Assembly: GCA_037443365.1 (NCBI GenBank)
Contig: JBBIOM010000002.1
Span: 1-64,000 of the forward strand
Origin: Armatimonadota bacterium
GTDB taxonomy: Bacteria; Sysuimicrobiota; Sysuimicrobiia; Sysuimicrobiales; Humicultoraceae
DNA: 64,000 nt
Direction: 5' to 3'
The notes beneath the pieces are model-generated. The model made no database searches. It saw nothing but the letters and a program-made list of their open reading frames with translations, and was not told the origin of the DNA. Position 1 is the first letter of the stretch. Each line of letters begins with the position of its first letter. Shown one piece after another: positions 1 through 64,000 of this stretch. A program made the position numbers and the translations under genes.

Positions 1-1632
1 GACGATCCCCTTCTTGCCATCGCCAGCCGATTGCTGCTCGGCTAGAGCCAGGGCCAGTTCGTAGTCCGGGTCGGGCTCCGCCAGCGACAGGACCTCGCTG
101 GATCCGCGATCCATCCAGAACTGCAGGCGCCGGCCGCCCTCGGGAGGCGATGCCTCCAGATCCTTCAGGCTCTCGCCCTCGGCGACGTTCAGGCGCTCCA
201 GGTGCAGCCCCTCCCTGCCACGGACACGCACTCGCCGACCCGACGACTCCTCGAGCGCCCGCACCCAACCGGCGCCGTCGCGCAGCAGCGCGCCGGCCAC
301 CTGGGGGTGCACCTCGATCAGCACCGCGGGGGACTGGGCGCCCCGCACCAGCTTGCCTGCCTCGCGTCGCACGCGCACGGCCATCGTCTCCGGGGACAGC
401 ACGCGGCCGCGGCCCTCGCAGTACGGGCACGGGGTGCGCATGATCTCGTCCAGGTCCTGATAGACGCGCTTGCGCGTTATCTCCACAAGGCCCAGGTCGG
501 TCAGGTCGATGATGTTGGCCTTGGACCGGTCCCGCTTCACGGCCTGCTCCAGCGCGTCCAGCACACGCTGTCGGTGATCGGCCCTGTCCATGTCAATGAA
601 GTCCACTAGGATGATCCCGCCGATGTCCCGCAGCGTGATCTGGCGTACAACCTCACCCACGGCCTCAAGATTCGTGCGCAGTATCGTGGTGGTCAGGTCG
701 GTCTTCCCGACGAACTTGCCGGTATTCACGTCAATGACGGTCAGCGCCTCGGTGCGATCTATGACTATGTAGCCGCCCGACCTGAGCCAGACCCGGCGGC
801 GCAGCGCGCGGTCTATCTCGCGCTCGATGCCCCGGCGCTCGAATACCGGCTCGTCGTCGCGGTACAGCACCAGGCGGTCCTTGAGGTTAGGAGCAAACGA
901 CGAGAGCAGATCGGCGATCCGGCCGTACTCCTCCGGCGAGTCCACCACGAACCGCTCCACCTCGTCCGTGAACAGGTCGCGCACGACGCGCCGGATCAGG
1001 CGCAGGTCCTGGTAGACAAGGGCCGGCGCCTTGCTCACTCGCGCCCGCTCCAGAACCCGGTTCCACATCTGCATCAGGAACGCGACGTCGCCGGCCAGGA
1101 CCTTCTCCTCGACCCCCTCGGCGGCGGTGCGCACGATGACCCCCATCTTCTCGGGCCGCACCCGCTCGGCGATCTGGCGAAGCCGCTTGCGCTCGGCCTC
1201 GCCGGTGATGCGCCGGCTGACGCCCACGTAGTTGACGGTCGGCATCAGCACCAGGTAGTGCGCCGGAAGGGCCACGTATGTGGTGACGCGCGCGCCCTTC
1301 GATCCCATCGGCTCCTTGGTGACCTGTACGAAGATCTCCTGGCCGGTGCGCAGGCGCTCGGCGATCGCGCCGCGGCCAAACGACTCCTCGACCTCCTCGC
1401 CGTCGAGCCGCTGCGAGCGGATGTCGGCCACATGGAGGAAGGCGTTGCGTTCGAGGCCGATGTCCACAAAGGCGGCGTCCATCCCGGGCAGGACGTTCGT
1501 GACACGGCCCCTGTAGACGTTGCCGGCCACCGGCTCCGATCGCTCGACGAACAGGTTTGCCAGGGCGCCGCTCTCCAGGACGGCCACGCGCGTCTCGCCG
1601 GCCTCTATGCTGGCGATGATCTCCCTTGCCAT
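1..1632 (-). CDS. rng: Rne/Rng family ribonuclease (RNase E/G), 3' end beyond window
   Basis: Not in ORF track because it is open to the edge. Manual translation from ATG 1632: MAREIIASIEAGETRVAVLE...GNVYRGRVTNVLPGMDAAFVDIGLERNAFLH, later GGIILVDFIDM. Follows rodA. Confidence 0.92.
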   Translation of the reverse strand, partial: MAREIIASIEAGETRVAVLESGALANLFVERSEPVAGNVYRGRVTNVLPGMDAAFVDIGLERNAFLHVADIRSQRLDGEEVEESFGRGAIAERLRTGQEIFVQVTKEPMGSKGARVTTYVALPAHYLVLMPTVNYVGVSRRITGEAERKRLRQIAERVRPEKMGVIVRTAAEGVEEKVLAGDVAFLMQMWNRVLERARVSKAPALVYQDLRLIRRVVRDLFTDEVERFVVDSPEEYGRIADLLSSFAPNLKDRLVLYRDDEPVFERRGIEREIDRALRRRVWLRSGGYIVIDRTEALTVIDVNTGKFVGKTDLTTTILRTNLEAVGEVVRQITLRDIGGIILVDFIDMDRADHRQRVLDALEQAVKRDRSKANIIDLTDLGLVEITRKRVYQDLDEIMRTPCPYCEGRGRVLSPETMAVRVRREAGKLVRGAQSPAVLIEVHPQVAGALLRDGAGWVRALEESSGRRVRVRGREGLHLERLNVAEGESLKDLEASPPEGGRRLQFWMDRGSSEVLSLAEPDPDYELALALAEQQSAGDGKKGIV

Positions 1633-1670
1633 GGTTCAATCCTCCAGTTCCTCCGGGCAGGCCTCCCCTG

Positions 1671-2762
1671 TCAGCCCCCGGGGCGCCGGCGCAGGTGTAT
1701 GCTGAGCAGTATCCCTGTTCCGGCGAATGTTGTCAGTATTGCCGTGCCTCCGTGGCTCAGTAGCGGCAGCGGGATGCCGGTCACGGGCATCAGCCCAACC
1801 GTCATTCCCACGTTGACGACGACGTGAAAGGCGACCACCGTGGCGATGCCAGTGGCCACCAGGGCCCCCAGGCGATCGCGCGCCGTCCCCGCTATGCGAA
1901 GAGCGCGCCACAGCCAGGCCAGGTAGAGCCCGAGCAGCAGGACCCCCCCGGCCAGGCCGAGCTCTTCTCCCACCACCGTGAACACGAAGTCGGTGTGTTG
2001 CTCTGGGATGAACCGCAGCACGCTCTGTGTTCCTGCGAAGAGCCCTTTGCCGAAGAGCTGGCCTGAACCGATCGCGATCTTGGACTGTATCAGCGCGTAT
2101 CCAGCGCCCAGCGGGTCAGCGCCAGGGTCCAGAAACGCCGCCAGGCGCCGGCGCTGGTAGTCGTGGAGCAACTTCCACAGGAACGGAGCCGCCACCGCAC
2201 CGGCGGCTGTCACGCCGGCGAGGTCGCCGGCGCGCGCACCGGCGACATACAGCACGGCCGCCAGCACCGCGAGCAGCACCAGGGCCGTGCCCAGGTCGGG
2301 CTGCCGGATGATCAGCAGCGCCGGGAGGGCGATGTGCAGGCCGTACGGGAAGAGCGATCGCAGGCGAGGCAGCGCCCGCGCGCCCTCCAGGTGCCTCGCG
2401 AGGGTGATCACGAGGCACAGCTTGGCGATCTCCGATGGCTGGAAGCCGCCAAACGCGCCCAGCGTGATCCAGCGCTGTGCTCCCATGCGCGTATCCCCGA
2501 TCACAAACACCAGGCCCAACAGCAGGATTGTGCCAGCGTAGATCACCTGCCATGGGCCAGCGATCCGGCGGTAGTCCGTCGCCGCCAGGACCACCATGGC
2601 CAGGGCGCCGAGCGACAGGTGCAGCGCGCGTACGCGCAGGAAGTGGGCCACATCGGCAGACCCATGCCGTGCGGAGACCAGGGCCACGATCCCAAAGGCG
2701 GCAAGCAGGACCGTGGTGCCCACCAACACCCAGTCCACCTCGCGGAGCCATCGCGCCCTCAC
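1671..2762 (-). CDS. rodA: Rod shape-determining protein RodA (SEDS)
   Basis: GAQRWI, FQPSEIAK, QPDLGT, PEQHTDF, GIPLPLLSHGG. GTG start overlaps the mrdA stop (GTGA). Confidence 0.95.
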   Translation of the reverse strand: MRARWLREVDWVLVGTTVLLAAFGIVALVSARHGSADVAHFLRVRALHLSLGALAMVVLAATDYRRIAGPWQVIYAGTILLLGLVFVIGDTRMGAQRWITLGAFGGFQPSEIAKLCLVITLARHLEGARALPRLRSLFPYGLHIALPALLIIRQPDLGTALVLLAVLAAVLYVAGARAGDLAGVTAAGAVAAPFLWKLLHDYQRRRLAAFLDPGADPLGAGYALIQSKIAIGSGQLFGKGLFAGTQSVLRFIPEQHTDFVFTVVGEELGLAGGVLLLGLYLAWLWRALRIAGTARDRLGALVATGIATVVAFHVVVNVGMTVGLMPVTGIPLPLLSHGGTAILTTFAGTGILLSIHLRRRPGG

Positions 2763-4531
2763 GGTCGCACCAGACCTGCCGGCTGCGGGGAGAGCAGCGG
2801 CCGCGCCGCCTCGAACAGGGCGCGCGCAATGGGTGCCGCGACCTCGCCACCACGACGGCCGTGCTCCACGAAGACGACCACGACCAGCGCTGGGGCCTCG
2901 GCCGGTGCGTAGCCGGCAAACCACGCGTGCGGGACGCCCCTGGGGTTCTCGGCGCTTCCCGTCTTGCCCGCGATCGCCAGCCCGGGCACCGCGGCCGCGA
3001 CGCCGGTGCCGCCCTCGACGACCGCGCGCATCCCTTCGCGCAGCGCGTGAAGCGCCCCCGGGGCCAGGGGCAGGAGCGCATCCTTCACCTCCGGCGCAAA
3101 CGCCGTCACCTCAGCGCCACCGGGCGCGAGCACGCGGCGTCCCAACCGCGGGCTCACCAGCCTGCCGCCGGTGGCCACAGCGCCGATCATGCGGGCGACC
3201 TGCACCGGCGTGGTCAGGACGAACCCCTGGCCTATGCTCATGTTGAGCGTGTCGCCCGGGTACCAGGGCTCTCCCCACGCCCGTTGCTTCCAGGCGGCCG
3301 AGGGAACGAGACCAGCGGCCTCGCCGGGCAGGTCTATGCCTGTGATCGCGCCCAGGCCCAGACCGCGGGCGTAGCGTTCCAGCTGCTCCACTCCCAGCAT
3401 CCGGCCCAGAGACCAGAACATCACATTGCACGACACCGCGGTGCCTCGTATGAAGTTGAGCGACCCGTGCGCGGCCAGATCGCGGAACAACCAGCGGCCA
3501 AGTTGGAGCGATCCGGTGCACTCGTACCGGCTCTCGCGCCGCGCCATGCCCTCGCCGAGCGCGGCAAGTCCTGTGACTACCTTGAACACCGATCCGGGCT
3601 CGTAGGTCGCCTCGACCGCGCGATTCAGAAGCGGAAGTCCCCGGTCAGTTGTCAGGCGGCGCCAGCTGGCCGGGCTGATCCCCCCGGAGAACAGGCCAGG
3701 GGCAAACGTGGGGGCGCTGGCGAGTGCCAGCACTTCCCCGCTCCTGGGATCCATCACCACGACGGCCCCGGATCGCCCGGAAAGGCCCTGCTCCGCAATC
3801 TCCTGCAGGCGCGCATCAAGGTTGAGGACCAGAGACTGACCGGCGCGAGCGGGCCTTCGGCTGATCAGGCGCACCGGCCGACCGGCCGCATCCACCTCGA
3901 CGCGCAGCCGACCTCCCTCTCCCCGCAGGTAGGCATCGTAGGCGCGCTCCACCCCTGTCTTGCCGATAAGGTCACCGGGCCGGTGCAGGGGCCTGGCGCG
4001 GAGCTCCTCCTCGGTGATCTCGCCCAGGTGGCCCAGGGCATGCGCTCCGAGGCTTCCCATGAGGTACTCGCGCACCGGCTCGGCCTGCACTACCACCCCT
4101 GGGAGGTCGAGACGGCGCTCCTCAACCGTCATGACGATGGTCTTGGGCACGTCGCGGCGCAGGGTCACGGGCTCAAACGGCCGGGCGCGGCCGGCCTCCA
4201 GGCGGGAAGCCATCTCTTCACGCTCGATGCCCAGGATGGGAGCAAGCGACGCGACAAGACGTGCCGGGTCATGCACCTCCATGGGCAGAACGCTCACCGC
4301 GAACGACGGCCGGTTGGTAACCAGCGCCCGGCCGCTCCGGTCGTATATCACACCTCGCGGCGCCGGGATTCTGAAGTCGCGCATGCGGTTCTGCTCGGAC
4401 ATCTCGAGGTAGCTGGCCCCGTCAATGGCCTGCATCGTCCAGAGGCGCGCCGCGATGAGCGCGAACATGGCCAGGACGACCAGGCCCAAACGTGCGACGC
4501 GAGGGCTCCAGGGCGGGGTGTTGATGCTCAA
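2759..4531 (-). CDS. mrdA: Penicillin-binding protein 2
   Basis: APRGVIYDR, SVFK (SxxK), SCN (SxN), KTG. TTG start inferred from overlap with the mreD stop. Confidence 0.95.
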   Translation of the reverse strand: MSINTPPWSPRVARLGLVVLAMFALIAARLWTMQAIDGASYLEMSEQNRMRDFRIPAPRGVIYDRSGRALVTNRPSFAVSVLPMEVHDPARLVASLAPILGIEREEMASRLEAGRARPFEPVTLRRDVPKTIVMTVEERRLDLPGVVVQAEPVREYLMGSLGAHALGHLGEITEEELRARPLHRPGDLIGKTGVERAYDAYLRGEGGRLRVEVDAAGRPVRLISRRPARAGQSLVLNLDARLQEIAEQGLSGRSGAVVVMDPRSGEVLALASAPTFAPGLFSGGISPASWRRLTTDRGLPLLNRAVEATYEPGSVFKVVTGLAALGEGMARRESRYECTGSLQLGRWLFRDLAAHGSLNFIRGTAVSCNVMFWSLGRMLGVEQLERYARGLGLGAITGIDLPGEAAGLVPSAAWKQRAWGEPWYPGDTLNMSIGQGFVLTTPVQVARMIGAVATGGRLVSPRLGRRVLAPGGAEVTAFAPEVKDALLPLAPGALHALREGMRAVVEGGTGVAAAVPGLAIAGKTGSAENPRGVPHAWFAGYAPAEAPALVVVVFVEHGRRGGEVAAPIARALFEAARPLLSPQPAGLVRP

Positions 4532-5058
4532 CGGATCGCTCTCCGGGCCACGACCCTGGTCGTCGCGCGCCTGCCGGTGGCGGCGTCCGCCCACCCCACG
4601 CCCGCGGCAACCGGGCTGGCGAAGAGGGCGTTGGGAAGGGCAGATGACAGGGCTCCCCGCAGCAGCACGGGCCATCCAACGATGCCAATCCCGCTGGCAG
4701 CCACGACAAGCCCGCTTGCAAGCACGAGCCCCGCCGCCGCAAGCGCGGCTGCAGCGGCATACAGGTACTTGTGCTTCAAGTCCACCACGGCTGCCAGGGC
4801 TCCTGCGGCGGCGCCGACACCCAGGTAGGAGAGCGCGTAGATGCCCAACGGTCCGCCCCCGGTCAGGTCCCGCAGGTACCCGGCCGCTGCCCCAACCAGG
4901 GTCCCGGCCTCGACACCCCGCCGCAGGCCCACCGCCACGACCACCAGTAGCAGCAGATCCGGTGAGGCCCACCTGGGCAGCCGGGACAGCCAGGTGCCGT
5001 CAACCGCCGCGCACGCCAGTAGCAATCCCGCAAGCAGCCCGACCCGAAGAAGCGTCAC
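4528..5058 (-). CDS. mreD: Rod shape-determining protein MreD
   Basis: Hydrophobic, PDLLLL and GYLRD motifs, located between mreC and mrdA. Confidence 0.88.
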   Translation of the reverse strand: MTLLRVGLLAGLLLACAAVDGTWLSRLPRWASPDLLLLVVVAVGLRRGVEAGTLVGAAAGYLRDLTGGGPLGIYALSYLGVGAAAGALAAVVDLKHKYLYAAAAALAAAGLVLASGLVVAASGIGIVGWPVLLRGALSSALPNALFASPVAAGVGWADAATGRRATTRVVARRAIR

Positions 5059-5870
5059 GGCCTGGACGCACTCCCTACCAGAATCAGCACCTCCTCGACG
5101 CGGGCCAGGTCCGCGGCGGGACGAACGATTGCCTCCTGATACATGGCCCCGTGCTCGCGGACGATCTCAAGGATCGTCCCCACGGGCAGTCCCCGAGGAA
5201 ACACACCCGCCTGGCCCGAGGTCAGCACGGTCTCGCCCGGGGCGATCTCGCGCGTCCTGGAGAGGTACTTCGCGCGGAGCAACGGCCCGCCTTGACCCTC
5301 CACCACTCCGAACTCCCGCGACTGCTGGAGCACGACTCCCACCGAGCTCCGCGTGTCGGTCACAAGCAGCACCTGCGCAGTTGAGTGCGCCACGGTCAAG
5401 ACGCGCCCCACCAGGCCCCCGGCGCCCACAACCGTATCGTTCTGCCGCACGCCGTCGCGCGCGCCGCGATCCACCAGGATCACCGCAAACCACTGGGCGC
5501 CGCCCCGGCCGATCACCCGTGCGCCGATCGCACGGCCCGGGATCAGGCGCCGGAACTCGAGGAGCTGCTCCAGGCGCGCCGTGGCCTGGGCCTGTTCGCG
5601 CAGCCGCACGGTCTCCGCGGAGAGACGCGCAACCTCCTCGCGCAGGCGCACGTTCTCGACGCGCAGGCGTCCGATCTCAAAGGTGAGGCGCCAGAGCCGT
5701 GTCCCGGCATCGCCCAGGCGCGAGAGCGCGTCCTGGGCCGGCCCCAGCCAACCCAGGAGGAAGGACCCGACAGGTCCAAGGGCACGGCGCTCAGGCAGGC
5801 GCACCTGGAACGTGAGCAGCGCCAGCGCCGATGCGGCCAGAACCGCTACGAGAACGATCCGCCGTCTCAC
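5055..5870 (-). CDS. mreC: Rod shape-determining protein MreC
   Basis: N-terminal TM, coiled coil, GLVGRV, TSGQAGVFPRG; synteny. Confidence 0.93.
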   Translation of the reverse strand: MRRRIVLVAVLAASALALLTFQVRLPERRALGPVGSFLLGWLGPAQDALSRLGDAGTRLWRLTFEIGRLRVENVRLREEVARLSAETVRLREQAQATARLEQLLEFRRLIPGRAIGARVIGRGGAQWFAVILVDRGARDGVRQNDTVVGAGGLVGRVLTVAHSTAQVLLVTDTRSSVGVVLQQSREFGVVEGQGGPLLRAKYLSRTREIAPGETVLTSGQAGVFPRGLPVGTILEIVREHGAMYQEAIVRPAADLARVEEVLILVGSASRP

Positions 5871-5906
5871 CCGAACGACACTCGGCTTCGTTATGCGACG
5901 GCGCGC

Positions 5907-6944
5907 CTATGCGCGCCTCGACGCGACCAGCACCTTCTGCAGGGTCTCGATCTCTTCAAGGACCTTCCCGGCGCCTACAACCACCGCGGCCAGGGGATCT
6001 TCGGTTAGCGAGACCGGCATGCCGGTCTCCTCAGAGAGCAGGCGGTCCATCCCGCGCAGCAGGGCTCCTCCACCCACAAGGACGATCCCGCGATCCACTA
6101 TGTCGGCTGCCAGCTCGGGAGGCGTCCGCTCAAGCGTCTGCTTCACCGCGTCGACGATGGCCTGCACCGGCTCGGCTATGGCCTCGCGCACCTCTGCGCT
6201 GGTCATGCGCACCGTGCGCGGCAGGCCCGAGACCAGGTCGCGCCCGCGCACGTCCACGGCGCCCTCATCCCGGACGGGGAATGCGGATCCTATCGCGATC
6301 TTTATCTCTTCAGCCGAGCGTTCGCCTATGAGCAGGTTGTACGAGCGGCGGGAGTACTGGATGATCGCCTCGTCCAGCTCATCGCCTGCGATGCGAATCG
6401 ACCGGCTGGCGACGATGCCACCCAACGCGATGACGGCGACCTCGGTCGTGCCCCCGCCGATGTCCACAACCATGCTGCCGATCGGGTCCGAGACCGGAAG
6501 CCCCGCGCCCAGCGCCGCGGCCATGGGTTCCTCGATGAGGTAGGCGTTACGGGCTCCCGCCTGCAGGGTCGCGTCAACCACGGCCCGCTTCTCCACCTCG
6601 GTGCACCCCGACGGGATGCCCACGACGACCCGCGGCCGGATCCACATCCGGCCGTTGGACGCCCGCCGCAGGAAGTGGGTGAGCATCGCGGCGGTCGTAT
6701 CGAAATCGGCGATCACGCCGTCACGCAGCGGCCGCGAGGCAACGATGTCCCCGGGCGTGCGCCCGATCATGCGCTTGGCCTCCTCGCCCACGGCCAGCAC
6801 CTGGCCGTCGTCGAGGCGCTTGGCGACCACCGAGGGCTCGCGCAGGACTATGCCCGCGCCGCGCGCAAAGACCAGGGTGTTGGCCGTGCCCAGGTCCACC
6901 CCCATGTCACGTCCGAACTGCGCCAGCAACTTGTCGAAGATCAT
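5907..6944 (-). CDS. mreB: Actin-like MreB
   Basis: [30 protein letters not shown]. Confidence 0.97.
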
Positions 6945-6966
6945 CTCTGCCTCCTGGGCGCAGGCG

Positions 6967-7665
6967 TCAACCCGCCAGAGCGCCGCGTTCACGCAAGCTC
7001 ACAAAGCGTCCGTCACCGATGATGACGTGATCAAGCACATCTATGCCCACAATGCGCCCGGCCTCCGCCAGCCGCGCCGTGATGCGCACATCGTCCCCGC
7101 TGGGCTCCGGCGTGCCCGAGGGATGATTGTGCACCAGGATGACCGCGGCGGCGCTCCGCCTGACGGCCTCCTTGAACACCTCGCGCGGGTGGATTGGCGC
7201 GCTGTCCAATCCCCCCACGGCCACGCCGGTCACATCGAGGACCTCGTGCCGCGTGTTCAGGAGCACGGCCCGGAAATGCTCGCGGTCCAGGTGGCGCATC
7301 TGTCCGGCGAGTAGTGCGGCCACATCGCCCGGCGTCCTGATCACGGGCCGCCGCGCCGGCGGCGCGGCCACAACCCGCCGCCCCAGCTCGAACGCCGCCA
7401 GCATGGCCCCGGCCTTGGCCGGGCCAATCCCGCACCTGCCCAGCAGCTCGTCGGGCGTGGCCTGACTTAGGGCGTGCAGCGAACCGTAGGACGCAAGCAG
7501 CCTGCCGGCTACCTCGACCGCGCAAGCGGAACGCGTGCCGGTGCGTAGCAGCACCGTCAGAAGATCCACAGAGGACAGCCCTGCGGCGCCGTCGCGCAGG
7601 AGGCGTTCCCTGGGTCGGTCCTCCGGAGGAAGCTGTTTGACGGACAGACCGGCAGCCACTGCCAT
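6967..7665 (-). CDS. radC: RadC/JAB domain protein
   Basis: RPRERL, HPREVF, HNHPSG, LDHVII; maf-radC-mreB synteny. Confidence 0.93.
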
Positions 7666-7750
7666 CAACGCCCCGGTTCCAGCGCTGCTTGGGGATACCC
7701 CATCACCCCCGCGCCGGAGACGACGGACCGGGCCGTTGCGGCTGGTGGAA

Positions 7751-8386
7751 CTACGCCGGGTGCATGCCGAACGTCTCGAGCATGCGTGCCAACAGCGCCA
7801 GCGGGAGACCCACAACCGCGAAGTAGTCTCCCTCGAGCTTCTCCACGAAGAGCGCCGCACGGCCCTGAATGCCGTACGCCCCCGCCTTATCCATCGGCTC
7901 GCCGGACGCGACGTATCGGAGGATCTCCTCCGGCGACAGTGCCCGGAACTGCACCGCGGTGGTGGAATCGTCCGCCAGCGTCACGCCACTGCGGCCGCAG
8001 GTGACGGCGATGCCGGTGGTCACACTGTGCGTGCGGCCCGAGAGGCGACGCAGCATCTCTGCGGCCTCGTCCGGCGTCGTCGGCTTCCCAAGAATGACCC
8101 CGTCAACCACCACGACCGTGTCGGCGGCCACCACTACCGCGTCCGGCCGCGTCGCGCTGACGGGCCTGGCCTTCTCCACTGCTGCCCTGCGGGCGCGCGA
8201 TCGCACCTCTTCCAGGGTCCATCCCCGGCCGTGCGCGTCCGCTTCGAGCACACCCACCGTCTCCTGCTCCGCCGCGGATGCAGCGGTCTCGAAGACCCAC
8301 CCCGCCTGACGCATGAGCTCGATGCGCCGGGGGGAGGCAGAAGCCAGCACCAGCACGCCGTCCCCAGTAGGGCGCGAAACGCTCAC
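7751..8386 (-). CDS. maf: Maf nucleoside triphosphate pyrophosphatase
   Basis: LASASPRR, ADTVV, DKAGAYGIQG, VVGLP. Confidence 0.95.
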   Translation of the reverse strand: MSVSRPTGDGVLVLASASPRRIELMRQAGWVFETAASAAEQETVGVLEADAHGRGWTLEEVRSRARRAAVEKARPVSATRPDAVVVAADTVVVVDGVILGKPTTPDEAAEMLRRLSGRTHSVTTGIAVTCGRSGVTLADDSTTAVQFRALSPEEILRYVASGEPMDKAGAYGIQGRAALFVEKLEGDYFAVVGLPLALLARMLETFGMHPA

Positions 8387-8395
8387 ATCAGGGCC

Positions 8396-8404
8396 AGTAT
8401 AACA
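8396..8404 (-). promoter_or_regulatory. Putative extended -10 promoter for maf
   Basis: TGtTATACT on the minus strand, 9 nt before the GTG start; no Shine-Dalgarno. Confidence 0.5.
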
Positions 8405-8418
8405 GCCGTGATGGGGGG

Positions 8419-8679
8419 CTACAACAAGCGGTAGATCCAGATGGCGATCACCACGCCCAGCAGCATGGCCAGGTTGAGACGAACGACCCCGCCCGCGGTC
8501 AGGCTTACGATGCGCAGGTCCAGGGTGAACGGAGGGTCAACGCCGGCGCGCACCTCACGCGCCAGGAAGCCCAGCACCGGGTAGCCTACGACCGCCTCTG
8601 CGATCACGCTCCCCAGCAGGCCGCCAAACAGAACGACCACCAGCAGGATCCACCAGGGACTCCGCGTGCGACGGGACAT
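8419..8679 (-). CDS. Small membrane protein (DUF4321-like)
   Basis: 86 aa, two hydrophobic segments, LDLRIVSLT..VRLNL; upstream of maf. Confidence 0.7.
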   Translation of the reverse strand: MSRRTRSPWWILLVVVLFGGLLGSVIAEAVVGYPVLGFLAREVRAGVDPPFTLDLRIVSLTAGGVVRLNLAMLLGVVIAIWIYRLL

Positions 8680-8682
8680 CGC

Positions 8683-9423
8683 TCACCTCTGCTCGACGTA
8701 TGCCTGAACGCCCGGAGCCGGCCGCGGAGCGACCAGCCGGGCCAGCCAGATGCTGATCTCGTACAACGCGTACGTGGGTACGGCCATGAGCAACTGCGAG
8801 ATCACGTCCGTCCCGGGCGTCAGCAGGGCGGAGATCACCGCAATGCCGACCACCGCGTAGCGGCGGCCCGCGGCGAGCGCGGCGGGTGACACCATGCCCA
8901 TGCGGGCCAGGAACACGATAACGATGGGTATCTGGAAGATGAACCCGAACGCCAGCGCGAACGCCATCAGGAACGAGAGCGCCGGCCCCACGGCCAGCAT
9001 CGGCTGCAGCTTCTCTGTCTGGTACCCCAGCAGGATCCGGACGCCCATGGGCATGATGACAAACAACCCAAATGCCGCGCCCAGCGCGAAGAGCGCAATC
9101 GAGGGCGGCAGCAGACCCAAGACCGCGCGCCGCTCGGCCCCGGTGAGCCCCACCGCAACGAACGCCCAGAACTGGTAGAGGATGACCGGCAGGCCGATGA
9201 CCACCCCCAGAAGCAGGGCGATCTTGATGCGGATGAAGAGCGCCTCGGCCGGGGCAAGGAACACGACGTGCGACACCTGCAGCTGGCGGATGAGCAGATC
9301 GAGCACGCGGTCCACGAACGCAAATCCAATCGCCGCGCCCACTCCGAGCGCGGCGAACGCGATAAGGAGCCGCCGCCGCAGCTCCTCCAGGTGCTCCACC
9401 ATGGTCATCGGGCGGTCACGCAT
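8683..9423 (-). CDS. tatC: Twin-arginine translocase TatC
   Basis: EHLEELRRR, YQFWAFV, FQIP, LTPGTD, LYEISI. Confidence 0.95.
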   Translation of the reverse strand: MRDRPMTMVEHLEELRRRLLIAFAALGVGAAIGFAFVDRVLDLLIRQLQVSHVVFLAPAEALFIRIKIALLLGVVIGLPVILYQFWAFVAVGLTGAERRAVLGLLPPSIALFALGAAFGLFVIMPMGVRILLGYQTEKLQPMLAVGPALSFLMAFALAFGFIFQIPIVIVFLARMGMVSPAALAAGRRYAVVGIAVISALLTPGTDVISQLLMAVPTYALYEISIWLARLVAPRPAPGVQAYVEQR

Positions 9424-9428
9424 CGGGT

Positions 9429-9638
9429 CTAGGCGTCCGGCTTCCGCGGCCGTGCTTCGTCCACCTCCTCCTCGACGTCGCGAATCGCCTTGCGGAACTC
9501 CTTGATCGTCTTCCCGGCCGCGGCCCCCAGTCCCGCGAGCCGGCTGGCCCCGAACAGGAGCAGGAGGATCAGGAGAATGACGAGCATCTCCATGGGGCCC
9601 ACGTTGCCGATCAACGCTGGCTGCGTGAATCCAGTCAT
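9429..9638 (-). CDS. tatA: Twin-arginine translocase TatA
   Basis: GPME...LLLFGASRL...GKTIKEFRKA; GGAGGT RBS. Confidence 0.93.
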   Translation of the reverse strand: MTGFTQPALIGNVGPMEMLVILLILLLLFGASRLAGLGAAAGKTIKEFRKAIRDVEEEVDEARPRKPDA

Positions 9639-9659
9639 CGTGTGCTACCTCCAAGTCCC

Positions 9660-9665
9660 ATTATA
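9660..9665 (-). promoter_or_regulatory. Putative -10 element for tatA-tatC
   Basis: Perfect TATAAT in a GC-rich spacer just upstream of the tatA RBS. Confidence 0.55.
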
Positions 9666-9682
9666 GACCCGGCGCACGCCCT

Positions 9683-9955
9683 CTACCACCGCAGGCGGGC
9701 CCGTAGGTACCGGCCGGCGGCCAGCCCGGCAGCCGCGCCCAGCCCGGCCGTCCAGAGGATTCCGGAGCGCTGCGAGAGGGCAGGACCCAGGCGCAGGGTG
9801 CGAGATACCTTGATCGCGGCCTCCAGGAGGTCGCCGGGGGCGGATGAGGCCTGGACTGGCCTGCGGCGCAGCCGGAGGCGCAGTTCAGCGATGTCCCGGC
9901 CGATGCGCTCGTGGAGCGCGGCTAGTTCCGGCGCGGGAAGAGGCTCTGCAGCCAC
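9683..9955 (-). CDS. Small hypothetical protein with C-terminal TM helix
   Basis: Helical N-part (LHERIGRDIAELRLRL) plus C-terminal hydrophobic tail; typical partner of YqjE-like genes. Start uncertain. Confidence 0.5.
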   Translation of the reverse strand: MAAEPLPAPELAALHERIGRDIAELRLRLRRRPVQASSAPGDLLEAAIKVSRTLRLGPALSQRSGILWTAGLGAAAGLAAGRYLRARLRW

Positions 9956-10371
9956 CGGATCTCCTCGGACACGCGCGCGGCCCACGACGCCCTCCCCCTC
10001 CGGAGCCGGATCCTGCCGACGGACAGCAAGATGCCCATCGCAGTTATCATCACGCCCAGAACCACCAGCGCGGCCAACCATCCCGGCAGCCAGATCGCCG
10101 CCACGAGCACGAGGGTGGCAACCGCCACGCCGATCGCCATCACCCCCAGCGCTGCGGCGGCACCAATGGCGATGGCGGCGAAGGCCAGGTCCTTGGCAAG
10201 GACACGCAGGTGCTCCTGCACGGCGCGGCCGTAGACCCCTCCCAACGCCGCCGCGTCGGCGAGCAGCCGGCGCAGCAACTCCCCGGAGGGCTCGCCTGTT
10301 GGGGCCTGATCCTGGTCGGGTGTCACGCCCGCATACTTCAGGGCTGACCCGGCTTTCTCCTTCGCGGGCAA
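9922..10371 (-). CDS. YqjE-like two-TM membrane protein (phage holin-like family)
   Basis: GELLRRLLAD, two TM helices, EEIRWL tail. Confidence 0.6.
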   Translation of the reverse strand: MPAKEKAGSALKYAGVTPDQDQAPTGEPSGELLRRLLADAAALGGVYGRAVQEHLRVLAKDLAFAAIAIGAAAALGVMAIGVAVATLVLVAAIWLPGWLAALVVLGVMITAMGILLSVGRIRLRRGRASWAARVSEEIRWLQSLFPRRN

Positions 10372-10395
10372 ATCGCAGGGCCGCGCCGCGCGCCG

Positions 10396-11085
10396 TCAGG
10401 CGGTGCGGGCGGCCTCTTCCAGTATCGCAGCGGTCTGGCTGGTTCCGATAAGATCTGCACCCGCGCCTATCATGGCCGTCGCGTCCGCGAGCGTGCGGAT
10501 CCCGCCCGAGGCCTTGACCCCCATGCCGGATCCCACGGTGCGACGCAGCAACGCCACGTCAGCCGTCGTTGCCCCTGCCCTACTGAATCCAGTGGAGGTC
10601 TTGACGTATGCCGCGCCCGCGGCAGAGGCCAGCCTGCACGCCTGGACCTTGGCGTCGTGGGTAAGCAGCGCGGTCTCCAGGATGACCTTCACAGGACGGC
10701 CTCCTGACGCGGCCACCACTGCCCGGAGATCATCCCGCACGTCGTCCCACCGGCCCTCGCAGAGCGCGCCGATGTTCGCCACGACGTCCACCTCATCGGC
10801 GCCGTCGCGGATCGCCCCGGAGACTTCCAGGGCCTTGACCTCGGACGTGGAGTTGCCGTGGGGAAACCCGATGACGGCGACGATGCGGATCCCGCTCCCT
10901 GCGAGAAGGTCGCGGGCCAGCGCGACATGCACTGGCTTGACCACGAGAGACCTGACCCCCCCGGACCGCGCCACGGCGCACCCGGATTCCACGTCGGCCC
11001 GGCCGGCTTCGGGTGCCAGAACCGAATGCTCGATGCGTCCGGCCAGGCCTCGCTGTGAGGGTGGCGCCTCACGCTGCGCGCTCAT
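10396..11085 (-). CDS. deoC: Deoxyribose-phosphate aldolase
   Basis: VIGFPHG, GADEVDVV, KVILET, YVKTSTGF, GVKASGGIR. Confidence 0.95.
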   Translation of the reverse strand: MSAQREAPPSQRGLAGRIEHSVLAPEAGRADVESGCAVARSGGVRSLVVKPVHVALARDLLAGSGIRIVAVIGFPHGNSTSEVKALEVSGAIRDGADEVDVVANIGALCEGRWDDVRDDLRAVVAASGGRPVKVILETALLTHDAKVQACRLASAAGAAYVKTSTGFSRAGATTADVALLRRTVGSGMGVKASGGIRTLADATAMIGAGADLIGTSQTAAILEEAARTA

Positions 11086-11756
11086 GCGGTGATCAGCCCC
11101 TTGCGGACGGCGTAGCGCACGAGGTGTGCGCGGTCGTGCAGGTCGAGCTTCTCCATGATGTGCGTGCGGTGCGTCTCCACGGTCTTCACGCTGATCGTGA
11201 GGCGCTCGGCGATCTCTCTGTTTGTGAGACCGTCGGCGATCAGGCGAACCACCTCGCGTTCGCGCTCCGTCAGCCCGTCGAAGCGGCGGCGCTCCTCCTG
11301 ACGGCTGCCGCCCGGGTCGTGCTCGACGGTCAGGCGTCGCGCGATCACCGGGTGGAGGAACGCGTGGCCTCCTGCCACGGCGCGTACTGCATCCACCAGG
11401 TCGCGGGCGCTGGACCGCTTCAGAACGTATCCCGAGGCACCCGCCCTGACCAGCTCGATGACGTAGTCCTCGTCCTCGTGCATGGTCAGGATGACGACGC
11501 CGACGTGCGGGAGTGAGGCCTTGATGCGGCGGGTCGCCTCCACCCCGTTCATCCTCGGCATGCTGACGTCCAGGCACACCACGTCGGGCAGAAGGCTCTG
11601 GGTCAGCTCCACGGCCCCCACGCCGTCACCCGCCTCGCCCACAACCTCGATGTCTGGCTCGGCATCCAGCAGGCGCCTGATGCCCTCGCGAACAACGGCG
11701 TGGTCATCGGCCACGATTAGCCGGATGACCCGGGGGGCTGCCTGAGCGCGCGTCAA
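11082..11756 (-). CDS. NarL/FixJ-family response regulator (REC + LuxR HTH)
   Basis: ADDH, LDVSMP, LTMH, GYVLK, LTEREREV...ISVKTVETHR. No adjacent kinase. Confidence 0.93.
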   Translation of the reverse strand: MTRAQAAPRVIRLIVADDHAVVREGIRRLLDAEPDIEVVGEAGDGVGAVELTQSLLPDVVCLDVSMPRMNGVEATRRIKASLPHVGVVILTMHEDEDYVIELVRAGASGYVLKRSSARDLVDAVRAVAGGHAFLHPVIARRLTVEHDPGGSRQEERRRFDGLTEREREVVRLIADGLTNREIAERLTISVKTVETHRTHIMEKLDLHDRAHLVRYAVRKGLITA

Positions 11757-12296
11757 GGGCGCAGGCCCTCGCGCGCGCCGCGTTCGAGCGCGGCAGCGTT
11801 GCGCGCCCTCACTCGGGGGTCCGCCACCATCCCGTCTAGGGCCGTGCGCAAGCTCTCGGCGGCCAGCACCGGCTCGGCGGCCAGCGTGGCGCCAAGCAGC
11901 ACGACGTTGGCAGCCCGCGCTGCGCCCAGTTCGGCGGCGATGGCCGTCGCCGGGACCGCTACGGACCGCACATCGGCGCGGCCAGGAGCCCTCCCGGTAA
12001 GGGTGACGTCGCACACGATGAGGCCTCCGGGCCTGACCGCGGGCTCGAACCTCTCCAGCGAAGGCCGGTTCATGGCGATCAGCACCGCCGGGTCGGAGAC
12101 CACCGGCGAACCGATCGGCCCGTCGCTGATCACCACGGTGCAGTAAGCGGTTCCTCCCCGCTGCTCCGGTCCGTACGCGGGCAGCCAGGTGACCTCGCGG
12201 CCCTCGCGGAGCGCCGCCTGCGCAAGGACCTCGCCCAGGAACAGCACGCCCTGCCCCCCGAACCCCGCGATCACTATCTCGCAGCTGGCCATGCGG

Positions 12297-12304
<8 letters not shown>
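11753..12304 (-). CDS. 2-oxoacid:ferredoxin oxidoreductase gamma subunit
   Basis: AGFGGQGV, PAYGPEQRGG. Confidence 0.92.
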
Positions 12305-13054
<750 letters not shown>

Positions 13055-13058
<4 letters not shown>

Positions 13059-14107
13059 ACCCTGGCCACCTCCTCGGCCACGGCCGCTCGGATCCTCTCG
13101 GCCACTTCCTTCGGAGACGGGACCACACCACCCACGCGGCCGTACAGCCCGACGGGCACCCTGCCCTCAACGGCGAGCCGCACGTCCTCGACCATCTGCC
13201 CGGCGCTGAGTTCGACCACCAGATAGCGACGCGGCGTCCGATCAAATGCCAGGACCGGAAACGGCCAGAGGGTGATCGGCCTTATCAGGCCGACGGCCCC
13301 CCCCTCGGCGCGCACGCGGTCGACGGCCGACCGGGCGACGCGCGCCGCCGTGCCGTATGCCACGACGATCACCCCTGCGTCGTCGGCGCGGTAGGCCTCC
13401 CAGCGCTGCTCGCGCTCACGAATCTCCTGAAAGGTCCTCATCAGGGCAAGGACGTGCCGTTCGAGTTCCTCGGGCTCGAGGTATATGGACGAGATCAATC
13501 GGGGCTTCCCCTTAGCGCCGGTCGTTGCCCAGTCCGGAGGCGGGGGCGGCGCAACGGGCTCGGGGAGCAGTACGGGCTCCATCATCTGGCCGAGTATGCC
13601 GTCGGCGGCGATCACCGAGGGCAGCCTGTAGCGCTCGGCCAGCTCGAATGCGAGGGGCATCAGGTCAACGATCTCCTGAACCGTGGACGGCGCCAGCACG
13701 ATGGCATGGGAATCACCGTGCCCGATGCCGCGCGTGACCTGGAAGTAGTCCCCCTGCGAAGGCGCGATGTTGCCGAGCCCCGGGCCGCCGCGCATCACGT
13801 TGGCCACGACGCACGGCAGCCGCGATCCCACCATGTAGGAGAGACCCTCCGTCATGAGGCTGAAGCCGGGGCTGCTGGTGGTGGCCATGGCGCGCACGCC
13901 GGCGCCCGCGGCGCCGTGCACCATGTTGATGGCCGCGACCTCGCTCTCGGCCTGGAGGAAGACGCCTCCCACCTCTGGCATGCGGCGCGACATGTACTCC
14001 GGGACCTCGTTCTGGGGCGTTATCGGATACCCGAAATACGCCCGGCAGCCGGCGCGAATGGCAGCCTCGGCGAGCGCCTCGTTTCCCTTCATGAGCGTGC
14101 GCTTCAT
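13055..14107 (-). CDS. 2-oxoacid:ferredoxin oxidoreductase alpha subunit (VorB-like)
   Basis: MKGNEA, GYPITPQ, QAESE, RGGPGLG. Confidence 0.93.
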
Positions 14108-14385
14108 GGACGGCTCTCCTGCGACCGGCGCGCCTTCCGGGGGCGCCGCACCGTTATCGCCATCTCGGGACAGACCAGGGCGCACACGGCACACGATGTG
14201 CACCGGGCCTGGTCCGTCACGCGGACGACGGCATACCCGAGGCGATTGAGCGAGCCGAGCTCCATGATCTCGATCGGACAGACGGCCACGCAGAGCGAGC
14301 AGCCCTTGCACCGGTCAGCGGCGACAATGATCCTCTGCGGCGTGACGGTCTCGGTGGGAGCGTCACCTTCCCCAGGCGCGGTCAC
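14104..14385 (-). CDS. 2x[4Fe-4S] ferredoxin (OFOR delta subunit)
   Basis: [12 protein letters not shown] and [12 protein letters not shown]. Confidence 0.92.
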
Positions 14386-15032
14386 AAGCGATCCCCCCTC
14401 TCCTGCGCTTCCACCACATCTGTTTCGAGGGCCAGGCGGCGCAGCACCTCCTGGGCGCGAGCCACATCGCTGGAGTGCAGAACGAGGCCCAGGACCTCGC
14501 CACCCGACGCGCGCAGCGTGTGGATGGCGACGACGGGAATCTTTGCCCTGGTCAGGCCCGCGACTATCCGCGGCAGCTCAACGGCAACGCTGCCGACGGT
14601 GATGTGGAGCTTGGCCTCGTTCGGGCCGACTCCCAGAATCTCCGTGAAGGTGTCGAACAGGTCGCTCTCGGTGATCACGCCGATCAGCCGTCCGCCCTCA
14701 ACCACCGGCAGTCCCCCGATCTTGTACCGGCGCAGCAGGGCCGCGGCCTCCTCTATGGTGGCATCCGGATCAACCACGACGGGCGCGGCGGTCATCAGGT
14801 GCCGAACGACCACTCCCACCGACAGGCTGGGCGTATGTCCCGGGCCTTCGACCGCCGGGGGCCGTGCGCGAACCAGATCGGTCCAGGTGACGATGCCCAC
14901 GACGGCCTCGCCGTCAACGACCGGAAGGCGCCGGATGTGATGCCTCCGCATCAACCCCATCGCCTCCCAGGCGGGGGCCCCTGGCCCGATCACCAACGCG
15001 GGCGACGACATCCTGGCGCGAACGCGCATCAA
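14382..15032 (-). CDS. AcuB-like CBS-pair protein
   Basis: IRRLPVV...GIVT and KIGGLPVV...GVITESD, plus ACT-like tail. Confidence 0.85.
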   Translation of the reverse strand: MMRVRARMSSPALVIGPGAPAWEAMGLMRRHHIRRLPVVDGEAVVGIVTWTDLVRARPPAVEGPGHTPSLSVGVVVRHLMTAAPVVVDPDATIEEAAALLRRYKIGGLPVVEGGRLIGVITESDLFDTFTEILGVGPNEAKLHITVGSVAVELPRIVAGLTRAKIPVVAIHTLRASGGEVLGLVLHSSDVARAQEVLRRLALETDVVEAQERGDRL

Positions 15033-15039
15033 TACCCCA

Positions 15040-15672
15040 TCACGTGACCGGTTCGCCCCGCTCGGCCGATCGAAACCGTCGAATGCGTGCCTCGGTCACG
15101 TCACGCCCGATCCGTGCGGCCAGGAAGTTCAAGGGCTCAAGGGCGACGTTGGGCTCGTTGGTCCACTCCCGGTTGAAGCCGAACCGCTCGAAGAGCGCAA
15201 GCAGCCGGTCGGCGTAGATCCCGGCCTCGATGACCGTGTCCTCGATGTCCCAACACCACACGTATCCGGTGGCCACGTAGATCCGCGACTCCACCTCCGG
15301 CCGGCAGAAGGCGCGGCGAAACAGCCCCTGTGCTATCCCCTGCCCCCTGTGGCCCCGCGCCACTTCGATCCCGACCTCCATCACGCCGGGATCTCCCAGC
15401 CGGCCCCACGGCTGATCAATGCCAGCCGGAACAAGCAGCAGGTATCCGACGATGGCACGGTCGAGTATGGCCACGAAGACCTCGCCGCCGGGGGCCCGCA
15501 GCGCCCTGCCCAGTGTCTCGCGTATGATCTGAGCCCGCCGCGGGCTGTACGCGGAGAACGCCCCGAGGCCGGGGGAGATCTCGTACTCCGCCAGCGCGGC
15601 GCCGCCGCCAAGGGCAAGGATCTCGGGAAATGCCCGTGCCTGTTCCACGGCCGGGATCAAGGTGGCTCTCAC
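15040..15672 (-). CDS. acuA: AcuA-like protein lysine acetyltransferase (GNAT)
   Basis: IVGY, IEVA..HRGQG, YVWCWD, TNEPNV...N.LAARIG match B. subtilis AcuA motifs (YYWHWD, TDEPEI, ANCLMARIG). Start inferred. Confidence 0.8.
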   Translation of the reverse strand: MRATLIPAVEQARAFPEILALGGGAALAEYEISPGLGAFSAYSPRRAQIIRETLGRALRAPGGEVFVAILDRAIVGYLLLVPAGIDQPWGRLGDPGVMEVGIEVARGHRGQGIAQGLFRRAFCRPEVESRIYVATGYVWCWDIEDTVIEAGIYADRLLALFERFGFNREWTNEPNVALEPLNFLAARIGRDVTEARIRRFRSAERGEPVT

Positions 15673-15707
15673 CGGCTCCAGGATACCGCTAGCGGCCCCC
15701 GGGGGCC

Positions 15708-15725
15708 ATAGGACGGCAGCAGTAT
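15708..15725. promoter_or_regulatory. Putative response-regulator box ATAGGACGGCAGCAGTAT
   Basis: Resembles boxes at 37519 and 45009; 22 nt upstream of a TATCCT -10. Confidence 0.4.
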
Positions 15726-15757
15726 TTCGCTGATAGCCGCCCCTGGCAGACCACGCG

Positions 15758-16267
15758 CTACCGCGCGTCCACCAGCACGCGCTCAGCCACCACCGCCAGC
15801 GCAGCCTCGACCTCGGCCGACATGGCCGCGCCCGCCGAGAAGGAACGGCCCTCAATCCCGTAGACGATCAACCGCGGCGGCAGCCGGCCCAGCGCCCTGG
15901 CCAGTTCTACTGCCTCGGCGACTCCGAATGCATGGGTCGAGCACGCGCGGATCTGGGGAGGTATAGGTTGGCTGCAGGCGTCGAACCGCAGGATGCTACC
16001 CGGCGGCGCCCCGGAAGAGACCGCGTCGATCAGAATGACGGTCTCGTGGCCCTCCCAGAGGGTCACGAGGTTCGTCCCCTCGCCATCGTGCTCTACGACC
16101 GCGACTCGCCCGGGCTCCGCCATGTCAGGACATGCTGCGAGCATCTCTCTGACCCGGCGGGCAGCCACCAGCCCTGCCGCGTCGTCGGCCCTCGCGGCAT
16201 TGCCGATACCAACTACCAGCGTGGTGGAGCCGGCCACCCCACGACGGCTCCCCTCATTCCCGCACAA
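15758..16267 (-). CDS. Hydrogenase maturation endopeptidase (for group 3b enzyme)
   Basis: GIGN...DDAAG, IDAV, STHAFGV. Confidence 0.92.
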
Positions 16268-17552
16268 TGTCCAGCTTCAGGAAGTGCGTGGCGCACGAGA
16301 TGCACGGATCGTAGCAGCGCACAAGTTGCTCGCAGCGCAGCGTTGCCTCCTCGTGGGGCTTGCTGATGACTGAGGGAACAAACTTCCACAGGTCGTCCTC
16401 CATCCGCCGGAAATTCTGAGCGGTCGGGGGTATGATCCTGGCCGATGTGATGAGCCCCTGCTCGTCCACCTTGTACCGATGGTAGAGGGTGCCGCGGGGG
16501 GCCTCTGTGGCGTGAGCACCCTCACCGGGCTTCGGCTGGACCGGGGCCCGAGGCGGTTCCGGAGGCGCGTAGCCGTCAATGAGGGCTATTGCCTCCTCGA
16601 ACATGTGCACCGTTTCAACCCCCCGCACCAGGAGGCTCATGAACGGGTTGCGCACTGGCGGGGTGAGGCCGAGCTCGCGCGCGATCGATTGGGCAGCCGG
16701 GTAGAGCCGCTCGGAGTTCAGGTTGAACCTGGCTAGCGGCCCGACCTTGTAGCTGTTGCCTGTCCTTGCGTTGACGGAGTGCAGGGCGTTCGACCGCGCC
16801 ACGTGCTCCTCCACGTAGTGGCTCTCAAACTCGTCCACCGGGATGCTCTTGCCGGTGGACGAATGTATGCGCCCCTCGTTGAGCGGGTACTCGTTGGGAT
16901 GCGAGAGGGCCACGAACTCGTAGTCAACCTCGAAATCCGGGTAGTCGAGCCCCGCCGCCCACCTGCAGGCCGAGACCATTGCCTCCAGGCCCCACTCCAG
17001 ATCGGACTTCAGGGCCAAGAGCTCGGATCGCTTGGGAGCGCGGTAGAATCCCCCCACGCAGACCGAGATCGGATGGATCTCCCTACCGCCGATCACGGTG
17101 ACCAGGTGGTTCCCGATCTTCTTCATCCGTAGGGCAAGCTCCACGTACGGGCGCAACTGGGGATCGCCTGCCATGCTTATGGACGACTCATGCCCCAGGA
17201 AGTCGGGGGCGTGGAGCATGAACATGTGGAGCACATGGCTTTCGATGTGCTCACCGCAGTAGAGCAGGCGGCGCAACTGCCTGACGCCGGGCGGAGGAGT
17301 CACGCCCATCGCCTTCTCCAGCGCATGCGCAGCGCTCATCTGGTAGGCCACCGGGCAGATTCCGCAGATTCGGGCGGTTATGTCCACGACTTCCTGGAAG
17401 TTGCGTCCACGCAGGAACGCCTCGAACAACCGCGGGGGCTCGTAGATGTCAAGCCGCACGTCGGTGACGCTGTCACCCTCGATCTTGACGCGCAGTGCCC
17501 CCTCGCCCTCGACACGGGCGAGATAGTCAACGTTGATGCGGCGTTCTGCCAT
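16254..17552 (-). CDS. Group 3b [NiFe] hydrogenase large (alpha) subunit
   Basis: ARVEGEG, L1 RICGIC, L2 DPCISCATH with short cleavable tail. Confidence 0.95.
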
Positions 17553-17556
17553 GGCT

Positions 17557-18369
17557 CTACTCCTCCGCCCTACCCGCTGTGGTCTCCCGCCCGAACTGGC
17601 TGGAGGCGATCTCAAACGCCGGTGCGTATCCGTTGAAGCTGCGGAATGCCCTCACAACGTCTGCCCGCGACAGCCCCAACTCGAGGAAGCGTGCTCCGAG
17701 CGACTCTGTATGCGGCAGTTCCATCGGCCCGAAGCATCCGTAGCATCCCCTGCCGTAGGCGGGGCAGATGGCCCCGCAGCCGACCTGGACAGCCGGCCCC
17801 AAGCACGGGGTACCCTGCGCCACCATCACGCAGACCGTGCCGCGGCGCTTGCACTCCACGCAGACGCTGTGCGTCGGCACGCTCGGCTTGCGGCCTATCA
17901 ACAGAGAAGTGACCAGCTCCAGCAACTGCCGCTTGCTTATCGGACAGCCGCGCAGCTCGAAGTCCACCGTCACGAAGTCGCTCATCGGCCTGGAGCGGTC
18001 CAGTGTATGAATGTACTCGGGCTTGGCGTAGACCACGCGAGTGAACTCGGCCACGTCTGCCCAGTTGCGCAGGGCCTGAATACCGCCCGCCGTTGCGCAT
18101 GCGCCTATGGCGACCAGCAACCCTGACTCCCTGCGCACCTCCTTGATGCGCTCGATCTCCTCCTCCGTCGTCACGGATCCTTCTACGAGTGAGACATCGT
18201 AGGGACCGGGCAGCACCTGGCGGCGCGCCTCGACGAAGTTGGCGATCTCAACCGCGCCCGCCACCGCGAGCAGCTCGTCTTCACAGTCGAGCAGCGAAAG
18301 CTGGCAGCCGTCGCACGAGGCGAACTTGAACACTCCGAGTGTAGGACGCTGCCTATGCGTCGTAGCCAT
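17557..18369 (-). CDS. Group 3b hydrogenase small (delta) subunit
   Basis: [30 protein letters not shown]. Confidence 0.94.
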
Positions 18370-19238
18370 CAGTATTCCTCCACGCTGAAGAAAGGCTCGA
18401 TCCGGTCGTAGCTCAGCACCGGTCCCTCCTTGCACAGGAAGGTCGGCCCGTACTGGCAGCGACCGCAGAATGCGACGGCGCACTTCATATTGCGCTCGAG
18501 CGAGATGTGGATGGCGCTCTTCGGTATGCGGCGGGCCAGGGCCTCGTATATCACGAACTGCATCATGACCTCCGGCCCACAGGTGAGCACCGCGGTCCGG
18601 CGCGGATCCGGGCGAAGCTGGTAGAAGAGGATGGGGACCACGCCGACGCGCCCCCTCCACGACTCGTCGGCACGATCCACGGAGACGATCATTTCAATGT
18701 CGTGTCGGCCCCAGAGATCGTACTCGCTGGGGTAGAGCAGGTCGTCGGGCACGCGAGCGCCCACCAGGACCTGGACTCTACCGTAGTCGGCGCGATGGCG
18801 GATCAGGTGGTAGATGGCCGGGCGAAGCGGAGCCATACCGATGCCACCGGCGACGACGATGACGTCTTTTCCGACGATGCGCTCCATCGGCCAGTGGCTT
18901 CCGTATGGGCCGCGCAGGCCAAGGGCAGCGCCCTTTGGCAGCCTGGCTATGGCCCGCGTGACGTTGCCCACGATCCGGATCGTGTGCTTCAACCTCGTCG
19001 GCTCTCCTGGGTCAGAACTGATTGAGATCGCCGATTCACCGATCCCGGGAAGGTAGAGCATGTTGAACTGGCCGGGCTGGAAGCGGTACTGGTCGCGCAG
19101 GACAGAATCCTTGAACTCCAGGGTGTAGGTGTTGATGCCCACCGCCTCGTGCTGGACTTCCGTTATGACGGCGGTGTGCGGAAGCAAGGGGTGTCCTGGC
19201 GCGTGGTGCTGATGCTGAAAGGCCTGGGTCGCAGTCAT
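18369..19238 (-). CDS. Group 3b hydrogenase gamma subunit (FAD/NAD(P), 2Fe-2S)
   Basis: [35 protein letters not shown]. Confidence 0.93.
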
Positions 19239-20359
19239 GGCTTGGACTCCCCTCTGATCGCCGCGAGCTCCTCTGTGATGTCAATACCCACAGGACACCA
19301 TGTGATACACCGACCGCACCCGACACATCCCAGGACGCCAAACTGGTCAATCCAGGCGGCCAGCTTGTGGGTGAGCCACTGGCGGTAGCGAGCCCTTACA
19401 TTGGGGCGGAGGTGTCCGCCAAAGACGTACGAGAACTCGTGGTTGAAACAGGAATCCCATACCCTGACGCGGGATGTCTCCCTGCCTGTGAGGTCGCTTG
19501 AGTCCTCTATGTCCGAGCAGAAACAAGTCGGGCATACCATCGTGCAGTTCGAACACGAAAGGCAGCGGTGTGCCACCTCGGACCACCGTTGGTGCTCGAG
19601 ATTCTCGTACATTACGTCTGGCAAACCGTGGGTGTCCATGCTGCGGCCCATGCGCCCCTCGGCATCGGCCAGCGCTCGCCGTGCCTGGCTGAGCTCAAAT
19701 GCCCCGGCAGGGCGCCACTCCACGTTCGCCAGCACGTGGGCTCCCAGCTCGGAACCGATCTCCAGCAAGAAGGCTGTCTCCATCTCGGTCATGACGATGT
19801 CGTAGCCGCTGGCGCAGCGGGGGCCGGTCTTCACCGAGAAGCAGAAGCACACCCCCCCTGGCTCGACGCAGTTGACCGCGAGGACAAAGGCGGCCTGCCT
19901 CCGGTCTCTATAGAACGAGTCCTGCGGCTTGCCCTCGAGGAACACGCGGTCCTGGACCCCGATGGCGGCGAGGTCGCACGCCCGCACACCGATCAGGGCA
20001 TACTGCGGAGGTGTACCGTCCCCGGGCGCGATCTCGATCTCCCCGTTGACCCTGCGGGCTGAGAACAGCTTAGTGACCGCCGGGTAGAGGAACTTCTTCC
20101 AGGAGTGTGGGCCAGAGGCGAAACCGAAGTACATCTCGTCGGGCCGGCGTCGGAGCCGGTATGAGCCCGGCTCCTGGGAGTCGGCCCATCCAATGGGAAG
20201 CTCGGAGATGCTGGAGATCTCTCCATGCACTATGGCGCCCGCATCCACGGTTGGGCCAACAATCGTATAGCCGGCCTCCTTCAGGGCATCAAAGACCTGT
20301 TGGAGGGCTGGCTTGGGTATGATGACGTGCCCGCCAATCGAAGGTGTCTGTACCGGCAT
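19235..20359 (-). CDS. Group 3b hydrogenase beta subunit (4Fe-4S)
   Basis: CLSCSNCTMVCPTCFC, WDSC, YRQWLTHK, CVGCGRCITWCP. Confidence 0.93.
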   Translation of the reverse strand: MPVQTPSIGGHVIIPKPALQQVFDALKEAGYTIVGPTVDAGAIVHGEISSISELPIGWADSQEPGSYRLRRRPDEMYFGFASGPHSWKKFLYPAVTKLFSARRVNGEIEIAPGDGTPPQYALIGVRACDLAAIGVQDRVFLEGKPQDSFYRDRRQAAFVLAVNCVEPGGVCFCFSVKTGPRCASGYDIVMTEMETAFLLEIGSELGAHVLANVEWRPAGAFELSQARRALADAEGRMGRSMDTHGLPDVMYENLEHQRWSEVAHRCLSCSNCTMVCPTCFCSDIEDSSDLTGRETSRVRVWDSCFNHEFSYVFGGHLRPNVRARYRQWLTHKLAAWIDQFGVLGCVGCGRCITWCPVGIDITEELAAIRGESKP

Positions 20360-20368
20360 TGATCTCTG

Positions 20369-20686
20369 TCACTCTCCTTCGCCGGGTTTGTATATGTCCA
20401 GAACCTGAATCCTAGTGGCCTTGAGCCGGCTTGCAATCACCTCGGCCACCGCCCGGAACACAAGGTATCCCAAGTTGCGATCTCGAGGGCAACGAACCCC
20501 GCGGTGACGATGTAGATCTTGTCGACGGGCTCTCCCTCCCTGAAGACGAGTTGGTCCGCGGCCCAGCTCACGGGCTCGGTTACGGCGGCGACGCTGTCAA
20601 GGTGGACCGCATCGAGCCCCTGCAGAAACGAACTCGAACGGAGCGCTTCGATCGAGGACGTCCCCCCTGTCGATCTCCCGTGTCAT
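20369..20686 (-). pseudogene. Disrupted cyclic-nucleotide-binding (Crp-like cNMP domain) gene
   Basis: Reconstructed MTREIDRGDVL/EALRSSSFLQGL...VFREGEPVDKIYIVTAGFVALEI/DRNLGYLVFRAVAEVIASRLKATRIQVLDIY. TCGA duplication at 20648-20655 and an out-of-frame internal deletion at ~20479-20484. Confidence 0.8.
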
Positions 20687-20884
20687 GCCTCCCACCCCCC
20701 TGCGACTCCCCACCTGCCCCTCGATCCAGCGGCTCGAGGTTCGCGGCTCACGGTGCCGAAGCCGCTATTGCATTCCACAGCGCCCCCCCCATAATCCTCT
20801 CGGCTACACAACAGAACGCAAAGAGGGGCGCGTTCATAGCCGGCAGCATCACCGGTGGTTCTGGAGGGTTGCAGGAAGGCGGGA

Positions 20885-21424
20885 CTAGATGCGCTCTGCC
20901 TTCCTGTAGACCACGACGTCGCCCTCGATCTGGAGATCGTCAGGGTGGTACCTGGGGATGGGAAGGTCAAGCTGCTTGAACCTGACCGGGGCGACCTTCT
21001 TATCGACGAGCCCGAGCGCTGCCGCCACGCCGTAGACAATCGCCTCCGGGCGCGGTGGGCACCCAGGGATGTAGAAGTCGACCGGAACAACCTTCTCAAC
21101 GGCACCAATCACTCCGTAGGTATCGTGCCAGATCCCTCCCCCACACGCGCAGGATCCGACAGCAAAGACGAGCTTGGGCGCGGGCATAGCATCGTAGGCC
21201 CGCCGGAGTGCCCTTGCCGTCGCCCGTGACGCCGGCCCCTGGCATAGCATGACGTCCGCATGCCGGGGTGACCCGACAAGTTTGATCCCAAAGCGCTCCA
21301 CGTCATAGTAGGGTGTCAGCACGTTCAGGACCTCTATATCACAGCCGTTGCAGCCACCGCTGTTGGCGTGGTAGACCCAGATTGACCGCTTGAACGCTCG
21401 CCGGCAGATCTCACCGATGTTCAT
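20885..21424 (-). CDS. Group 4 hydrogenase small subunit (HycG/NuoB-like)
   Basis: GGCNGCDIE, SPRHAD, GSCA, IPGCPPRP. Confidence 0.93.
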   Translation of the reverse strand: MNIGEICRRAFKRSIWVYHANSGGCNGCDIEVLNVLTPYYDVERFGIKLVGSPRHADVMLCQGPASRATARALRRAYDAMPAPKLVFAVGSCACGGGIWHDTYGVIGAVEKVVPVDFYIPGCPPRPEAIVYGVAAALGLVDKKVAPVRFKQLDLPIPRYHPDDLQIEGDVVVYRKAERI

Positions 21425-21443
21425 CTGAGGCTCACCCGTCGCG

Positions 21444-21968
21444 TTAGTCTAGCTCTATCTCGATATCGCGGACCGCAGAGCCGCCGTCTAGGAACGGCCT
21501 TGAGGCGCACACCCACCGGTCGTTCTCGAGATCATCCAGCCGATAGCCCCTCAGCTTCAGCTGCTCCAGCACAGAGGGCTCCTTGAAGCACCTCCCGCAG
21601 CGCGTGCACGTTCCCATGAAGATCTCAAGGTGCTGCTCCAGGTCGCGGATGTCGTCGGTCGCGGTCTCAAACTCCCTGCTCATCGTGATCGCGCCCTCGG
21701 GGCAGACGTCGGCGCACCGGCCGCAGTAGGTGCACCGCAGCCCAAGGTACTTGATGATCCGCACCTCCTGGCTGGGGTCGAAGACGAGGATCTCGCGCGC
21801 AGGGCAGTTGTTGGCGCACCCGGCACACCCGATGCACTTCGCCCCGTCGAAGATGGGCCGCCCTCTGAACCGCTCCGGCGTCGGCCTTGGCTCGAACGGG
21901 TAAGAGAGCGTTGCCCTGCCCGCCTTGAGGCAGATGACCGCCTCCCTGATCTTGCTCAGTACCGACAT
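21444..21968 (-). CDS. HycF/NuoI-like ferredoxin subunit
   Basis: YPF...FRGRP, CIGCAGCANNCP, CTYCGRCADVCP, CTRCG. Confidence 0.92.
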   Translation of the reverse strand: MSVLSKIREAVICLKAGRATLSYPFEPRPTPERFRGRPIFDGAKCIGCAGCANNCPAREILVFDPSQEVRIIKYLGLRCTYCGRCADVCPEGAITMSREFETATDDIRDLEQHLEIFMGTCTRCGRCFKEPSVLEQLKLRGYRLDDLENDRWVCASRPFLDGGSAVRDIEIELD

Positions 21969-21980
21969 CCCATCCCCTCC

Positions 21981-22895
21981 CTAGCCCCGAAGGACGGCGA
22001 CGACGAGCGCCACAACCGCGACAGCCAGCAGCATGGCATAGTGACGGATCGCCTGATCGATCCTGTAGCGAGCGTGCGTGGCGGCGACAACGGTCACGAG
22101 CAACACCAACACGAGAACCTTGACCAGCACCGCAAAGGTGCCCAGAGGGAACGGCCAGGTGCTACCCCAGGGCACGAAGAGCGCACAGAAGAGCGCCCCG
22201 TACACGAGCAGTTTCGCCATCCTGGCGTACTTGAACAGGGCCAGCTTAGGCCCTGAGTATTCCATCACGGCGCCTTCCATGATCTCCGTCTCCGCCTCTG
22301 TGGAATCGTAGGGCAACCGACCCACAAACGCTTGGAATGCGAGCAGGATTACCCCGAGCATGATCAAGCCGGGGATCGGGAGTCCCTCTCCGGCGTAGGC
22401 GGAGCCGCCAAGTACCACGTCGAGCCGTAGTGTGCCCGTCTGGACCGCCCCGAGCATCAGCGCAACGGCCAGGAGCGGCTCCAGGGTGATCATCGACATC
22501 ATCTCCCGGCTCATCCCCAGCAGCGAGTAGGTTGATCCGGCGGCCAGACCCGCCAGCAACACGGAGATGCCGGAGAGCCCAAGGAGGTAGACCAGCACGA
22601 GCGCGTCGCTCACCGCCCCGAGAGGAGGTCGAGTGCCCATAGGGATCATCGTTGCGACGGTCAGCACAGAGGCCAACGACAGCCCGGCGGCCAGCCGCTG
22701 CATTCCCGGGATGACGCCCGACTCGATGTCCTCTTTGCCGAAGAGCTTCAGAATGTCCAGGTACGGCTGGATCAAGGGCGGGCCCTGTCGGGACTGGATA
22801 CGCGCGGTGAGCCGCCTCACGATGCCCTCGAAGAGCGGAGCCGCAAGGAGCACCAGCACAACGTTGAAGGCGGCGATCGCGATTGCCGTGATCAT
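21981..22895 (-). CDS. HycD/NuoH-like membrane subunit
   Basis: ARIQSRQGPP..QPY.D, PYD..EAETEIMEG..EYSG. Confidence 0.93.
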   Translation of the reverse strand: MITAIAIAAFNVVLVLLAAPLFEGIVRRLTARIQSRQGPPLIQPYLDILKLFGKEDIESGVIPGMQRLAAGLSLASVLTVATMIPMGTRPPLGAVSDALVLVYLLGLSGISVLLAGLAAGSTYSLLGMSREMMSMITLEPLLAVALMLGAVQTGTLRLDVVLGGSAYAGEGLPIPGLIMLGVILLAFQAFVGRLPYDSTEAETEIMEGAVMEYSGPKLALFKYARMAKLLVYGALFCALFVPWGSTWPFPLGTFAVLVKVLVLVLLVTVVAATHARYRIDQAIRHYAMLLAVAVVALVVAVLRG

Positions 22896-24568
22896 TGCCG
22901 CACGCTCCTTGCAAGGCGTAGCAGCTCGTCCTGTCCGTACACCCTAACTTGCTCCGTGCGCACGTCCACGACCTCAAGGCGGTCCGTGCACGAGAAACAC
23001 GGGTCTATGCTGCCCAGGGAGATCGCCATGTCGGCAAGCCGCTGCTCCTTGATCATCTCGGGTATGCCCTGCAGGTTCTGGTAGGTCGGGGCCCGTACTC
23101 GCCATCTCCGGGGGCGGTTCTCCTCGCCCGTGACGACGAAGTGGTGTGCCTCACCCCGCGGCGCCTCCACGGAAGAAACCCCGATCCTGCCCGCGGGTGG
23201 CTCGCTGTCGACTACCGCCGCGATCGGCCCGTCGGGCATCTTCTCAAGGCACTGCCTGATGATCCTGATGGACTCGAAGACCTCGAGGACTCGCACCACG
23301 AGGCGGGACCAGACGTCGGCGCCCTCCTGGGTCACCACGTCGAACTCCACCCTATCATAGGCGGCGTAGGGATGGTCGCGCCTGCAATCTATGGCAACTC
23401 CCGCCGCCCTGGCGATCGGTCCTACCAGAGCCATCTCCTTGACAAGGGCCCGGTCGGCTATCCCGACACCCTTGGTCCGGCGCTGGATATTGCGGTCCCC
23501 GCGCACAGCACTGGCAACCGCCAGCCACTCCTTCTCAAGAGTGTCCAGCACATCGCGGATCTCCGACTTGAGTTCCGGGGTGATCTCCCATCGGACACCA
23601 CCGATCACGCAGAGCGCGTAGGTCTTGCGGTTGCCGCTGATCTTCTCGGTGACCCACATAATCGGCTCACGCATCCTGAAGCTCTGCATGAAGAGAGTGT
23701 CGAATCCCAGGATGTGGCTGGCCAGTCCCACCCAGAGCAGGTGGCTGTGCAGCCGCTCGAGTTCCAGCATCACTGTCCGGATGAACTCGGCCCGGGCAGG
23801 CGGCTTGATGGCCGCGGCCTGTTCCACCGCCTGCGCGTAGGTGACGTTGTGCACGGACCCGCAGATGCCGCAGATGCGTTCGGCCAGCATGGGTATCTCG
23901 TTGTACGAGAGCACCGATTCCGAGAGCTTCTCGATGCCGCGGTGAACCATGAAGCCGCGATACTCGCACCCCTTGACCGTTTCACCGTCAACGTAGAGCC
24001 GGAAGTGCGCGGGCTCGTCGAGCGTCGGGTGGAATGGGCCGAAGGGAACCACGATGCAGCCCTCAGGAGGGTCGCGGAATACGTACTGCCGACTGTCGTC
24101 ATAGCCGGGGGGTACGTAGTTCCACGGAACATCCTTCCTCAACGGATGCTCGCCCTCTGGCCACCCATCGGGCAGTACAAGGCGCCCAGGCTCGGTGTGC
24201 CCCACAGGCTCGATCCCCAGGAGATCCTTGAACTCGCGCTCCGCCCAGTTGGCAGCAGGCACACCATCCACGATGCTATCGACGGACGCGTGGTTCCCGC
24301 GAAGGTATGCCAGGATGCACGCAAGCACGCGGTCTCTATCGAACGCGAAGGTGTGGGCGACTAGGTAGCGCCCACTGTAGGGCCGGTCGTCCATCCCGAT
24401 GCTGGTCACGTACCTCGCATCGAGATCCCGGAAGATGTAACGGCAGGCATCCTTGATGGCAGCCGGCATCACGTAAGCGAACAGCCGGTCATCCTGGGGG
24501 ATGTCCGCGCGCTGGATCCTTGCCTCGAAGCGCGCCTTTAGCTGGCTCAGAATTTCGCTCGCTGTCAT
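22892..24568 (-). CDS. Group 4 [NiFe] hydrogenase large subunit (HycE-like, NuoC-NuoD fused)
   Basis: L1 ERICGICG, L2 DPCFSCTDR with C-terminal extension, EAPRGE; all four Ni-binding Cys present. Confidence 0.94.
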   Translation of the reverse strand: MTASEILSQLKARFEARIQRADIPQDDRLFAYVMPAAIKDACRYIFRDLDARYVTSIGMDDRPYSGRYLVAHTFAFDRDRVLACILAYLRGNHASVDSIVDGVPAANWAEREFKDLLGIEPVGHTEPGRLVLPDGWPEGEHPLRKDVPWNYVPPGYDDSRQYVFRDPPEGCIVVPFGPFHPTLDEPAHFRLYVDGETVKGCEYRGFMVHRGIEKLSESVLSYNEIPMLAERICGICGSVHNVTYAQAVEQAAAIKPPARAEFIRTVMLELERLHSHLLWVGLASHILGFDTLFMQSFRMREPIMWVTEKISGNRKTYALCVIGGVRWEITPELKSEIRDVLDTLEKEWLAVASAVRGDRNIQRRTKGVGIADRALVKEMALVGPIARAAGVAIDCRRDHPYAAYDRVEFDVVTQEGADVWSRLVVRVLEVFESIRIIRQCLEKMPDGPIAAVVDSEPPAGRIGVSSVEAPRGEAHHFVVTGEENRPRRWRVRAPTYQNLQGIPEMIKEQRLADMAISLGSIDPCFSCTDRLEVVDVRTEQVRVYGQDELLRLARSVRQ

Positions 24569-24597
24569 CTCACTCCGACCTCGTCATGATTGGACCT

Positions 24598-26553
24598 CTA
24601 CGAGACATCCCGGCCCGGCGGGACCTCTCCGGGCCAAGCGCCGGGCGCTGTGACGTGCTCGCGCGAAGCCCCCCCCAGCCACCGGAACCTGTGCTTGATC
24701 TCTCCGTAGAGGTTGTGTGCAACATAGCGGTGCGCCTCGGACTCCTGCGCGTAGCCGCACAGCCAAACCTCGGCGGTCCGCCGCGGCGCCGCTCCGAGCC
24801 GGGAGAGCCCCGCCGCGGCCAGCAGAAGCCCAGCCATGACCGCGGCAAGCACCAACGGCGCTAGGATCGCTTGACCGCCCAGGACCTGCAGGCCGGACCA
24901 CGGCAGCACCTCACCAAGCGGCTGCGTCATGGGACTCGCGAACATTGCACCCAGCCCAGAACCGCTCCCGGCGAGCGCGGCTCCAAACACCCCGTATGCC
25001 ACGACAGGAGCAACGCCGAAGAACACGCACAGGCCGGCAAGTGCCAGTTGCGGGGCCTGCATCGGCCAGTCGACCTCCATGGGGCCCCGGGCCGCGCGCC
25101 TTGCCACCAAGTCACTGGTGCGCGACAGAAAGGTCGCGCCGAAGAACTTCATAAACGAGGCAAGGGTCAGGACGCTGGTCAGGATCGCCACGACGCCGTA
25201 GACGGCTAGGTAGCCGGCCCATGGGCTACCCATGAAGGCAGCGACGTAGATGGTCCACTTGCTCGCGAAGCCGTTGAACAGGGGCACGCCAGCAATGGAG
25301 AAGGATGCCACAAGGGACGTGACCGCCGTTACCGGCATCGCCTTCATCAATCCCCCGAGCCTGTTCAGATCCTGGGTATCGGTGGCATTCAGCACGGAGC
25401 CGGCGTTGAGGAACAGCAGGCTCTTGAACGTAGCGTGGTTGGCAGTGTGGTACAGCGCCCCGTACAGCGCCAGCGTGGCGAGGGCGGCTGCGCCTGCTCC
25501 CTGATCTGTCTGGCCGACGAGGGCCAGGGCCGCCCCCATTCCAAGCACTATGTACCCCACCTGCCCGATACTGTGAAAAGCAAGCAGGCGCTTGGTCTGC
25601 TCTTGCCTGAGGGCCTGCATCGTGCCAACGAACAGCGTAACCGCACCGAGGGTGGCCAGCACGCCTCCCCAGACCGCGGCTGGGAAGAGCGCGATCGCCT
25701 CTGCCGGCACAAGCCAGAAAAAGGACCGCATCAGGCCGTAGACGCCGGTCTTGATCATGACGCCCGACAGCAGGGCACTGACTGGGGACGGAGCGGCAGG
25801 ATGGGCATCGGGCAGCCACATCTGACCGAATGGCCAGACTCCCGACTTGATGCCGAAGCCGATCAGCATCAGAACAAGCGCGGCGGCCACCGCACCCGCG
25901 TCGGCCTGGAGCAAGCCGGGCATCGCTGCGCCGAGCGCATCGAAGTCATACTTCGCGAGCCCGCCGTCAGGCGCGGTCTCGCCGCGGCCCAATATCGCGG
26001 CACCCATCATCACGAGCACGCAGGCGATCTGCATCATGAAGAGGTAGCGGTTGGCCGCGGCGACGTTCTCGCGCTTCCGGTTCTCGTAGCGTATCAGCGC
26101 AAACGACGGGAGCGTCATCAGTTGCCAGAAGACGAAGAAGAAGAACATCAGGTCTGTCGTGGTAAGGACTCCGTACATCCCGCCGACGAAGAGCAGAAAG
26201 TGCGGGTAGTAGCGCCCCACGCCGTAATCTTTGTAGTGCTGCATGTATCTCACGGAGTATAGCGCCGCCAGTAGCGCGACTGCCGCCACCAGGACAAGGA
26301 ACACGGCGCTCAGACCATCCACGTGAATCCTCAGGCTGGAGCCAAGCCGCGGCAATGACAGATAGGACTCGGGAAGGTCGTGACCTCCTGTCAACACCCT
26401 GGCGGACGCCAGGAAGATCAGCCCGCTGGAGAGGGCAACCGCCCCGAAGGATGCCCAGCCCGCAGCGACCTTGGACCTGGACGCAAGCAGACTGACCACG
26501 GCGCCGACGGTACATACAGCGATCGCGAGCATTACGGCGAAGGGTGCGGTCAT
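24598..26553 (-). CDS. HycC/HyfB-like antiporter-type membrane subunit
   Basis: WLPDAHPAAPSPVSALLSGVMIK, KRLLAFHS, HATFKSLLFL, NGFASKW. Confidence 0.92.
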   Translation of the reverse strand: MTAPFAVMLAIAVCTVGAVVSLLASRSKVAAGWASFGAVALSSGLIFLASARVLTGGHDLPESYLSLPRLGSSLRIHVDGLSAVFLVLVAAVALLAALYSVRYMQHYKDYGVGRYYPHFLLFVGGMYGVLTTTDLMFFFFVFWQLMTLPSFALIRYENRKRENVAAANRYLFMMQIACVLVMMGAAILGRGETAPDGGLAKYDFDALGAAMPGLLQADAGAVAAALVLMLIGFGIKSGVWPFGQMWLPDAHPAAPSPVSALLSGVMIKTGVYGLMRSFFWLVPAEAIALFPAAVWGGVLATLGAVTLFVGTMQALRQEQTKRLLAFHSIGQVGYIVLGMGAALALVGQTDQGAGAAALATLALYGALYHTANHATFKSLLFLNAGSVLNATDTQDLNRLGGLMKAMPVTAVTSLVASFSIAGVPLFNGFASKWTIYVAAFMGSPWAGYLAVYGVVAILTSVLTLASFMKFFGATFLSRTSDLVARRAARGPMEVDWPMQAPQLALAGLCVFFGVAPVVAYGVFGAALAGSGSGLGAMFASPMTQPLGEVLPWSGLQVLGGQAILAPLVLAAVMAGLLLAAAGLSRLGAAPRRTAEVWLCGYAQESEAHRYVAHNLYGEIKHRFRWLGGASREHVTAPGAWPGEVPPGRDVS

Positions 26554-27062
26554 GACCCTGTACTCCTCGTGTGTTCTTCACGGCCTGTGCGAAGCGTCTC
26601 GCCAATCAGCACCCTGAGGGCGTCCATCGACTCCCTGACCTCTCTTGACAGCCCTCCGGCGCGGCGGAGTCGACCGGGCCTGACCCCCAGGAGCCAGACC
26701 CGGGAGTCGCATTGCGACTCGATGAGGCGCGCGAGCGTGCCCAGCGAGAACTTGTGCGTGGAGAGTTGCGGGTAGGCTGCCACCATCTCCTCCTGCCGGA
26801 GTAGGATCGCTGAGCCCGCAGGAGCGTCCACCTCCACGGCGTCAAGGAACACCACGCTGTCGAACCCCTCCCTTGCGATCTTGCCGACCCACCGCTCGGG
26901 TGCAGTACCGGCGCTTATCACCACCGCCGTCTCGGCTCCGTCGAGGGCTTCCGCCAGTCTCACGCCGAAGCCATCGTCCCCAAGGTCAACGTTACCTACA
27001 CCCACCAGGCAGACCTTCCCCGCCAGGCAGCGGCGCAGATCAGCGCGCAGATCTCCTGTCAA
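26550..27062 (-). CDS. HycI-like hydrogenase maturation protease
   Basis: VGVGN..GDDGFG, GTAPE, DAV, STHK. TTG start overlaps the upstream stop. Confidence 0.88.
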   Translation of the reverse strand: MTGDLRADLRRCLAGKVCLVGVGNVDLGDDGFGVRLAEALDGAETAVVISAGTAPERWVGKIAREGFDSVVFLDAVEVDAPAGSAILLRQEEMVAAYPQLSTHKFSLGTLARLIESQCDSRVWLLGVRPGRLRRAGGLSREVRESMDALRVLIGETLRTGREEHTRSTGS

Positions 27063-27907
27063 ATGACCTCTCCCAGCCTGCGGATCTGCTCGTAGGTGAA
27101 GACCGGTCCGTCGGTGCAGACATATGCCACGCCTATGCAGCAGTGGCCGCACTTGCCGACACCGCACTTCATGTACCGCTCGAGCGTGGAGACTATGTTG
27201 CCGTCAGCATAGCCCATCCCCTGGAGATCCCGGAGGACAAACCGAAACATCACGGGCGGGCCGCAGACGAAGGCTGTCGTGTTCTCGATCGGCATCTGGA
27301 CGTCCGGGCGCTTGAAGAGCGACCCGACGACGCCCACGTGACCCCTCCACTGTGAGTCCGCGGAGTCAACGGTCAGCCAGCAGTCAAAGGCAGGGTCCTT
27401 CTGCCACCGCTCGAGATCCTCGACATACATCAGGTCCTTGGGCGTACGCGCGCCGTAGAAGACCTGGATCCTCCCAAACCTCTCCCGGTTGTGAAGGGCG
27501 TAGACTATGCAAGAACGCAGCGGTATCAGCCCGATGCCGCCGGCGACGAACACGAGGTTGCGCCCATAGTAGCTCTCCATCGGAAAGCCGTTGCCGTAGG
27601 GACCGCGCACTCCTACGGCCGCCCCCGGCCGCAACTCGTGCAGCGCCGCGGTCACACTGCCGACCCTGCGAACGGTGAAGAACGTCTCTGCCTCGGTGGG
27701 GCTAGGCGGCAGCGATATCGCTATCTCCCCGGCCCCGAAGACAGAGAGCATGGCGAACTGTCCGGGCATGAACCGCCCAAACGCTTCCTGCTCGGCCGGA
27801 TCCTCGAACCGCCAGTAGAAGGTCTTGACGTCCTCGATCTCGTCCACCACCCGCTCGATGGTGGCGGGCTTTGGCAGGTAGATGTTCTCAGTCTGCTGCG
27901 GGCTCAT
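27059..27907 (-). CDS. AsrB/HydG-like FAD/NAD(P)-binding 2Fe-2S oxidoreductase
   Basis: PGQF, RGPYGNGF, AGGIGLIPLRS, CGPPVM, ERYMKCGVGKCGHC. Confidence 0.92.
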   Translation of the reverse strand: MSPQQTENIYLPKPATIERVVDEIEDVKTFYWRFEDPAEQEAFGRFMPGQFAMLSVFGAGEIAISLPPSPTEAETFFTVRRVGSVTAALHELRPGAAVGVRGPYGNGFPMESYYGRNLVFVAGGIGLIPLRSCIVYALHNRERFGRIQVFYGARTPKDLMYVEDLERWQKDPAFDCWLTVDSADSQWRGHVGVVGSLFKRPDVQMPIENTTAFVCGPPVMFRFVLRDLQGMGYADGNIVSTLERYMKCGVGKCGHCCIGVAYVCTDGPVFTYEQIRRLGEVI

Positions 27908-29004
27908 CGCGTCTCATTCCTCGCTGCCGCCGCTCTCCGGATGATCTCTACTACGCTAGGCATGCCGACGTCACCGTGGCAGACCTCCACGCACCGGCCG
28001 CATCCGACGCATGCCACCGACAGCTCGCGCTGAACGAAGTAGTGCGACAACTTGCGGAAGAATCGCCGGTTCCGCCGGTCGTGAACCGCCTTCCGGGGGT
28101 TGTGTCCTCCGGCCATGCGCGTGAATCCGGTAAGCGCGCACGAGTCCCACAGCCGGATGCGCTCGGTAACCCCATCGGCCGTGCTTCGGTCTGTGACGGT
28201 GAAGCAAGTGCATGTGGGGCAGACATAGCTGCACCCGCCACACTCGAGGCACCGGTTGCCGATCTCCTCCCATGTCTTCTCGCCCACCTCGCCGAGGCTG
28301 ATCAGACGAGAGGCCATCGAGTACCAGCTTGTCACATCCTTAAAGCGCTTGCGGACCTCTGAGAGGATCTCCCTCCGCCTGGCCACGTGTGCCGGCGTGG
28401 CCTGCCTGCATGCCGGGTGCGAGAGCACCGCCTCTCCCGCAGGCGAGCCCGCCACGATCATGTACTCCCCGCCGAGGTGCATGAGCTGGAGATCGAACAG
28501 CTCACGGGCGGCAGGGCCGGTGTCGGCGCAAACGCAGAAGCAGTCGTCGTCAATGTCGAGCTCGGTGTCGGTGCAGACGACGTTCACGAAAAAGAGATTC
28601 CTGCGAAGCCTCTCGTAGTAGGTGTCCCGGTACTCCCTACCCAAGAAGAAGCGGTCGAGGTGGCCGATGGCGGCGAGGTCACAGGAGCGGATCCCAAAGA
28701 TCGCCAGCCTCGGTTCATCCTCCGGCACATCTATCCGCAGCTGTCCCCCACCGGTCCTCCTGGTCGTCAGGATGGTCCGCCTCGCCGTGAGCAGCCGGTG
28801 GATTTGCGGCAGGACGTACCGCTTGGGCGGGTAGTAGGGGTTCGGCAGGTGAAGCTGCACGCTGTCGCGATTCGCGTCGGTGACGACATCGAAGACTGTG
28901 TCGCGACCCCTCCCGAAGAACGGGGCTACGACCTGATATCTGTCCCTCCGGAGGAAGTCCACGATCTTCAACACGTCCGCTCTGTCTATGACTCTGGCCC
29001 GCAT
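27904..29004 (-). CDS. AsrA/HydB-like 4Fe-4S protein
   Basis: GIRSCD, CFC, CLECGGCSYVCPTCTC, WDSC, CVGCGRCVEVC. Confidence 0.92.
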   Translation of the reverse strand: MRARVIDRADVLKIVDFLRRDRYQVVAPFFGRGRDTVFDVVTDANRDSVQLHLPNPYYPPKRYVLPQIHRLLTARRTILTTRRTGGGQLRIDVPEDEPRLAIFGIRSCDLAAIGHLDRFFLGREYRDTYYERLRRNLFFVNVVCTDTELDIDDDCFCVCADTGPAARELFDLQLMHLGGEYMIVAGSPAGEAVLSHPACRQATPAHVARRREILSEVRKRFKDVTSWYSMASRLISLGEVGEKTWEEIGNRCLECGGCSYVCPTCTCFTVTDRSTADGVTERIRLWDSCALTGFTRMAGGHNPRKAVHDRRNRRFFRKLSHYFVQRELSVACVGCGRCVEVCHGDVGMPSVVEIIRRAAAARNETR

Positions 29005-29006
29005 CG

Positions 29007-31043
29007 CTACACCCTCTCAACCCTGGCGCAGATCGGCCAGTCCGAGCTGCCCCCACTGCTATCCGGCTCTCCGAAGAGCTGGCCGATAACCTCGTGCAGG
29101 AAGAAGGGGATGAATATGGTCCCGCGTTTGACGCTGCCGGTTACGCGGGCCGTGCTCACGGCCGACCCGTTCAATGTGGTGATCCTAACCTTCCCCGAAT
29201 CACGAACCCCGAGCTCACGCGCATCCTCAGGATTGATGTCCACGAAGCCCTCCGGGTAGTCGAGTTGGAGGACCCTGTGCTCACGCTTGAGCGTCTCGCT
29301 GTGCTGGACCAGGACGTTGTGGTGCCAGTAGTAGAGCGACCTGCCCACTATCAGAGCGAACGGGTACTCGGCAATCATGCACGATCCGGCCATCTCAGGC
29401 ATTGGGAAGGGCGCCAATCTGAACGGCTCCGAGGGCGCCTCGTCCGCGAACAGCAGCGCCGTTCCGAGAGGCCTGTCTGCCGTGCAAGGCCACTGCCGCC
29501 CGTACTCGCGCGAGAGATTATCGTAGCTGGCCCCCTCGTAGAACGGCACCGCCCGCCTTATCTCGTCCATCACTTGCGAGGACGAGGTGTAGGACCAGCG
29601 TGCGCCGAGCCTGTTCGCTACGCGCACGATCTGATCCCAGGCAGGTAACGGGCCTGGGGGAGGGTCTATGACCTTCTCGGCAAGCTGTATTCGCCGCTCG
29701 GTGCTCGTGAAGGTGGCCCTCTCCTCTCCGAAGGCCACGACCGGCAGGATCACGTCGGCGCGTTGCGCCGTCTCGGTCATGAACAGGTGCTGAACGACCA
29801 TGAAGTCCAACCTGTCGAGGGCCGCGACGATCGAGGCACGCGCGTAGGCGGTGGCGGGGTCGTGGCGGTCGATCCACAGTGCCCGGATCGAGCCGTCGAA
29901 TGCTGCCTCAATCATGCCTCGAGTGGTCAGGCCGGGCCTGGTGGAAATCGGTGCACCCCAGAGAGACTCGAAGTGCCTGCGCGCCGCCTCGTCGTTCACC
30001 GAGGCGTAGCCAGGCAGGAGTTGGGGCTGTACTCCAACGTCGCAGGTCCCCTGGAGGTTGTTATGCTCGGCCAGGGGCATGACTCCCGTGCCCTTCCTAC
30101 CGACGTTACCGGTCAGCAGCGCCAGGTCCACCATGCTCCTGATGGTATCGGCCCCGCGCGCCTCCGCGCCGGTGGCGTACATGATCATGCCGCGCTGCCC
30201 GGAAGCGAAGGCGATGGCCGCGCTCTCCAGAAGACCGGGGGGGATGTCGCAGGCATCCGCCACCCACAAGGCATCGTAGGCGTGCACGGAGGCAAGGAAC
30301 GCCTCGTAGTTCTGACAGCGGCTCTTGAGGAACTTGAGATCCGCAAGGCCGCGGTCCACGATCACCTTGGCCATGGCGCCGTAGAGCAGCCGGTCGGTCC
30401 CAGGCCTAGTTTGCAGGAAGAAATCGGCATGCTCGGCTATCCTGTGCCGCCTCGGATCGATGACTATGAGCTTCGCCCCGCCCATCTTCGCGCGGATGAC
30501 CCTCCCGCCGATGGTCGGCAACTGCAGGGCCAGGTCCACGCCGTTCACCACTATGACGTCGCTCTGCTCGATGTCGGCGATGGAGTTGGTTGCCGCGGGA
30601 ACTCCCAGCATCTCCATGAGGACCTCGATGCTGGCGGAGCGATAGGCGCCCATCCCGTGATCCACATTGTTCGTGCCGACCACCGCCCGGGCAAGCTTCT
30701 GGAGAAGGAAGCCCTCCTCGTTCGAGCAGCGAGGTGAGTTGATGAACCCGATCGCGTCAGGGCCATGCTCGCTGCGGATGTGCTTGAGGCGGGCGGCGAC
30801 GAAGCTCGTGGCCTCGTCCCAGGACGCCTCCCTGAACCCCCCCCCGTCGCGGATGAGTGGTTGCTTGAGCCGATCCGGCGAGCTGGCGACCTCATGTACG
30901 TTCCAGCCCCGCACGCAGATCCGGCCCTGGTTGGCGGGGTGGGACATGCTCGGGTAGCCCCCCGTGATCCTGAAGCCGTCCTCCTCCAAGTAGATTCCGC
31001 ACCCAACGCCACAGAAGGTACAAGTGGTTAGTATGTGCGCCAT
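29007..31043 (-). CDS. FdhF-like molybdopterin oxidoreductase family protein with non-canonical active site
   Basis: CTFCGVGC...C cluster, GTNNVDH, TNSI, IDPR, TETA, TERRIQ present. The C/U-H motif reads Y-R and PLRG reads PLAE. Confidence 0.9.
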   Translation of the reverse strand: MAHILTTCTFCGVGCGIYLEEDGFRITGGYPSMSHPANQGRICVRGWNVHEVASSPDRLKQPLIRDGGGFREASWDEATSFVAARLKHIRSEHGPDAIGFINSPRCSNEEGFLLQKLARAVVGTNNVDHGMGAYRSASIEVLMEMLGVPAATNSIADIEQSDVIVVNGVDLALQLPTIGGRVIRAKMGGAKLIVIDPRRHRIAEHADFFLQTRPGTDRLLYGAMAKVIVDRGLADLKFLKSRCQNYEAFLASVHAYDALWVADACDIPPGLLESAAIAFASGQRGMIMYATGAEARGADTIRSMVDLALLTGNVGRKGTGVMPLAEHNNLQGTCDVGVQPQLLPGYASVNDEAARRHFESLWGAPISTRPGLTTRGMIEAAFDGSIRALWIDRHDPATAYARASIVAALDRLDFMVVQHLFMTETAQRADVILPVVAFGEERATFTSTERRIQLAEKVIDPPPGPLPAWDQIVRVANRLGARWSYTSSSQVMDEIRRAVPFYEGASYDNLSREYGRQWPCTADRPLGTALLFADEAPSEPFRLAPFPMPEMAGSCMIAEYPFALIVGRSLYYWHHNVLVQHSETLKREHRVLQLDYPEGFVDINPEDARELGVRDSGKVRITTLNGSAVSTARVTGSVKRGTIFIPFFLHEVIGQLFGEPDSSGGSSDWPICARVERV

Positions 31044-31094
31044 TCTCACCAACCTCGATGGGATTCTTCTGCTGCGCTCATCAGATCGCTTCCG

Positions 31095-31763
31095 TCATCC
31101 CGCCTTTCCAAGCGCCTCTCGTCCCGTCTCAATCCATGAAATCCACGCGTCGATCCCCTCTCCCGTCCGCGCCGAGAGGGGGAACAGCGGCGCTTGCGAG
31201 ACCGCCCGCAGCCCCGCGGTGAACGCGTCGACCGAGAATCCCGTGGCCCGCAGGAGGTCGGTCTTGTTCAGCACCACCGCTGAGGCCCTCGCAAATGTGC
31301 TCGGGTACTTCAGCGGCTTATCGTCTCCCTCCGGCACGCTGGCCACGACGGCGCGGAGGTGTTCCCCCAGGTCGTAGGCCGTGGGACAGACGAGGTTGCC
31401 GACGTTCTCAACGAACAGCACCTTGATCTGGTCAAGCGGCAGCCGCAGGAGGGCGGTTCGCACAAGGTTGGCGTCGAGGTGGCAGGCGTCGCCGACCAGC
31501 CGCGTCTCGATCTGCACCGCTGGCACCCCGCACCGCCCGATTCGCTCGGCGTCGCGCGACGTGGCGATGTCACCCTCGATAACGCCCATCGAGACCCGCA
31601 AGTGCAGGGCTGCCGCCGTTGCCTCCAGCAGCGCGGTCTTGCCGCTGCCCGGGGATCCGATGATGTTGATCGCAAGGACTCCCGCCCGATCCAGCGTTGC
31701 GCGCACTTCCTCAGCCAGTGCGTCATTGGCCTTCAGAACCCTCTCGACGATCTCGATTCGCAT
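31095..31763 (-). CDS. hypB: Hydrogenase nickel incorporation GTPase HypB
   Basis: GSPGSGKT, CHLDA, ENVGNLVCP, EGDDKPLKYP, NKTD. Confidence 0.96.
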   Translation of the reverse strand: MRIEIVERVLKANDALAEEVRATLDRAGVLAINIIGSPGSGKTALLEATAAALHLRVSMGVIEGDIATSRDAERIGRCGVPAVQIETRLVGDACHLDANLVRTALLRLPLDQIKVLFVENVGNLVCPTAYDLGEHLRAVVASVPEGDDKPLKYPSTFARASAVVLNKTDLLRATGFSVDAFTAGLRAVSQAPLFPLSARTGEGIDAWISWIETGREALGKAG

Positions 31764-32008
31764 CACGGCTCTCCCTGGACCCACTCGAGCTGCAGCTCGA
31801 ATCCGTCGGCGTGGCGCACCTCGAGCTGGGCAGCGCCGACCACCGGGCCCTGACGCAGGATCTCGAACGCGAAGGCAAGCGCGTCCGGAACCACTCCACT
31901 GTACCGTCCCACGGCAACACCGACGCTTTGAACTGCGCTCAGGCCATTGCGCTCCGCGACCTCTGCCACCTGCCGTAGCAGCGAGTGGGCGATCGATACC
32001 TCGTGCAT
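31763..32008 (-). CDS. hypA: HypA-family nickel chaperone lacking the Zn-finger domain
   Basis: MHEVSIA, G..SGVVPDAL.FAF, terminal G.EL.L strand; 81 aa with no Cys; coupled to hypB. Confidence 0.85.
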   Translation of the reverse strand: MHEVSIAHSLLRQVAEVAERNGLSAVQSVGVAVGRYSGVVPDALAFAFEILRQGPVVGAAQLEVRHADGFELQLEWVQGEP

Positions 32009-32019
32009 CCAGCCCTCTC

Positions 32020-32817
32020 TCAGAACGTCTGGTTGGCCAGCGCCATCATGCCGCGGGTGTAGCGTTCGAGCATAATGGCCTGATCAGGCCGGAGCCGCGC
32101 GCAGGCCCATCGCCAGTGGAACGCGATCAAATCGCCGGGGGCGGCGTCATCCATCTCGGGATCGGAGTCCAGCGTCCTCTGCACCTGCTCGGGACGCGGG
32201 TCGCCGAACCCCAGACGCCCCTCCCTGATGACTATGGGCCGGTAGGAGACGATGAAGGCGCCGGGCTGGATTGCGGTGATCTCGCCGCAGCTTATCCGGC
32301 ACAGGTCCAGGGCCATATCGCCATGCGGCAGGCCAGTCCGGCGCGAGACATCGAACACATGAAAGGCGTGGTGCGCCCTCGCTCCAGCAGGGGGCTTGCT
32401 CACGAGCAGCTCCATTGCGGAACCACCCAACTGCCCGCGGAATCTCTCATGCAGATGACGCGCGTACAGCGTCCAGTCCACGTGCTCGAGAAGGTCGTTG
32501 CCAATCCAGTACGCCTCGACAACGCCCGGATCGAACGGGTCCTTGATCCCGTTGGAGTCGGCTATAAGACGCAAGTACGGGTAGGCGCCCGCGAACGCCC
32601 GCAGGTGGCGCCGCAGCGACTCGTCACCGGTCCCTTCACGAATGGAAGCGAGCAGCTCGGCGTTCGCATCTCCACCGCAGTAGCCGAGCCGGTTGGGCAT
32701 GTACGCGAATCGCGAAAATAGCAACATCCCTGCCAGGGGAGAGCGGGGTGCGCTGACGCCCGATCCCACGTCAACAAGGAGGCCGGAACGCTGGGATGAA
32801 TCGCCGAGGGTTCTCAT
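32020..32817 (-). CDS. DUF6390-like hydrogenase-associated protein
   Basis: FSRFAYMPNRLGYCG, FAGAYPYL..IA, VEAYWIGN, HHAFHVF, CRI, HWRWAC. Start uncertain (32817 or 32727). Confidence 0.75.
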   Translation of the reverse strand: MRTLGDSSQRSGLLVDVGSGVSAPRSPLAGMLLFSRFAYMPNRLGYCGGDANAELLASIREGTGDESLRRHLRAFAGAYPYLRLIADSNGIKDPFDPGVVEAYWIGNDLLEHVDWTLYARHLHERFRGQLGGSAMELLVSKPPAGARAHHAFHVFDVSRRTGLPHGDMALDLCRISCGEITAIQPGAFIVSYRPIVIREGRLGFGDPRPEQVQRTLDSDPEMDDAAPGDLIAFHWRWACARLRPDQAIMLERYTRGMMALANQTF

Positions 32818-32857
32818 GCGAGTTGCCTCGTCCATATTACAATAAAGGTGCGCACCC

Positions 32858-32889
32858 GTGGGGTATCCGTTCATGAGAGGATTCGCCAC
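32858..32889. promoter_or_regulatory. 32-bp imperfect palindrome (putative operator)
   Basis: GTGGGGTATCCGTTCATGAGAGGATTCGCCAC, centred on TCATGA, 24/32 positions symmetric, next to an AT-rich -10-like tract. Confidence 0.5.
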
Positions 32890-32923
32890 AGACAGATGCC
32901 CTGCGGACCGCCTACCGCGCGCC

Positions 32924-33790
32924 CTACCTGCCCGCGCGGCCCTGATCGGCTGCCGCAGGATTCAGCCACAGGTCGATATCTCTACCCATCGCCATCAGGC
33001 CCACCGTGGTCAGCACTATGGCTAGCGCCGGCGGAGTCGCCCACCACAGCCAGGCGTTGGTCAAGAAGAGCAACGGATATCCGAACGCCTGGTGGAGGGT
33101 CAACCCCCAGCTGACGCGTCCGGGGTCGGCCAGCCCGAGCAATCCCAGTCCGGCCTCCATGACGACGGCCCAGCGCATGGTGAGCAGGAACTTGGTGAAC
33201 AGGATCGGTGCAACCTCTGGCAGGATGGCGGTTCTCACAACCCTTGCCTCCGATGCTCCAAGCGCCCTCACCGCCGAAACGTACTCTTTTCGGACCGTCG
33301 AGAGAACCTGCGCTCGGACCACCCGCGCGTAGGCGGCCCAACTGATCACAAGGAGGGCCAATGACACCGACCAGAGCCCCGGCCCAAGAAACACAACCAA
33401 CAGCACCACAAGCGGGACGCTGGGGATCGCTAGGAACAGGTCGACCACAGCTAAGATCAGCTCTCGTCCCCGCGGAGCCATGGCCGATGCCGTGCCCACT
33501 GCGGCGGCCATGGCCGTGGAAGAGGCGGCCACCAGGAAACCCACCAGCAGCGAGGTTCGCGCGCCGTGGACGAGGTGGCTGTACAGGTCCTGGCCGAGCA
33601 CGTTGGTCCCCAGCGGCAGGCCCCTACCCGGAGGCGTCACGGGAGGACCGACGGTCAAACCGGGCGGGTTATGGGCTACCAGCGGCGCCGTCGCCGCGAG
33701 CACCACGATGACCAGGAGCAGGATCGCCCCCGACGCAGCGGTAGCGTGCCTCTGCCAGGCCCCTGGACCGAGGGTCACCCACCCCGACAT
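32924..33790 (-). CDS. ABC transporter permease (DppC/NikC-like)
   Basis: LGTNVLGQD, GARTSL, EYV..VRALGAS, SWG. Confidence 0.92.
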   Translation of the reverse strand: MSGWVTLGPGAWQRHATAASGAILLLVIVVLAATAPLVAHNPPGLTVGPPVTPPGRGLPLGTNVLGQDLYSHLVHGARTSLLVGFLVAASSTAMAAAVGTASAMAPRGRELILAVVDLFLAIPSVPLVVLLVVFLGPGLWSVSLALLVISWAAYARVVRAQVLSTVRKEYVSAVRALGASEARVVRTAILPEVAPILFTKFLLTMRWAVVMEAGLGLLGLADPGRVSWGLTLHQAFGYPLLFLTNAWLWWATPPALAIVLTTVGLMAMGRDIDLWLNPAAADQGRAGR

Positions 33791-34752
33791 CAGGGCCCCA
33801 CGGTCCTGGGGTCAAGCCGCGCGCTGAGCAGGTCGAGCATGGTGTTAATCGTCAGCACGGCGAGGCTCGAGACCAGGAAGACCCCCTGCATCAAGGGATA
33901 GTCACGCGCGACTATGGCCTCGAATAGGAGTGATCCCATCCCAGGGTATGCGAAGACCCTCTCGACGACCGCAGCACCGGCCACTGCCGCGCCCAGTCTC
34001 AAGCCGAACAGGGTCGCCACGGGCGGCAGCGCGTTCCGCAATGCGTGCCATACGACCCGTCGCTCTGGAAGCCCCTTGGCCCTGGCGGTCGCCAGGTAGC
34101 GCTCGCCCATTACGGGGACGAGCGCGTTTCGCACCAGCAAGGCAAAAGAGGGCGCAAGCGCAGCCACTAGCGCGAGGCCGGGGAGGGTCGCATGCCAGAT
34201 AGCGTCGCCCACGGTCCGCGGCCACCCCCCCAAGTCGACGAACGGGGTGAGCGCGCCACCGGAGGGGAAGATCTGGAATCGCGAGGCAAGAAGCACTATG
34301 AGGAGCATGGCCACCAGGAACTCGGGTAGGGCCCCCACCCCCACAGAGGCGGCCATCGCAATGCGGGCGCAACGGGCACGACCATGCCAGGCCGCTGCCC
34401 AACCCAGAAGGCCGCCGAGAGCCGCGGCCATCACCACGGCCCCACCTACCAGGAACAGAGTCCATAGCAGCCGCTCCACCACCACAGCCGCAACAGGGCG
34501 GTGCGACGTAAGTGAGAAGCCCATGTCGCCTCGCACGAGCCCGGCAATGTAGCGCCCGAACTGCTCGTGCGTGGGGAGGTCCAGGTGGTAGGTCTCGACC
34601 AGCGCGCGGTATGCCGCGGCCGGCAGCAGGAGGGCGTCGTCCCCACCCGGCGCCGCCGGGCTGCCGGGCAGCAAGCGAGGCACAACGAAGTTGAGTACCA
34701 CCACGGTCAGCGCGAGCCCGGCGAAGCGCGCCAGACGCAGCGCCACGGCCAT
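33790..34752 (-). CDS. ABC transporter permease (DppB/NikB-like)
   Basis: PRLLPG, GDMGFS, TARAKGL, HALRNA, RDYPL. Confidence 0.93.
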   Translation of the reverse strand: MAVALRLARFAGLALTVVVLNFVVPRLLPGSPAAPGGDDALLLPAAAYRALVETYHLDLPTHEQFGRYIAGLVRGDMGFSLTSHRPVAAVVVERLLWTLFLVGGAVVMAAALGGLLGWAAAWHGRARCARIAMAASVGVGALPEFLVAMLLIVLLASRFQIFPSGGALTPFVDLGGWPRTVGDAIWHATLPGLALVAALAPSFALLVRNALVPVMGERYLATARAKGLPERRVVWHALRNALPPVATLFGLRLGAAVAGAAVVERVFAYPGMGSLLFEAIVARDYPLMQGVFLVSSLAVLTINTMLDLLSARLDPRTVGP

Positions 34753-34759
34753 CCCTGGC

Positions 34760-36298
34760 CTAGCGGGGACCTATCAGGGCGAGCTTGTTTTCGACCAACG
34801 GGATCCCGTTCATGATGCCCCCCGGGGTATCAACAGGGCGCAGCTTGCGGCTGTCATGCACCCAGTAGAACCGGCGGTAGTAAAGGGCAAGCGTGGGGAG
34901 CTCCTCGGCCAGGATCTCCTGCATCCTGACGACAATGGCGCGGCGGGCGGCCGCATCGACAGAACGGGCTTGTTCTGTGGCCAGCCGGAGGAACTCGGTG
35001 TGGTTGAACCCTGGCGACTGGCCGAAGAGGTTGGCCTCTCCCCCGGCGAACCACCTGCGCAGATAGTCCGGATCCCCGCCTGCTCCTATGTGAAAGGTCA
35101 GCGCCATCTGGAACTTCCCCTCGGAGACCAGGGCGGCGCGTGTGCGGGCGTCCACGGTCCGAACGCTGATCTCCATGCCAGCGCGCCTGAGCATATCCTG
35201 CATCACAATGACCACCGGCGACGGACTGGACAGCAGCTCGATCTGGGGCGAGCTGTAGCCGGCCGTCGCCACTAGGTTCCGCGCCTGCACCGGGTCGTAG
35301 GGGTAGCGGCGGACACGCGGCGCATACCACCTGTCGACCGGTGAGACAACGCCGGGACTTCCCGGGATGCCGGGCCCGCGCGTCATGAGCGTGGCAAGTT
35401 GGGTTCGATTGATGCCGTAGGCAACCGCCTGCCGCGCTTCCCGTCGGTCGAACGGCGGTCGGGCAAGGTTGAATATCAAGCGCGCAGTGGACAAGGGCTC
35501 GCTCTGCCACACCCGCAAGTGTGGGTGTGCCGAGAACGCTGGTACCACGTCGTAGGTATCCGCCATCGCAGCATCAATCTGACCGTTCTGCGCGGCCAGC
35601 ACCTGCCGCTCGGTGGGAATCACGGCGTAGTGGATCTCGTCGTACAGCGGCCTCCCACGGAAGTAGCCTGGATTCGCCCGGAACCGGTAGTCCCCGGCGC
35701 CGGGTCGGTAGTCGGCCAACAGATACGGACCCGTGCCGGCGGCAGTCTCGACGGATTGGGCCTTCCTGGGCTCGCGTACGTCCTTCCAGATGTGCTCTGG
35801 TATGATGGGCACGACTCCCGCGATGTCCTCGATGAACGGGGCAAAGGGCTCCGTGAGCGTGAACGTGACGGTCCGACTCCCCTCGGCCCTGACGGATTGC
35901 ACAACGCTTGTGTCGGCCCAGACGAACGGGTGCTCGCGGTAGTACTCAAAGGAGAACTGCACATCGCGGGCCGAGAAGGGCCTGCCGTCGTGCCAGCGGA
36001 TGCCAGGACGGAGCGCGAATGTGTAGCGCCTCCCGTCGGGTGACACCCGCCAGGATTCGGCCAGCCACGGTATCGCGCCGCTGCGGTCCTTCCAGGTCAG
36101 GGTGTCGTAGATCAGCGAGAGCCGCACTAGCCCGCCAGGACCCAGCGACGAGACGGCAAATGGCGTTGGAAAGCCGACGTCCGTCCACCATGCCAGCCGT
36201 AGCACCCCCGAGGGCAGCGGCCCGGCACCGGCCGGAAGGACGCAAGTTGCTGCCACGAGAAATATGGCCGCCAACATGACCAACCTGACGTTAATCAG
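34760..36298 (-). CDS. Family 5 ABC substrate-binding protein (peptide/nickel)
   Basis: PWLAESW, WHDGRPFSARDV.FS, GTGPY; signal peptide. Start is CTG 36298 or TTG 36283. Confidence 0.9.
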   Translation of the reverse strand: MINVRLVMLAAIFLVAATCVLPAGAGPLPSGVLRLAWWTDVGFPTPFAVSSLGPGGLVRLSLIYDTLTWKDRSGAIPWLAESWRVSPDGRRYTFALRPGIRWHDGRPFSARDVQFSFEYYREHPFVWADTSVVQSVRAEGSRTVTFTLTEPFAPFIEDIAGVVPIIPEHIWKDVREPRKAQSVETAAGTGPYLLADYRPGAGDYRFRANPGYFRGRPLYDEIHYAVIPTERQVLAAQNGQIDAAMADTYDVVPAFSAHPHLRVWQSEPLSTARLIFNLARPPFDRREARQAVAYGINRTQLATLMTRGPGIPGSPGVVSPVDRWYAPRVRRYPYDPVQARNLVATAGYSSPQIELLSSPSPVVIVMQDMLRRAGMEISVRTVDARTRAALVSEGKFQMALTFHIGAGGDPDYLRRWFAGGEANLFGQSPGFNHTEFLRLATEQARSVDAAARRAIVVRMQEILAEELPTLALYYRRFYWVHDSRKLRPVDTPGGIMNGIPLVENKLALIGPR

Positions 36299-36377
36299 CG
36301 CGCTGGTACCTCCTGGACTACGATGGGGGTGGCCGCGCTGGCGGGGCGATCGCCGACGCAGTGCTGCAGGGCTCAGT

Positions 36378-36596
36378 TCACGCCTGCTGCAGCTCCTCCC
36401 AGATCTCGACTATCTTGGCGGCCTCTTCGGCGTCGACCTCACGAATCGCCGCCCCGTATGCTACGATCACGTAGTCGCCCGGCCCTAACCCTTCGATAAG
36501 GGCGGTGCTTATCGTGCGCACACCCTCAGGGCCCTCTGCCAAGGCCTGATTGGAGGCGAGCATCTCGGTTATGCGGTACGGAAGCGCAAGGCACAT
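36378..36596 (-). CDS. hypC: HypC/HupF-family chaperone (conserved His absent)
   Basis: MCLALP N-terminus, GDYVIVAYGAAI, DAEEA. Confidence 0.85.
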   Translation of the reverse strand: MCLALPYRITEMLASNQALAEGPEGVRTISTALIEGLGPGDYVIVAYGAAIREVDAEEAAKIVEIWEELQQA

Positions 36597-36632
36597 GGCT
36601 CTCGGTGAAGTATCGCACATCCTCCCGGGGTG

Positions 36633-36734
36633 AAAGCAATACCCTGCCCGGCTGGGTGACGGCGCAGTCTCCGCATCGGTTGTCCGACGGGGGGTGAGGA
36701 GTGTCTGCGCCGCCACCTGCGCCGGGATTGCCCT
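36633..36734 (-). other. Long irregular RNA hairpin in the spacer upstream of hypC
   Basis: Nested stems agggcaat/attgcttt, cccggc/gccggg, ggtggcggcgcag/ctgcgccgtcacc, ctcc/ggag, cgtcgg/ccgatg. Confidence 0.5.
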
Positions 36735-37444
36735 TACCGCGGTGCGGTCTCCCAGACGCGGGAGTAGCTCGAGTACCGACGCTTGCCCCTGGTCGCGTCC
36801 GATTCGGACGGAGGAGCGGCGAGGTGCAGCACCGGGAACCCTCCTTCGCTCAGCGCCTCCACGAGGTGCAATGGGTACGGGGTGGCGACGCGCACGACGG
36901 CCAGGCGTCGGTCGCGCTGCTCGTAGGTGGCCAGCGAGTCGAGAGGGACGCCGGCGGCCTCGGCGATGGCCGCGAGTCCGGCGATGGCATTGGCGCGGCC
37001 CGCGAGATCCACCACCAGCCGCGCGCCCCCCCTGCGCAGGCCTGTAAGATCAATGAACGCCTCAAAGACGTCGCTCTCGGTGACGACACCCAGCAGCGCT
37101 CGTCTCTCCACAACCGGAAGCCCGCCGATCTTCTCGCGGCGCATTATCACCGCGGCCGCCTCTATGGGCGCGTCGGGGCCTATCGTCATCGGGTTCGGGC
37201 TCATGATCTCGCGTACCGGGGTCCGCTCGAGGAAGGCGGCGGCCGCCTCCGCATCCACCCCGGCGACGAGGGCGGGCTGGGCGCGCATCAAGTCGGTCCA
37301 GGTGACAATCCCCACGAGCCGGCCTCGCTTCAGCACCGGGAGCCGGCGGATCCCAAGCCTGCGCATCGTGCCGACGGCATCGGCCAGAGAAGCGCCGGTC
37401 TCCACCGTGATTGCCGGCGAGCTCATCCGGTCGCGAATGAGCAT
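36734..37444 (-). CDS. AcuB-like CBS-pair + ACT protein (paralog of 14382..15032)
   Basis: IRRLPV, GIVTWTDL, KIGGLPVV, TESDVF. Confidence 0.87.
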   Translation of the reverse strand: MLIRDRMSSPAITVETGASLADAVGTMRRLGIRRLPVLKRGRLVGIVTWTDLMRAQPALVAGVDAEAAAAFLERTPVREIMSPNPMTIGPDAPIEAAAVIMRREKIGGLPVVERRALLGVVTESDVFEAFIDLTGLRRGGARLVVDLAGRANAIAGLAAIAEAAGVPLDSLATYEQRDRRLAVVRVATPYPLHLVEALSEGGFPVLHLAAPPSESDATRGKRRYSSYSRVWETAPR

Positions 37445-37518
37445 GGCACCCAGTCACCGCCGTTTCGGCCGCGTCATGTGCGGCTGGCTTCATCGTAGAA
37501 GAGCCCTTGGGCGGAGCA

Positions 37519-37536
37519 ATAGGGTTTTGGACCTAT
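37519..37536. promoter_or_regulatory. Putative response-regulator box ATAGGGTTTTGGACCTAT
   Basis: ATAGG-N8-CCTAT palindrome 21 nt upstream of a TACGAT -10 (37492-37497). Confidence 0.55.
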
Positions 37537-37564
37537 CTTGCCCTCGCTTGAGTGTGCGAGCGCC

Positions 37565-38020
37565 TCAGGGGTTCTTGCGCGCGGTCATGATGGACAGGGC
37601 CAGCAGGACCACCCAGAGCGCTGCGCTCAACGCGCACCACGCGCAGACCGCCTGGAGTACGACCACCTGCAGCCAGGTCAGGTAGGCGGAGAAGGCCGTC
37701 CCAAAGACCGCCAGGCCGACAAGCGCCGGGGACGCCCAGGAGCGGGCCGGCGGGCGCAGGGAGGCAGCGACGGCCACGAAGACGACCGCCGCGTACATCA
37801 GGAGCCCAAAGGCGGCGTTTGGGATTCCGAGGAAGCGTGCGAAGGAGCTGGCGGCGACCTCTTCGCACGCGCCGACAAGGCATACGGGCGGGGCGTTACG
37901 GACCGAGCCAATGAGCAGGTACCCCGAGACGACCGCCCCGGCAACCGCCACCGCCACCGCGGCCGTCCAGGCGCCTCCGCTGGCGCGCCCGACGGGCAGG
38001 CGGCGGGTCCTAGCGCCCAC
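37565..38020 (-). CDS. Vitamin K epoxide reductase (VKOR) family protein
   Basis: CLVGAC..V..S, GIPNA, CAWC. Confidence 0.9.
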   Translation of the reverse strand: MGARTRRLPVGRASGGAWTAAVAVAVAGAVVSGYLLIGSVRNAPPVCLVGACEEVAASSFARFLGIPNAAFGLLMYAAVVFVAVAASLRPPARSWASPALVGLAVFGTAFSAYLTWLQVVVLQAVCAWCALSAALWVVLLALSIMTARKNP

Positions 38021-38666
38021 GCGCGGCCTCGATGGCAGCGCGGAACACCTCCACGGGCTGGGCGCCCACGATCACGCGACCGCCCACGAAGCTTGTTGGC
38101 GTGCCCTGCACGCCCCGCCTCAAGCCCTCGTCTCGCTCGGCTTCCACGCGGGCGCGCATCTGCCCGCTGCGCAGGCAGCGCGCGAACACGCCCGGGTCGA
38201 GGCCCGCCTCGCGCGCGGCGGACTCGAGATCCGCCAACCCGCGCAGCTCACCTTTGGGCAGGCGCGCGAAAAGGGCTCCATGGTACGCCCAGAACTTGCC
38301 CTGATCGGCAGCGCAAAGGCTGGCCTCGGCCGCCTGCTCGGAGGGCGGGCCTCCCACAGGAAACTGCTTGAACACGATCCGCACGACCCCGGTGTTGACG
38401 TACTCGGAAACGATGAGCGGCTCTATCGACTCGGCGAGTACGCCGCAGTACTTGCAGCGGAAGTCCGAGAAGACTTCCATCGTGACCGGCGCGTCGGGGC
38501 GCCCGCGTGCCGAGCCGGTGGATGCCTCCGGCGTCGGGCGTGCCGGAACTACCGCCTCCGGTGCCGCGGTCTTCCAGTGGATCACGGCCGCGGCCACAGC
38601 ACCGGCGACGGCACCGACGACGATTGCGATCCACATGCCTCGCCGGGTTCGGGTGCGAGATCTCAT
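38010..38666 (-). CDS. DsbA-family thiol-disulfide oxidoreductase
   Basis: N-terminal TM, FSDFRCKYC, QGKFW..H..LF, GTPT. Confidence 0.92.
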   Translation of the reverse strand: MRSRTRTRRGMWIAIVVGAVAGAVAAAVIHWKTAAPEAVVPARPTPEASTGSARGRPDAPVTMEVFSDFRCKYCGVLAESIEPLIVSEYVNTGVVRIVFKQFPVGGPPSEQAAEASLCAADQGKFWAYHGALFARLPKGELRGLADLESAAREAGLDPGVFARCLRSGQMRARVEAERDEGLRRGVQGTPTSFVGGRVIVGAQPVEVFRAAIEAARGR

Positions 38667-39118
38667 GATGGCCTGGGTCCCCTGACGGTGAATACCGGGA
38701 TCTCGGCGTGGCGGACCACGTGTTCCGCCACGCTTCCAAACAGCAGGTGCGCAAGGCCGGTACGGCCGTGCGTGCCCATCACGATCAGATCGGCGCCGAC
38801 TTCCCCGGCAACCGAGAGGATCTCGTGCCGAGGCGTCCCCTCCCGGATAATGGGGGTCGCACCCGGCACGCGCCCGGCCATGGCCGCCATCTCGGTGCGC
38901 GCCTCCTCGCGCATCTGCTCCAGCAGCGATTCCGGGGGAGGAGGAACCATGACACCGCCCGGACCGCCCATTATGGCGCTCACCGAGACGTCCACCACGC
39001 TCAGGAGAACGATCTTCGCGCCGAATGCGCCAGCGATGGCGACCGCCCACTCGACCGCGGCAGCGGAGCCGGTCGAGAAATCAACCGGTACCAGGATGGT
39101 GTTGATGCGTGGCGGCAT
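38663..39118 (-). CDS. Universal stress protein
   Basis: ILVPVDFS, DLIVMGTHGRTG...GSVAE.VVR. Confidence 0.95.
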   Translation of the reverse strand: MPPRINTILVPVDFSTGSAAAVEWAVAIAGAFGAKIVLLSVVDVSVSAIMGGPGGVMVPPPPESLLEQMREEARTEMAAMAGRVPGATPIIREGTPRHEILSVAGEVGADLIVMGTHGRTGLAHLLFGSVAEHVVRHAEIPVFTVRGPRPS

Positions 39119-39151
39119 GCCTGCACCTCCGGGACACGCTCACGTGACCGT

Positions 39152-39160
39152 ATTCTAGCA
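39152..39160 (-). promoter_or_regulatory. Putative extended -10 promoter for usp-dsbA-vkor
   Basis: TGcTAGAAT upstream of the GGAGGT RBS. Confidence 0.55.
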
Positions 39161-39187
39161 GAGATAACCGGGTGTCGCACCGCCGAT

Positions 39188-40408
39188 CTACACCGGTGCC
39201 AGCAGAACCTTGACGGCGCGGTGCCGCCGCTTGTCGAGCGCGACCTCTAGCGCGCGTGCGAACTCGGTCAGGGGAAACCGGTGCGTGATAAGGGGCCGCA
39301 GGTCCACGCTGCCGGAAGCCAGCATCTCCATGGCCAGGTCCATTGACCGGACCGCGCGGCCGTCCACGTGCTCGCTCGCGTAGGCAAAGCCCCCGTGAAT
39401 GGCGATCTCGCGCAGCCAGACGGGAGTCCAGTCCACGCCCCGCGGAACCGCCGCCAGCCCAAGCAGGACGACGCGGCCGCCGGGCCGTGTCAGGCGGAGC
39501 GCATCGGCGATGCTGCGTCCCGTTCCCACGCACTCCAGTGCGGCGTCCACGCCGCCCGTCAGCACCGGCGGGCCCAGCATGGGTCTGAGCAACCTGGATC
39601 CCACAAGCGAGGCGATCTCGCGGTAGTGGGCGTTCCCTGCCGGGGCGATTACCGCCGAGGCGCCCAGGCGGCGCGCCAGTTCGGCCTGATGCGGGTAGCG
39701 CGCGAGGACCACGACGCGTGAGCCCGGACGCAGCGCCCTCAGCGCGGCCACCGCGGCCAGCCCGATCACCCCTGCGCCGGCCACCAGAACCGTGGCCCCC
39801 TCCGGCGGCACGAACCTCAGGATGGAGTGCACCGCCACGGCCAGGGGTTCCGCCAGAACCGCCTGCTCGTCGGAGACGTGCGCAGGAACTGAGACCAGCT
39901 GCGACCTGTGCGCCACCATCACCTCGCCCCATGCTCCGCCCGTATCGCGGCAGGCACCCTGCCCGAGTCCCGGTGATACGCAACCCTCGGTGAATCGGCC
40001 GCAGAGGTTGTAGTCGCCCCGCGCGCAGGCCGGGCACAGGTCAGCGAAGCCCCGCGCCTCACACCCCAGCACCGGCTCCACCACGACGCGGCTGCCCACT
40101 GCCACGCCGGCGTCGGGGCCGGCCTCCGCCACCACGCCCACGCCCTCGTGCCCGATGACGAACGGCATCGAGGAGTAGACCGTGGTGTACGGGCTCGTCT
40201 CGAGGAGCACCACGTGCAGATCGCTGCCGCAGACGCCGCCCAGGTGCACGCGCACCTTGACCCAGTCGGCTCCGGGCAGGCGTGGCTCCGGGATGTCGGC
40301 GAGGCGAACCGGGCTTATGCGGCTCCAGAATGCAGGGCGCCAGAAGCGGCCGATTGCGCGCGCGGCCAGATACCTGGGGATCGTAACGTTGGAGACGACG
40401 GCCTTCAT
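39188..40408 (-). CDS. Zn-dependent medium-chain alcohol dehydrogenase
   Basis: CGSD, GHEG, structural Zn Cys cluster, GAGVIG. Confidence 0.92.
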   Translation of the reverse strand: MKAVVSNVTIPRYLAARAIGRFWRPAFWSRISPVRLADIPEPRLPGADWVKVRVHLGGVCGSDLHVVLLETSPYTTVYSSMPFVIGHEGVGVVAEAGPDAGVAVGSRVVVEPVLGCEARGFADLCPACARGDYNLCGRFTEGCVSPGLGQGACRDTGGAWGEVMVAHRSQLVSVPAHVSDEQAVLAEPLAVAVHSILRFVPPEGATVLVAGAGVIGLAAVAALRALRPGSRVVVLARYPHQAELARRLGASAVIAPAGNAHYREIASLVGSRLLRPMLGPPVLTGGVDAALECVGTGRSIADALRLTRPGGRVVLLGLAAVPRGVDWTPVWLREIAIHGGFAYASEHVDGRAVRSMDLAMEMLASGSVDLRPLITHRFPLTEFARALEVALDKRRHRAVKVLLAPV

Positions 40409-40412
40409 GCGG

Positions 40413-41024
40413 CTAGGCTTCCATGCGCTCGGGCCGCACCCCTCCCAGATTGCGCCACTGCTGCGCGGTGTTGACGTTGTGCAATGTGCCCAGGCCCGGA
40501 TCTGCTGCTTCCAGTTCTCCTGCCGTGACCCTGCGCACGCGCAGCGCCGCGAGCGCGGCCCAGAGGCGCATCTCGCCATCGGCCAGGCGGGCCTCGAACA
40601 CCGGCAGGGTCCGGGTCGCGTAGACCGCGTGCAGGGGGTGCCAGCGCCCCCCCGTCCAGGGAACCGCTGCATCGAAGCCTGCCGCGAGGTCGGCCAGGAG
40701 CCGCACCGCATTCGGCGAGATGTAGGGCATGTCGCAGGCTGCCACGAACGCCCAGGGGTTCGAGGCCTCGCGCAGGCCGCTGCAGACTCCGACGAGGGGC
40801 GCCCGGAGAGGGAATCGGTCCGGAATCACCCTGGCCGGCAGGTGAGCGAAGGCCGGCGGATCCTTGGCGACGATAAGCAGTTCGGAGCAGCACTCGTCCA
40901 GGGCAGCCAGCACACGCTGGATCATTGACGTGCCGCCGACGTCGACGAAGGCCTTGTCGGTCGCCATGCGCCGGCTCCTGCCTCCGGCGAGGACTATCCC
41001 GGTGAGCGCGGGAGCGGCGCTCAC
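40413..41024 (-). CDS. mobA: Molybdenum cofactor guanylyltransferase
   Basis: LAGGRSRRM..DKA, ACDMP, PLHAVY, NVNT. Confidence 0.92.
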   Translation of the reverse strand: MSAAPALTGIVLAGGRSRRMATDKAFVDVGGTSMIQRVLAALDECCSELLIVAKDPPAFAHLPARVIPDRFPLRAPLVGVCSGLREASNPWAFVAACDMPYISPNAVRLLADLAAGFDAAVPWTGGRWHPLHAVYATRTLPVFEARLADGEMRLWAALAALRVRRVTAGELEAADPGLGTLHNVNTAQQWRNLGGVRPERMEA

Positions 41025-42781
41025 ACGACAGCCACCTCGCGCACGACCATGTCCGCGAGCGCTTCCAGATCGTCCCATGCAAAGGTCGGGGCCCTGCCCG
41101 CTCCCATGGCACCGGAGGCCGCATCGCACACCACCGCGACCACGCGGCCCTCCGGCAGGGGCCGGTCCTGGGCTGCTCCCTCCCGGACGACCAGGATCTT
41201 CGGGAAGGCGGATCCGCGGTATCCCTCCAGGAGCACGAGGTCTGCCGGGTGCACCCCGCCGAGCACCTGCGCCAGTGGCGGGTCGCAGGCCGAGGGCCGG
41301 CGGTGCACCGCGCCCCCAGGGCCTGCCAGCACCGTCTCCGCAGCGCCCGACCGAGCGGCCCGCCAGGTGTCTGTTCCCTCGTCATCAACCGACTGCATGT
41401 GCACGTGGTGCTTGACAAACGCGACCGCCAGCCCGCGGCGGCGCAGCAATGGGATCAGCCGCTCTGCGAGCGTGGTCTTGCCGCTCCCTGATCCGCCGAC
41501 CACGCCCAGAACCGCTGGCCGCCGCGCGCCTGCGCCGGGCAGCCCGGCAGGCGCAAGCAGCCAGACGGCAACCCGCGTGCCAGCGGGGAGTTCGGAGTCG
41601 GAGGGCTCAACCACAATCAGGGCGTTGCCCTCGCTCGCCGAGCGAAGGGTCGAGGTTCCCTGCCGGGCCAGCGGCGCAACCTCGAGGCCCGAGGTGCCCA
41701 GGACCGCTCGACCCCACAGATATCGCAGGCGCCCGGGATTCACCCGCAGACCCTTGCTGAGCGCGGCCGTCGCCACCTGCCGATGGATCTCGCCGTGCCC
41801 CATCATGGCACACAGCGCCGGGCGCACCAGCACCTCAAATGCAATGCGTGCAGCGCCAGGGGTGCCGGGGAGCGAAAACACCGGGCGCGCGCCGGCCAGT
41901 CCAAATGCCACGGGCGAGCCCGGCTTCATACGGACGCCGGCGAACTCCAACGCGACACCCAGGCGGCTAAGGGCTGCCCGCACCAGGTCGCGTTCACCCA
42001 CCGAGGCCCCGCCGCAGATCATCAGGGCGTCGGCCCGCAGCCCCTCGCGAATCCTGCCTTCAAGGGCGTCGAGGTCATCCGGCGCTATCCCCAGGCGGAG
42101 CGGCGTCGCGCCGAGCGCGGCCACCTCGGCGGCCAGGGCGTAGGTGTTGCTCTCACGCACCTGCCCCGGTCCCAGGGGGAAGCCGGCCGGCACGAGCTCG
42201 TCGCCCGTGGCCAGGATGCCCACCTCGGCGCGCTTGACCACCGGCACGGTGCCACGCCCGATCGCGGCAATCAGGGCCAGATCTCCGCCCCGCAGCGTGC
42301 GTCCGGCCTGCAAGACCGGCTCGCCCGCGCGGGCCTCTTCCCCTGCCGGAATGATGTGCCGACCGACCTCCACGGGACGCCTGAAGATCACGCGGCTGCC
42401 ACTTCGCGTGACCATCTCCTCGGGCACGACCGCGTCGGCGCCTGGCGGCACCGGCGCGCCGGTGGCGATGTCAACGGCGCCACCGGGCTCCAGGGGCAGG
42501 GGCCAGGTTTGCCCCGAGAACAGCGCGCCGACCACCTCGAGAGACACCGGCGCTGCATCACATGCCCCGGCCAGATCACTGGCGCGCACGGCTACCCCGT
42601 CCATGGCCGCGCGCGGAAAGGGCCAGAGGTCCTCGGATGCGGCAATTGCCTCGGCCAGCACACGGCCCGCGGCCTCGTGGAGCGCTACCTCCTCTGCGGG
42701 CTGCCTGCGAACGGACCGCAGGACGAGCGCGAGCGCGTCCTGCACGCTGGTGGTGGACCGGGGTGTCTCGCGCAGGGTCAA
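41021..42781 (-). CDS. moeA: MoeA (molybdopterin molybdotransferase) with C-terminal MobB domain
   Basis: AAMDG, ATGAP, TGDEL, MKPG, then GGSGSGKTT, KHH, DTWR, VLLEGY. Start approximate. Confidence 0.88.
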   Translation of the reverse strand: MTLRETPRSTTSVQDALALVLRSVRRQPAEEVALHEAAGRVLAEAIAASEDLWPFPRAAMDGVAVRASDLAGACDAAPVSLEVVGALFSGQTWPLPLEPGGAVDIATGAPVPPGADAVVPEEMVTRSGSRVIFRRPVEVGRHIIPAGEEARAGEPVLQAGRTLRGGDLALIAAIGRGTVPVVKRAEVGILATGDELVPAGFPLGPGQVRESNTYALAAEVAALGATPLRLGIAPDDLDALEGRIREGLRADALMICGGASVGERDLVRAALSRLGVALEFAGVRMKPGSPVAFGLAGARPVFSLPGTPGAARIAFEVLVRPALCAMMGHGEIHRQVATAALSKGLRVNPGRLRYLWGRAVLGTSGLEVAPLARQGTSTLRSASEGNALIVVEPSDSELPAGTRVAVWLLAPAGLPGAGARRPAVLGVVGGSGSGKTTLAERLIPLLRRRGLAVAFVKHHVHMQSVDDEGTDTWRAARSGAAETVLAGPGGAVHRRPSACDPPLAQVLGGVHPADLVLLEGYRGSAFPKILVVREGAAQDRPLPEGRVVAVVCDAASGAMGAGRAPTFAWDDLEALADMVVREVAVV

Positions 42782-42797
42782 GACGTGACTCCGCGGG

Positions 42798-44942
42798 TCA
42801 GGGCAGCTGCTCCGGGCAGGTCGCCACACGCACCCGCACGTCCGCCACCGCCGCACCCTCCCCCTTCGCATAGACGAACAGGGGGTTGATGTCGAGTTCC
42901 ACGACCCCAGGGCAGTCAACGGCCAGTTGGGACAAACGCAACAGACACTCGACGATGGCGTCCAGATCCGACGGTGACTCTCCGCGAACGCCCCCCAGGA
43001 TCGCCGCGGTGCGGGTCTCCTCGACCATGCGCCGGGCCCCGAGCTCCCGAATCGGCGCAAGGCGAAATGTGACATCCTTGAGGATCTCGACGTAGATCCC
43101 GCCCAGTCCAAACATCAAGACAGGGCCGAACTGCGGATCGCGGCTGATTCCCAGGATCACCTCGCGCCCCTTGCGCGCCATCGCCTGCACAAGGACCCCG
43201 TCCAGCACGGCATCGGGGTGGTGCTTCGCTATCGAGGCCAGCATTGCATCGTAGGCCCTGGACACCTCGTCCTCGGTCCGCAGGTTGAGACGCACGCCGC
43301 CAACGTCCACCTTGTGGATGATCTGTGGTGACATGATCTTCAGCGCCACGGGGAACCCGATCTCCTTCGCCCTGGCAGCTGCCTCGCGCGCGCTTGAGGC
43401 CGCGGCCCACGGCAGGAGAGGAAGCCGGTAGGCGTCGAGCAGTTCCATGGCCGAGGACTCCGACAGGAACCCCGGCCCCGCGCCCGCGACGATCTTGCGC
43501 ACGCGGTCGAGGTCCACATCACCATAGGTGACGTACTCGGTGCGAGGCCGGTCGATCCACGTGACATACCGCCTCATCGCCGCCAGCGTCCGGGCGATGG
43601 CCTCAGGGAACGGGTAGTGCGGAATCCCGGCCTCCTCGAGACGCGCCACGCCCGATTCCACCGCCAGGGCGCCGACAAACGACGCCAGAACGGGCTTGCC
43701 TGAGGCGCGTGCCCGGCGTATGACGGCGTCGGCCGCGGCCTCAACGTCGATGGTCGCCTGACGGGTCACCAGCACCACACCGGCGTCCACAGAGGGATCG
43801 CCCAGCACCGCCTCCAGGGCCCGGTCGTACCGCTTGTCGTCGGCATCGCCGATGATATCGAGGGGGTTGCCCACGTGGGCCTCGCCTGGCACCACGCTGC
43901 GCAGACTCGCGACCGTCTCCGCCGAGAACTTGCTCAGCTCCAGCCCCTGACGCACACAGGCATCGGTGGCCAGGATACCCGGACCGCCCGCATTGGTCAC
44001 GATGGCGACGCGCCCGCCCTTGGGAAGAGGTTGGCGCGAGAACGCCCCGGCGTAGTCGAACAGCTCCTCGATGCTCTCTACCCGCAGCACGCCTGCCTGG
44101 GCGAAGATGGCCTCATAGACCTGATCCGATCCGGCCAGCGATCCGGTGTGGCTCGATACCGCCCTGGCCCCGGCCGCGGTCCGGCCCGCCTTCAGCACGA
44201 GGACCGGCTTGGGAGGAGACTGCTCGCTGATCTCGCGGGCAGCCTCGATGAACCGCCTCCCCTCGCTCAGCTCCTCGACATACAGCAGGATGACCCGCGT
44301 GTCGGGGTCGCTCGCCAGCACATCGAGCAGCTCCAGTTCGGTCACGTCCGCCTTGTTGCCGAGGTTGAAGACCTTGGAGAACCCGATGTGCTTGATGCGG
44401 GCGTAGTCAAGGGCCGCCGCCGTGAGCGCGCCCGATTGCGATAGGAAGCCGATGTTACCGGCGGCAGGGATCTGCGCGGCGAAGGTGGCGTTGAGCCGGA
44501 CGTCACAAGCGGTGTTGATGACCCCCAGGCAGTTGGGGCCGATCAGGGCGAAGCCCCAGCGCGCGACGCGTTCGCGTACAAGGTCCTCGCGCTGCCGGCC
44601 CTCCTCCCCCACCTCGCGGAATCCGCCGGAGATCACGATGACCCCGCGCACGCCTGCCTGACCGCACTCGTCCAGCACTCCCGGGACCAGGGCAGCCGGG
44701 GTTATGACCACCGCCAGGTCGACCGGGTCCGGAACCTCGAGCACCGACCGGTAGGCGCGCACCCCGCTGATCGCACGTGCGGTGGGGTTCACCGGATGCA
44801 CGGCGCCCTGGAACCCTCCCGTGAGGATGTTGTGGAAGATCGCGTGCCCCACCTTGGCCGGATCGCGGGAAGCGCCGATCACGGCGATCGTCGAGGGCCT
44901 GACTATGGCCGAAAGGTCTCGGCTCGCTGGCTTCATCTGCAT
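42798..44942 (-). CDS. ADP-forming acetate/acyl-CoA ligase, fused alpha-beta
   Basis: VIGAS, GPNCLG, SQSG, SHTGSLAG (phospho-His), TNAGG, HKVDVGGV, ELDINP. Confidence 0.93.
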   Translation of the reverse strand: MQMKPASRDLSAIVRPSTIAVIGASRDPAKVGHAIFHNILTGGFQGAVHPVNPTARAISGVRAYRSVLEVPDPVDLAVVITPAALVPGVLDECGQAGVRGVIVISGGFREVGEEGRQREDLVRERVARWGFALIGPNCLGVINTACDVRLNATFAAQIPAAGNIGFLSQSGALTAAALDYARIKHIGFSKVFNLGNKADVTELELLDVLASDPDTRVILLYVEELSEGRRFIEAAREISEQSPPKPVLVLKAGRTAAGARAVSSHTGSLAGSDQVYEAIFAQAGVLRVESIEELFDYAGAFSRQPLPKGGRVAIVTNAGGPGILATDACVRQGLELSKFSAETVASLRSVVPGEAHVGNPLDIIGDADDKRYDRALEAVLGDPSVDAGVVLVTRQATIDVEAAADAVIRRARASGKPVLASFVGALAVESGVARLEEAGIPHYPFPEAIARTLAAMRRYVTWIDRPRTEYVTYGDVDLDRVRKIVAGAGPGFLSESSAMELLDAYRLPLLPWAAASSAREAAARAKEIGFPVALKIMSPQIIHKVDVGGVRLNLRTEDEVSRAYDAMLASIAKHHPDAVLDGVLVQAMARKGREVILGISRDPQFGPVLMFGLGGIYVEILKDVTFRLAPIRELGARRMVEETRTAAILGGVRGESPSDLDAIVECLLRLSQLAVDCPGVVELDINPLFVYAKGEGAAVADVRVRVATCPEQLP

Positions 44943-45008
44943 CACCTGCACCTCAATTCGCCGTCGCCCGGCCGGGCCCCTGGGCATGGGCCTCGCCGAT
45001 AGAACGAT

Positions 45009-45026
45009 ATAGGGCCATCGCCGTAT
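45009..45026. promoter_or_regulatory. Putative response-regulator box ATAGGGCCATCGCCGTAT
   Basis: Same 18-bp ATAGGG-N6-CC.TAT geometry, in the divergent promoter region. Confidence 0.5.
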
Positions 45027-45141
45027 TCTCTACCCAGGCAGGTTGGAGTGGAATTGTTGAGGAAGAGAGGTAGAGAGAATGGGGGCCGTCCATGCCCGGC
45101 AAGGTCGCCCGGGTGGAGAAGGCCTCCATGGGGGGGACACG

Positions 45142-46377
45142 GTGTTGAGCGGAGAGAAGCATTCTGCTGTGCCGGCAGGAAGTGCGCCATCCCCTGCATC
45201 ATCCGACCCGCGAGCGTCCTGGCAACAGGAGTTCAACCCCTGCATCCAGTGCGGCATGTGTGGTGGCGCCTGCCCCCTGGCCTTCGCCATGCAGTATACC
45301 CCCCGCCACTCGATCTACCTGTTGAAGGAAGGCCTGCTTGACCAGGTGCTCAAGAGCAACACCCTCTGGCTGTGCGTATCGTGCTACAACTGCACGTCAC
45401 GGTGCCCGAGCGGGCTGAAGATCACCGACGTCCTGTTCCCGGCCCTGCGCGACGCCGCGATGAGCGCGGGCCTGGCGCTCCCCTCCGAGTTCAAGAAGGC
45501 GCTGGACAACACCTACCGCTACGGGAACTCGATCGGCGAGGCCCCACGCAAGAGGATGGACTGGGCGCGGGGTGCGGGCGTGCCCGTCCCGGTCATGTCT
45601 CAGATCAAGCGGCCGGTTGAGGCGCTCTGGCTCGTCGAGTGCTATCCGACGTATCACCCGCGCAACCAGCCGCAGGCACAGGCCATGGCGCGAGTGCTGC
45701 ACGCCATGGGAGTGGACTTCGCGGTCCTGGGACCGGAGGAGCGCTGCGTAGGAGACTGCGAGCGCCTCTCAGGCGAGGCCGGGCTGTTTGAGAGCCTCGT
45801 TGAGTACAACACCGTGCTCTTCGACAAGTACGAGTACGACGAGATCATCACCTCAGATCCGCACGCGTTCAACTCGTTGAGCCGCGTGTACCCCGAGACC
45901 ACGGGCCGGCGGTTCCCCGTCCGGCACTACGTGGAGTTCCTCGCGGCCAGGCTGGACGTCCTGCGCCCGTTGCTGCAGAACCGCATCGAGGCCCGCGTGA
46001 CGTATCACGACAACTGCTGTCTGGGGCGCATGTGCGGCCTGTACGAGGCCCCGCGGGACCTGCTGCGCGCCATTCCGGGTGTCTCGCTGGTGGAGATGCC
46101 CTTTGCACGACAGAACGCCCTCTGCTGCGGGGGCGGAGGCGGAGGCATGTGGCTGGACACCGTGATCTGGCAGGCCGCGCAGGAGCGGTTGTCCGACCGG
46201 CGGATAGCGCACGCCCTGTCCGCAGGGGCGGATATCCTTGCGGTGTCCTGTCCTTTCGAGGCATCGCGTTTCGAGGACGCCCTCAAGTCCACGGGGAACG
46301 AGGGCAAGATCGTCGTGAAGGACATCATGGAGCTGCTCGACGAGTCGGCCGCAGCACGGGGAGGGATGTCTTCGTGA
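45142..46377 (+). CDS. HdrD-like soluble FeS oxidoreductase (2x4Fe-4S + CCG domains)
   Basis: CIQCGMCGGACP, CVSCYNCTSRCP, YHDNC, CCGGGGG. Start approximate. Confidence 0.88.
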   Translation: MLSGEKHSAVPAGSAPSPASSDPRASWQQEFNPCIQCGMCGGACPLAFAMQYTPRHSIYLLKEGLLDQVLKSNTLWLCVSCYNCTSRCPSGLKITDVLFPALRDAAMSAGLALPSEFKKALDNTYRYGNSIGEAPRKRMDWARGAGVPVPVMSQIKRPVEALWLVECYPTYHPRNQPQAQAMARVLHAMGVDFAVLGPEERCVGDCERLSGEAGLFESLVEYNTVLFDKYEYDEIITSDPHAFNSLSRVYPETTGRRFPVRHYVEFLAARLDVLRPLLQNRIEARVTYHDNCCLGRMCGLYEAPRDLLRAIPGVSLVEMPFARQNALCCGGGGGGMWLDTVIWQAAQERLSDRRIAHALSAGADILAVSCPFEASRFEDALKSTGNEGKIVVKDIMELLDESAAARGGMSS

Positions 46378-47144
46378 ACATAGCCGTGCTTCTGAGCATG
46401 GTCCCCGACCTTGTGGAGGAACTCGAGATCGCGCCTTCGGGCGTGGCGCTGGACACGCAGTGGCTGCGCTACCTGCTAAGCGAGAGCGACGACCACGCGC
46501 TGGAGCAGGCGCTGCTGCTCAAGGAGCGCCACGGCGGAGGGGTCACGGCGCTGGCCCTGGACCGGGGCGAGGCCGAGGAGGCGCTCTACACGGCGCTCGC
46601 GCGCGGGGCCGACGAGGCCATCAAGCTCACGGGAATCCCGGAGGAAGGGGTGGGCAAAACAGCCGCCGCCGCCATGTTCGGGGCGGTGCTGGGCGAGTCC
46701 CGGCCCGATCTCATCCTCACGGGTGTCTATGCGATTGATGACATGGACGGGCACATGGCGGGAGCGCTTGCAGGCCTGCTGGGCCTCCCGTACGTCGGCG
46801 TGACCCGGTCCGTGGATGCGCCGGAAGCGGGCAAGGTCCTGGTGCAGAAGGAGTACCCTGGCGGCCTGGCGGCAGAGATGGAGGTGGACCTGCCGGCGGT
46901 GGTGGGCGTGCTATCGGCGCCCCAGCCGCCGCGCTACGTCCCGGTGGCTCGAATCCGCGAGGCCAGGAAGACAAGGAAGATCACAGAGCGCGAGGCGCCG
47001 TCTGTCACCACGCCCGGGGGTCCAGTCGTCCGTCGGCTGTTCAAGCCGGAGCCGGCGGAGCGCGCGGAGATGATCGAGGGAACCCCAGAGGAGATGGTCA
47101 GGCAGATCGTGACGATCCTTGAGAACCGGGGGCTGGTGCGATGA
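46374..47144 (+). CDS. etfB: Electron transfer flavoprotein beta
   Basis: VPD, DDHALEQAL.LKE, ARGAD, DLILTG, PRY. Confidence 0.92.
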   Translation: MNIAVLLSMVPDLVEELEIAPSGVALDTQWLRYLLSESDDHALEQALLLKERHGGGVTALALDRGEAEEALYTALARGADEAIKLTGIPEEGVGKTAAAAMFGAVLGESRPDLILTGVYAIDDMDGHMAGALAGLLGLPYVGVTRSVDAPEAGKVLVQKEYPGGLAAEMEVDLPAVVGVLSAPQPPRYVPVARIREARKTRKITEREAPSVTTPGGPVVRRLFKPEPAERAEMIEGTPEEMVRQIVTILENRGLVR

Positions 47145-48139
47145 GCGGGACAGGCCGGGACGTCTGGGTCTACGTGGAGCACCTGAAGGGCCAGGTTGCC
47201 GGGCACACCTACGAGCTCCTGGGCAAGGGGAGCGAGGTGGCAGCGGCGCTGGGCGGCCGCCTGGTCGCCGTACTGGCAGGGAGCGCGGTCCAACCCCTGG
47301 CAGCTACCCTGGGGATGGCGGAGAGCGTCCTGTGCGTCGAGGACGCCGGCCTGGCCGGGTTCACCCCGGAGGGCCACGCCACGGCGCTGCGGGCCCTGGC
47401 CGAGGGTGAACCGCCGCGCCTGGTGCTCGTGGGCGCAACCTCCGAGGGAATGGACCTGGCCGCCCTCCTGGCGGCGTGGATGCGAATCCCGCTGGTAGTC
47501 AACTGCCGGGAGATAGGGGTCGAGGGCGACCGGATTGTGGTGACCAGCCAGATGTGCGGGGGCAAGCTGCTGGGCGAGATGGAGATCGGGGACGGCATGG
47601 CGATCCTCACGGTCCTCCCCGGCGCGTTTCCGTCGCAGAAGGGCATCTCCGAGCGGACCCCGGGCGTGCGTCTCCTCGCATCGCCGGTGCCGCTGGATGG
47701 CCTGCGGACGAGGTTCACGCAGATGCTGGAACCGGAGGCCGGGGACGTTGACATCACGCGTGCTCCTGTCCTGATTGCGGTAGGACGCGGGATCCAGCGG
47801 CAGGACAACATCCCGCTAGCTGAGGCGCTGGCCATGCTCCTGGGCGGGGAGGTCTGCGCATCGCGCCCGGTCATCGATCAGGGCTGGCTGCCGCTCACGC
47901 GGCAGGTGGGCAAGTCCGGCATGATCGTCAAGCCCAAGCTCTACCTGGCGCTGGGCATAAGCGGGGCGCCCGAGCACGTGGAGGGGATGAAGGACTCCGA
48001 CCTGATCATCGCCATCAACGCCGATCCGAGAGCACCGATCTTCGACGTCGCCGACTACGGCGTAACCGAGGACATGTTCGAACTGCTGCCGGCGCTCACG
48101 GAAGAGCTCGAGAAGCGCAAGGCGCAGGGGGCGACCTGA
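47141..48139 (+). CDS. etfA: Electron transfer flavoprotein alpha
   Basis: GRGI, ASRP, QVGKSG, GISGAPEH, AIN.DP.APIF. Confidence 0.94.
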   Translation: MSGTGRDVWVYVEHLKGQVAGHTYELLGKGSEVAAALGGRLVAVLAGSAVQPLAATLGMAESVLCVEDAGLAGFTPEGHATALRALAEGEPPRLVLVGATSEGMDLAALLAAWMRIPLVVNCREIGVEGDRIVVTSQMCGGKLLGEMEIGDGMAILTVLPGAFPSQKGISERTPGVRLLASPVPLDGLRTRFTQMLEPEAGDVDITRAPVLIAVGRGIQRQDNIPLAEALAMLLGGEVCASRPVIDQGWLPLTRQVGKSGMIVKPKLYLALGISGAPEHVEGMKDSDLIIAINADPRAPIFDVADYGVTEDMFELLPALTEELEKRKAQGAT

Positions 48140-50151
48140 TGCCCGCGCGTGAGCTCTACTGGAACGTCGCCTCCCATAAGCTCATCTACCTCGTCTTCCT
48201 ACCGTTTCTGCTCGTGTTCGTCTGGGGATGCGTGGCCGCGGTGCGGAGGTGGTCGCGGGGCGGCCCCGAGATCAGGTGGGATCACCCGTGGACAAGGCTG
48301 ACGGGGCTGATCGCCCAGGGGCTGGCGCAGCTGCGGATTCTCCGCGAGGCCTACGCCGGGCTGCTTCACGCCTCGCTCTTCTGGGGCTTCGTGATCCTGT
48401 TCGTGGCCACGTGCATGATCGTGCTCGAGGAGTACCTGGGGATCAAGACGCTCCAGGGCCCGTTCTACCTGTACTTCATGTCTCTGGTGGTGGATCTCTT
48501 CGGCGTCCTGGCCCTGCTGGGGGTCGGCATGGCGCTCGTCCGAAGATGGGTGCTCAGGCCGGCGCGCCTGAGGGAGCCCAAGCGTTCGGACCAGTACTCG
48601 ACAATGCTGGTGCTGATCTTCCTCACTCTGCTCACCGGGTTCGTGGTCGAGGGCCTGCGCATCGTCGCCACCCGGGACCCCTGGGCGCTGTGGTCACCCG
48701 GCGGGTGGGTCACCGCGCTGGCGTTCCGCGGAATGGGCCAGGACCAGCTCCAGACGCTCCACCTCGTCTCGTGGTGGGGCCACGCGGTGCTGGCCTTCGC
48801 GTTCATAGCGTACCTCCCGTTCTCCGGGGTCCTGCACCTGCTGACAGGGCCGCTCAACATCTTCTTCCGATCGCTGCAGCCCCTGGGCAGGCTCTCGGGC
48901 GCCGCAGCGCCCGCGCGCGACGGCGACCCAGCGGCCGGAAACGGCGCCCTAACACTGCAGCGGTTCACCTGGAAGCACCTGCTGGACCTGGAGGCCTGCA
49001 CCGAGTGTGGTCGCTGCCAGGCCGATTGCCCGGCGTGGTTGTCGGGAACGCCGCTCAGCCCCAAGGGACTCGTCATGGACCTGAGAGGACGTCTGCGCGC
49101 CGGGAAGCGAGGAGGGGATAGCCAGTCCATTGTCGGCGACCTGATCACCGAGGAGGTGATCTGGTCCTGCTTCACGTGCGCGGCCTGTCACGAGGCCTGC
49201 CCGGTGTTCATCGAGCCGATTCCTAAGTTGGCCGAGATGCGCCGCTATCTGGTCGGCCAGGGGAGCGTGGACAGTCTTCTTCAGGATACGCTCACTGCCG
49301 CATCCCGCTATGGCAACTCCTTCGGGCAGTCGCCCAAGATGCGTGCCAGGTGGACCCAGGGCCTGGGCGTCACGATCAAGGACATCCGCAGGGAGCCCGC
49401 CGAGTACCTTTGGTTCGTCGGCGACTTCGCCTCCTATGATCAGCAGGCCGCTCAGGCCACCCGGGCGGTCGCGAGGCTGCTGCACCTGGCTGGGGTCAAC
49501 TTCGGCATCCTCTACGACGCGGAATCCACCAGCGGAAACGACTTCCGCCGCGTCGGTGAGGAAGGTCTCTTCGAGATGATGGTGGAGAAGAACCTGGCGG
49601 CCATGCGGCGGTGCGAGTTCACAACGATCCTGACCACGGACCCGCACGCGTACAACACCCTGAAGAACGAGTATCCCTTGTTCGGGGCGACCTGGCCCGT
49701 TGTGCACTACACCGAGTTGCTGGACCGCCTCGCCCGAGAGGGCCACTTGCGTGCAGCCAGGAAGCTGGACAGGAGGGTCACCTACCACGACCCCTGCTAC
49801 CTGGGTCGCTACAACGGCGTGTTCGAGGCCCCCAGGCGCGTTCTGACAGCCCTGGGAGCCGAGGTAGTGGAGATGCCGCGCAACCGCACCCGCTCGTACT
49901 GCTGCGGTGCGGGCGGTGGGCGCGTCTGGATGAAGGAAGCGACTGGGCTGCGGGAGCGTCCTGCCGAGAGCCGCGTCCGGGAGGCAGTGGCCCTGGACCG
50001 GGTTGGGACGCTGGTGGTGGCCTGTCCCAAGGAACTCGCCATGTTCAACGACGCGGTGAAGACCGCCGGACTAGAGGGACGGCTCGCGGTCAGGGACCTG
50101 GCCGAGATGGTCGAGGAAGCAACTACCCCGGAGGTGTCTGGTCATGCGTGA
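48139..50151 (+). CDS. Membrane-bound FeS oxidoreductase (NarI-like TM + 4Fe-4S + CCG; ETF:quinone oxidoreductase-like)
   Basis: TM helices with His, TGFVVEG, CTECGRCQADCP, CFTCAACHEACP, YHDPC, CCGAGGG. Confidence 0.88.
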   Translation: MPARELYWNVASHKLIYLVFLPFLLVFVWGCVAAVRRWSRGGPEIRWDHPWTRLTGLIAQGLAQLRILREAYAGLLHASLFWGFVILFVATCMIVLEEYLGIKTLQGPFYLYFMSLVVDLFGVLALLGVGMALVRRWVLRPARLREPKRSDQYSTMLVLIFLTLLTGFVVEGLRIVATRDPWALWSPGGWVTALAFRGMGQDQLQTLHLVSWWGHAVLAFAFIAYLPFSGVLHLLTGPLNIFFRSLQPLGRLSGAAAPARDGDPAAGNGALTLQRFTWKHLLDLEACTECGRCQADCPAWLSGTPLSPKGLVMDLRGRLRAGKRGGDSQSIVGDLITEEVIWSCFTCAACHEACPVFIEPIPKLAEMRRYLVGQGSVDSLLQDTLTAASRYGNSFGQSPKMRARWTQGLGVTIKDIRREPAEYLWFVGDFASYDQQAAQATRAVARLLHLAGVNFGILYDAESTSGNDFRRVGEEGLFEMMVEKNLAAMRRCEFTTILTTDPHAYNTLKNEYPLFGATWPVVHYTELLDRLAREGHLRAARKLDRRVTYHDPCYLGRYNGVFEAPRRVLTALGAEVVEMPRNRTRSYCCGAGGGRVWMKEATGLRERPAESRVREAVALDRVGTLVVACPKELAMFNDAVKTAGLEGRLAVRDLAEMVEEATTPEVSGHA

Positions 50152-52159
50152 GGCTCATTCCCCAAACGGCGGGCCGCGAGTCGGGGTCTACATCTGCCAC
50201 TGCGGCAGGAACATCGCCGGTATGATCGACGTGCAGCGTCTGACCGACTACGCGGCCACGCTGCCCGGTGTCGTGGTCGCGCGGGACTACAAGTACATGT
50301 GCTCAGATCCCGGCCAGCTGCTCATCCAGAAGGACATCGCGGAGCACAAGCTGGACCGGATCGTTGTGGCGGCCTGCTCGCCGCTGCTCCACGAGCACAC
50401 GTTCCGCGGCGCCACGGAGGCCGGGGGCATCAACCCGTTCTACTTCCAGATGGTGAGCCTCCGGGAGCACGCCTCCTGGGTGCACACCGATGCCGAGGAG
50501 GCGACGCGTAAGGGCCAGGATCTGGTCCGCGCCGCCGTCTGGCGGGTCATCTACCACGAGCCGCTGGAGCGGCGCCGCGTCCCGGTGAAGCCGGCTGCGC
50601 TGGTCCTCGGAGGCGGGATCGCCGGCATCCACGCGGCGCTCACCATCGCCAACGGCGGCAAGCACGTGTACCTGGTGGAGCGCGAGCCCACGATCGGCGG
50701 GCACATGGCCAAGTTCGACAAGACGTTCCCCACGCTCGACTGCGCCGCGTGCATCCTGACCCCCAAGATGACGGCGGTCAGGGCCCACCCCAACATCACG
50801 CTCTGGACGTACTCCGAGGTGGCGCAGGTTGAGGGGTACGTGGGCAACTACAAGGTCAAGGTCAAGCGCAAGCCGCGCTACATCAATGAGGAGCTGTGCA
50901 TAGGCTGCCAAGAGTGCATCCCCGCGTGCATCTACAAGGAAGCCAAGCACCCGGACGAGTTCAACCTCGGGCTGAGCAAGCGCCGCCCGATCTACATCCC
51001 GTTCCCCCAGGCGGTCCCGCAGATCGTTGTCATCGACCCTGAGACCTGCATCGAGTTCAAGTCGGGCAAGTGCAAGAAGACCTGCGTCGAGGCATGTGGA
51101 GAGCGCAACGCCATAGACTTCAAGCAGACAGAGGTGATCGAGGAGATCGAGGTCGGCGCCATCGTCCTGGCGACGGGGTTCAAGACGTTCGACGCCGGCC
51201 GCGTTCCCTACTACGGCTACGGCACCTACCCCGATGTCTACTCGGCCCTGGAGATCGAGCGCATCGTGAACGCCTCGGGCCCGACCGGGGGCGAGGTCGT
51301 CCTGCGCGACGGCCGAACGCCCGAGCGCGTCGGGATCATCCACTGCGTCGGCTCCCGCGACGAGAACTACAACGTCTACTGCTCCCGCGTGTGCTGCATG
51401 TACTCAATCAAGCTGGCACACTTGATCAAGGAGCGAACGGGGGCCGAGGTCTACAACTTCTACATTGACGTTCGTACCCCCGGGAAGGGGTTTGAGGAGT
51501 TCTACACCAGGACGCTGGCAGAGGGAGTGCACTTCATCCGCGGCAAGGTCGGCCAGGTGTCCGACTGGGCGACCGCGCCCGAGGAGAAGGGCAAGCTTGT
51601 CATACAGGTGGAGGACACGCTGGCCGGCATGATCCGGCGCATCCCGGTGGACATGGTCGTGCTGAGCCCGGGCCTCGACCCGCAGCCGGACGCGCAGGAC
51701 GTGCGAAGGATGTTCAACATCTCCTGCTCGAACGAGGGCTGGTTCCTGGAGAGGCACCCGAAGCTCGCGCCGGTAAACACGTTCACCGACGGTATCTTCC
51801 TGGCCGGCGCGTGCCAGGGCCCCAAGGACATCCCGGACTCCGTGGCCCAGGCCGGCGCGGCCGCGGCCGAGGCGTTTGCGCTCATTGACGCCGGCTACTT
51901 CGAGCTGGAGCCCACGACCGCGTACATCCTGGCCGAGGAGTGCTCGGGCTGCAAGACCTGCGTCCCACTGTGCCCGTACACGGCCATTGCCTTTGATGCC
52001 CAGACCGCCAAGGCGGTGATCAACGAGGCGCTGTGCAAGGGTTGTGGGGTCTGCGTGGCGGCGTGCCCGTCCGGATCCATCCAGCAGCACCTCTTCGATG
52101 ACAGGCAGATATACGCCGAGATACAGGGCGTGCTGGCGGGAGTGACCGCGGCTTCCTGA
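50144..52159 (+). CDS. hdrA: Heterodisulfide reductase subunit A
   Basis: CHCG, ACSP, GGGIAG, FPTLDCAACILTPK, CSRVCCMYSIK, C-terminal ferredoxin. Confidence 0.95.
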   Translation: MREAHSPNGGPRVGVYICHCGRNIAGMIDVQRLTDYAATLPGVVVARDYKYMCSDPGQLLIQKDIAEHKLDRIVVAACSPLLHEHTFRGATEAGGINPFYFQMVSLREHASWVHTDAEEATRKGQDLVRAAVWRVIYHEPLERRRVPVKPAALVLGGGIAGIHAALTIANGGKHVYLVEREPTIGGHMAKFDKTFPTLDCAACILTPKMTAVRAHPNITLWTYSEVAQVEGYVGNYKVKVKRKPRYINEELCIGCQECIPACIYKEAKHPDEFNLGLSKRRPIYIPFPQAVPQIVVIDPETCIEFKSGKCKKTCVEACGERNAIDFKQTEVIEEIEVGAIVLATGFKTFDAGRVPYYGYGTYPDVYSALEIERIVNASGPTGGEVVLRDGRTPERVGIIHCVGSRDENYNVYCSRVCCMYSIKLAHLIKERTGAEVYNFYIDVRTPGKGFEEFYTRTLAEGVHFIRGKVGQVSDWATAPEEKGKLVIQVEDTLAGMIRRIPVDMVVLSPGLDPQPDAQDVRRMFNISCSNEGWFLERHPKLAPVNTFTDGIFLAGACQGPKDIPDSVAQAGAAAAEAFALIDAGYFELEPTTAYILAEECSGCKTCVPLCPYTAIAFDAQTAKAVINEALCKGCGVCVAACPSGSIQQHLFDDRQIYAEIQGVLAGVTAAS

Positions 52160-52194
52160 GAACGATCCGACCCGCGAGTGAGGTGGAGATCCTG

Positions 52195-52710
52195 ATGGAA
52201 GAGCAGAGAGTAGGGACGACGAACGGGCAGGACCCAACGATCGTGGCGTTCTTCTGCACGTGGTGCACCTACACCGCGGCGGACCTGGCCGGCACCTCCC
52301 GCATGAAGTATCCCCCAAACGTCCGGATCATCCGCGTGATGTGCTCGGGGCGGGTGGATCCGCAGTTCGTGGTCGAGGCGTTCGCTCAGGGCGCCGACGG
52401 GGTTCTGATCGGCGGCTGCCACCCCGGAGACTGCCACTACGTGGAGGGCAACTACAAGGCGCTGCGCCGGATAACGCTGCTCCGGCGAGTCCTGCGGGAG
52501 ATGGGGATCGAGGACGAGCGCCTCCGGTTGGAGTGGATCTCCGCCTCGGAGGGCGAGAAGGTGGCCCGTGTGATCCGAGAGATGGTCGAGGAGATGCGCC
52601 GTCTGGGCAGGCTCGACCTGCCCGGGAGGCGGGCACGATGGGACGCAGAGGTCCTGCCCCACGGCGGACCCACCGAGGCCGTAGCGGCCGCACCAATGGG
52701 AGGTGAGTAG
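52195..52710 (+). CDS. mvhD: MvhD/FlpD 2Fe-2S subunit
   Basis: CTWCTY.AAD, MCSGRVDP, GCHPGDCHY, WISASEG. Confidence 0.95.
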   Translation: MEEQRVGTTNGQDPTIVAFFCTWCTYTAADLAGTSRMKYPPNVRIIRVMCSGRVDPQFVVEAFAQGADGVLIGGCHPGDCHYVEGNYKALRRITLLRRVLREMGIEDERLRLEWISASEGEKVARVIREMVEEMRRLGRLDLPGRRARWDAEVLPHGGPTEAVAAAPMGGE

Positions 52711-53710
52711 GATGTCGAGCCCCACGAAGCCGCAGGTCGCCTTCTACTGGTGCGCCGCGTGCGGTGGATGCGAGGAGGCGGTTGTTGACCTGGCCGACGG
52801 CATCCTGGCCGTGGTCGACGCCGTGGACATCATCTTCTGGCCGGTGGCACTCGACTTCAAGCGGAGTGACGTGGAGGCGCGCCCAGATGGATCCATCGCG
52901 GTCGCCTTCGTCAACGGCGCGATCCGCACCTCAGAGCAGGAAGAGATGGCGCATCTGCTGCGGCGCAAGGCCCAGGTCCTGATCGCGTTCGGCGCGTGCT
53001 CCCACCTGGGAGGAATCCCGGGGCTGGCCAACCTCAGCGATCGCGAGGCGATCCTGCGCGGCAGCTACGAAGAGGCGCCGTCCGTCATCAACCCGGAGGG
53101 CACCCGCCCGCAGGAGACCTGGCAGGAGAACGGCCGCATGACGACACTCCCGGCCTTTCGCGAGACCGTGCGCACGCTGGATCAGGTGGTGGATGTCGAC
53201 TACTACATCCCAGGCTGCCCTCCCACCGCGAAGCTCCTCATGGAGGCGGTCGGAGCGATCCTGGCCGGTGCCCTTCCTCCCAAGGGGAGCGTCTTGGCGC
53301 CCGACATCGCGCTGTGCGATCAGTGCCACCTGAAGGCCACCAAGCCCGACCGGCTGCTGCTGGCCAGCTTCAAGCGCCCTCACCAGGTGCTGATCGATCC
53401 TGACACCTGCCTGCTCTCGCAGGGGTTGCTGTGCCTGGGGCCGGCCACGCGCGCAGGATGCGAAGCCCTTTGCCCGAAGGGGAGCATGCCGTGCACCGGC
53501 TGCTTCGGTCCGACGTCGCGCGTGCACGATGTTGGCGCCAAACTCGTCTCCGCGCTAGGCTCTGCCGCGGACGCGAACAGCCCGGAGGCGATCGAGTCCA
53601 TCATTGCCACCATCCCCGATCCGGTGGGCACGTTCTACCGGTACTCGCTTCCTGCCTCACGGCTGCGCCGCAAGGTATCCCTGCCCACCGCGGCAGACGC
53701 GGCGCAATAG
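52703..53710 (+). CDS. mvhG: Group 3c hydrogenase small subunit
   Basis: CAACGGC, FGAC, PGCPP, CLGPATRAGC, PCTGCFGP. Confidence 0.92.
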   Translation: MSRMSSPTKPQVAFYWCAACGGCEEAVVDLADGILAVVDAVDIIFWPVALDFKRSDVEARPDGSIAVAFVNGAIRTSEQEEMAHLLRRKAQVLIAFGACSHLGGIPGLANLSDREAILRGSYEEAPSVINPEGTRPQETWQENGRMTTLPAFRETVRTLDQVVDVDYYIPGCPPTAKLLMEAVGAILAGALPPKGSVLAPDIALCDQCHLKATKPDRLLLASFKRPHQVLIDPDTCLLSQGLLCLGPATRAGCEALCPKGSMPCTGCFGPTSRVHDVGAKLVSALGSAADANSPEAIESIIATIPDPVGTFYRYSLPASRLRRKVSLPTAADAAQ

Positions 53711-53745
53711 TAGAAGGTCGAGGAGGACGGAGCGCGGACGACGCG

Positions 53746-55740
53746 ATGGCCGGCGCCCTGAGGAGAGTCAGAGGCAGGTACCTGCCCGGGTTTGTCTCGG
53801 CACGCGGGAACGGTGGCAGGGTACCCATAGCCACCAAGCTGATCGCAAGCTACCTGCTCATAATCGGCATCACGGTGATCGTCTTCGCGGTAGTGGGGTC
53901 GCACCTCGTCGGAACGATCATCATGTCTGAGGCGCAGGCAAGCGTTCGCAACAACCTCAACGCGGCTCGCGAGATCCTCTACGGCAGGCTGGGGCACATC
54001 AGCGACACGGTCCGGCTGTCAGCCGAGAGGTTCTTCATGAAGGATGCGCTGCTGTCCGGCGACATCCCCCGGCTCGCCGAGGAACTCGGGAGGGTAGGCC
54101 GGAGGGAACGGCTGGACGTGTTCACGCTCACCGACAGGACCGGCAAGGTCCTGGTGAGGACCGCCCCCACATATGCCGTGGGGGACGACGTGAGCCACTA
54201 CGAGGTTGTGGCAGCCGTCCTGGACGGGGGGGGGCCCGCGGCGGCCGTGACGCTGTTGTCCCCCGCGGATCTCCACAGGGAGTCACCTGCCCTCGCGGAG
54301 CAGGCGCGCTTCAAGATCGTGGAGACGCCTATGGCCGCGCCCCGGGAGGCCGCAGAAGAGGCCAGGGGCATGATGCTGATGGCGGCGTCCCCGGTCGTGG
54401 ACACCCGCGGCGAACTGCTTGGAGTGCTCTACGGCGGCACGTTGCTGAACCGCAACTTCGCGATCGTGGACAAGATCAAGCGGACTGTCTTCCAGGGGAT
54501 GGAGTACAGGGGCGAGGAAATCGGAACCTCGACGATATTCCTGAACGACGTAAGGGTCTCGACCAACGTCATGACCGCCGAAGGCACGCGTGCAGTGGGA
54601 ACGCGGATTGCACAGGACGTCTACGATCAGGTCGTTGTGGCGGGTACCCCCTGGATAGGCCGGGCCTACGTGGTGAACAACTGGTACATCACGGCCTATG
54701 AGCCAATCAAGAGCATAGGCCACAAGATCATAGGGGTTCTCTATGTGGGCGTGCTGGAGCGCAAGTACGTGGATCTCAGGAAGCGGGCGGTGTTCACGCT
54801 CCTGGCGCTGACGCTGGGGGGCGGCCTGCTGTCCATGGGCGTGTCCTACGCCATCTCGCGAAGGGTATCTGAGTCCGTGCGGCAACTCCTCTCGGCATCC
54901 AGGGAGGTGGCCGGCGGCAACCTGAACACGGCCGTCGAGATCACGACGAACGACGAGTTGCAGGAGCTGGCCGACAGCTTCAACACCATGGCCTCTGCAC
55001 TGAGGGAGCGAGACGCCCGACTCAAGGAGTACACGCGAAGGAGGGTCATGGAGTCCGAGCGGCTGGCGATCACGGGGCAACTCGCGGCCGGGGTGGCGCA
55101 CGAGCTGAACAACCCTCTCCAGGGAATCATCGCCTTCTCCAACCTGCTGCTCGAGAGGACTCCCCCCGAGGAGAGACTGCGCGAGACCCTCGCCAAGATC
55201 ATAACCCAGGCGGGGCGGTGCAGGGACATCGTGCGTGGACTGCTGGACTACGCACGGCCGGTCAAGCCTCACAAGCGCCCATCGGACGTCAACTCCATAC
55301 TTCAACAGGGAATCGCGCTTGTCGAGGGGCAGGCGCTGTTCCACAACATCCAGGTCGTCCGGGATCTCCAGGAGGGGTTGCCGCCGGCCGTCGTGGACCC
55401 CGCCCAGATCCAGCAGGTGTTCATGAACATGATCATCAACGCCGCCGAGGCGATGGACGGGGTGGGGCGATTGACGCTCGCTACGCGGGCCGAACCAGAT
55501 GGCAGGCACGTCGAGATCGCGATCGCCGACACCGGACGCGGAATCCGCCCGGAGGACATGGATAGGATATTCGACCCGTTCTTCACCACCAAGGACCAGG
55601 GGCACGGCACAGGACTCGGGCTCGCGATCAGCTTCGGCATCATCAAGGAGCACGGCGGTACGATCCTGGTGGAGAGCGAGGAAGGCAAAGGCACGTCGTT
55701 CATCGTGAGGCTGCCCGTCGGGCCCGCAGGAGAGGCGTAG
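53746..55740 (+). CDS. Membrane sensor histidine kinase (Cache-HAMP-HisKA-HATPase)
   Basis: Two TMs, YITAYEPI, HAMP, AHELNNP, NAAEA, DTGRGI, PFFTTK, GTGLGL. Confidence 0.94.
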   Translation: MAGALRRVRGRYLPGFVSARGNGGRVPIATKLIASYLLIIGITVIVFAVVGSHLVGTIIMSEAQASVRNNLNAAREILYGRLGHISDTVRLSAERFFMKDALLSGDIPRLAEELGRVGRRERLDVFTLTDRTGKVLVRTAPTYAVGDDVSHYEVVAAVLDGGGPAAAVTLLSPADLHRESPALAEQARFKIVETPMAAPREAAEEARGMMLMAASPVVDTRGELLGVLYGGTLLNRNFAIVDKIKRTVFQGMEYRGEEIGTSTIFLNDVRVSTNVMTAEGTRAVGTRIAQDVYDQVVVAGTPWIGRAYVVNNWYITAYEPIKSIGHKIIGVLYVGVLERKYVDLRKRAVFTLLALTLGGGLLSMGVSYAISRRVSESVRQLLSASREVAGGNLNTAVEITTNDELQELADSFNTMASALRERDARLKEYTRRRVMESERLAITGQLAAGVAHELNNPLQGIIAFSNLLLERTPPEERLRETLAKIITQAGRCRDIVRGLLDYARPVKPHKRPSDVNSILQQGIALVEGQALFHNIQVVRDLQEGLPPAVVDPAQIQQVFMNMIINAAEAMDGVGRLTLATRAEPDGRHVEIAIADTGRGIRPEDMDRIFDPFFTTKDQGHGTGLGLAISFGIIKEHGGTILVESEEGKGTSFIVRLPVGPAGEA

Positions 55741-55743
55741 CAG

Positions 55744-56904
55744 GTGGAGATCAGGCCCAGGATACTCATCATAGACGACGAGGAGATCGTGCTGGACTCG
55801 TGCTGCCAGATCCTCGAGGGCTCCGGGTACGCCACCAAGACGGCGACGGATGGGGCTGCCGGCTTGCGGCAGGTGGCGGAGTTCCGCCCCGACCTCGTCT
55901 TCGTGGACCTCAAGATGCCCGGGATCTCGGGGTTTGAGGTGCTCGAGAGAATCCGGGCCCTCGACCCCTCGATTGTGGCAATCGTGATCACCGGCTACGC
56001 CACACTGGCCTCGGCCGTGGAGGCGATGCAGAAGGGCGCCTACGACTTCCTCCCCAAGCCCTTCACCCCTGACGAGTTCCGACTGATCACGCGCAGGGGG
56101 ATTGAGAAGCGGGAACTCGTCCTCGAGACGATCGCGCTCAGGCGCGAGAAGGAGTTGCTGCAGGAGAACTTCGCCGCCATCGTCTCGCATGAGCTCAAGT
56201 CGCCGCTCAACGCGGTCCAGCAGAACCTGATCCGGCTCGTGCAGGAACTGTCGGGCAAGGCCAGCGATGAACAGATGGCCCGACTTGAGAGAATGAAGCA
56301 GAGGATCAACGATCTCCTCAAGATGATCCATACATGGCTCAGGGCGATCTCCAGCGACATCGGGAGCATCAAAGAGAGCTTCGGCCCGACCTCAGTGAGC
56401 ACGGTGGTCTCCAGGGCTGTCGAGAACGTTCACCCCTATGCCGTACGGAAGGACATCGAGATCGGGGTCTCAGTTGATGAGCCGCTCGATCCGGTGCACG
56501 GGGATGAGGGCACGCTTGTCGAGGCACTGGTCAACCTGCTTGGCAACGCGATAAGATACTCGCGTTCGGGCAGCAGCGTTCAGGTTCACGCCGAGCAGCG
56601 GTCCGGTCAGATACTGATCTCGGTCCGGGACCAGGGGGTAGGCATAGCCGAGGACGAGCTGCCGTACATCTTCGGCAACTTCTACAGGGGCCGCGGGACA
56701 GGGGATGAGGCAGGGGCCGGACTGGGTCTTGCCATCACCCGGCGCATCGTCGAGGCCCACGGAGGCACGATTGGCGCGACAAGCAAGCTGGGTGAGGGCA
56801 GCACGTTCGTGATCACCCTGCCGGCGGGGAGCCCAGGAACGGGAACGCACCATACTCCGGAGGCCGGCGGACCGGAGAATCCGCAAGGGGGACACCTGAC
56901 ATGA
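55744..56904 (+). CDS. Hybrid REC-histidine kinase
   Basis: IDDE, DLKMP, KPF, then SHELKSPL, NAIRY, DQGVG, GAGLGL. Confidence 0.93.
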   Translation: MEIRPRILIIDDEEIVLDSCCQILEGSGYATKTATDGAAGLRQVAEFRPDLVFVDLKMPGISGFEVLERIRALDPSIVAIVITGYATLASAVEAMQKGAYDFLPKPFTPDEFRLITRRGIEKRELVLETIALRREKELLQENFAAIVSHELKSPLNAVQQNLIRLVQELSGKASDEQMARLERMKQRINDLLKMIHTWLRAISSDIGSIKESFGPTSVSTVVSRAVENVHPYAVRKDIEIGVSVDEPLDPVHGDEGTLVEALVNLLGNAIRYSRSGSSVQVHAEQRSGQILISVRDQGVGIAEDELPYIFGNFYRGRGTGDEAGAGLGLAITRRIVEAHGGTIGATSKLGEGSTFVITLPAGSPGTGTHHTPEAGGPENPQGGHLT

Positions 56905-57323
56905 GCCAAGCAACTCGGTTGCTGATCATTGACGACGATCCCGACTTCGTGGATGGGATCAAGTCCATTCTAGAGGGCGCGGGCTATCAGGTTGACGCGG
57001 CCTACAACCCCAGGGCCGGCCTCGAGGCGCTCAAGACCAAGCCCTACGACCTGTTGCTGCTGGACATAATGATGGGGCGGGGCGCAGAGGGGATCATGGT
57101 TGCCCGCAAGCTGCGGAAGGACCCGGTCCTGAACCAGATCCCGGTGCTCATAATCACGGGATTGCGCGAGCAGATTGCCTTCCTCTTCCCAGGCCAGCCC
57201 ATCCACCCCCACCTCCTGCCCGTGGACGAGCTGGTCGAGAAGCCTGTGGAACCGCAGCTCCTGCTGGAGAAGGTAAGCGGCCTGCTCGAGCTCGCGGCGA
57301 AGCGCAAGGCAGAGAAGAAGTAG
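56901..57323 (+). CDS. Single-domain response regulator
   Basis: IDDD, LDIMM, ITG, EKP; no output domain. Confidence 0.92.
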   Translation: MSQATRLLIIDDDPDFVDGIKSILEGAGYQVDAAYNPRAGLEALKTKPYDLLLLDIMMGRGAEGIMVARKLRKDPVLNQIPVLIITGLREQIAFLFPGQPIHPHLLPVDELVEKPVEPQLLLEKVSGLLELAAKRKAEKK

Positions 57324-57339
57324 CATAGGGAGAAACTCG

Positions 57340-57903
57340 ATGCCAGCGAAACTAACGTTCTCGAACGAGATCGTCAATCTCCTGTACAGCGCCGAGACGA
57401 ACCCGGTGCAGAGCTGCATACAGTGCGGCACCTGCTCCTCCACCTGTCCGGTAGCCGGCTTCATGGATCACTCGCCGCGCAACATCATTGCCCTCATCCG
57501 GGCCGACCTCAGGCAGCCCGTGCTCTCGAGCAACGCCTTCTGGTACTGCGCCTCGTGCTACCAGTGCACCGTGAGGTGCCCGGCGGGCATTGACATTGCG
57601 GGCATGATGTACGGCCTCAAGCGCTACTCGATGTGGAGAGCCAGCATCAGGAAGGGCACGATCGGGGCGGACTTCTCGAGGCGGTTCGCCAGGATGATTC
57701 TGAGGAACGGGAAGTCCTTCGAGCCCGCGCTTGCCACGCCGTACCTGTTCCGCTACGGCCTGAGGGACTTCCTCTACGATGCCCGCAACGCCCTGGCCCT
57801 CTTCAGGAAGGGGAGGCTGCCTCTCTTTCCCAAAAGGCTCAAGCGGGCGGCCAGGTTCCGAAGGATCCTCAGCCGGATCATCCCGATGGGGAGGGCGGCA
57901 TGA
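57340..57903 (+). CDS. hdrC: Heterodisulfide reductase subunit C
   Basis: CIQCGTCSSTCP, CASCYQCTVRCP; precedes hdrB. Confidence 0.9.
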   Translation: MPAKLTFSNEIVNLLYSAETNPVQSCIQCGTCSSTCPVAGFMDHSPRNIIALIRADLRQPVLSSNAFWYCASCYQCTVRCPAGIDIAGMMYGLKRYSMWRASIRKGTIGADFSRRFARMILRNGKSFEPALATPYLFRYGLRDFLYDARNALALFRKGRLPLFPKRLKRAARFRRILSRIIPMGRAA

Positions 57904-58766
57904 AGGCCTACAGTTACTACCCAGGTTGCTCGCTCGAGAAGATGGCCGCGTCCTACCACGTCTCCACCATGGAGGTTGCAGAGCGGCTCGGACTGGAGTT
58001 CAGGGAGTTGGACGACTGGAACTGCTGCGGCGCCACCGCGTACTTTCACGTCGACGAGCTTCTCGCGCACACACTGTCCGCCCGCAATCTGGCCATAGCG
58101 GAGAAGGCGGGCCTCGATATCGTAGCGCCCTGCAGCGGGTGCTACAAGAACATGTACTTCACCAACGTGCACCTCAAGGAAGATCCTGACCTCGCGGAGC
58201 ACATCAACTACGCCCTGCAGGCCGACGACCTGGAGTTCTCCGGAAGTATCCGGGTGCGGCACCTGATCGAGGTCTTCGTACAGGATGTGGGACTGGAAGA
58301 GATACGGAAGCAGGTCACCAATCCGCTGAACGGCCTTCGCGTGGCGCCCTACTACGGGTGCCAAGTGGTCCGACCGCAGAAGGACCGGGAGGACGTGGAG
58401 CATCCCAGGTTCTTCGAGGATCTGCTCTCCGCCGCGGGCGCCACTCCCATAGACTACCCGCTGAAGCTGCGGTGCTGCGGCGGCTCCCTGATCGTGACCA
58501 GCCGAAAGGCGGCGCTGACCATGGTGCGCGACCTGCTCGAGAACGCGGTGGATCGCGGCGCCGAGGTGGTAGCCACCACCTGCCCGCTCTGCCAGCTCAA
58601 CCTCGAGTGCTATCAGCGCCACGTGAACAGCGAGTTCGGCACCAATCTGTCCATACCGATCCTGTACTTCACGCAGTTGCTCGGGCTTGCTATGGGCGTC
58701 CCCGCGAAGCGGCTGGGCATAGGTACGGAGCTGGTGGTGCCCTCATTCGCCGCTGCGCGTTCCTAG
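57900..58766 (+). CDS. hdrB: Heterodisulfide reductase subunit B
   Basis: YYPGC, WNCCG, CSGC, YYGC, CCGG, CPLCQ. Confidence 0.94.
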   Translation: MKAYSYYPGCSLEKMAASYHVSTMEVAERLGLEFRELDDWNCCGATAYFHVDELLAHTLSARNLAIAEKAGLDIVAPCSGCYKNMYFTNVHLKEDPDLAEHINYALQADDLEFSGSIRVRHLIEVFVQDVGLEEIRKQVTNPLNGLRVAPYYGCQVVRPQKDREDVEHPRFFEDLLSAAGATPIDYPLKLRCCGGSLIVTSRKAALTMVRDLLENAVDRGAEVVATTCPLCQLNLECYQRHVNSEFGTNLSIPILYFTQLLGLAMGVPAKRLGIGTELVVPSFAAARS

Positions 58767-58838
58767 GACAAGGGCGACGGGGTGACTTCGGCAACAGAAG
58801 CAGCACAGATGCCGCGAGAAAGGACCCGGTGAGTGAAG

Positions 58839-60374
58839 ATGACCAAGAAGATCTCAGAGGCCGCACAGCAGGCATGGGAAGCGGGCAAGGAGCGTGCAGA
58901 CCAGGCCTACAGCCAGCGACGCCGGGTGGTGATCGACCCGATCACGCGCCTGGAAGGGCACGGCAAGATAGACATCTTCCTGGACGAGGCAGGAGAGGTG
59001 GAGCGCGCCTACTTCCAGGTGCCGGAGCTGCGGGGATTTGAGACCTTCAGCCGCGGCCGCCCCGCGGAGGACATGCCTCAGATCACCTCGCGCATATGCG
59101 GGGTCTGCCCGCTCGCTCATCACATGGCATCGGCCAAGGCGCTGGACGACCTCTACAAGGTGGATCCCCCGCCGGCGGCCAAGAAGATCCGCGAACTCGA
59201 CTACTCGCTCTTCATGGTCGAGGACCACGCGCTGCACTTCTACTTCCTGGGCGGCCCGGACTTCGTGGTAGGCCCCACCGCGCCCAAGGCGCAGCGCAAC
59301 GTGCTGGGGGTCATCGGCGCCGTCGGGGTCGAGGTCGGCAAGCAGGTCATCGCGATGCGCCGTGCGCTGCGCGATCTGGAAACCTACCTGGGAGGCAAGA
59401 CCATCCACCCGGTGATGGGGCTCCCCGGCGGCGTGGCCAAGGGCATCGCCCCCGATGACCTCCCCCGCTTCAAGGAGGTGGCGGCCAACGCGGTGGAGTT
59501 CGCCAAGTTCACGCTCGACGTGTTCCGCAAGGTGGTGCTGGCGAACCCCGACTACGTCCGCCTGATCACATCCGACGCCTATACCCACCGTACCTACTAC
59601 ATGGGCATGGTGGACTCCAACAACAGGGTCAACTTCTATGACGGGCTGATTCGAGTGGTGGACCCGTCCGGGAAGGAGTACGCGAAGTTCAAGCCGCAGG
59701 ACTACCTGGACTACGTCGCGGAGCAGGTGGAGCCGTGGAGCTACATCAAGTTCTGCTACCTCAAGCCGGTTGGGTGGAAGGGCTTCGCCGACGGCCCGGA
59801 CAGCGGCGTCTACGCGGTGGCACCCCTGGCGCGCCTCAACGCCGCCGACGGCATGACGACGCCGCTGGCGCAGCAGGCCTACGAGGAGTTCTACGCCACG
59901 CTGGGCGGGAAGCCGGTGCACCACACCCTGGCCAACCACTGGGCCCGGGTGATCGAACTGCTCTACGCCGCCGAGCGCCTTGTGGAGCTTACCAATGACC
60001 CCGAGATCACGAGCACAGAACTGCGCGTGCTGCCCACAAGGGAACCATCGGTTGGCGTCGGTGTTGTGGAGGCGCCCCGGGGCACGCTGATCCACCACTA
60101 CGAGACGGACAAGCAGGGGCTCATAACCAGGGCCAACCTGATTGTCGCCACGCAGAACAACGCGGCGCGCATCGCGATGTCCGTGGACAGCGCCGCCAAG
60201 GGGGTCATCCACAAGGGCCAGGTGGACGACGGCCTCCTCAACATGGTCGAGATGGCCTTCCGTGCCTACGACCCCTGCCATGGATGCGGTACGCACTCCC
60301 TGCCTGGGGAGATGCCGCTCGTGGCATCGATCTACAACAGCGACGGAGAGCTCGTGCGTCAGATAAGGCGATGA
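58839..60374 (+). CDS. mvhA: Group 3c [NiFe] hydrogenase large subunit
   Basis: DPITRLEGH, L1 RICGVC, L2 DPCHGCGTH with extension; Hdr/MvhDG context. Confidence 0.93.
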   Translation: MTKKISEAAQQAWEAGKERADQAYSQRRRVVIDPITRLEGHGKIDIFLDEAGEVERAYFQVPELRGFETFSRGRPAEDMPQITSRICGVCPLAHHMASAKALDDLYKVDPPPAAKKIRELDYSLFMVEDHALHFYFLGGPDFVVGPTAPKAQRNVLGVIGAVGVEVGKQVIAMRRALRDLETYLGGKTIHPVMGLPGGVAKGIAPDDLPRFKEVAANAVEFAKFTLDVFRKVVLANPDYVRLITSDAYTHRTYYMGMVDSNNRVNFYDGLIRVVDPSGKEYAKFKPQDYLDYVAEQVEPWSYIKFCYLKPVGWKGFADGPDSGVYAVAPLARLNAADGMTTPLAQQAYEEFYATLGGKPVHHTLANHWARVIELLYAAERLVELTNDPEITSTELRVLPTREPSVGVGVVEAPRGTLIHHYETDKQGLITRANLIVATQNNAARIAMSVDSAAKGVIHKGQVDDGLLNMVEMAFRAYDPCHGCGTHSLPGEMPLVASIYNSDGELVRQIRR

Positions 60375-60823
60375 GCCGCGACGGGCTGCTCGTCCTAGGC
60401 ATCGGCAACGACCTGCTGGGGGACGACGCCGTGGGCTTGCTGGCCGCCGAAGCCCTGCGGGACGAGGGCCTGCCGGTCAGAACAGGGGTGCGGTCGGGCC
60501 TGGCCCTCCTGGATGAGGTCGTCGGGGCCCGCCGCGTCCTGGTTGTGGACAGCCAGTCCACCGGAGGGCTCCCGGGGGCGATCTGCGAGTTCTCCCTGGA
60601 GCCCTGTTCCCTCCGCAGCCCGTCGGCGCACTACATCGGTTACGGCGAGGCACTGGCAATAGGCGCCGCCGTGGGGCTGGAGATGCCGGAGGAAATCCGC
60701 GTGGTGGCGGTGGAGCGCACGCCCGAGATATGCATCGGGGCCGAGCTGTCCGAGCCGGTGCGCGCCGCCCTGCCGGCCCTGGTGGCGCGTGCCCGGACCG
60801 TAATCAGGGAGTGGCTCTGCTGA
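60371..60823 (+). CDS. Hydrogenase maturation protease (for MvhA)
   Basis: GIGNDLLGDDAVG, VDS, SAH. Confidence 0.9.
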   Translation: MSRDGLLVLGIGNDLLGDDAVGLLAAEALRDEGLPVRTGVRSGLALLDEVVGARRVLVVDSQSTGGLPGAICEFSLEPCSLRSPSAHYIGYGEALAIGAAVGLEMPEEIRVVAVERTPEICIGAELSEPVRAALPALVARARTVIREWLC

Positions 60824-61379
60824 AGGCCTTCTTCCCCTCGGCGTAGAGATCTCCCCCGAACGCGTCGTTGACCACGATGGCGGGGAAGTCTGCCACCTCG
60901 AACCGGAAGAGCGCTTCCGGGCCGAGATCCTCGTAGGCGACCACCTCGGCGCGCGTGAAGCATCGCGCCAGCAGGGCCCCGGCGCCGCCGGTCGCGGCCA
61001 TGTAAACCGCCCGATGCTTCGCCATGGCCTCCAGGACGGGCCTAGAGCGGTAGCCCTTGCCGATCATCCCCTTCAATCCATGGGCCATGAGCACGGGGGC
61101 GTAGGTGTCCATTCGGGTGCTGGTGGTCGGCCCTGCTGACCCGATCACCTGGCCGGGCTTCGGAGGCGTGGGACCCACATAGTACACTATCTGGCCGCGC
61201 AAGTCGGCGGGCAGCGCCTCGCCGCGCTCGAGCGCCTCCACCAGGCGCTTGTGCGCGGCGTCCCTCGCGCCGTAGATCACGCCGCTGATCAGCACGAGAT
61301 CCCCTGCGCGGAGTCCTTCCACGATCGCGTCGGTCCAGGGCGTGGTGAGTCGCTTCGGGTTCATGGTTGCCATCTCCAT
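60804..61379 (-). CDS. Class I Fe-S fumarate/tartrate hydratase beta subunit
   Basis: ARDAAHKR, GPTTS.RMD, MIGKG, DLGPEA. Confidence 0.93.
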   Translation of the reverse strand: MEMATMNPKRLTTPWTDAIVEGLRAGDLVLISGVIYGARDAAHKRLVEALERGEALPADLRGQIVYYVGPTPPKPGQVIGSAGPTTSTRMDTYAPVLMAHGLKGMIGKGYRSRPVLEAMAKHRAVYMAATGGAGALLARCFTRAEVVAYEDLGPEALFRFEVADFPAIVVNDAFGGDLYAEGKKAFSRATP

Positions 61380-61383
61380 CGCC

Positions 61384-62226
61384 TCAGAGTTCGGCGCGAG
61401 CCACGCGCGCCGCGTGACACTGCAGGTTCACGGCCACCGGCAGGCTGACGATGTGGCATGGGTAGACCTCGACGCGCACATCCAGCGCGGTGGCCAGGCC
61501 CCCGTACCCCATAGGGCCCACGCCCAGCGAGTTGATCGCCGCCAGGAGTTCCTCCTCCATGCGGGCGTAGTATGGGTCCGGGTGGCGCTCTCCCGCCTTC
61601 CGTATCAGGGCTCGCTTGGCAAGGAAGCCGACGGTGTCGAAGGTGCCGCCGATCCCCACGCCAACAACCACGGGCGGGCAGGCGTTGGGCCCCGCCTTCT
61701 CCACGGTCTCGATCACGAAGGCACGCACACCGGCCTCACCGTCCGCTGGGGTCAGCATGGTCATCCGACTCATGTTCTCGGCCCCGCCGCCCTTGGGCAG
61801 GAGGGTCATGCGCAGGCGATCGCCCGGGACCAACTCGATGTGCACCACGGCAGGGGAGTTGTCTCCGGTGTTCCGGCGCCGCAGCGGGTCAGCCACCATC
61901 GACTTCCGCAGGAACCCCTCCGTGTACCCGCGCCGAACGCCTTCGTCCAGCGCGTCGCGCAGCGACCCGCCGGTCACGCAGACCTGGTCGCCCAACTCAA
62001 CGAACACAAACGCCGTCCCGGTGTCCTGGCAGATGGGCACGGCCTCGGTCGCGGCTATCCTGTTGTTCTCAAGGATCTCGTCCAGCACGCGCTGCCCGAG
62101 TGTTGAGGGTTCGCGTTCCCGGGCGGAGCGAAGCAGCGAGAGCACATCCCCCCCCAGGTAGACGTTGGCATCAATGCACAGCCGCCTTGCGGCTTCTGCT
62201 ACGTCCTGGTACTGGATCGTCCGCAT
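61384..62226 (-). CDS. Class I Fe-S fumarate/tartrate hydratase alpha subunit
   Basis: PICQDTG, NTGDN, PKGGGAENMS, ACPP, CHA. Confidence 0.93.
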   Translation of the reverse strand: MRTIQYQDVAEAARRLCIDANVYLGGDVLSLLRSAREREPSTLGQRVLDEILENNRIAATEAVPICQDTGTAFVFVELGDQVCVTGGSLRDALDEGVRRGYTEGFLRKSMVADPLRRRNTGDNSPAVVHIELVPGDRLRMTLLPKGGGAENMSRMTMLTPADGEAGVRAFVIETVEKAGPNACPPVVVGVGIGGTFDTVGFLAKRALIRKAGERHPDPYYARMEEELLAAINSLGVGPMGYGGLATALDVRVEVYPCHIVSLPVAVNLQCHAARVARAEL

Positions 62227-62281
62227 GTCCCCCTCCGTCCTCTCCGACCATGGTCGTCTGCGCTCGGCACCCGCGCAGAGG

Positions 62282-64000
62282 TCACGTCTCGCCTCCGGCA
62301 GTGCCAGCGCGTTCGGCGCGCAGGCGTTCCAGCCGCACCGCCGCGAACTTGAACTCAGGCGTCTTGGCACCGGCATCCAGGCCGTCGGCGTGTGTAAGCA
62401 GGTTGGCCGCGGCCTCGCGGAAGTGGAACGGCATGTAGATCATGCCCTGCGGCACGACATCCCCCACCCTTGCCTGGACGCGAACGCTGCCGCGCCGGCT
62501 GCTAACGAGGCACGCCTGACCATCGCGCACGCCCGCGCGTGCGGCATCCTCGGGGTGGATCTCGGCGTAGGCCCTCGGTTCGCGCCAGTCCAGGGGCGCG
62601 GCGCGCCGCGTCATGGGCCCGCCGTTGTAGTGGTACAGCATACGACCCGTGGAGAGCACGAGCGGGTAGGTCTGGTCGGTGGGCTCGAACGGGGGTGCCG
62701 GAGAGGTCGCGTGGAACCGCCCCCTGCCCCGCGAGAACTGCCCCTCGTGCAGGTACACCGTTCCAGGGTGCTCACTGGAGGTGCAAGGCCACTGCAGCCC
62801 CACCTTCTCAAGCCGATCGTGCGTGATGCCGCCGAAGATCGGGCAGAGCGCGGCCACCTCGCGCATGATCTCGGCCGCTGAGTTGTACTCCCAGCGCAGC
62901 GGGCGGCGCAGTCTCTTGCCCAACCGCTTCCCAACCTCGCAGAGAATTTCCCAATCGGGCCGGGCCTCGCCCGGGGCGGCCGCAAACGGGCGAACGAGCT
63001 GCACCCGCCGCTCAGTGTTGGTGAAGGTTCCGCTCTTCTCGGCGAACGACGCCGCGGGCAGGACCACGTGCGCCAGTTGGGCGGTCTCGGTCAGGAAGAT
63101 CTCCTGCACGACCAGGAACTCGAGCGAGCGCATGGCCCGCTCCATCAAGGTGGCATCGGGGTTGGTCATCATGAGGTTCTCGCCCATGATGTACATCGCC
63201 CGAATCCTCCCGTCGGCGGCGGCACGGATCATCTCGATGAAGGTAAGCCCGGGCCTATCGGGCAGGGTCAGTTCGCGGCCGGCCCTGGATCGGCGCTCCC
63301 CCCAGGCGCGCGCGAACTTGGCGCGCACCGCGGGGTCGGAGACCTGCTGGTAGCCGGGGTAGACGTTGGGCAGCGAGCCCATGTCGCAGCCACCCTGCAC
63401 GTTCACCTGCCCCCGCAGCGGGTTGACCCCGGTAGAGAGGCGGCCGATCTGCCCGGTCACCATGGCCAGGTTGGCCAGCGTCTTGACCAGCTCGGTGCCG
63501 TTGGAGCGTTCCGTTATGCCCATCCCGTAGAGGATCGTTGAAGCCCCGCGCCTCGTCGTGTTCGCGGCCTCTTCCGCAGTGACCCGGCGCAACCCCAGCG
63601 CATACATCCGGGCTGCCTCGACGATCTGCTCGGCGGGCACCCCGCAGGCCGCCGATGCGGCCTGCGGGGTCCAGGCCTCCAGGGATTGGGCAAACACGTC
63701 GAAGCCCTCAGTGCGGGCGGCGATGAACTCCCGGTCGAGCCAGCCGTTGGTCACAATCGCGTTCAGCATCCCCAGGTACAGGGCGTGGTCGGTGCCAGGT
63801 GACGGCCGGAGGTGCAACGCAGCGTGCCGGGTGAGACTGATCCTGCGAGGGTCAATCACTATCAGCGTCGCCCCACGCCTTGTTGCGCGGACCACCTCGT
63901 AGGAGATGACCGGGTGCGCCTCGCCGGTGTTGGAACCGGTCACCAGGATGCAATCGGCATCCCTGATCTCCCGGATGCTGTTGGTCATTGCTCCACTTCC
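62282..64000 (-). CDS. fdhF: Formate dehydrogenase alpha subunit, 5' part outside window
   Basis: GSGAMTNSI at the edge, GSNTGEAHP, PLRGQVNVQG (Arg kept), GTFTNTERRVQ, TGRMLYHY. Confidence 0.9.
   Translation of the reverse strand, partial: GSGAMTNSIREIRDADCILVTGSNTGEAHPVISYEVVRATRRGATLIVIDPRRISLTRHAALHLRPSPGTDHALYLGMLNAIVTNGWLDREFIAARTEGFDVFAQSLEAWTPQAASAACGVPAEQIVEAARMYALGLRRVTAEEAANTTRRGASTILYGMGITERSNGTELVKTLANLAMVTGQIGRLSTGVNPLRGQVNVQGGCDMGSLPNVYPGYQQVSDPAVRAKFARAWGERRSRAGRELTLPDRPGLTFIEMIRAAADGRIRAMYIMGENLMMTNPDATLMERAMRSLEFLVVQEIFLTETAQLAHVVLPAASFAEKSGTFTNTERRVQLVRPFAAAPGEARPDWEILCEVGKRLGKRLRRPLRWEYNSAAEIMREVAALCPIFGGITHDRLEKVGLQWPCTSSEHPGTVYLHEGQFSRGRGRFHATSPAPPFEPTDQTYPLVLSTGRMLYHYNGGPMTRRAAPLDWREPRAYAEIHPEDAARAGVRDGQACLVSSRRGSVRVQARVGDVVPQGMIYMPFHFREAAANLLTHADGLDAGAKTPEFKFAAVRLERLRAERAGTAGGET

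What the first reader, a model, noticed from the sequence alone, without database searches (positions are those of the whole stretch)
20885..31043. FHL-like complex with an AsrAB-type NAD(P)H module instead of HycB
Seen: one tightly packed operon reading FdhF-like, AsrA-like, AsrB-like, HycI, HycC, HycE, HycD, HycF, HycG, with a single antiporter subunit and no HycB/HydN adaptor. Known: E. coli FHL-1 is FdhF+HycBCDEFG. AsrAB/HydBG pairs are pyridine-nucleotide modules of AsrC or group 3b enzymes. No asrC is present, and the neighbouring 3b enzyme has its own pair. Inference: a membrane-bound, possibly ion-coupled NAD(P)H:H2 enzyme, or a three-way one, built from FHL parts. I do not recognise a characterised example.
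Basis: partly seen in the sequence, partly recalled or inferred. Interest (0 to 1): 0.82.

Follow-up and report, generated by a model that had tools for sequence, protein, structure and literature searches.

The report
NAD(P)H-wired membrane hydrogenase, dead FDH subunit
This is a real nine-gene operon for a membrane-bound nickel-iron hydrogenase that looks like formate hydrogenlyase, but its formate-dehydrogenase-like subunit lacks the catalytic residues and an NAD(P)H-type flavoprotein pair stands where the usual connector protein would be; the type is widespread, has been noted from sequence, and has not been tested biochemically in any paper I found.

Summary
One minus-strand operon (20885-31043) encodes an FDH-fold protein, SHI-beta/AsrA-like, SHI-gamma/AsrB-like, HycI, one HyfB/HycC-like antiporter subunit, HycE, HycD, HycF and HycG. 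There is no HycB and the genome has no AsrC.

The "FdhF-like" protein has Tyr, Arg and Ala where formate dehydrogenases have Sec/Cys, His and Arg. None of 198 family members has Cys/Sec or Arg there, and one has the His. A canonical Sec-type FDH lies in the same window.

The cassette is strongly conserved. Of 80 related loci from about ten phyla, 51 carry all eight partner genes in the same order and 25 more are cut by the locus end.

My best reading is an ion-coupled NAD(P)H:H2 enzyme wired through the beta/gamma pair and HycF. The role of the FDH-like subunit is open: scaffold or third site. A fold test of beta with HycF gave only weak support.

The architecture is already in print from sequence: Takano et al. 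2026, and an "enigmatic" relative in Matheus Carnevali et al. 2019. My searches found no biochemical study. This scan found the same operon type six times before on other DNA. Verdict: a new member of a known, uncharacterised kind, of moderate interest.

The parts
29007..31043 (-). FDH-fold molybdopterin-oxidoreductase-family subunit (678-681 aa). The N-terminal 4Fe-4S Cys motif is kept. Tyr, Arg and Ala stand at the Sec/Cys, His and Arg positions of formate dehydrogenases.
   Evidence: Pfam. NCBIfam (Fdh-alpha 585 bits, below cut-off 666). PDB alignments. Column counts. Fold (cytoplasmic FDHs, TMq about 0.8). The gene caller's protein P0001 is 678 aa; the ORF from TTG reaches 31052.
27904..29004 (-). 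SHI-beta / HydB / AsrA-like poly-FeS subunit (366 aa), proposed connector in the place of HycB.
   Evidence: Pfam Fer4_22. NCBIfam HydB/ShyB/AsrA, all below cut-off. Only PDB hit is P. furiosus sulfhydrogenase I beta 9nez_B, E 1.3e-33. 16 invariant Cys in 29 orthologues. Fold test with HycF: weak support.
27059..27907 (-). SHI-gamma / HydG / AsrB-like FAD/NAD(P)-binding 2Fe-2S flavoprotein (282 aa).
   Evidence: Pfam NAD_binding_1 + DHODB_Fe-S_bind. Best PDB hit 9nez_C, E 1.4e-59. The nucleotide-binding glycine motif, the CGPP motif and four C-terminal Cys are invariant in 30 sequences.
26550..27038 (-). HycI-type hydrogenase maturation protease. The start is uncertain: in-frame GTG at 27005, CTG at 27038, and the listed ORF start 27167 lies inside the gamma gene.
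   Evidence: Pfam HycI. TIGR00072 at 86.5 bits, above cut-off 47. Sequence read.
24598..26553 (-). Single antiporter-like membrane subunit (651 aa), HyfB-like rather than HycC-like.
   Evidence: Pfam Proton_antipo_M/N. NCBIfam hydrogenase 4 subunit B 387 bits against FHL subunit 3 at 149 bits. Best PDB hit MbhH 6cfw_H; the alignment conserves the Lys/His-bearing motifs of the antiporter fold.
22892..24568 (-). HycE-type [NiFe] large subunit (558 aa) with an N-terminal NuoC-like domain, both CxxC nickel-iron motifs and a C-terminal extension after the second motif.
   Evidence: Pfam. Best PDB hit E. coli HycE 7z0s_E, E 3.7e-119, with both motifs visible in the alignment. CxxC in all 67 motif hits, found in 66 of 80 loci.
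21981..22895 (-). HycD / NuoH-like membrane subunit (304 aa).
   Evidence: Pfam NADHdh, E 3.8e-57.
21444..21968 (-). HycF / NuoI-like ferredoxin subunit (174 aa), with two 4Fe-4S motifs and a further conserved C-terminal Cys triplet.
   Evidence: NCBIfam FHL iron-sulfur subunit. Best PDB hit 7z0s_F. Invariant Cys in 30 sequences.
20885..21424 (-). HycG / NuoB-like small subunit (179 aa).
   Evidence: Pfam Oxidored_q6, E 1.7e-31. NCBIfam NuoB family.
31095..32008 (-). HypA (31763-32008) and HypB (31095-31784) nickel-insertion genes directly upstream, 42-51 bases from the operon. They may be co-transcribed; they are not part of the conserved cassette.
   Evidence: HypB TIGR00073 at 241 bits, above cut-off. 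HypA Pfam. HypB sits beside the cassette in only some related loci.

Best explanation
The operon encodes a membrane-bound group 4 [NiFe]-hydrogenase with an FHL-type core: HycE/HycG catalytic pair, HycF, HycD, one HyfB-like antiporter subunit and its own HycI protease. Its peripheral arm is not FdhH+HycB. It is a sulfhydrogenase-type beta/gamma pair plus an FDH-fold protein that is not a canonical formate dehydrogenase.

Proposed path: NAD(P)H binds the gamma-like flavoprotein (FAD, 2Fe-2S). Electrons pass through the 4Fe-4S clusters of the beta-like subunit to HycF, then HycG, then the NiFe site. The reaction NAD(P)H + H+ <-> NAD(P)+ + H2 is coupled to ion movement through HycD and the HyfB-like subunit. 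In effect this is a complex-I-like machine that ends in a hydrogenase site instead of a quinone site.

The direction would depend on H2 pressure and membrane potential. One option is H2 release as a redox valve under anoxia. The other is H2-driven NAD(P)+ reduction.

Shown: gene content, intact cofactor motifs, loss of the formate-dehydrogenase residues, and conservation of the cassette.

Inferred: the wiring, the nucleotide as substrate, the ion coupling and the direction.

The FDH-like subunit is either a NuoG-like FeS-bearing scaffold or a third redox site. I leave that open.
For: 1. All nine genes are present and tightly spaced.

2. The hydrogenase is intact. HycE has both CxxC motifs and a C-terminal extension, and a HycI gene lies in the operon. 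All 67 motif hits in related loci are CxxC.

3. The gamma-like subunit keeps its nucleotide-binding and 2Fe-2S motifs in 30 of 30 sequences. The beta-like subunit keeps 16 invariant Cys in 29 of 29. Their closest solved relatives are the beta and gamma chains of the NADPH-oxidising P. furiosus SHI.

4. The FDH-like subunit cannot be a canonical FDH (198 family sequences):
- Sec/Cys position: Y 177, H 14, F 6, S 1
- His position: 1 H
- Arg position: 0 R
The window has Y, R and A at these positions. The residue roles and the E. coli FdhH numbering (Sec140, His141, Arg333) are recalled. The canonical motifs were seen.

5. Formate has its own enzyme. A canonical Sec-type FDH alpha gene lies at window 62282 onward.

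6. There is no HycB in the operon, and only one Fer4_11 gene in the genome, elsewhere. There is no AsrC.

7. The cassette behaves as a unit. In 71 of 72 loci with room, beta and gamma directly follow the Mo gene. In 51 of 80 loci all eight partners are in order, and 25 more are cut by the locus end. No flanking gene family recurs in more than 6 of 80 loci.

8. Fold test, HycF + beta-like: weak support. The score was 0.56 (runs 0.60, 0.54, 0.56) and the best of 3 controls was 0.00. The runs agree in at least 45% of contacts and the partner pLDDT is at least 80. The mark was reached by 58 of 80 solved complexes and 2 of 110 mismatched pairs. At 0.60 or under it was reached by only 7 of those 80 and by both passing mismatches.

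9. Takano et al. report AlphaFold models in which the FeS chain links the large subunit, SHI-gamma and the Fdh-like protein (section 16). Their supplementary figure was not seen.
Against: - There is no experimental datum of any kind and no expression data.
- The fold test is only a weak pass, of a class that is more often wrong than right unless the guess was likely beforehand.
- The remodelled site of the FDH-like subunit is itself strongly conserved: Glu 198 of 198 beside the lost Arg, Tyr 177 of 198, and Arg 197 of 198 at the Lys position. The whole four-domain fold is kept. That is more than a mere scaffold would seem to need and points to a third function that this reading does not explain.
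- The organism already has a soluble group 3b enzyme, of the type described as linking NADP(H) and H2, next door. The need for a second NAD(P)H-linked hydrogenase rests on the inferred ion coupling.
- Three Verrucomicrobiota loci lack the antiporter-like gene, so pumping through it is not universal.
- NADH versus NADPH was not determined.
Confidence: 0.5

Rival explanations
1. Obligate three-substrate enzyme. The FDH-like subunit keeps a Mo/W-bis-pterin cofactor in a remodelled site (Tyr/Glu) and turns over an unidentified substrate. The complex then confurcates or bifurcates electrons among H+/H2, NAD(P)+/NAD(P)H and that substrate, as Takano et al. proposed.
For: - The former active site is remodelled, not decayed: Glu 198 of 198, Tyr 177 of 198, and Arg 197 of 198 at the electron-relay Lys position.
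- Family members are 54-89% identical to the window's protein over the full length across phyla.
- The full FDH fold is kept.
- The genome makes the cofactor: MoaA and four MoeA genes, and a MoeA-MobB fusion lies in the window.
- Takano et al. model a three-way branched FeS network.
Against: - No known Mo ligand type (Cys, Sec, Ser, Asp; recalled) is conserved at the ligand position.
- The neighbouring residue varies freely: C 91, R 53, S 24, T 10, G 9, A 8, V 2, H 1.
- No conserved flanking gene hints at a substrate.
- Cofactor genes are explained by the three other Mo enzymes of the genome, so their presence does not discriminate.
Confidence: 0.3
2. Two enzymes in one operon. The Hyc core works like Ech with ferredoxin docking on HycF. 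The FDH-like/beta/gamma trio is a separate soluble NAD(P)H-linked oxidoreductase that is only co-regulated.
For: - Ech- and Mbh-type group 4 enzymes take ferredoxin without a HycB-like adaptor (established knowledge, recalled).
- A 2-oxoacid:ferredoxin oxidoreductase lies nearby at 12297-14311.
- The fold test for beta with HycF is only weak.
Against: - The order is strictly colinear, with HycI between gamma and the membrane genes, in 51 of 80 loci plus 25 truncated ones.
- Genes overlap by 4 bases at three junctions.
- No locus among the 80 shows the trio without the core where DNA is available. The exceptions are 3 loci that lack only HycC and 1 that ends after HycE.
- The fold-test controls scored 0.00.
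Confidence: 0.12
3. A true formate hydrogenlyase with a non-canonical formate dehydrogenase; the beta-like subunit merely replaces HycB.
For: - The best family and fold matches of the Mo subunit are formate dehydrogenases.
- The Hyc core is closest to E. coli FHL.
- Pipelines label such clusters FHL or group 4b formate-respiring.
Against: - In 198 family members, none has Sec/Cys or Arg and one has the His at the catalytic positions.
- The Fdh-alpha model score is below its cut-off.
- A canonical Sec-FDH exists elsewhere in the window.
- An NAD(P)-binding flavoprotein would have no role in this scheme.
Confidence: 0.05

Closest known systems
Group 4b [NiFe]/[NiFeSe]-hydrogenase gene clusters with a Cys/Sec-less Fdh plus SHI-beta/SHI-gamma homologues (Takano et al., Front Microbiol 2026, PMC13582414; sections 15, 16 and 20 read; figures and supplements not seen)
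   Same: A group 4 large and small subunit, an Fdh-like protein without the Mo-ligand Cys/Sec, and co-occurring SHI-beta and SHI-gamma homologues. Armatimonadota and Methylomirabilota are among the hosts.
   Different: Their description is a short passage in a paper about selenocysteine variants. The window's HycE is the plain CxxC type. The window has one antiporter-like subunit and no HyfE-like gene, whereas their typical 4b cluster has several. The HydDB subgroup was not tested here.
E. coli formate hydrogenlyase FHL-1 (FdhF + HycBCDEFG, group 4a; PDB 7Z0S/7Z0T)
   Same: HycC/D/E/F/G-type core with a HycI protease. HycE and HycF have their best solved matches in 7z0s. An FDH-fold subunit is present.
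   Different: There is no HycB. The FDH-like subunit lacks the catalytic Sec/Cys, His and Arg. A beta/gamma flavo-FeS pair is added. The antiporter-like subunit is HyfB-like.
Pyrococcus furiosus soluble sulfhydrogenase I (group 3b; PDB 9NEZ/9NF0)
   Same: The beta and gamma subunits are the closest solved relatives of the operon's pair. Gamma is the NADPH site there (Takano citing Xiao et al. 2025).
   Different: SHI is soluble, with group 3 alpha/delta subunits. Here the pair sits with a membrane-bound group 4 core. The window has a separate genuine 3b enzyme.
Respiratory complex I (Nuo/NDH-1)
   Same: The same module logic: a nucleotide-oxidising flavoprotein, an FeS chain, a catalytically degenerate FDH-fold subunit (NuoG; recalled), NuoB/C/D/I/H homologues and an antiporter-like subunit.
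   Different: The flavoprotein is of the FNR/PyrK type, not NuoF. The NuoD homologue keeps its NiFe site. There is one antiporter-like subunit. The FDH-like subunit matches FDHs far better than NuoG (585 against 139 bits).
Anaerobic sulfite reductase AsrABC
   Same: AsrA and AsrB are homologues of the beta and gamma subunits.
   Different: The genome has no AsrC. The AsrA and AsrB models score 128 and 191 bits, against cut-offs of 323 and 289.
'Enigmatic' group 4 hydrogenase region of Saganbacteria RX5A (Matheus Carnevali et al., bioRxiv 10.1101/328856, passages read; Nat Commun 2019 version seen only in a search listing)
   Same: A group 4 hydrogenase with an unclassifiable molybdopterin oxidoreductase plus asrA- and asrB-like genes. 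Its function was stated as undetermined.
   Different: That region also has a cooF-like gene. Whether it is orthologous to this cassette was not tested.

Membership tests
E. coli-type formate hydrogenlyase (FHL, group 4a) | Formate dehydrogenase subunit with catalytic Sec/Cys, His and Arg | tested here: not met
   The window has Tyr, Arg and Ala (alignment). Of 198 family members, none has Cys/Sec, 1 has His and none has Arg. The residue roles are recalled.
E. coli-type formate hydrogenlyase (FHL, group 4a) | HycB-type four-cluster ferredoxin connecting FDH to HycF | tested here: not met
   There is no such ORF in the operon. The only Fer4_11 gene of the genome is at C4:58692-58973.
E. coli-type formate hydrogenlyase (FHL, group 4a) | HycC/D/E/F/G core with NiFe ligands, a C-terminal extension and a HycI protease | tested here: met
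Fdh-like + SHI-beta/gamma group 4b clusters (Takano et al. 2026) | Fdh subunit lacking the Mo-coordinating Cys/Sec | tested here: met
Fdh-like + SHI-beta/gamma group 4b clusters (Takano et al. 2026) | Homologues of SHI-beta and SHI-gamma encoded in the cluster | tested here: met
   9nez_B at E 1.3e-33 and 9nez_C at E 1.4e-59.
Fdh-like + SHI-beta/gamma group 4b clusters (Takano et al. 2026) | Large subunit classified as HydDB group 4b | not testable with these tools
   No HydDB classifier or 4b reference sequence was at hand. The best solved relative is 4a HycE. A paper on related lineages reports HydDB 4b without FdhAB.
Group 3b sulfhydrogenase (SHI type) | Group 3 alpha and delta catalytic subunits together with beta and gamma | tested here: not met
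   The operon's catalytic subunits are HycE/HycG (group 4). The true 3b set is the neighbouring operon, 16254-20359.
Anaerobic sulfite reductase AsrABC | Siroheme subunit AsrC, and AsrA/AsrB above the family cut-offs | tested here: not met
   AsrC: best 30 bits against a cut-off of 324. AsrA 128 against 323 bits and AsrB 191 against 289 bits.
Energy-converting (ion-translocating) group 4 hydrogenases in general | NuoH-like and antiporter-like membrane subunits with conserved charged residues | tested here: inconclusive
   Both subunits are present. Motifs align with MbhH, but individual residues were not mapped and no transport can be shown from sequence.

The most novel reading that the evidence does not exclude
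The FDH-fold subunit is a new kind of molybdo/tungsto-pterin (or cofactor-free) redox site built around an almost invariant Tyr and an invariant Glu. The complex would then be a membrane-bound, ion-translocating, three-way confurcating enzyme that joins NAD(P)H, H2 and an unidentified common metabolite. It would be an evolutionary intermediate between formate hydrogenlyase and complex I that is still at work in many soil and subsurface bacteria.
Probability: 0.25. Interest if true: 0.85.

Novelty: new member of a known kind. Interest (0 to 1): 0.5.

Why it matters
Annotation pipelines and MAG studies read this cassette as formate hydrogenlyase or as a "group 4b formate-respiring" hydrogenase. 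If it links NAD(P)H rather than formate to H2, hydrogen and formate budgets inferred from the genomes that carry it are wrong. Those genomes include Verrucomicrobiota, Acidobacteriota, NC10 and others from peat, soil, groundwater and the subsurface.

Mechanistically it would be a membrane-coupled NAD(P)H:H2 enzyme, an activity I know only from soluble enzymes (group 3b and 3d, recalled). It would also be a living analogue of the step in which a degenerate FDH module became part of complex I.

It has been noted in print and six times in this scan. The value of this window is therefore as one more clean Cys-type example, with a canonical Sec-FDH and a 3b enzyme alongside for contrast.

Tried and rejected
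- Molybdenum cofactor test. I asked whether the genome lacks cofactor synthesis, which would have shown the FDH-like subunit to be cofactor-free. MoaA, four MoeA genes and three other Mo enzymes are present, so the test does not discriminate.
- Second group 4 hydrogenase on contig C5. It was suggested by matches with in-frame stops. It is a nuo (complex I) operon, and the stops are gene borders.
- Expression. No RNA holder is listed; only four DNA runs of one study hold the stretch.
- Gene fusions as evidence of contact. The 'longer' search with the beta-like protein gave two hits. One is a beta-gamma fusion at 33% identity. The other is a 1416-aa protein with no other Pfam domain. Neither bears on beta-HycF or beta-FDH contact.
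- Conserved flanking genes as a clue to a third substrate. None recurs in more than 6 of 80 loci. ORF picking in GC-rich DNA is rough.
- A cultured carrier. The best 80 loci all bear MAG or 'uncultured' record titles. Cluster look-up of 10 family proteins returned no names. Limisphaera isolates are reported to have group 3 and 4 hydrogenases, but I did not verify that they carry this cassette.
- Selenocysteine variants of HycE among the 80 loci: none, 67 of 67 motif hits are CxxC.
- Promoter and terminator scan: no promoter-like site, and 4 terminator-like sites against 5.1 expected. One lies 50 bases after HycG but is not above chance.
- The AlphaFold model of the FDH-like subunit is only moderate (mean pLDDT 72.4). 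It shows the fold, not cofactor binding.
- Literature searches for a biochemical study found only in-silico mentions. Subscription journals and all supplements were out of reach.

Full report
**1. What is there**

The minus strand between 20885 and 31052 carries nine ORFs. Pfam and NCBIfam name them as follows:
- A molybdopterin-oxidoreductase-family protein with an N-terminal Fe4S4 domain. Its best family is formate dehydrogenase alpha, TIGR01591, at 585 bits, below the curated cut-off of 666.
- A Fer4_22 poly-FeS protein. Its best families are sulfhydrogenase HydB/ShyB and AsrA, all far below their cut-offs.
- An FAD/NAD-binding protein with a PyrK-type 2Fe-2S domain. Its best families are HydG/ShyC/AsrB, again below cut-offs.
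- A HycI-type maturation protease.
- One antiporter-like subunit, HyfB at 387 bits against HycC at 149.
- HycE, a fused NuoC-NuoD.
- HycD, HycF and HycG.

Three junctions overlap by four bases (beta/gamma, HycI/HycC, HycE/HycD). The other gaps are 2 to 29 bases, and 525 bases separate HycG from the next gene. HypA and HypB lie directly upstream. The start of HycI is uncertain.

- No HycB-type gene is in the operon. The genome's single Fer4_11 gene lies on contig C4 beside another Mo enzyme.
- No AsrC is found in the 97.7%-complete genome. The best hit is 30 bits against a cut-off of 324.
- The adjacent group 3b hydrogenase (16254-20359, protease at 15758-16267) has its own beta and gamma. They are 31% and 41% identical to the operon's pair.

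**2. The hydrogenase core is intact and FHL-like**

HycE's best solved relative is E. coli HycE (7z0s_E, E 3.7e-119). The alignment shows both CxxC nickel-iron motifs and a C-terminal extension after the second, which fits the HycI gene. HycF matches 7z0s_F. The antiporter-like subunit aligns best with MbhH (6cfw_H), including the conserved Lys/His-bearing motifs.

**3. The FdhF-like protein is not a canonical formate dehydrogenase**

In the alignments to an F420-dependent FDH (9t1s_L) and to HDCR FdhF (7qv7_S), the window's protein differs at three positions:
- Tyr where they have Sec/Cys.
- Arg where they have the adjacent His.
- Ala where they have the active-site Arg.

The roles of these residues and the E. 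coli FdhH numbering (Sec140, His141, Arg333, Lys44) are recalled, not from a call.

I aligned 198 family sequences to a canonical FDH of the same genome. They were the 120 best homologues plus 78 of the 80 loci.

| Position in canonical FDH | Residues found in the 198 family sequences |
|---|---|
| Sec/Cys | Y 177, H 14, F 6, S 1 |
| His | C 91, R 53, S 24, T 10, G 9, A 8, V 2, H 1 |
| Arg | T 156, A 39, C 1, N 1, S 1 |
| Gly after the Arg | E 198 |
| Electron-relay Lys | R 197, gap 1 |

So the site is remodelled and then conserved, not decayed. The N-terminal 4Fe-4S motif is kept in 116 of 120.

An AlphaFold model (mean pLDDT 72.4, pTM 0.73) matches cytoplasmic FDHs over the full length. Examples are ForCE1 8rqz_C, MeFDH1 7vw6_A and FdhH 1fdi, with TM-score on the query about 0.8.

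The same window holds a canonical selenocysteine FDH alpha gene from 62282 onward. It has the usual Sec-His and Arg motifs. Formate oxidation therefore has its own enzyme.

**4. The beta/gamma pair looks functional**

The only solved relative of the beta-like protein is P. furiosus sulfhydrogenase I beta (9nez_B, E 1.3e-33). The gamma-like protein matches SHI gamma (9nez_C, E 1.4e-59).

Across 29 beta and 30 gamma orthologues, mean column identity is 77% and 80%. Sixteen Cys are invariant in beta. In gamma the nucleotide-binding glycine motif, the CGPP motif and four 2Fe-2S Cys are invariant.

**5. Conservation**

The FDH-like protein has 5427 homologues at E <= 1e-30 among 8000 scored candidates. 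The 120 listed are 58-100% identical.

A scan of one genome per species found 203 genomes encoding a relative, and the best 80 loci were kept. Their record titles name Armatimonadota, Methylomirabilota/NC10, Omnitrophota, Lentisphaerota, Verrucomicrobiota (the majority), Terriglobia/Acidobacteriota, Thermodesulfobacteriota, Planctomycetota, Nitrospirota and Anaeromyxobacter. One more is Candidatus Fervidifonticultor quartus.

I searched the window's proteins against these loci with tblastn:
- 51 of 80 loci have all eight partner genes in the window's order and strand.
- 25 more show a correct prefix that stops within 700 bases of the locus end.
- 3 lack only the antiporter-like gene (L049, L050, L055).
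- 1 (L027) ends after HycE with about 4 kb of unmatched DNA.
- Beta and gamma directly follow the Mo gene in 71 of 72 loci with room.
- Nine loci have two antiporter-like genes in tandem.
- No flanking gene family recurs in more than 6 of 80 loci.

Within the window's own lineage the cassette is patchy. The beta-like protein is found at E <= 1e-60 in 3 of 94 genomes sampled, G000 included. Among genomes at least 90% complete it is 3 of 54, with this query.

I built a quick HycE tree of 62 rows: the window, 60 loci and one outgroup. Twenty loci were left out, 14 of them without a HycE motif hit and the rest because the best match was partial, under 60% identical or held a stop. The tree puts the window beside Ca. 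Fervidifonticultor quartus (SH-aLRT 99). The 40 Verrucomicrobiota rows do not form one clade: 7 changes, of which at least 4 are forced by supported branches. That fits transfer of the cassette between phyla, as Takano et al. also say, but it does not prove it.

**6. How it most likely works**

FHL wires FdhH to HycF through HycB. Here HycB is missing, and a multi-cluster beta-like protein with an NAD(P)-binding flavoprotein partner is encoded in its place. The simplest wiring is NAD(P)H, then gamma (FAD, 2Fe-2S), beta (4Fe-4S clusters), HycF, HycG and the NiFe site.

The standard potentials are about -320 mV for NAD(P)H and -414 mV for H2 (recalled). The difference, roughly 18 kJ/mol per electron pair, is about the cost of moving one ion. 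A membrane-coupled enzyme could therefore do one of two things. It could use membrane potential to push H2 evolution or, at very low H2, gain energy from it. Or it could conserve energy while reducing NAD(P)+ with H2. All of this is inference.

A fold test of HycF with the beta-like subunit, using my own alignments A3 and A2, gave weak support:
- Score 0.56 (runs 0.60, 0.54, 0.56); best of 3 controls 0.00.
- The runs agree in at least 45% of contacts, and the partner pLDDT is at least 80.
- The mark was reached by 58 of 80 solved complexes and 2 of 110 mismatched pairs.
- At 0.60 or under it was reached by only 7 of those 80 and by both passing mismatches.

The prior from operon structure was high, so I take this as a modest gain only.

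The role of the FDH-like subunit remains open. Loss of the ligand and catalytic residues recalls NuoG of complex I. The strict conservation of the new residues argues for a function. The presence of cofactor-synthesis genes does not discriminate, because the genome has three other Mo enzymes.

**7. What is known**

- Takano et al. (Front Microbiol 2026, PMC13582414; sections 15, 16 and 20 read) state that about half of the Fdh sequences in group 4b clusters lack the Cys/Sec. They state that those clusters carry SHI-gamma and SHI-beta homologues. Their AlphaFold models show an FeS network branching to the large subunit, SHI-gamma and the Fdh-like protein. They suggest bifurcation or confurcation with an unidentified substrate. 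I could not see their figures or supplements.
- Matheus Carnevali et al. (bioRxiv 10.1101/328856, passages read; the Nat Commun version only in the listing) describe an "enigmatic" group 4 hydrogenase region with an unclassifiable molybdopterin oxidoreductase, cooF, asrA and asrB, of undetermined function.
- A paper on Fervidibacteria reports a HydDB "group 4b formate-respiring" hydrogenase in MAGs that lack FdhAB (passage).
- The paper describing Sysuimicrobiota lists hydrogenase groups 1f, 1g and 3b-3d and does not contain the words "group 4".
- Six library searches found no biochemical study. The library lacks most subscription journals.
- This scan has reported the same operon type six times on other DNA. 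Those notes reach the same reading, and one of them led me to the Takano paper. I had formed my reading before seeing them and checked the paper myself.

**8. Verdict**

A formate-using three-way enzyme is unlikely.

The architecture is already described from sequence but not characterised. This window is therefore a new member of a known, unexplained kind. It has useful internal contrasts: a canonical Sec-FDH and a complete group 3b enzyme in the same 64 kb.

Noticed in passing
window 62282-64000, continuing to about C2:65200 (L098): A canonical selenocysteine-containing formate dehydrogenase alpha gene on the minus strand. It has one in-frame TGA at the expected Sec position, the usual Sec-His and Arg motifs, and N-terminal NuoG-like FeS domains. 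It contrasts with the degenerate FDH-like gene of the operon.
   Followed up: partly
window 15758-20359: A complete group 3b (sulfhydrogenase-type) operon on the same strand, 525 bases downstream of HycG: beta, gamma, delta, alpha and its own maturation protease. In Ca. Fervidifonticultor quartus (L009) the 3b genes lie upstream of the cassette instead.
   Followed up: partly
window 45079-60374: A redox island with these genes: a CCG/FeS HdrD-like gene, ETF beta and alpha, a membrane CCG/FeS protein, an HdrA-like flavoprotein, a hydrogenase small subunit (52703-53710), an HdrB-like CCG protein and a NiFe large subunit (58833-60374). It may be an Mvh/Hdr-type group 3c system. A histidine kinase and a hybrid response-regulator kinase (53431-56904) interrupt it.
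   Followed up: no
window 41021-43111: A 696-aa fusion of MoeA (all domains) with MobB, on the minus strand next to an ADP-forming acetyl-CoA synthetase.
   Followed up: no
window 32020-36283: A DUF6390 gene and a peptide/nickel-type ABC transporter (SBP_bac_5 plus two permeases) lie directly upstream of hypA/hypB. This may be nickel supply for the hydrogenases.
   Followed up: no
L049, L050, L055; and L031, L040, L052, L058, L059, L071, L072, L077, L079: The membrane arm of the cassette varies. Three Verrucomicrobiota loci have no antiporter-like gene between HycI and HycE, and nine loci have two in tandem.
   Followed up: partly
L014:1-9500: In an NC10 chromosome a second, different group 4 hydrogenase cluster lies directly upstream of the cassette. 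Its large subunit is 44% identical and it has several antiporter-like genes.
   Followed up: no
G000:C5:87000-99000 (L097): A nuo (complex I) operon with a fused NuoCD. The 'stops inside' flagged for it are borders between neighbouring genes, not selenocysteine codons.
   Followed up: yes
L008 and L009 record titles: The closest relative (89% identical FDH-like protein) is titled Armatimonadota, while the next (69%) is Ca. Fervidifonticultor quartus, which the tree tool labels Candidatus Sysuimicrobiota. The phylum label of the window's lineage seems to differ between records.
   Followed up: no
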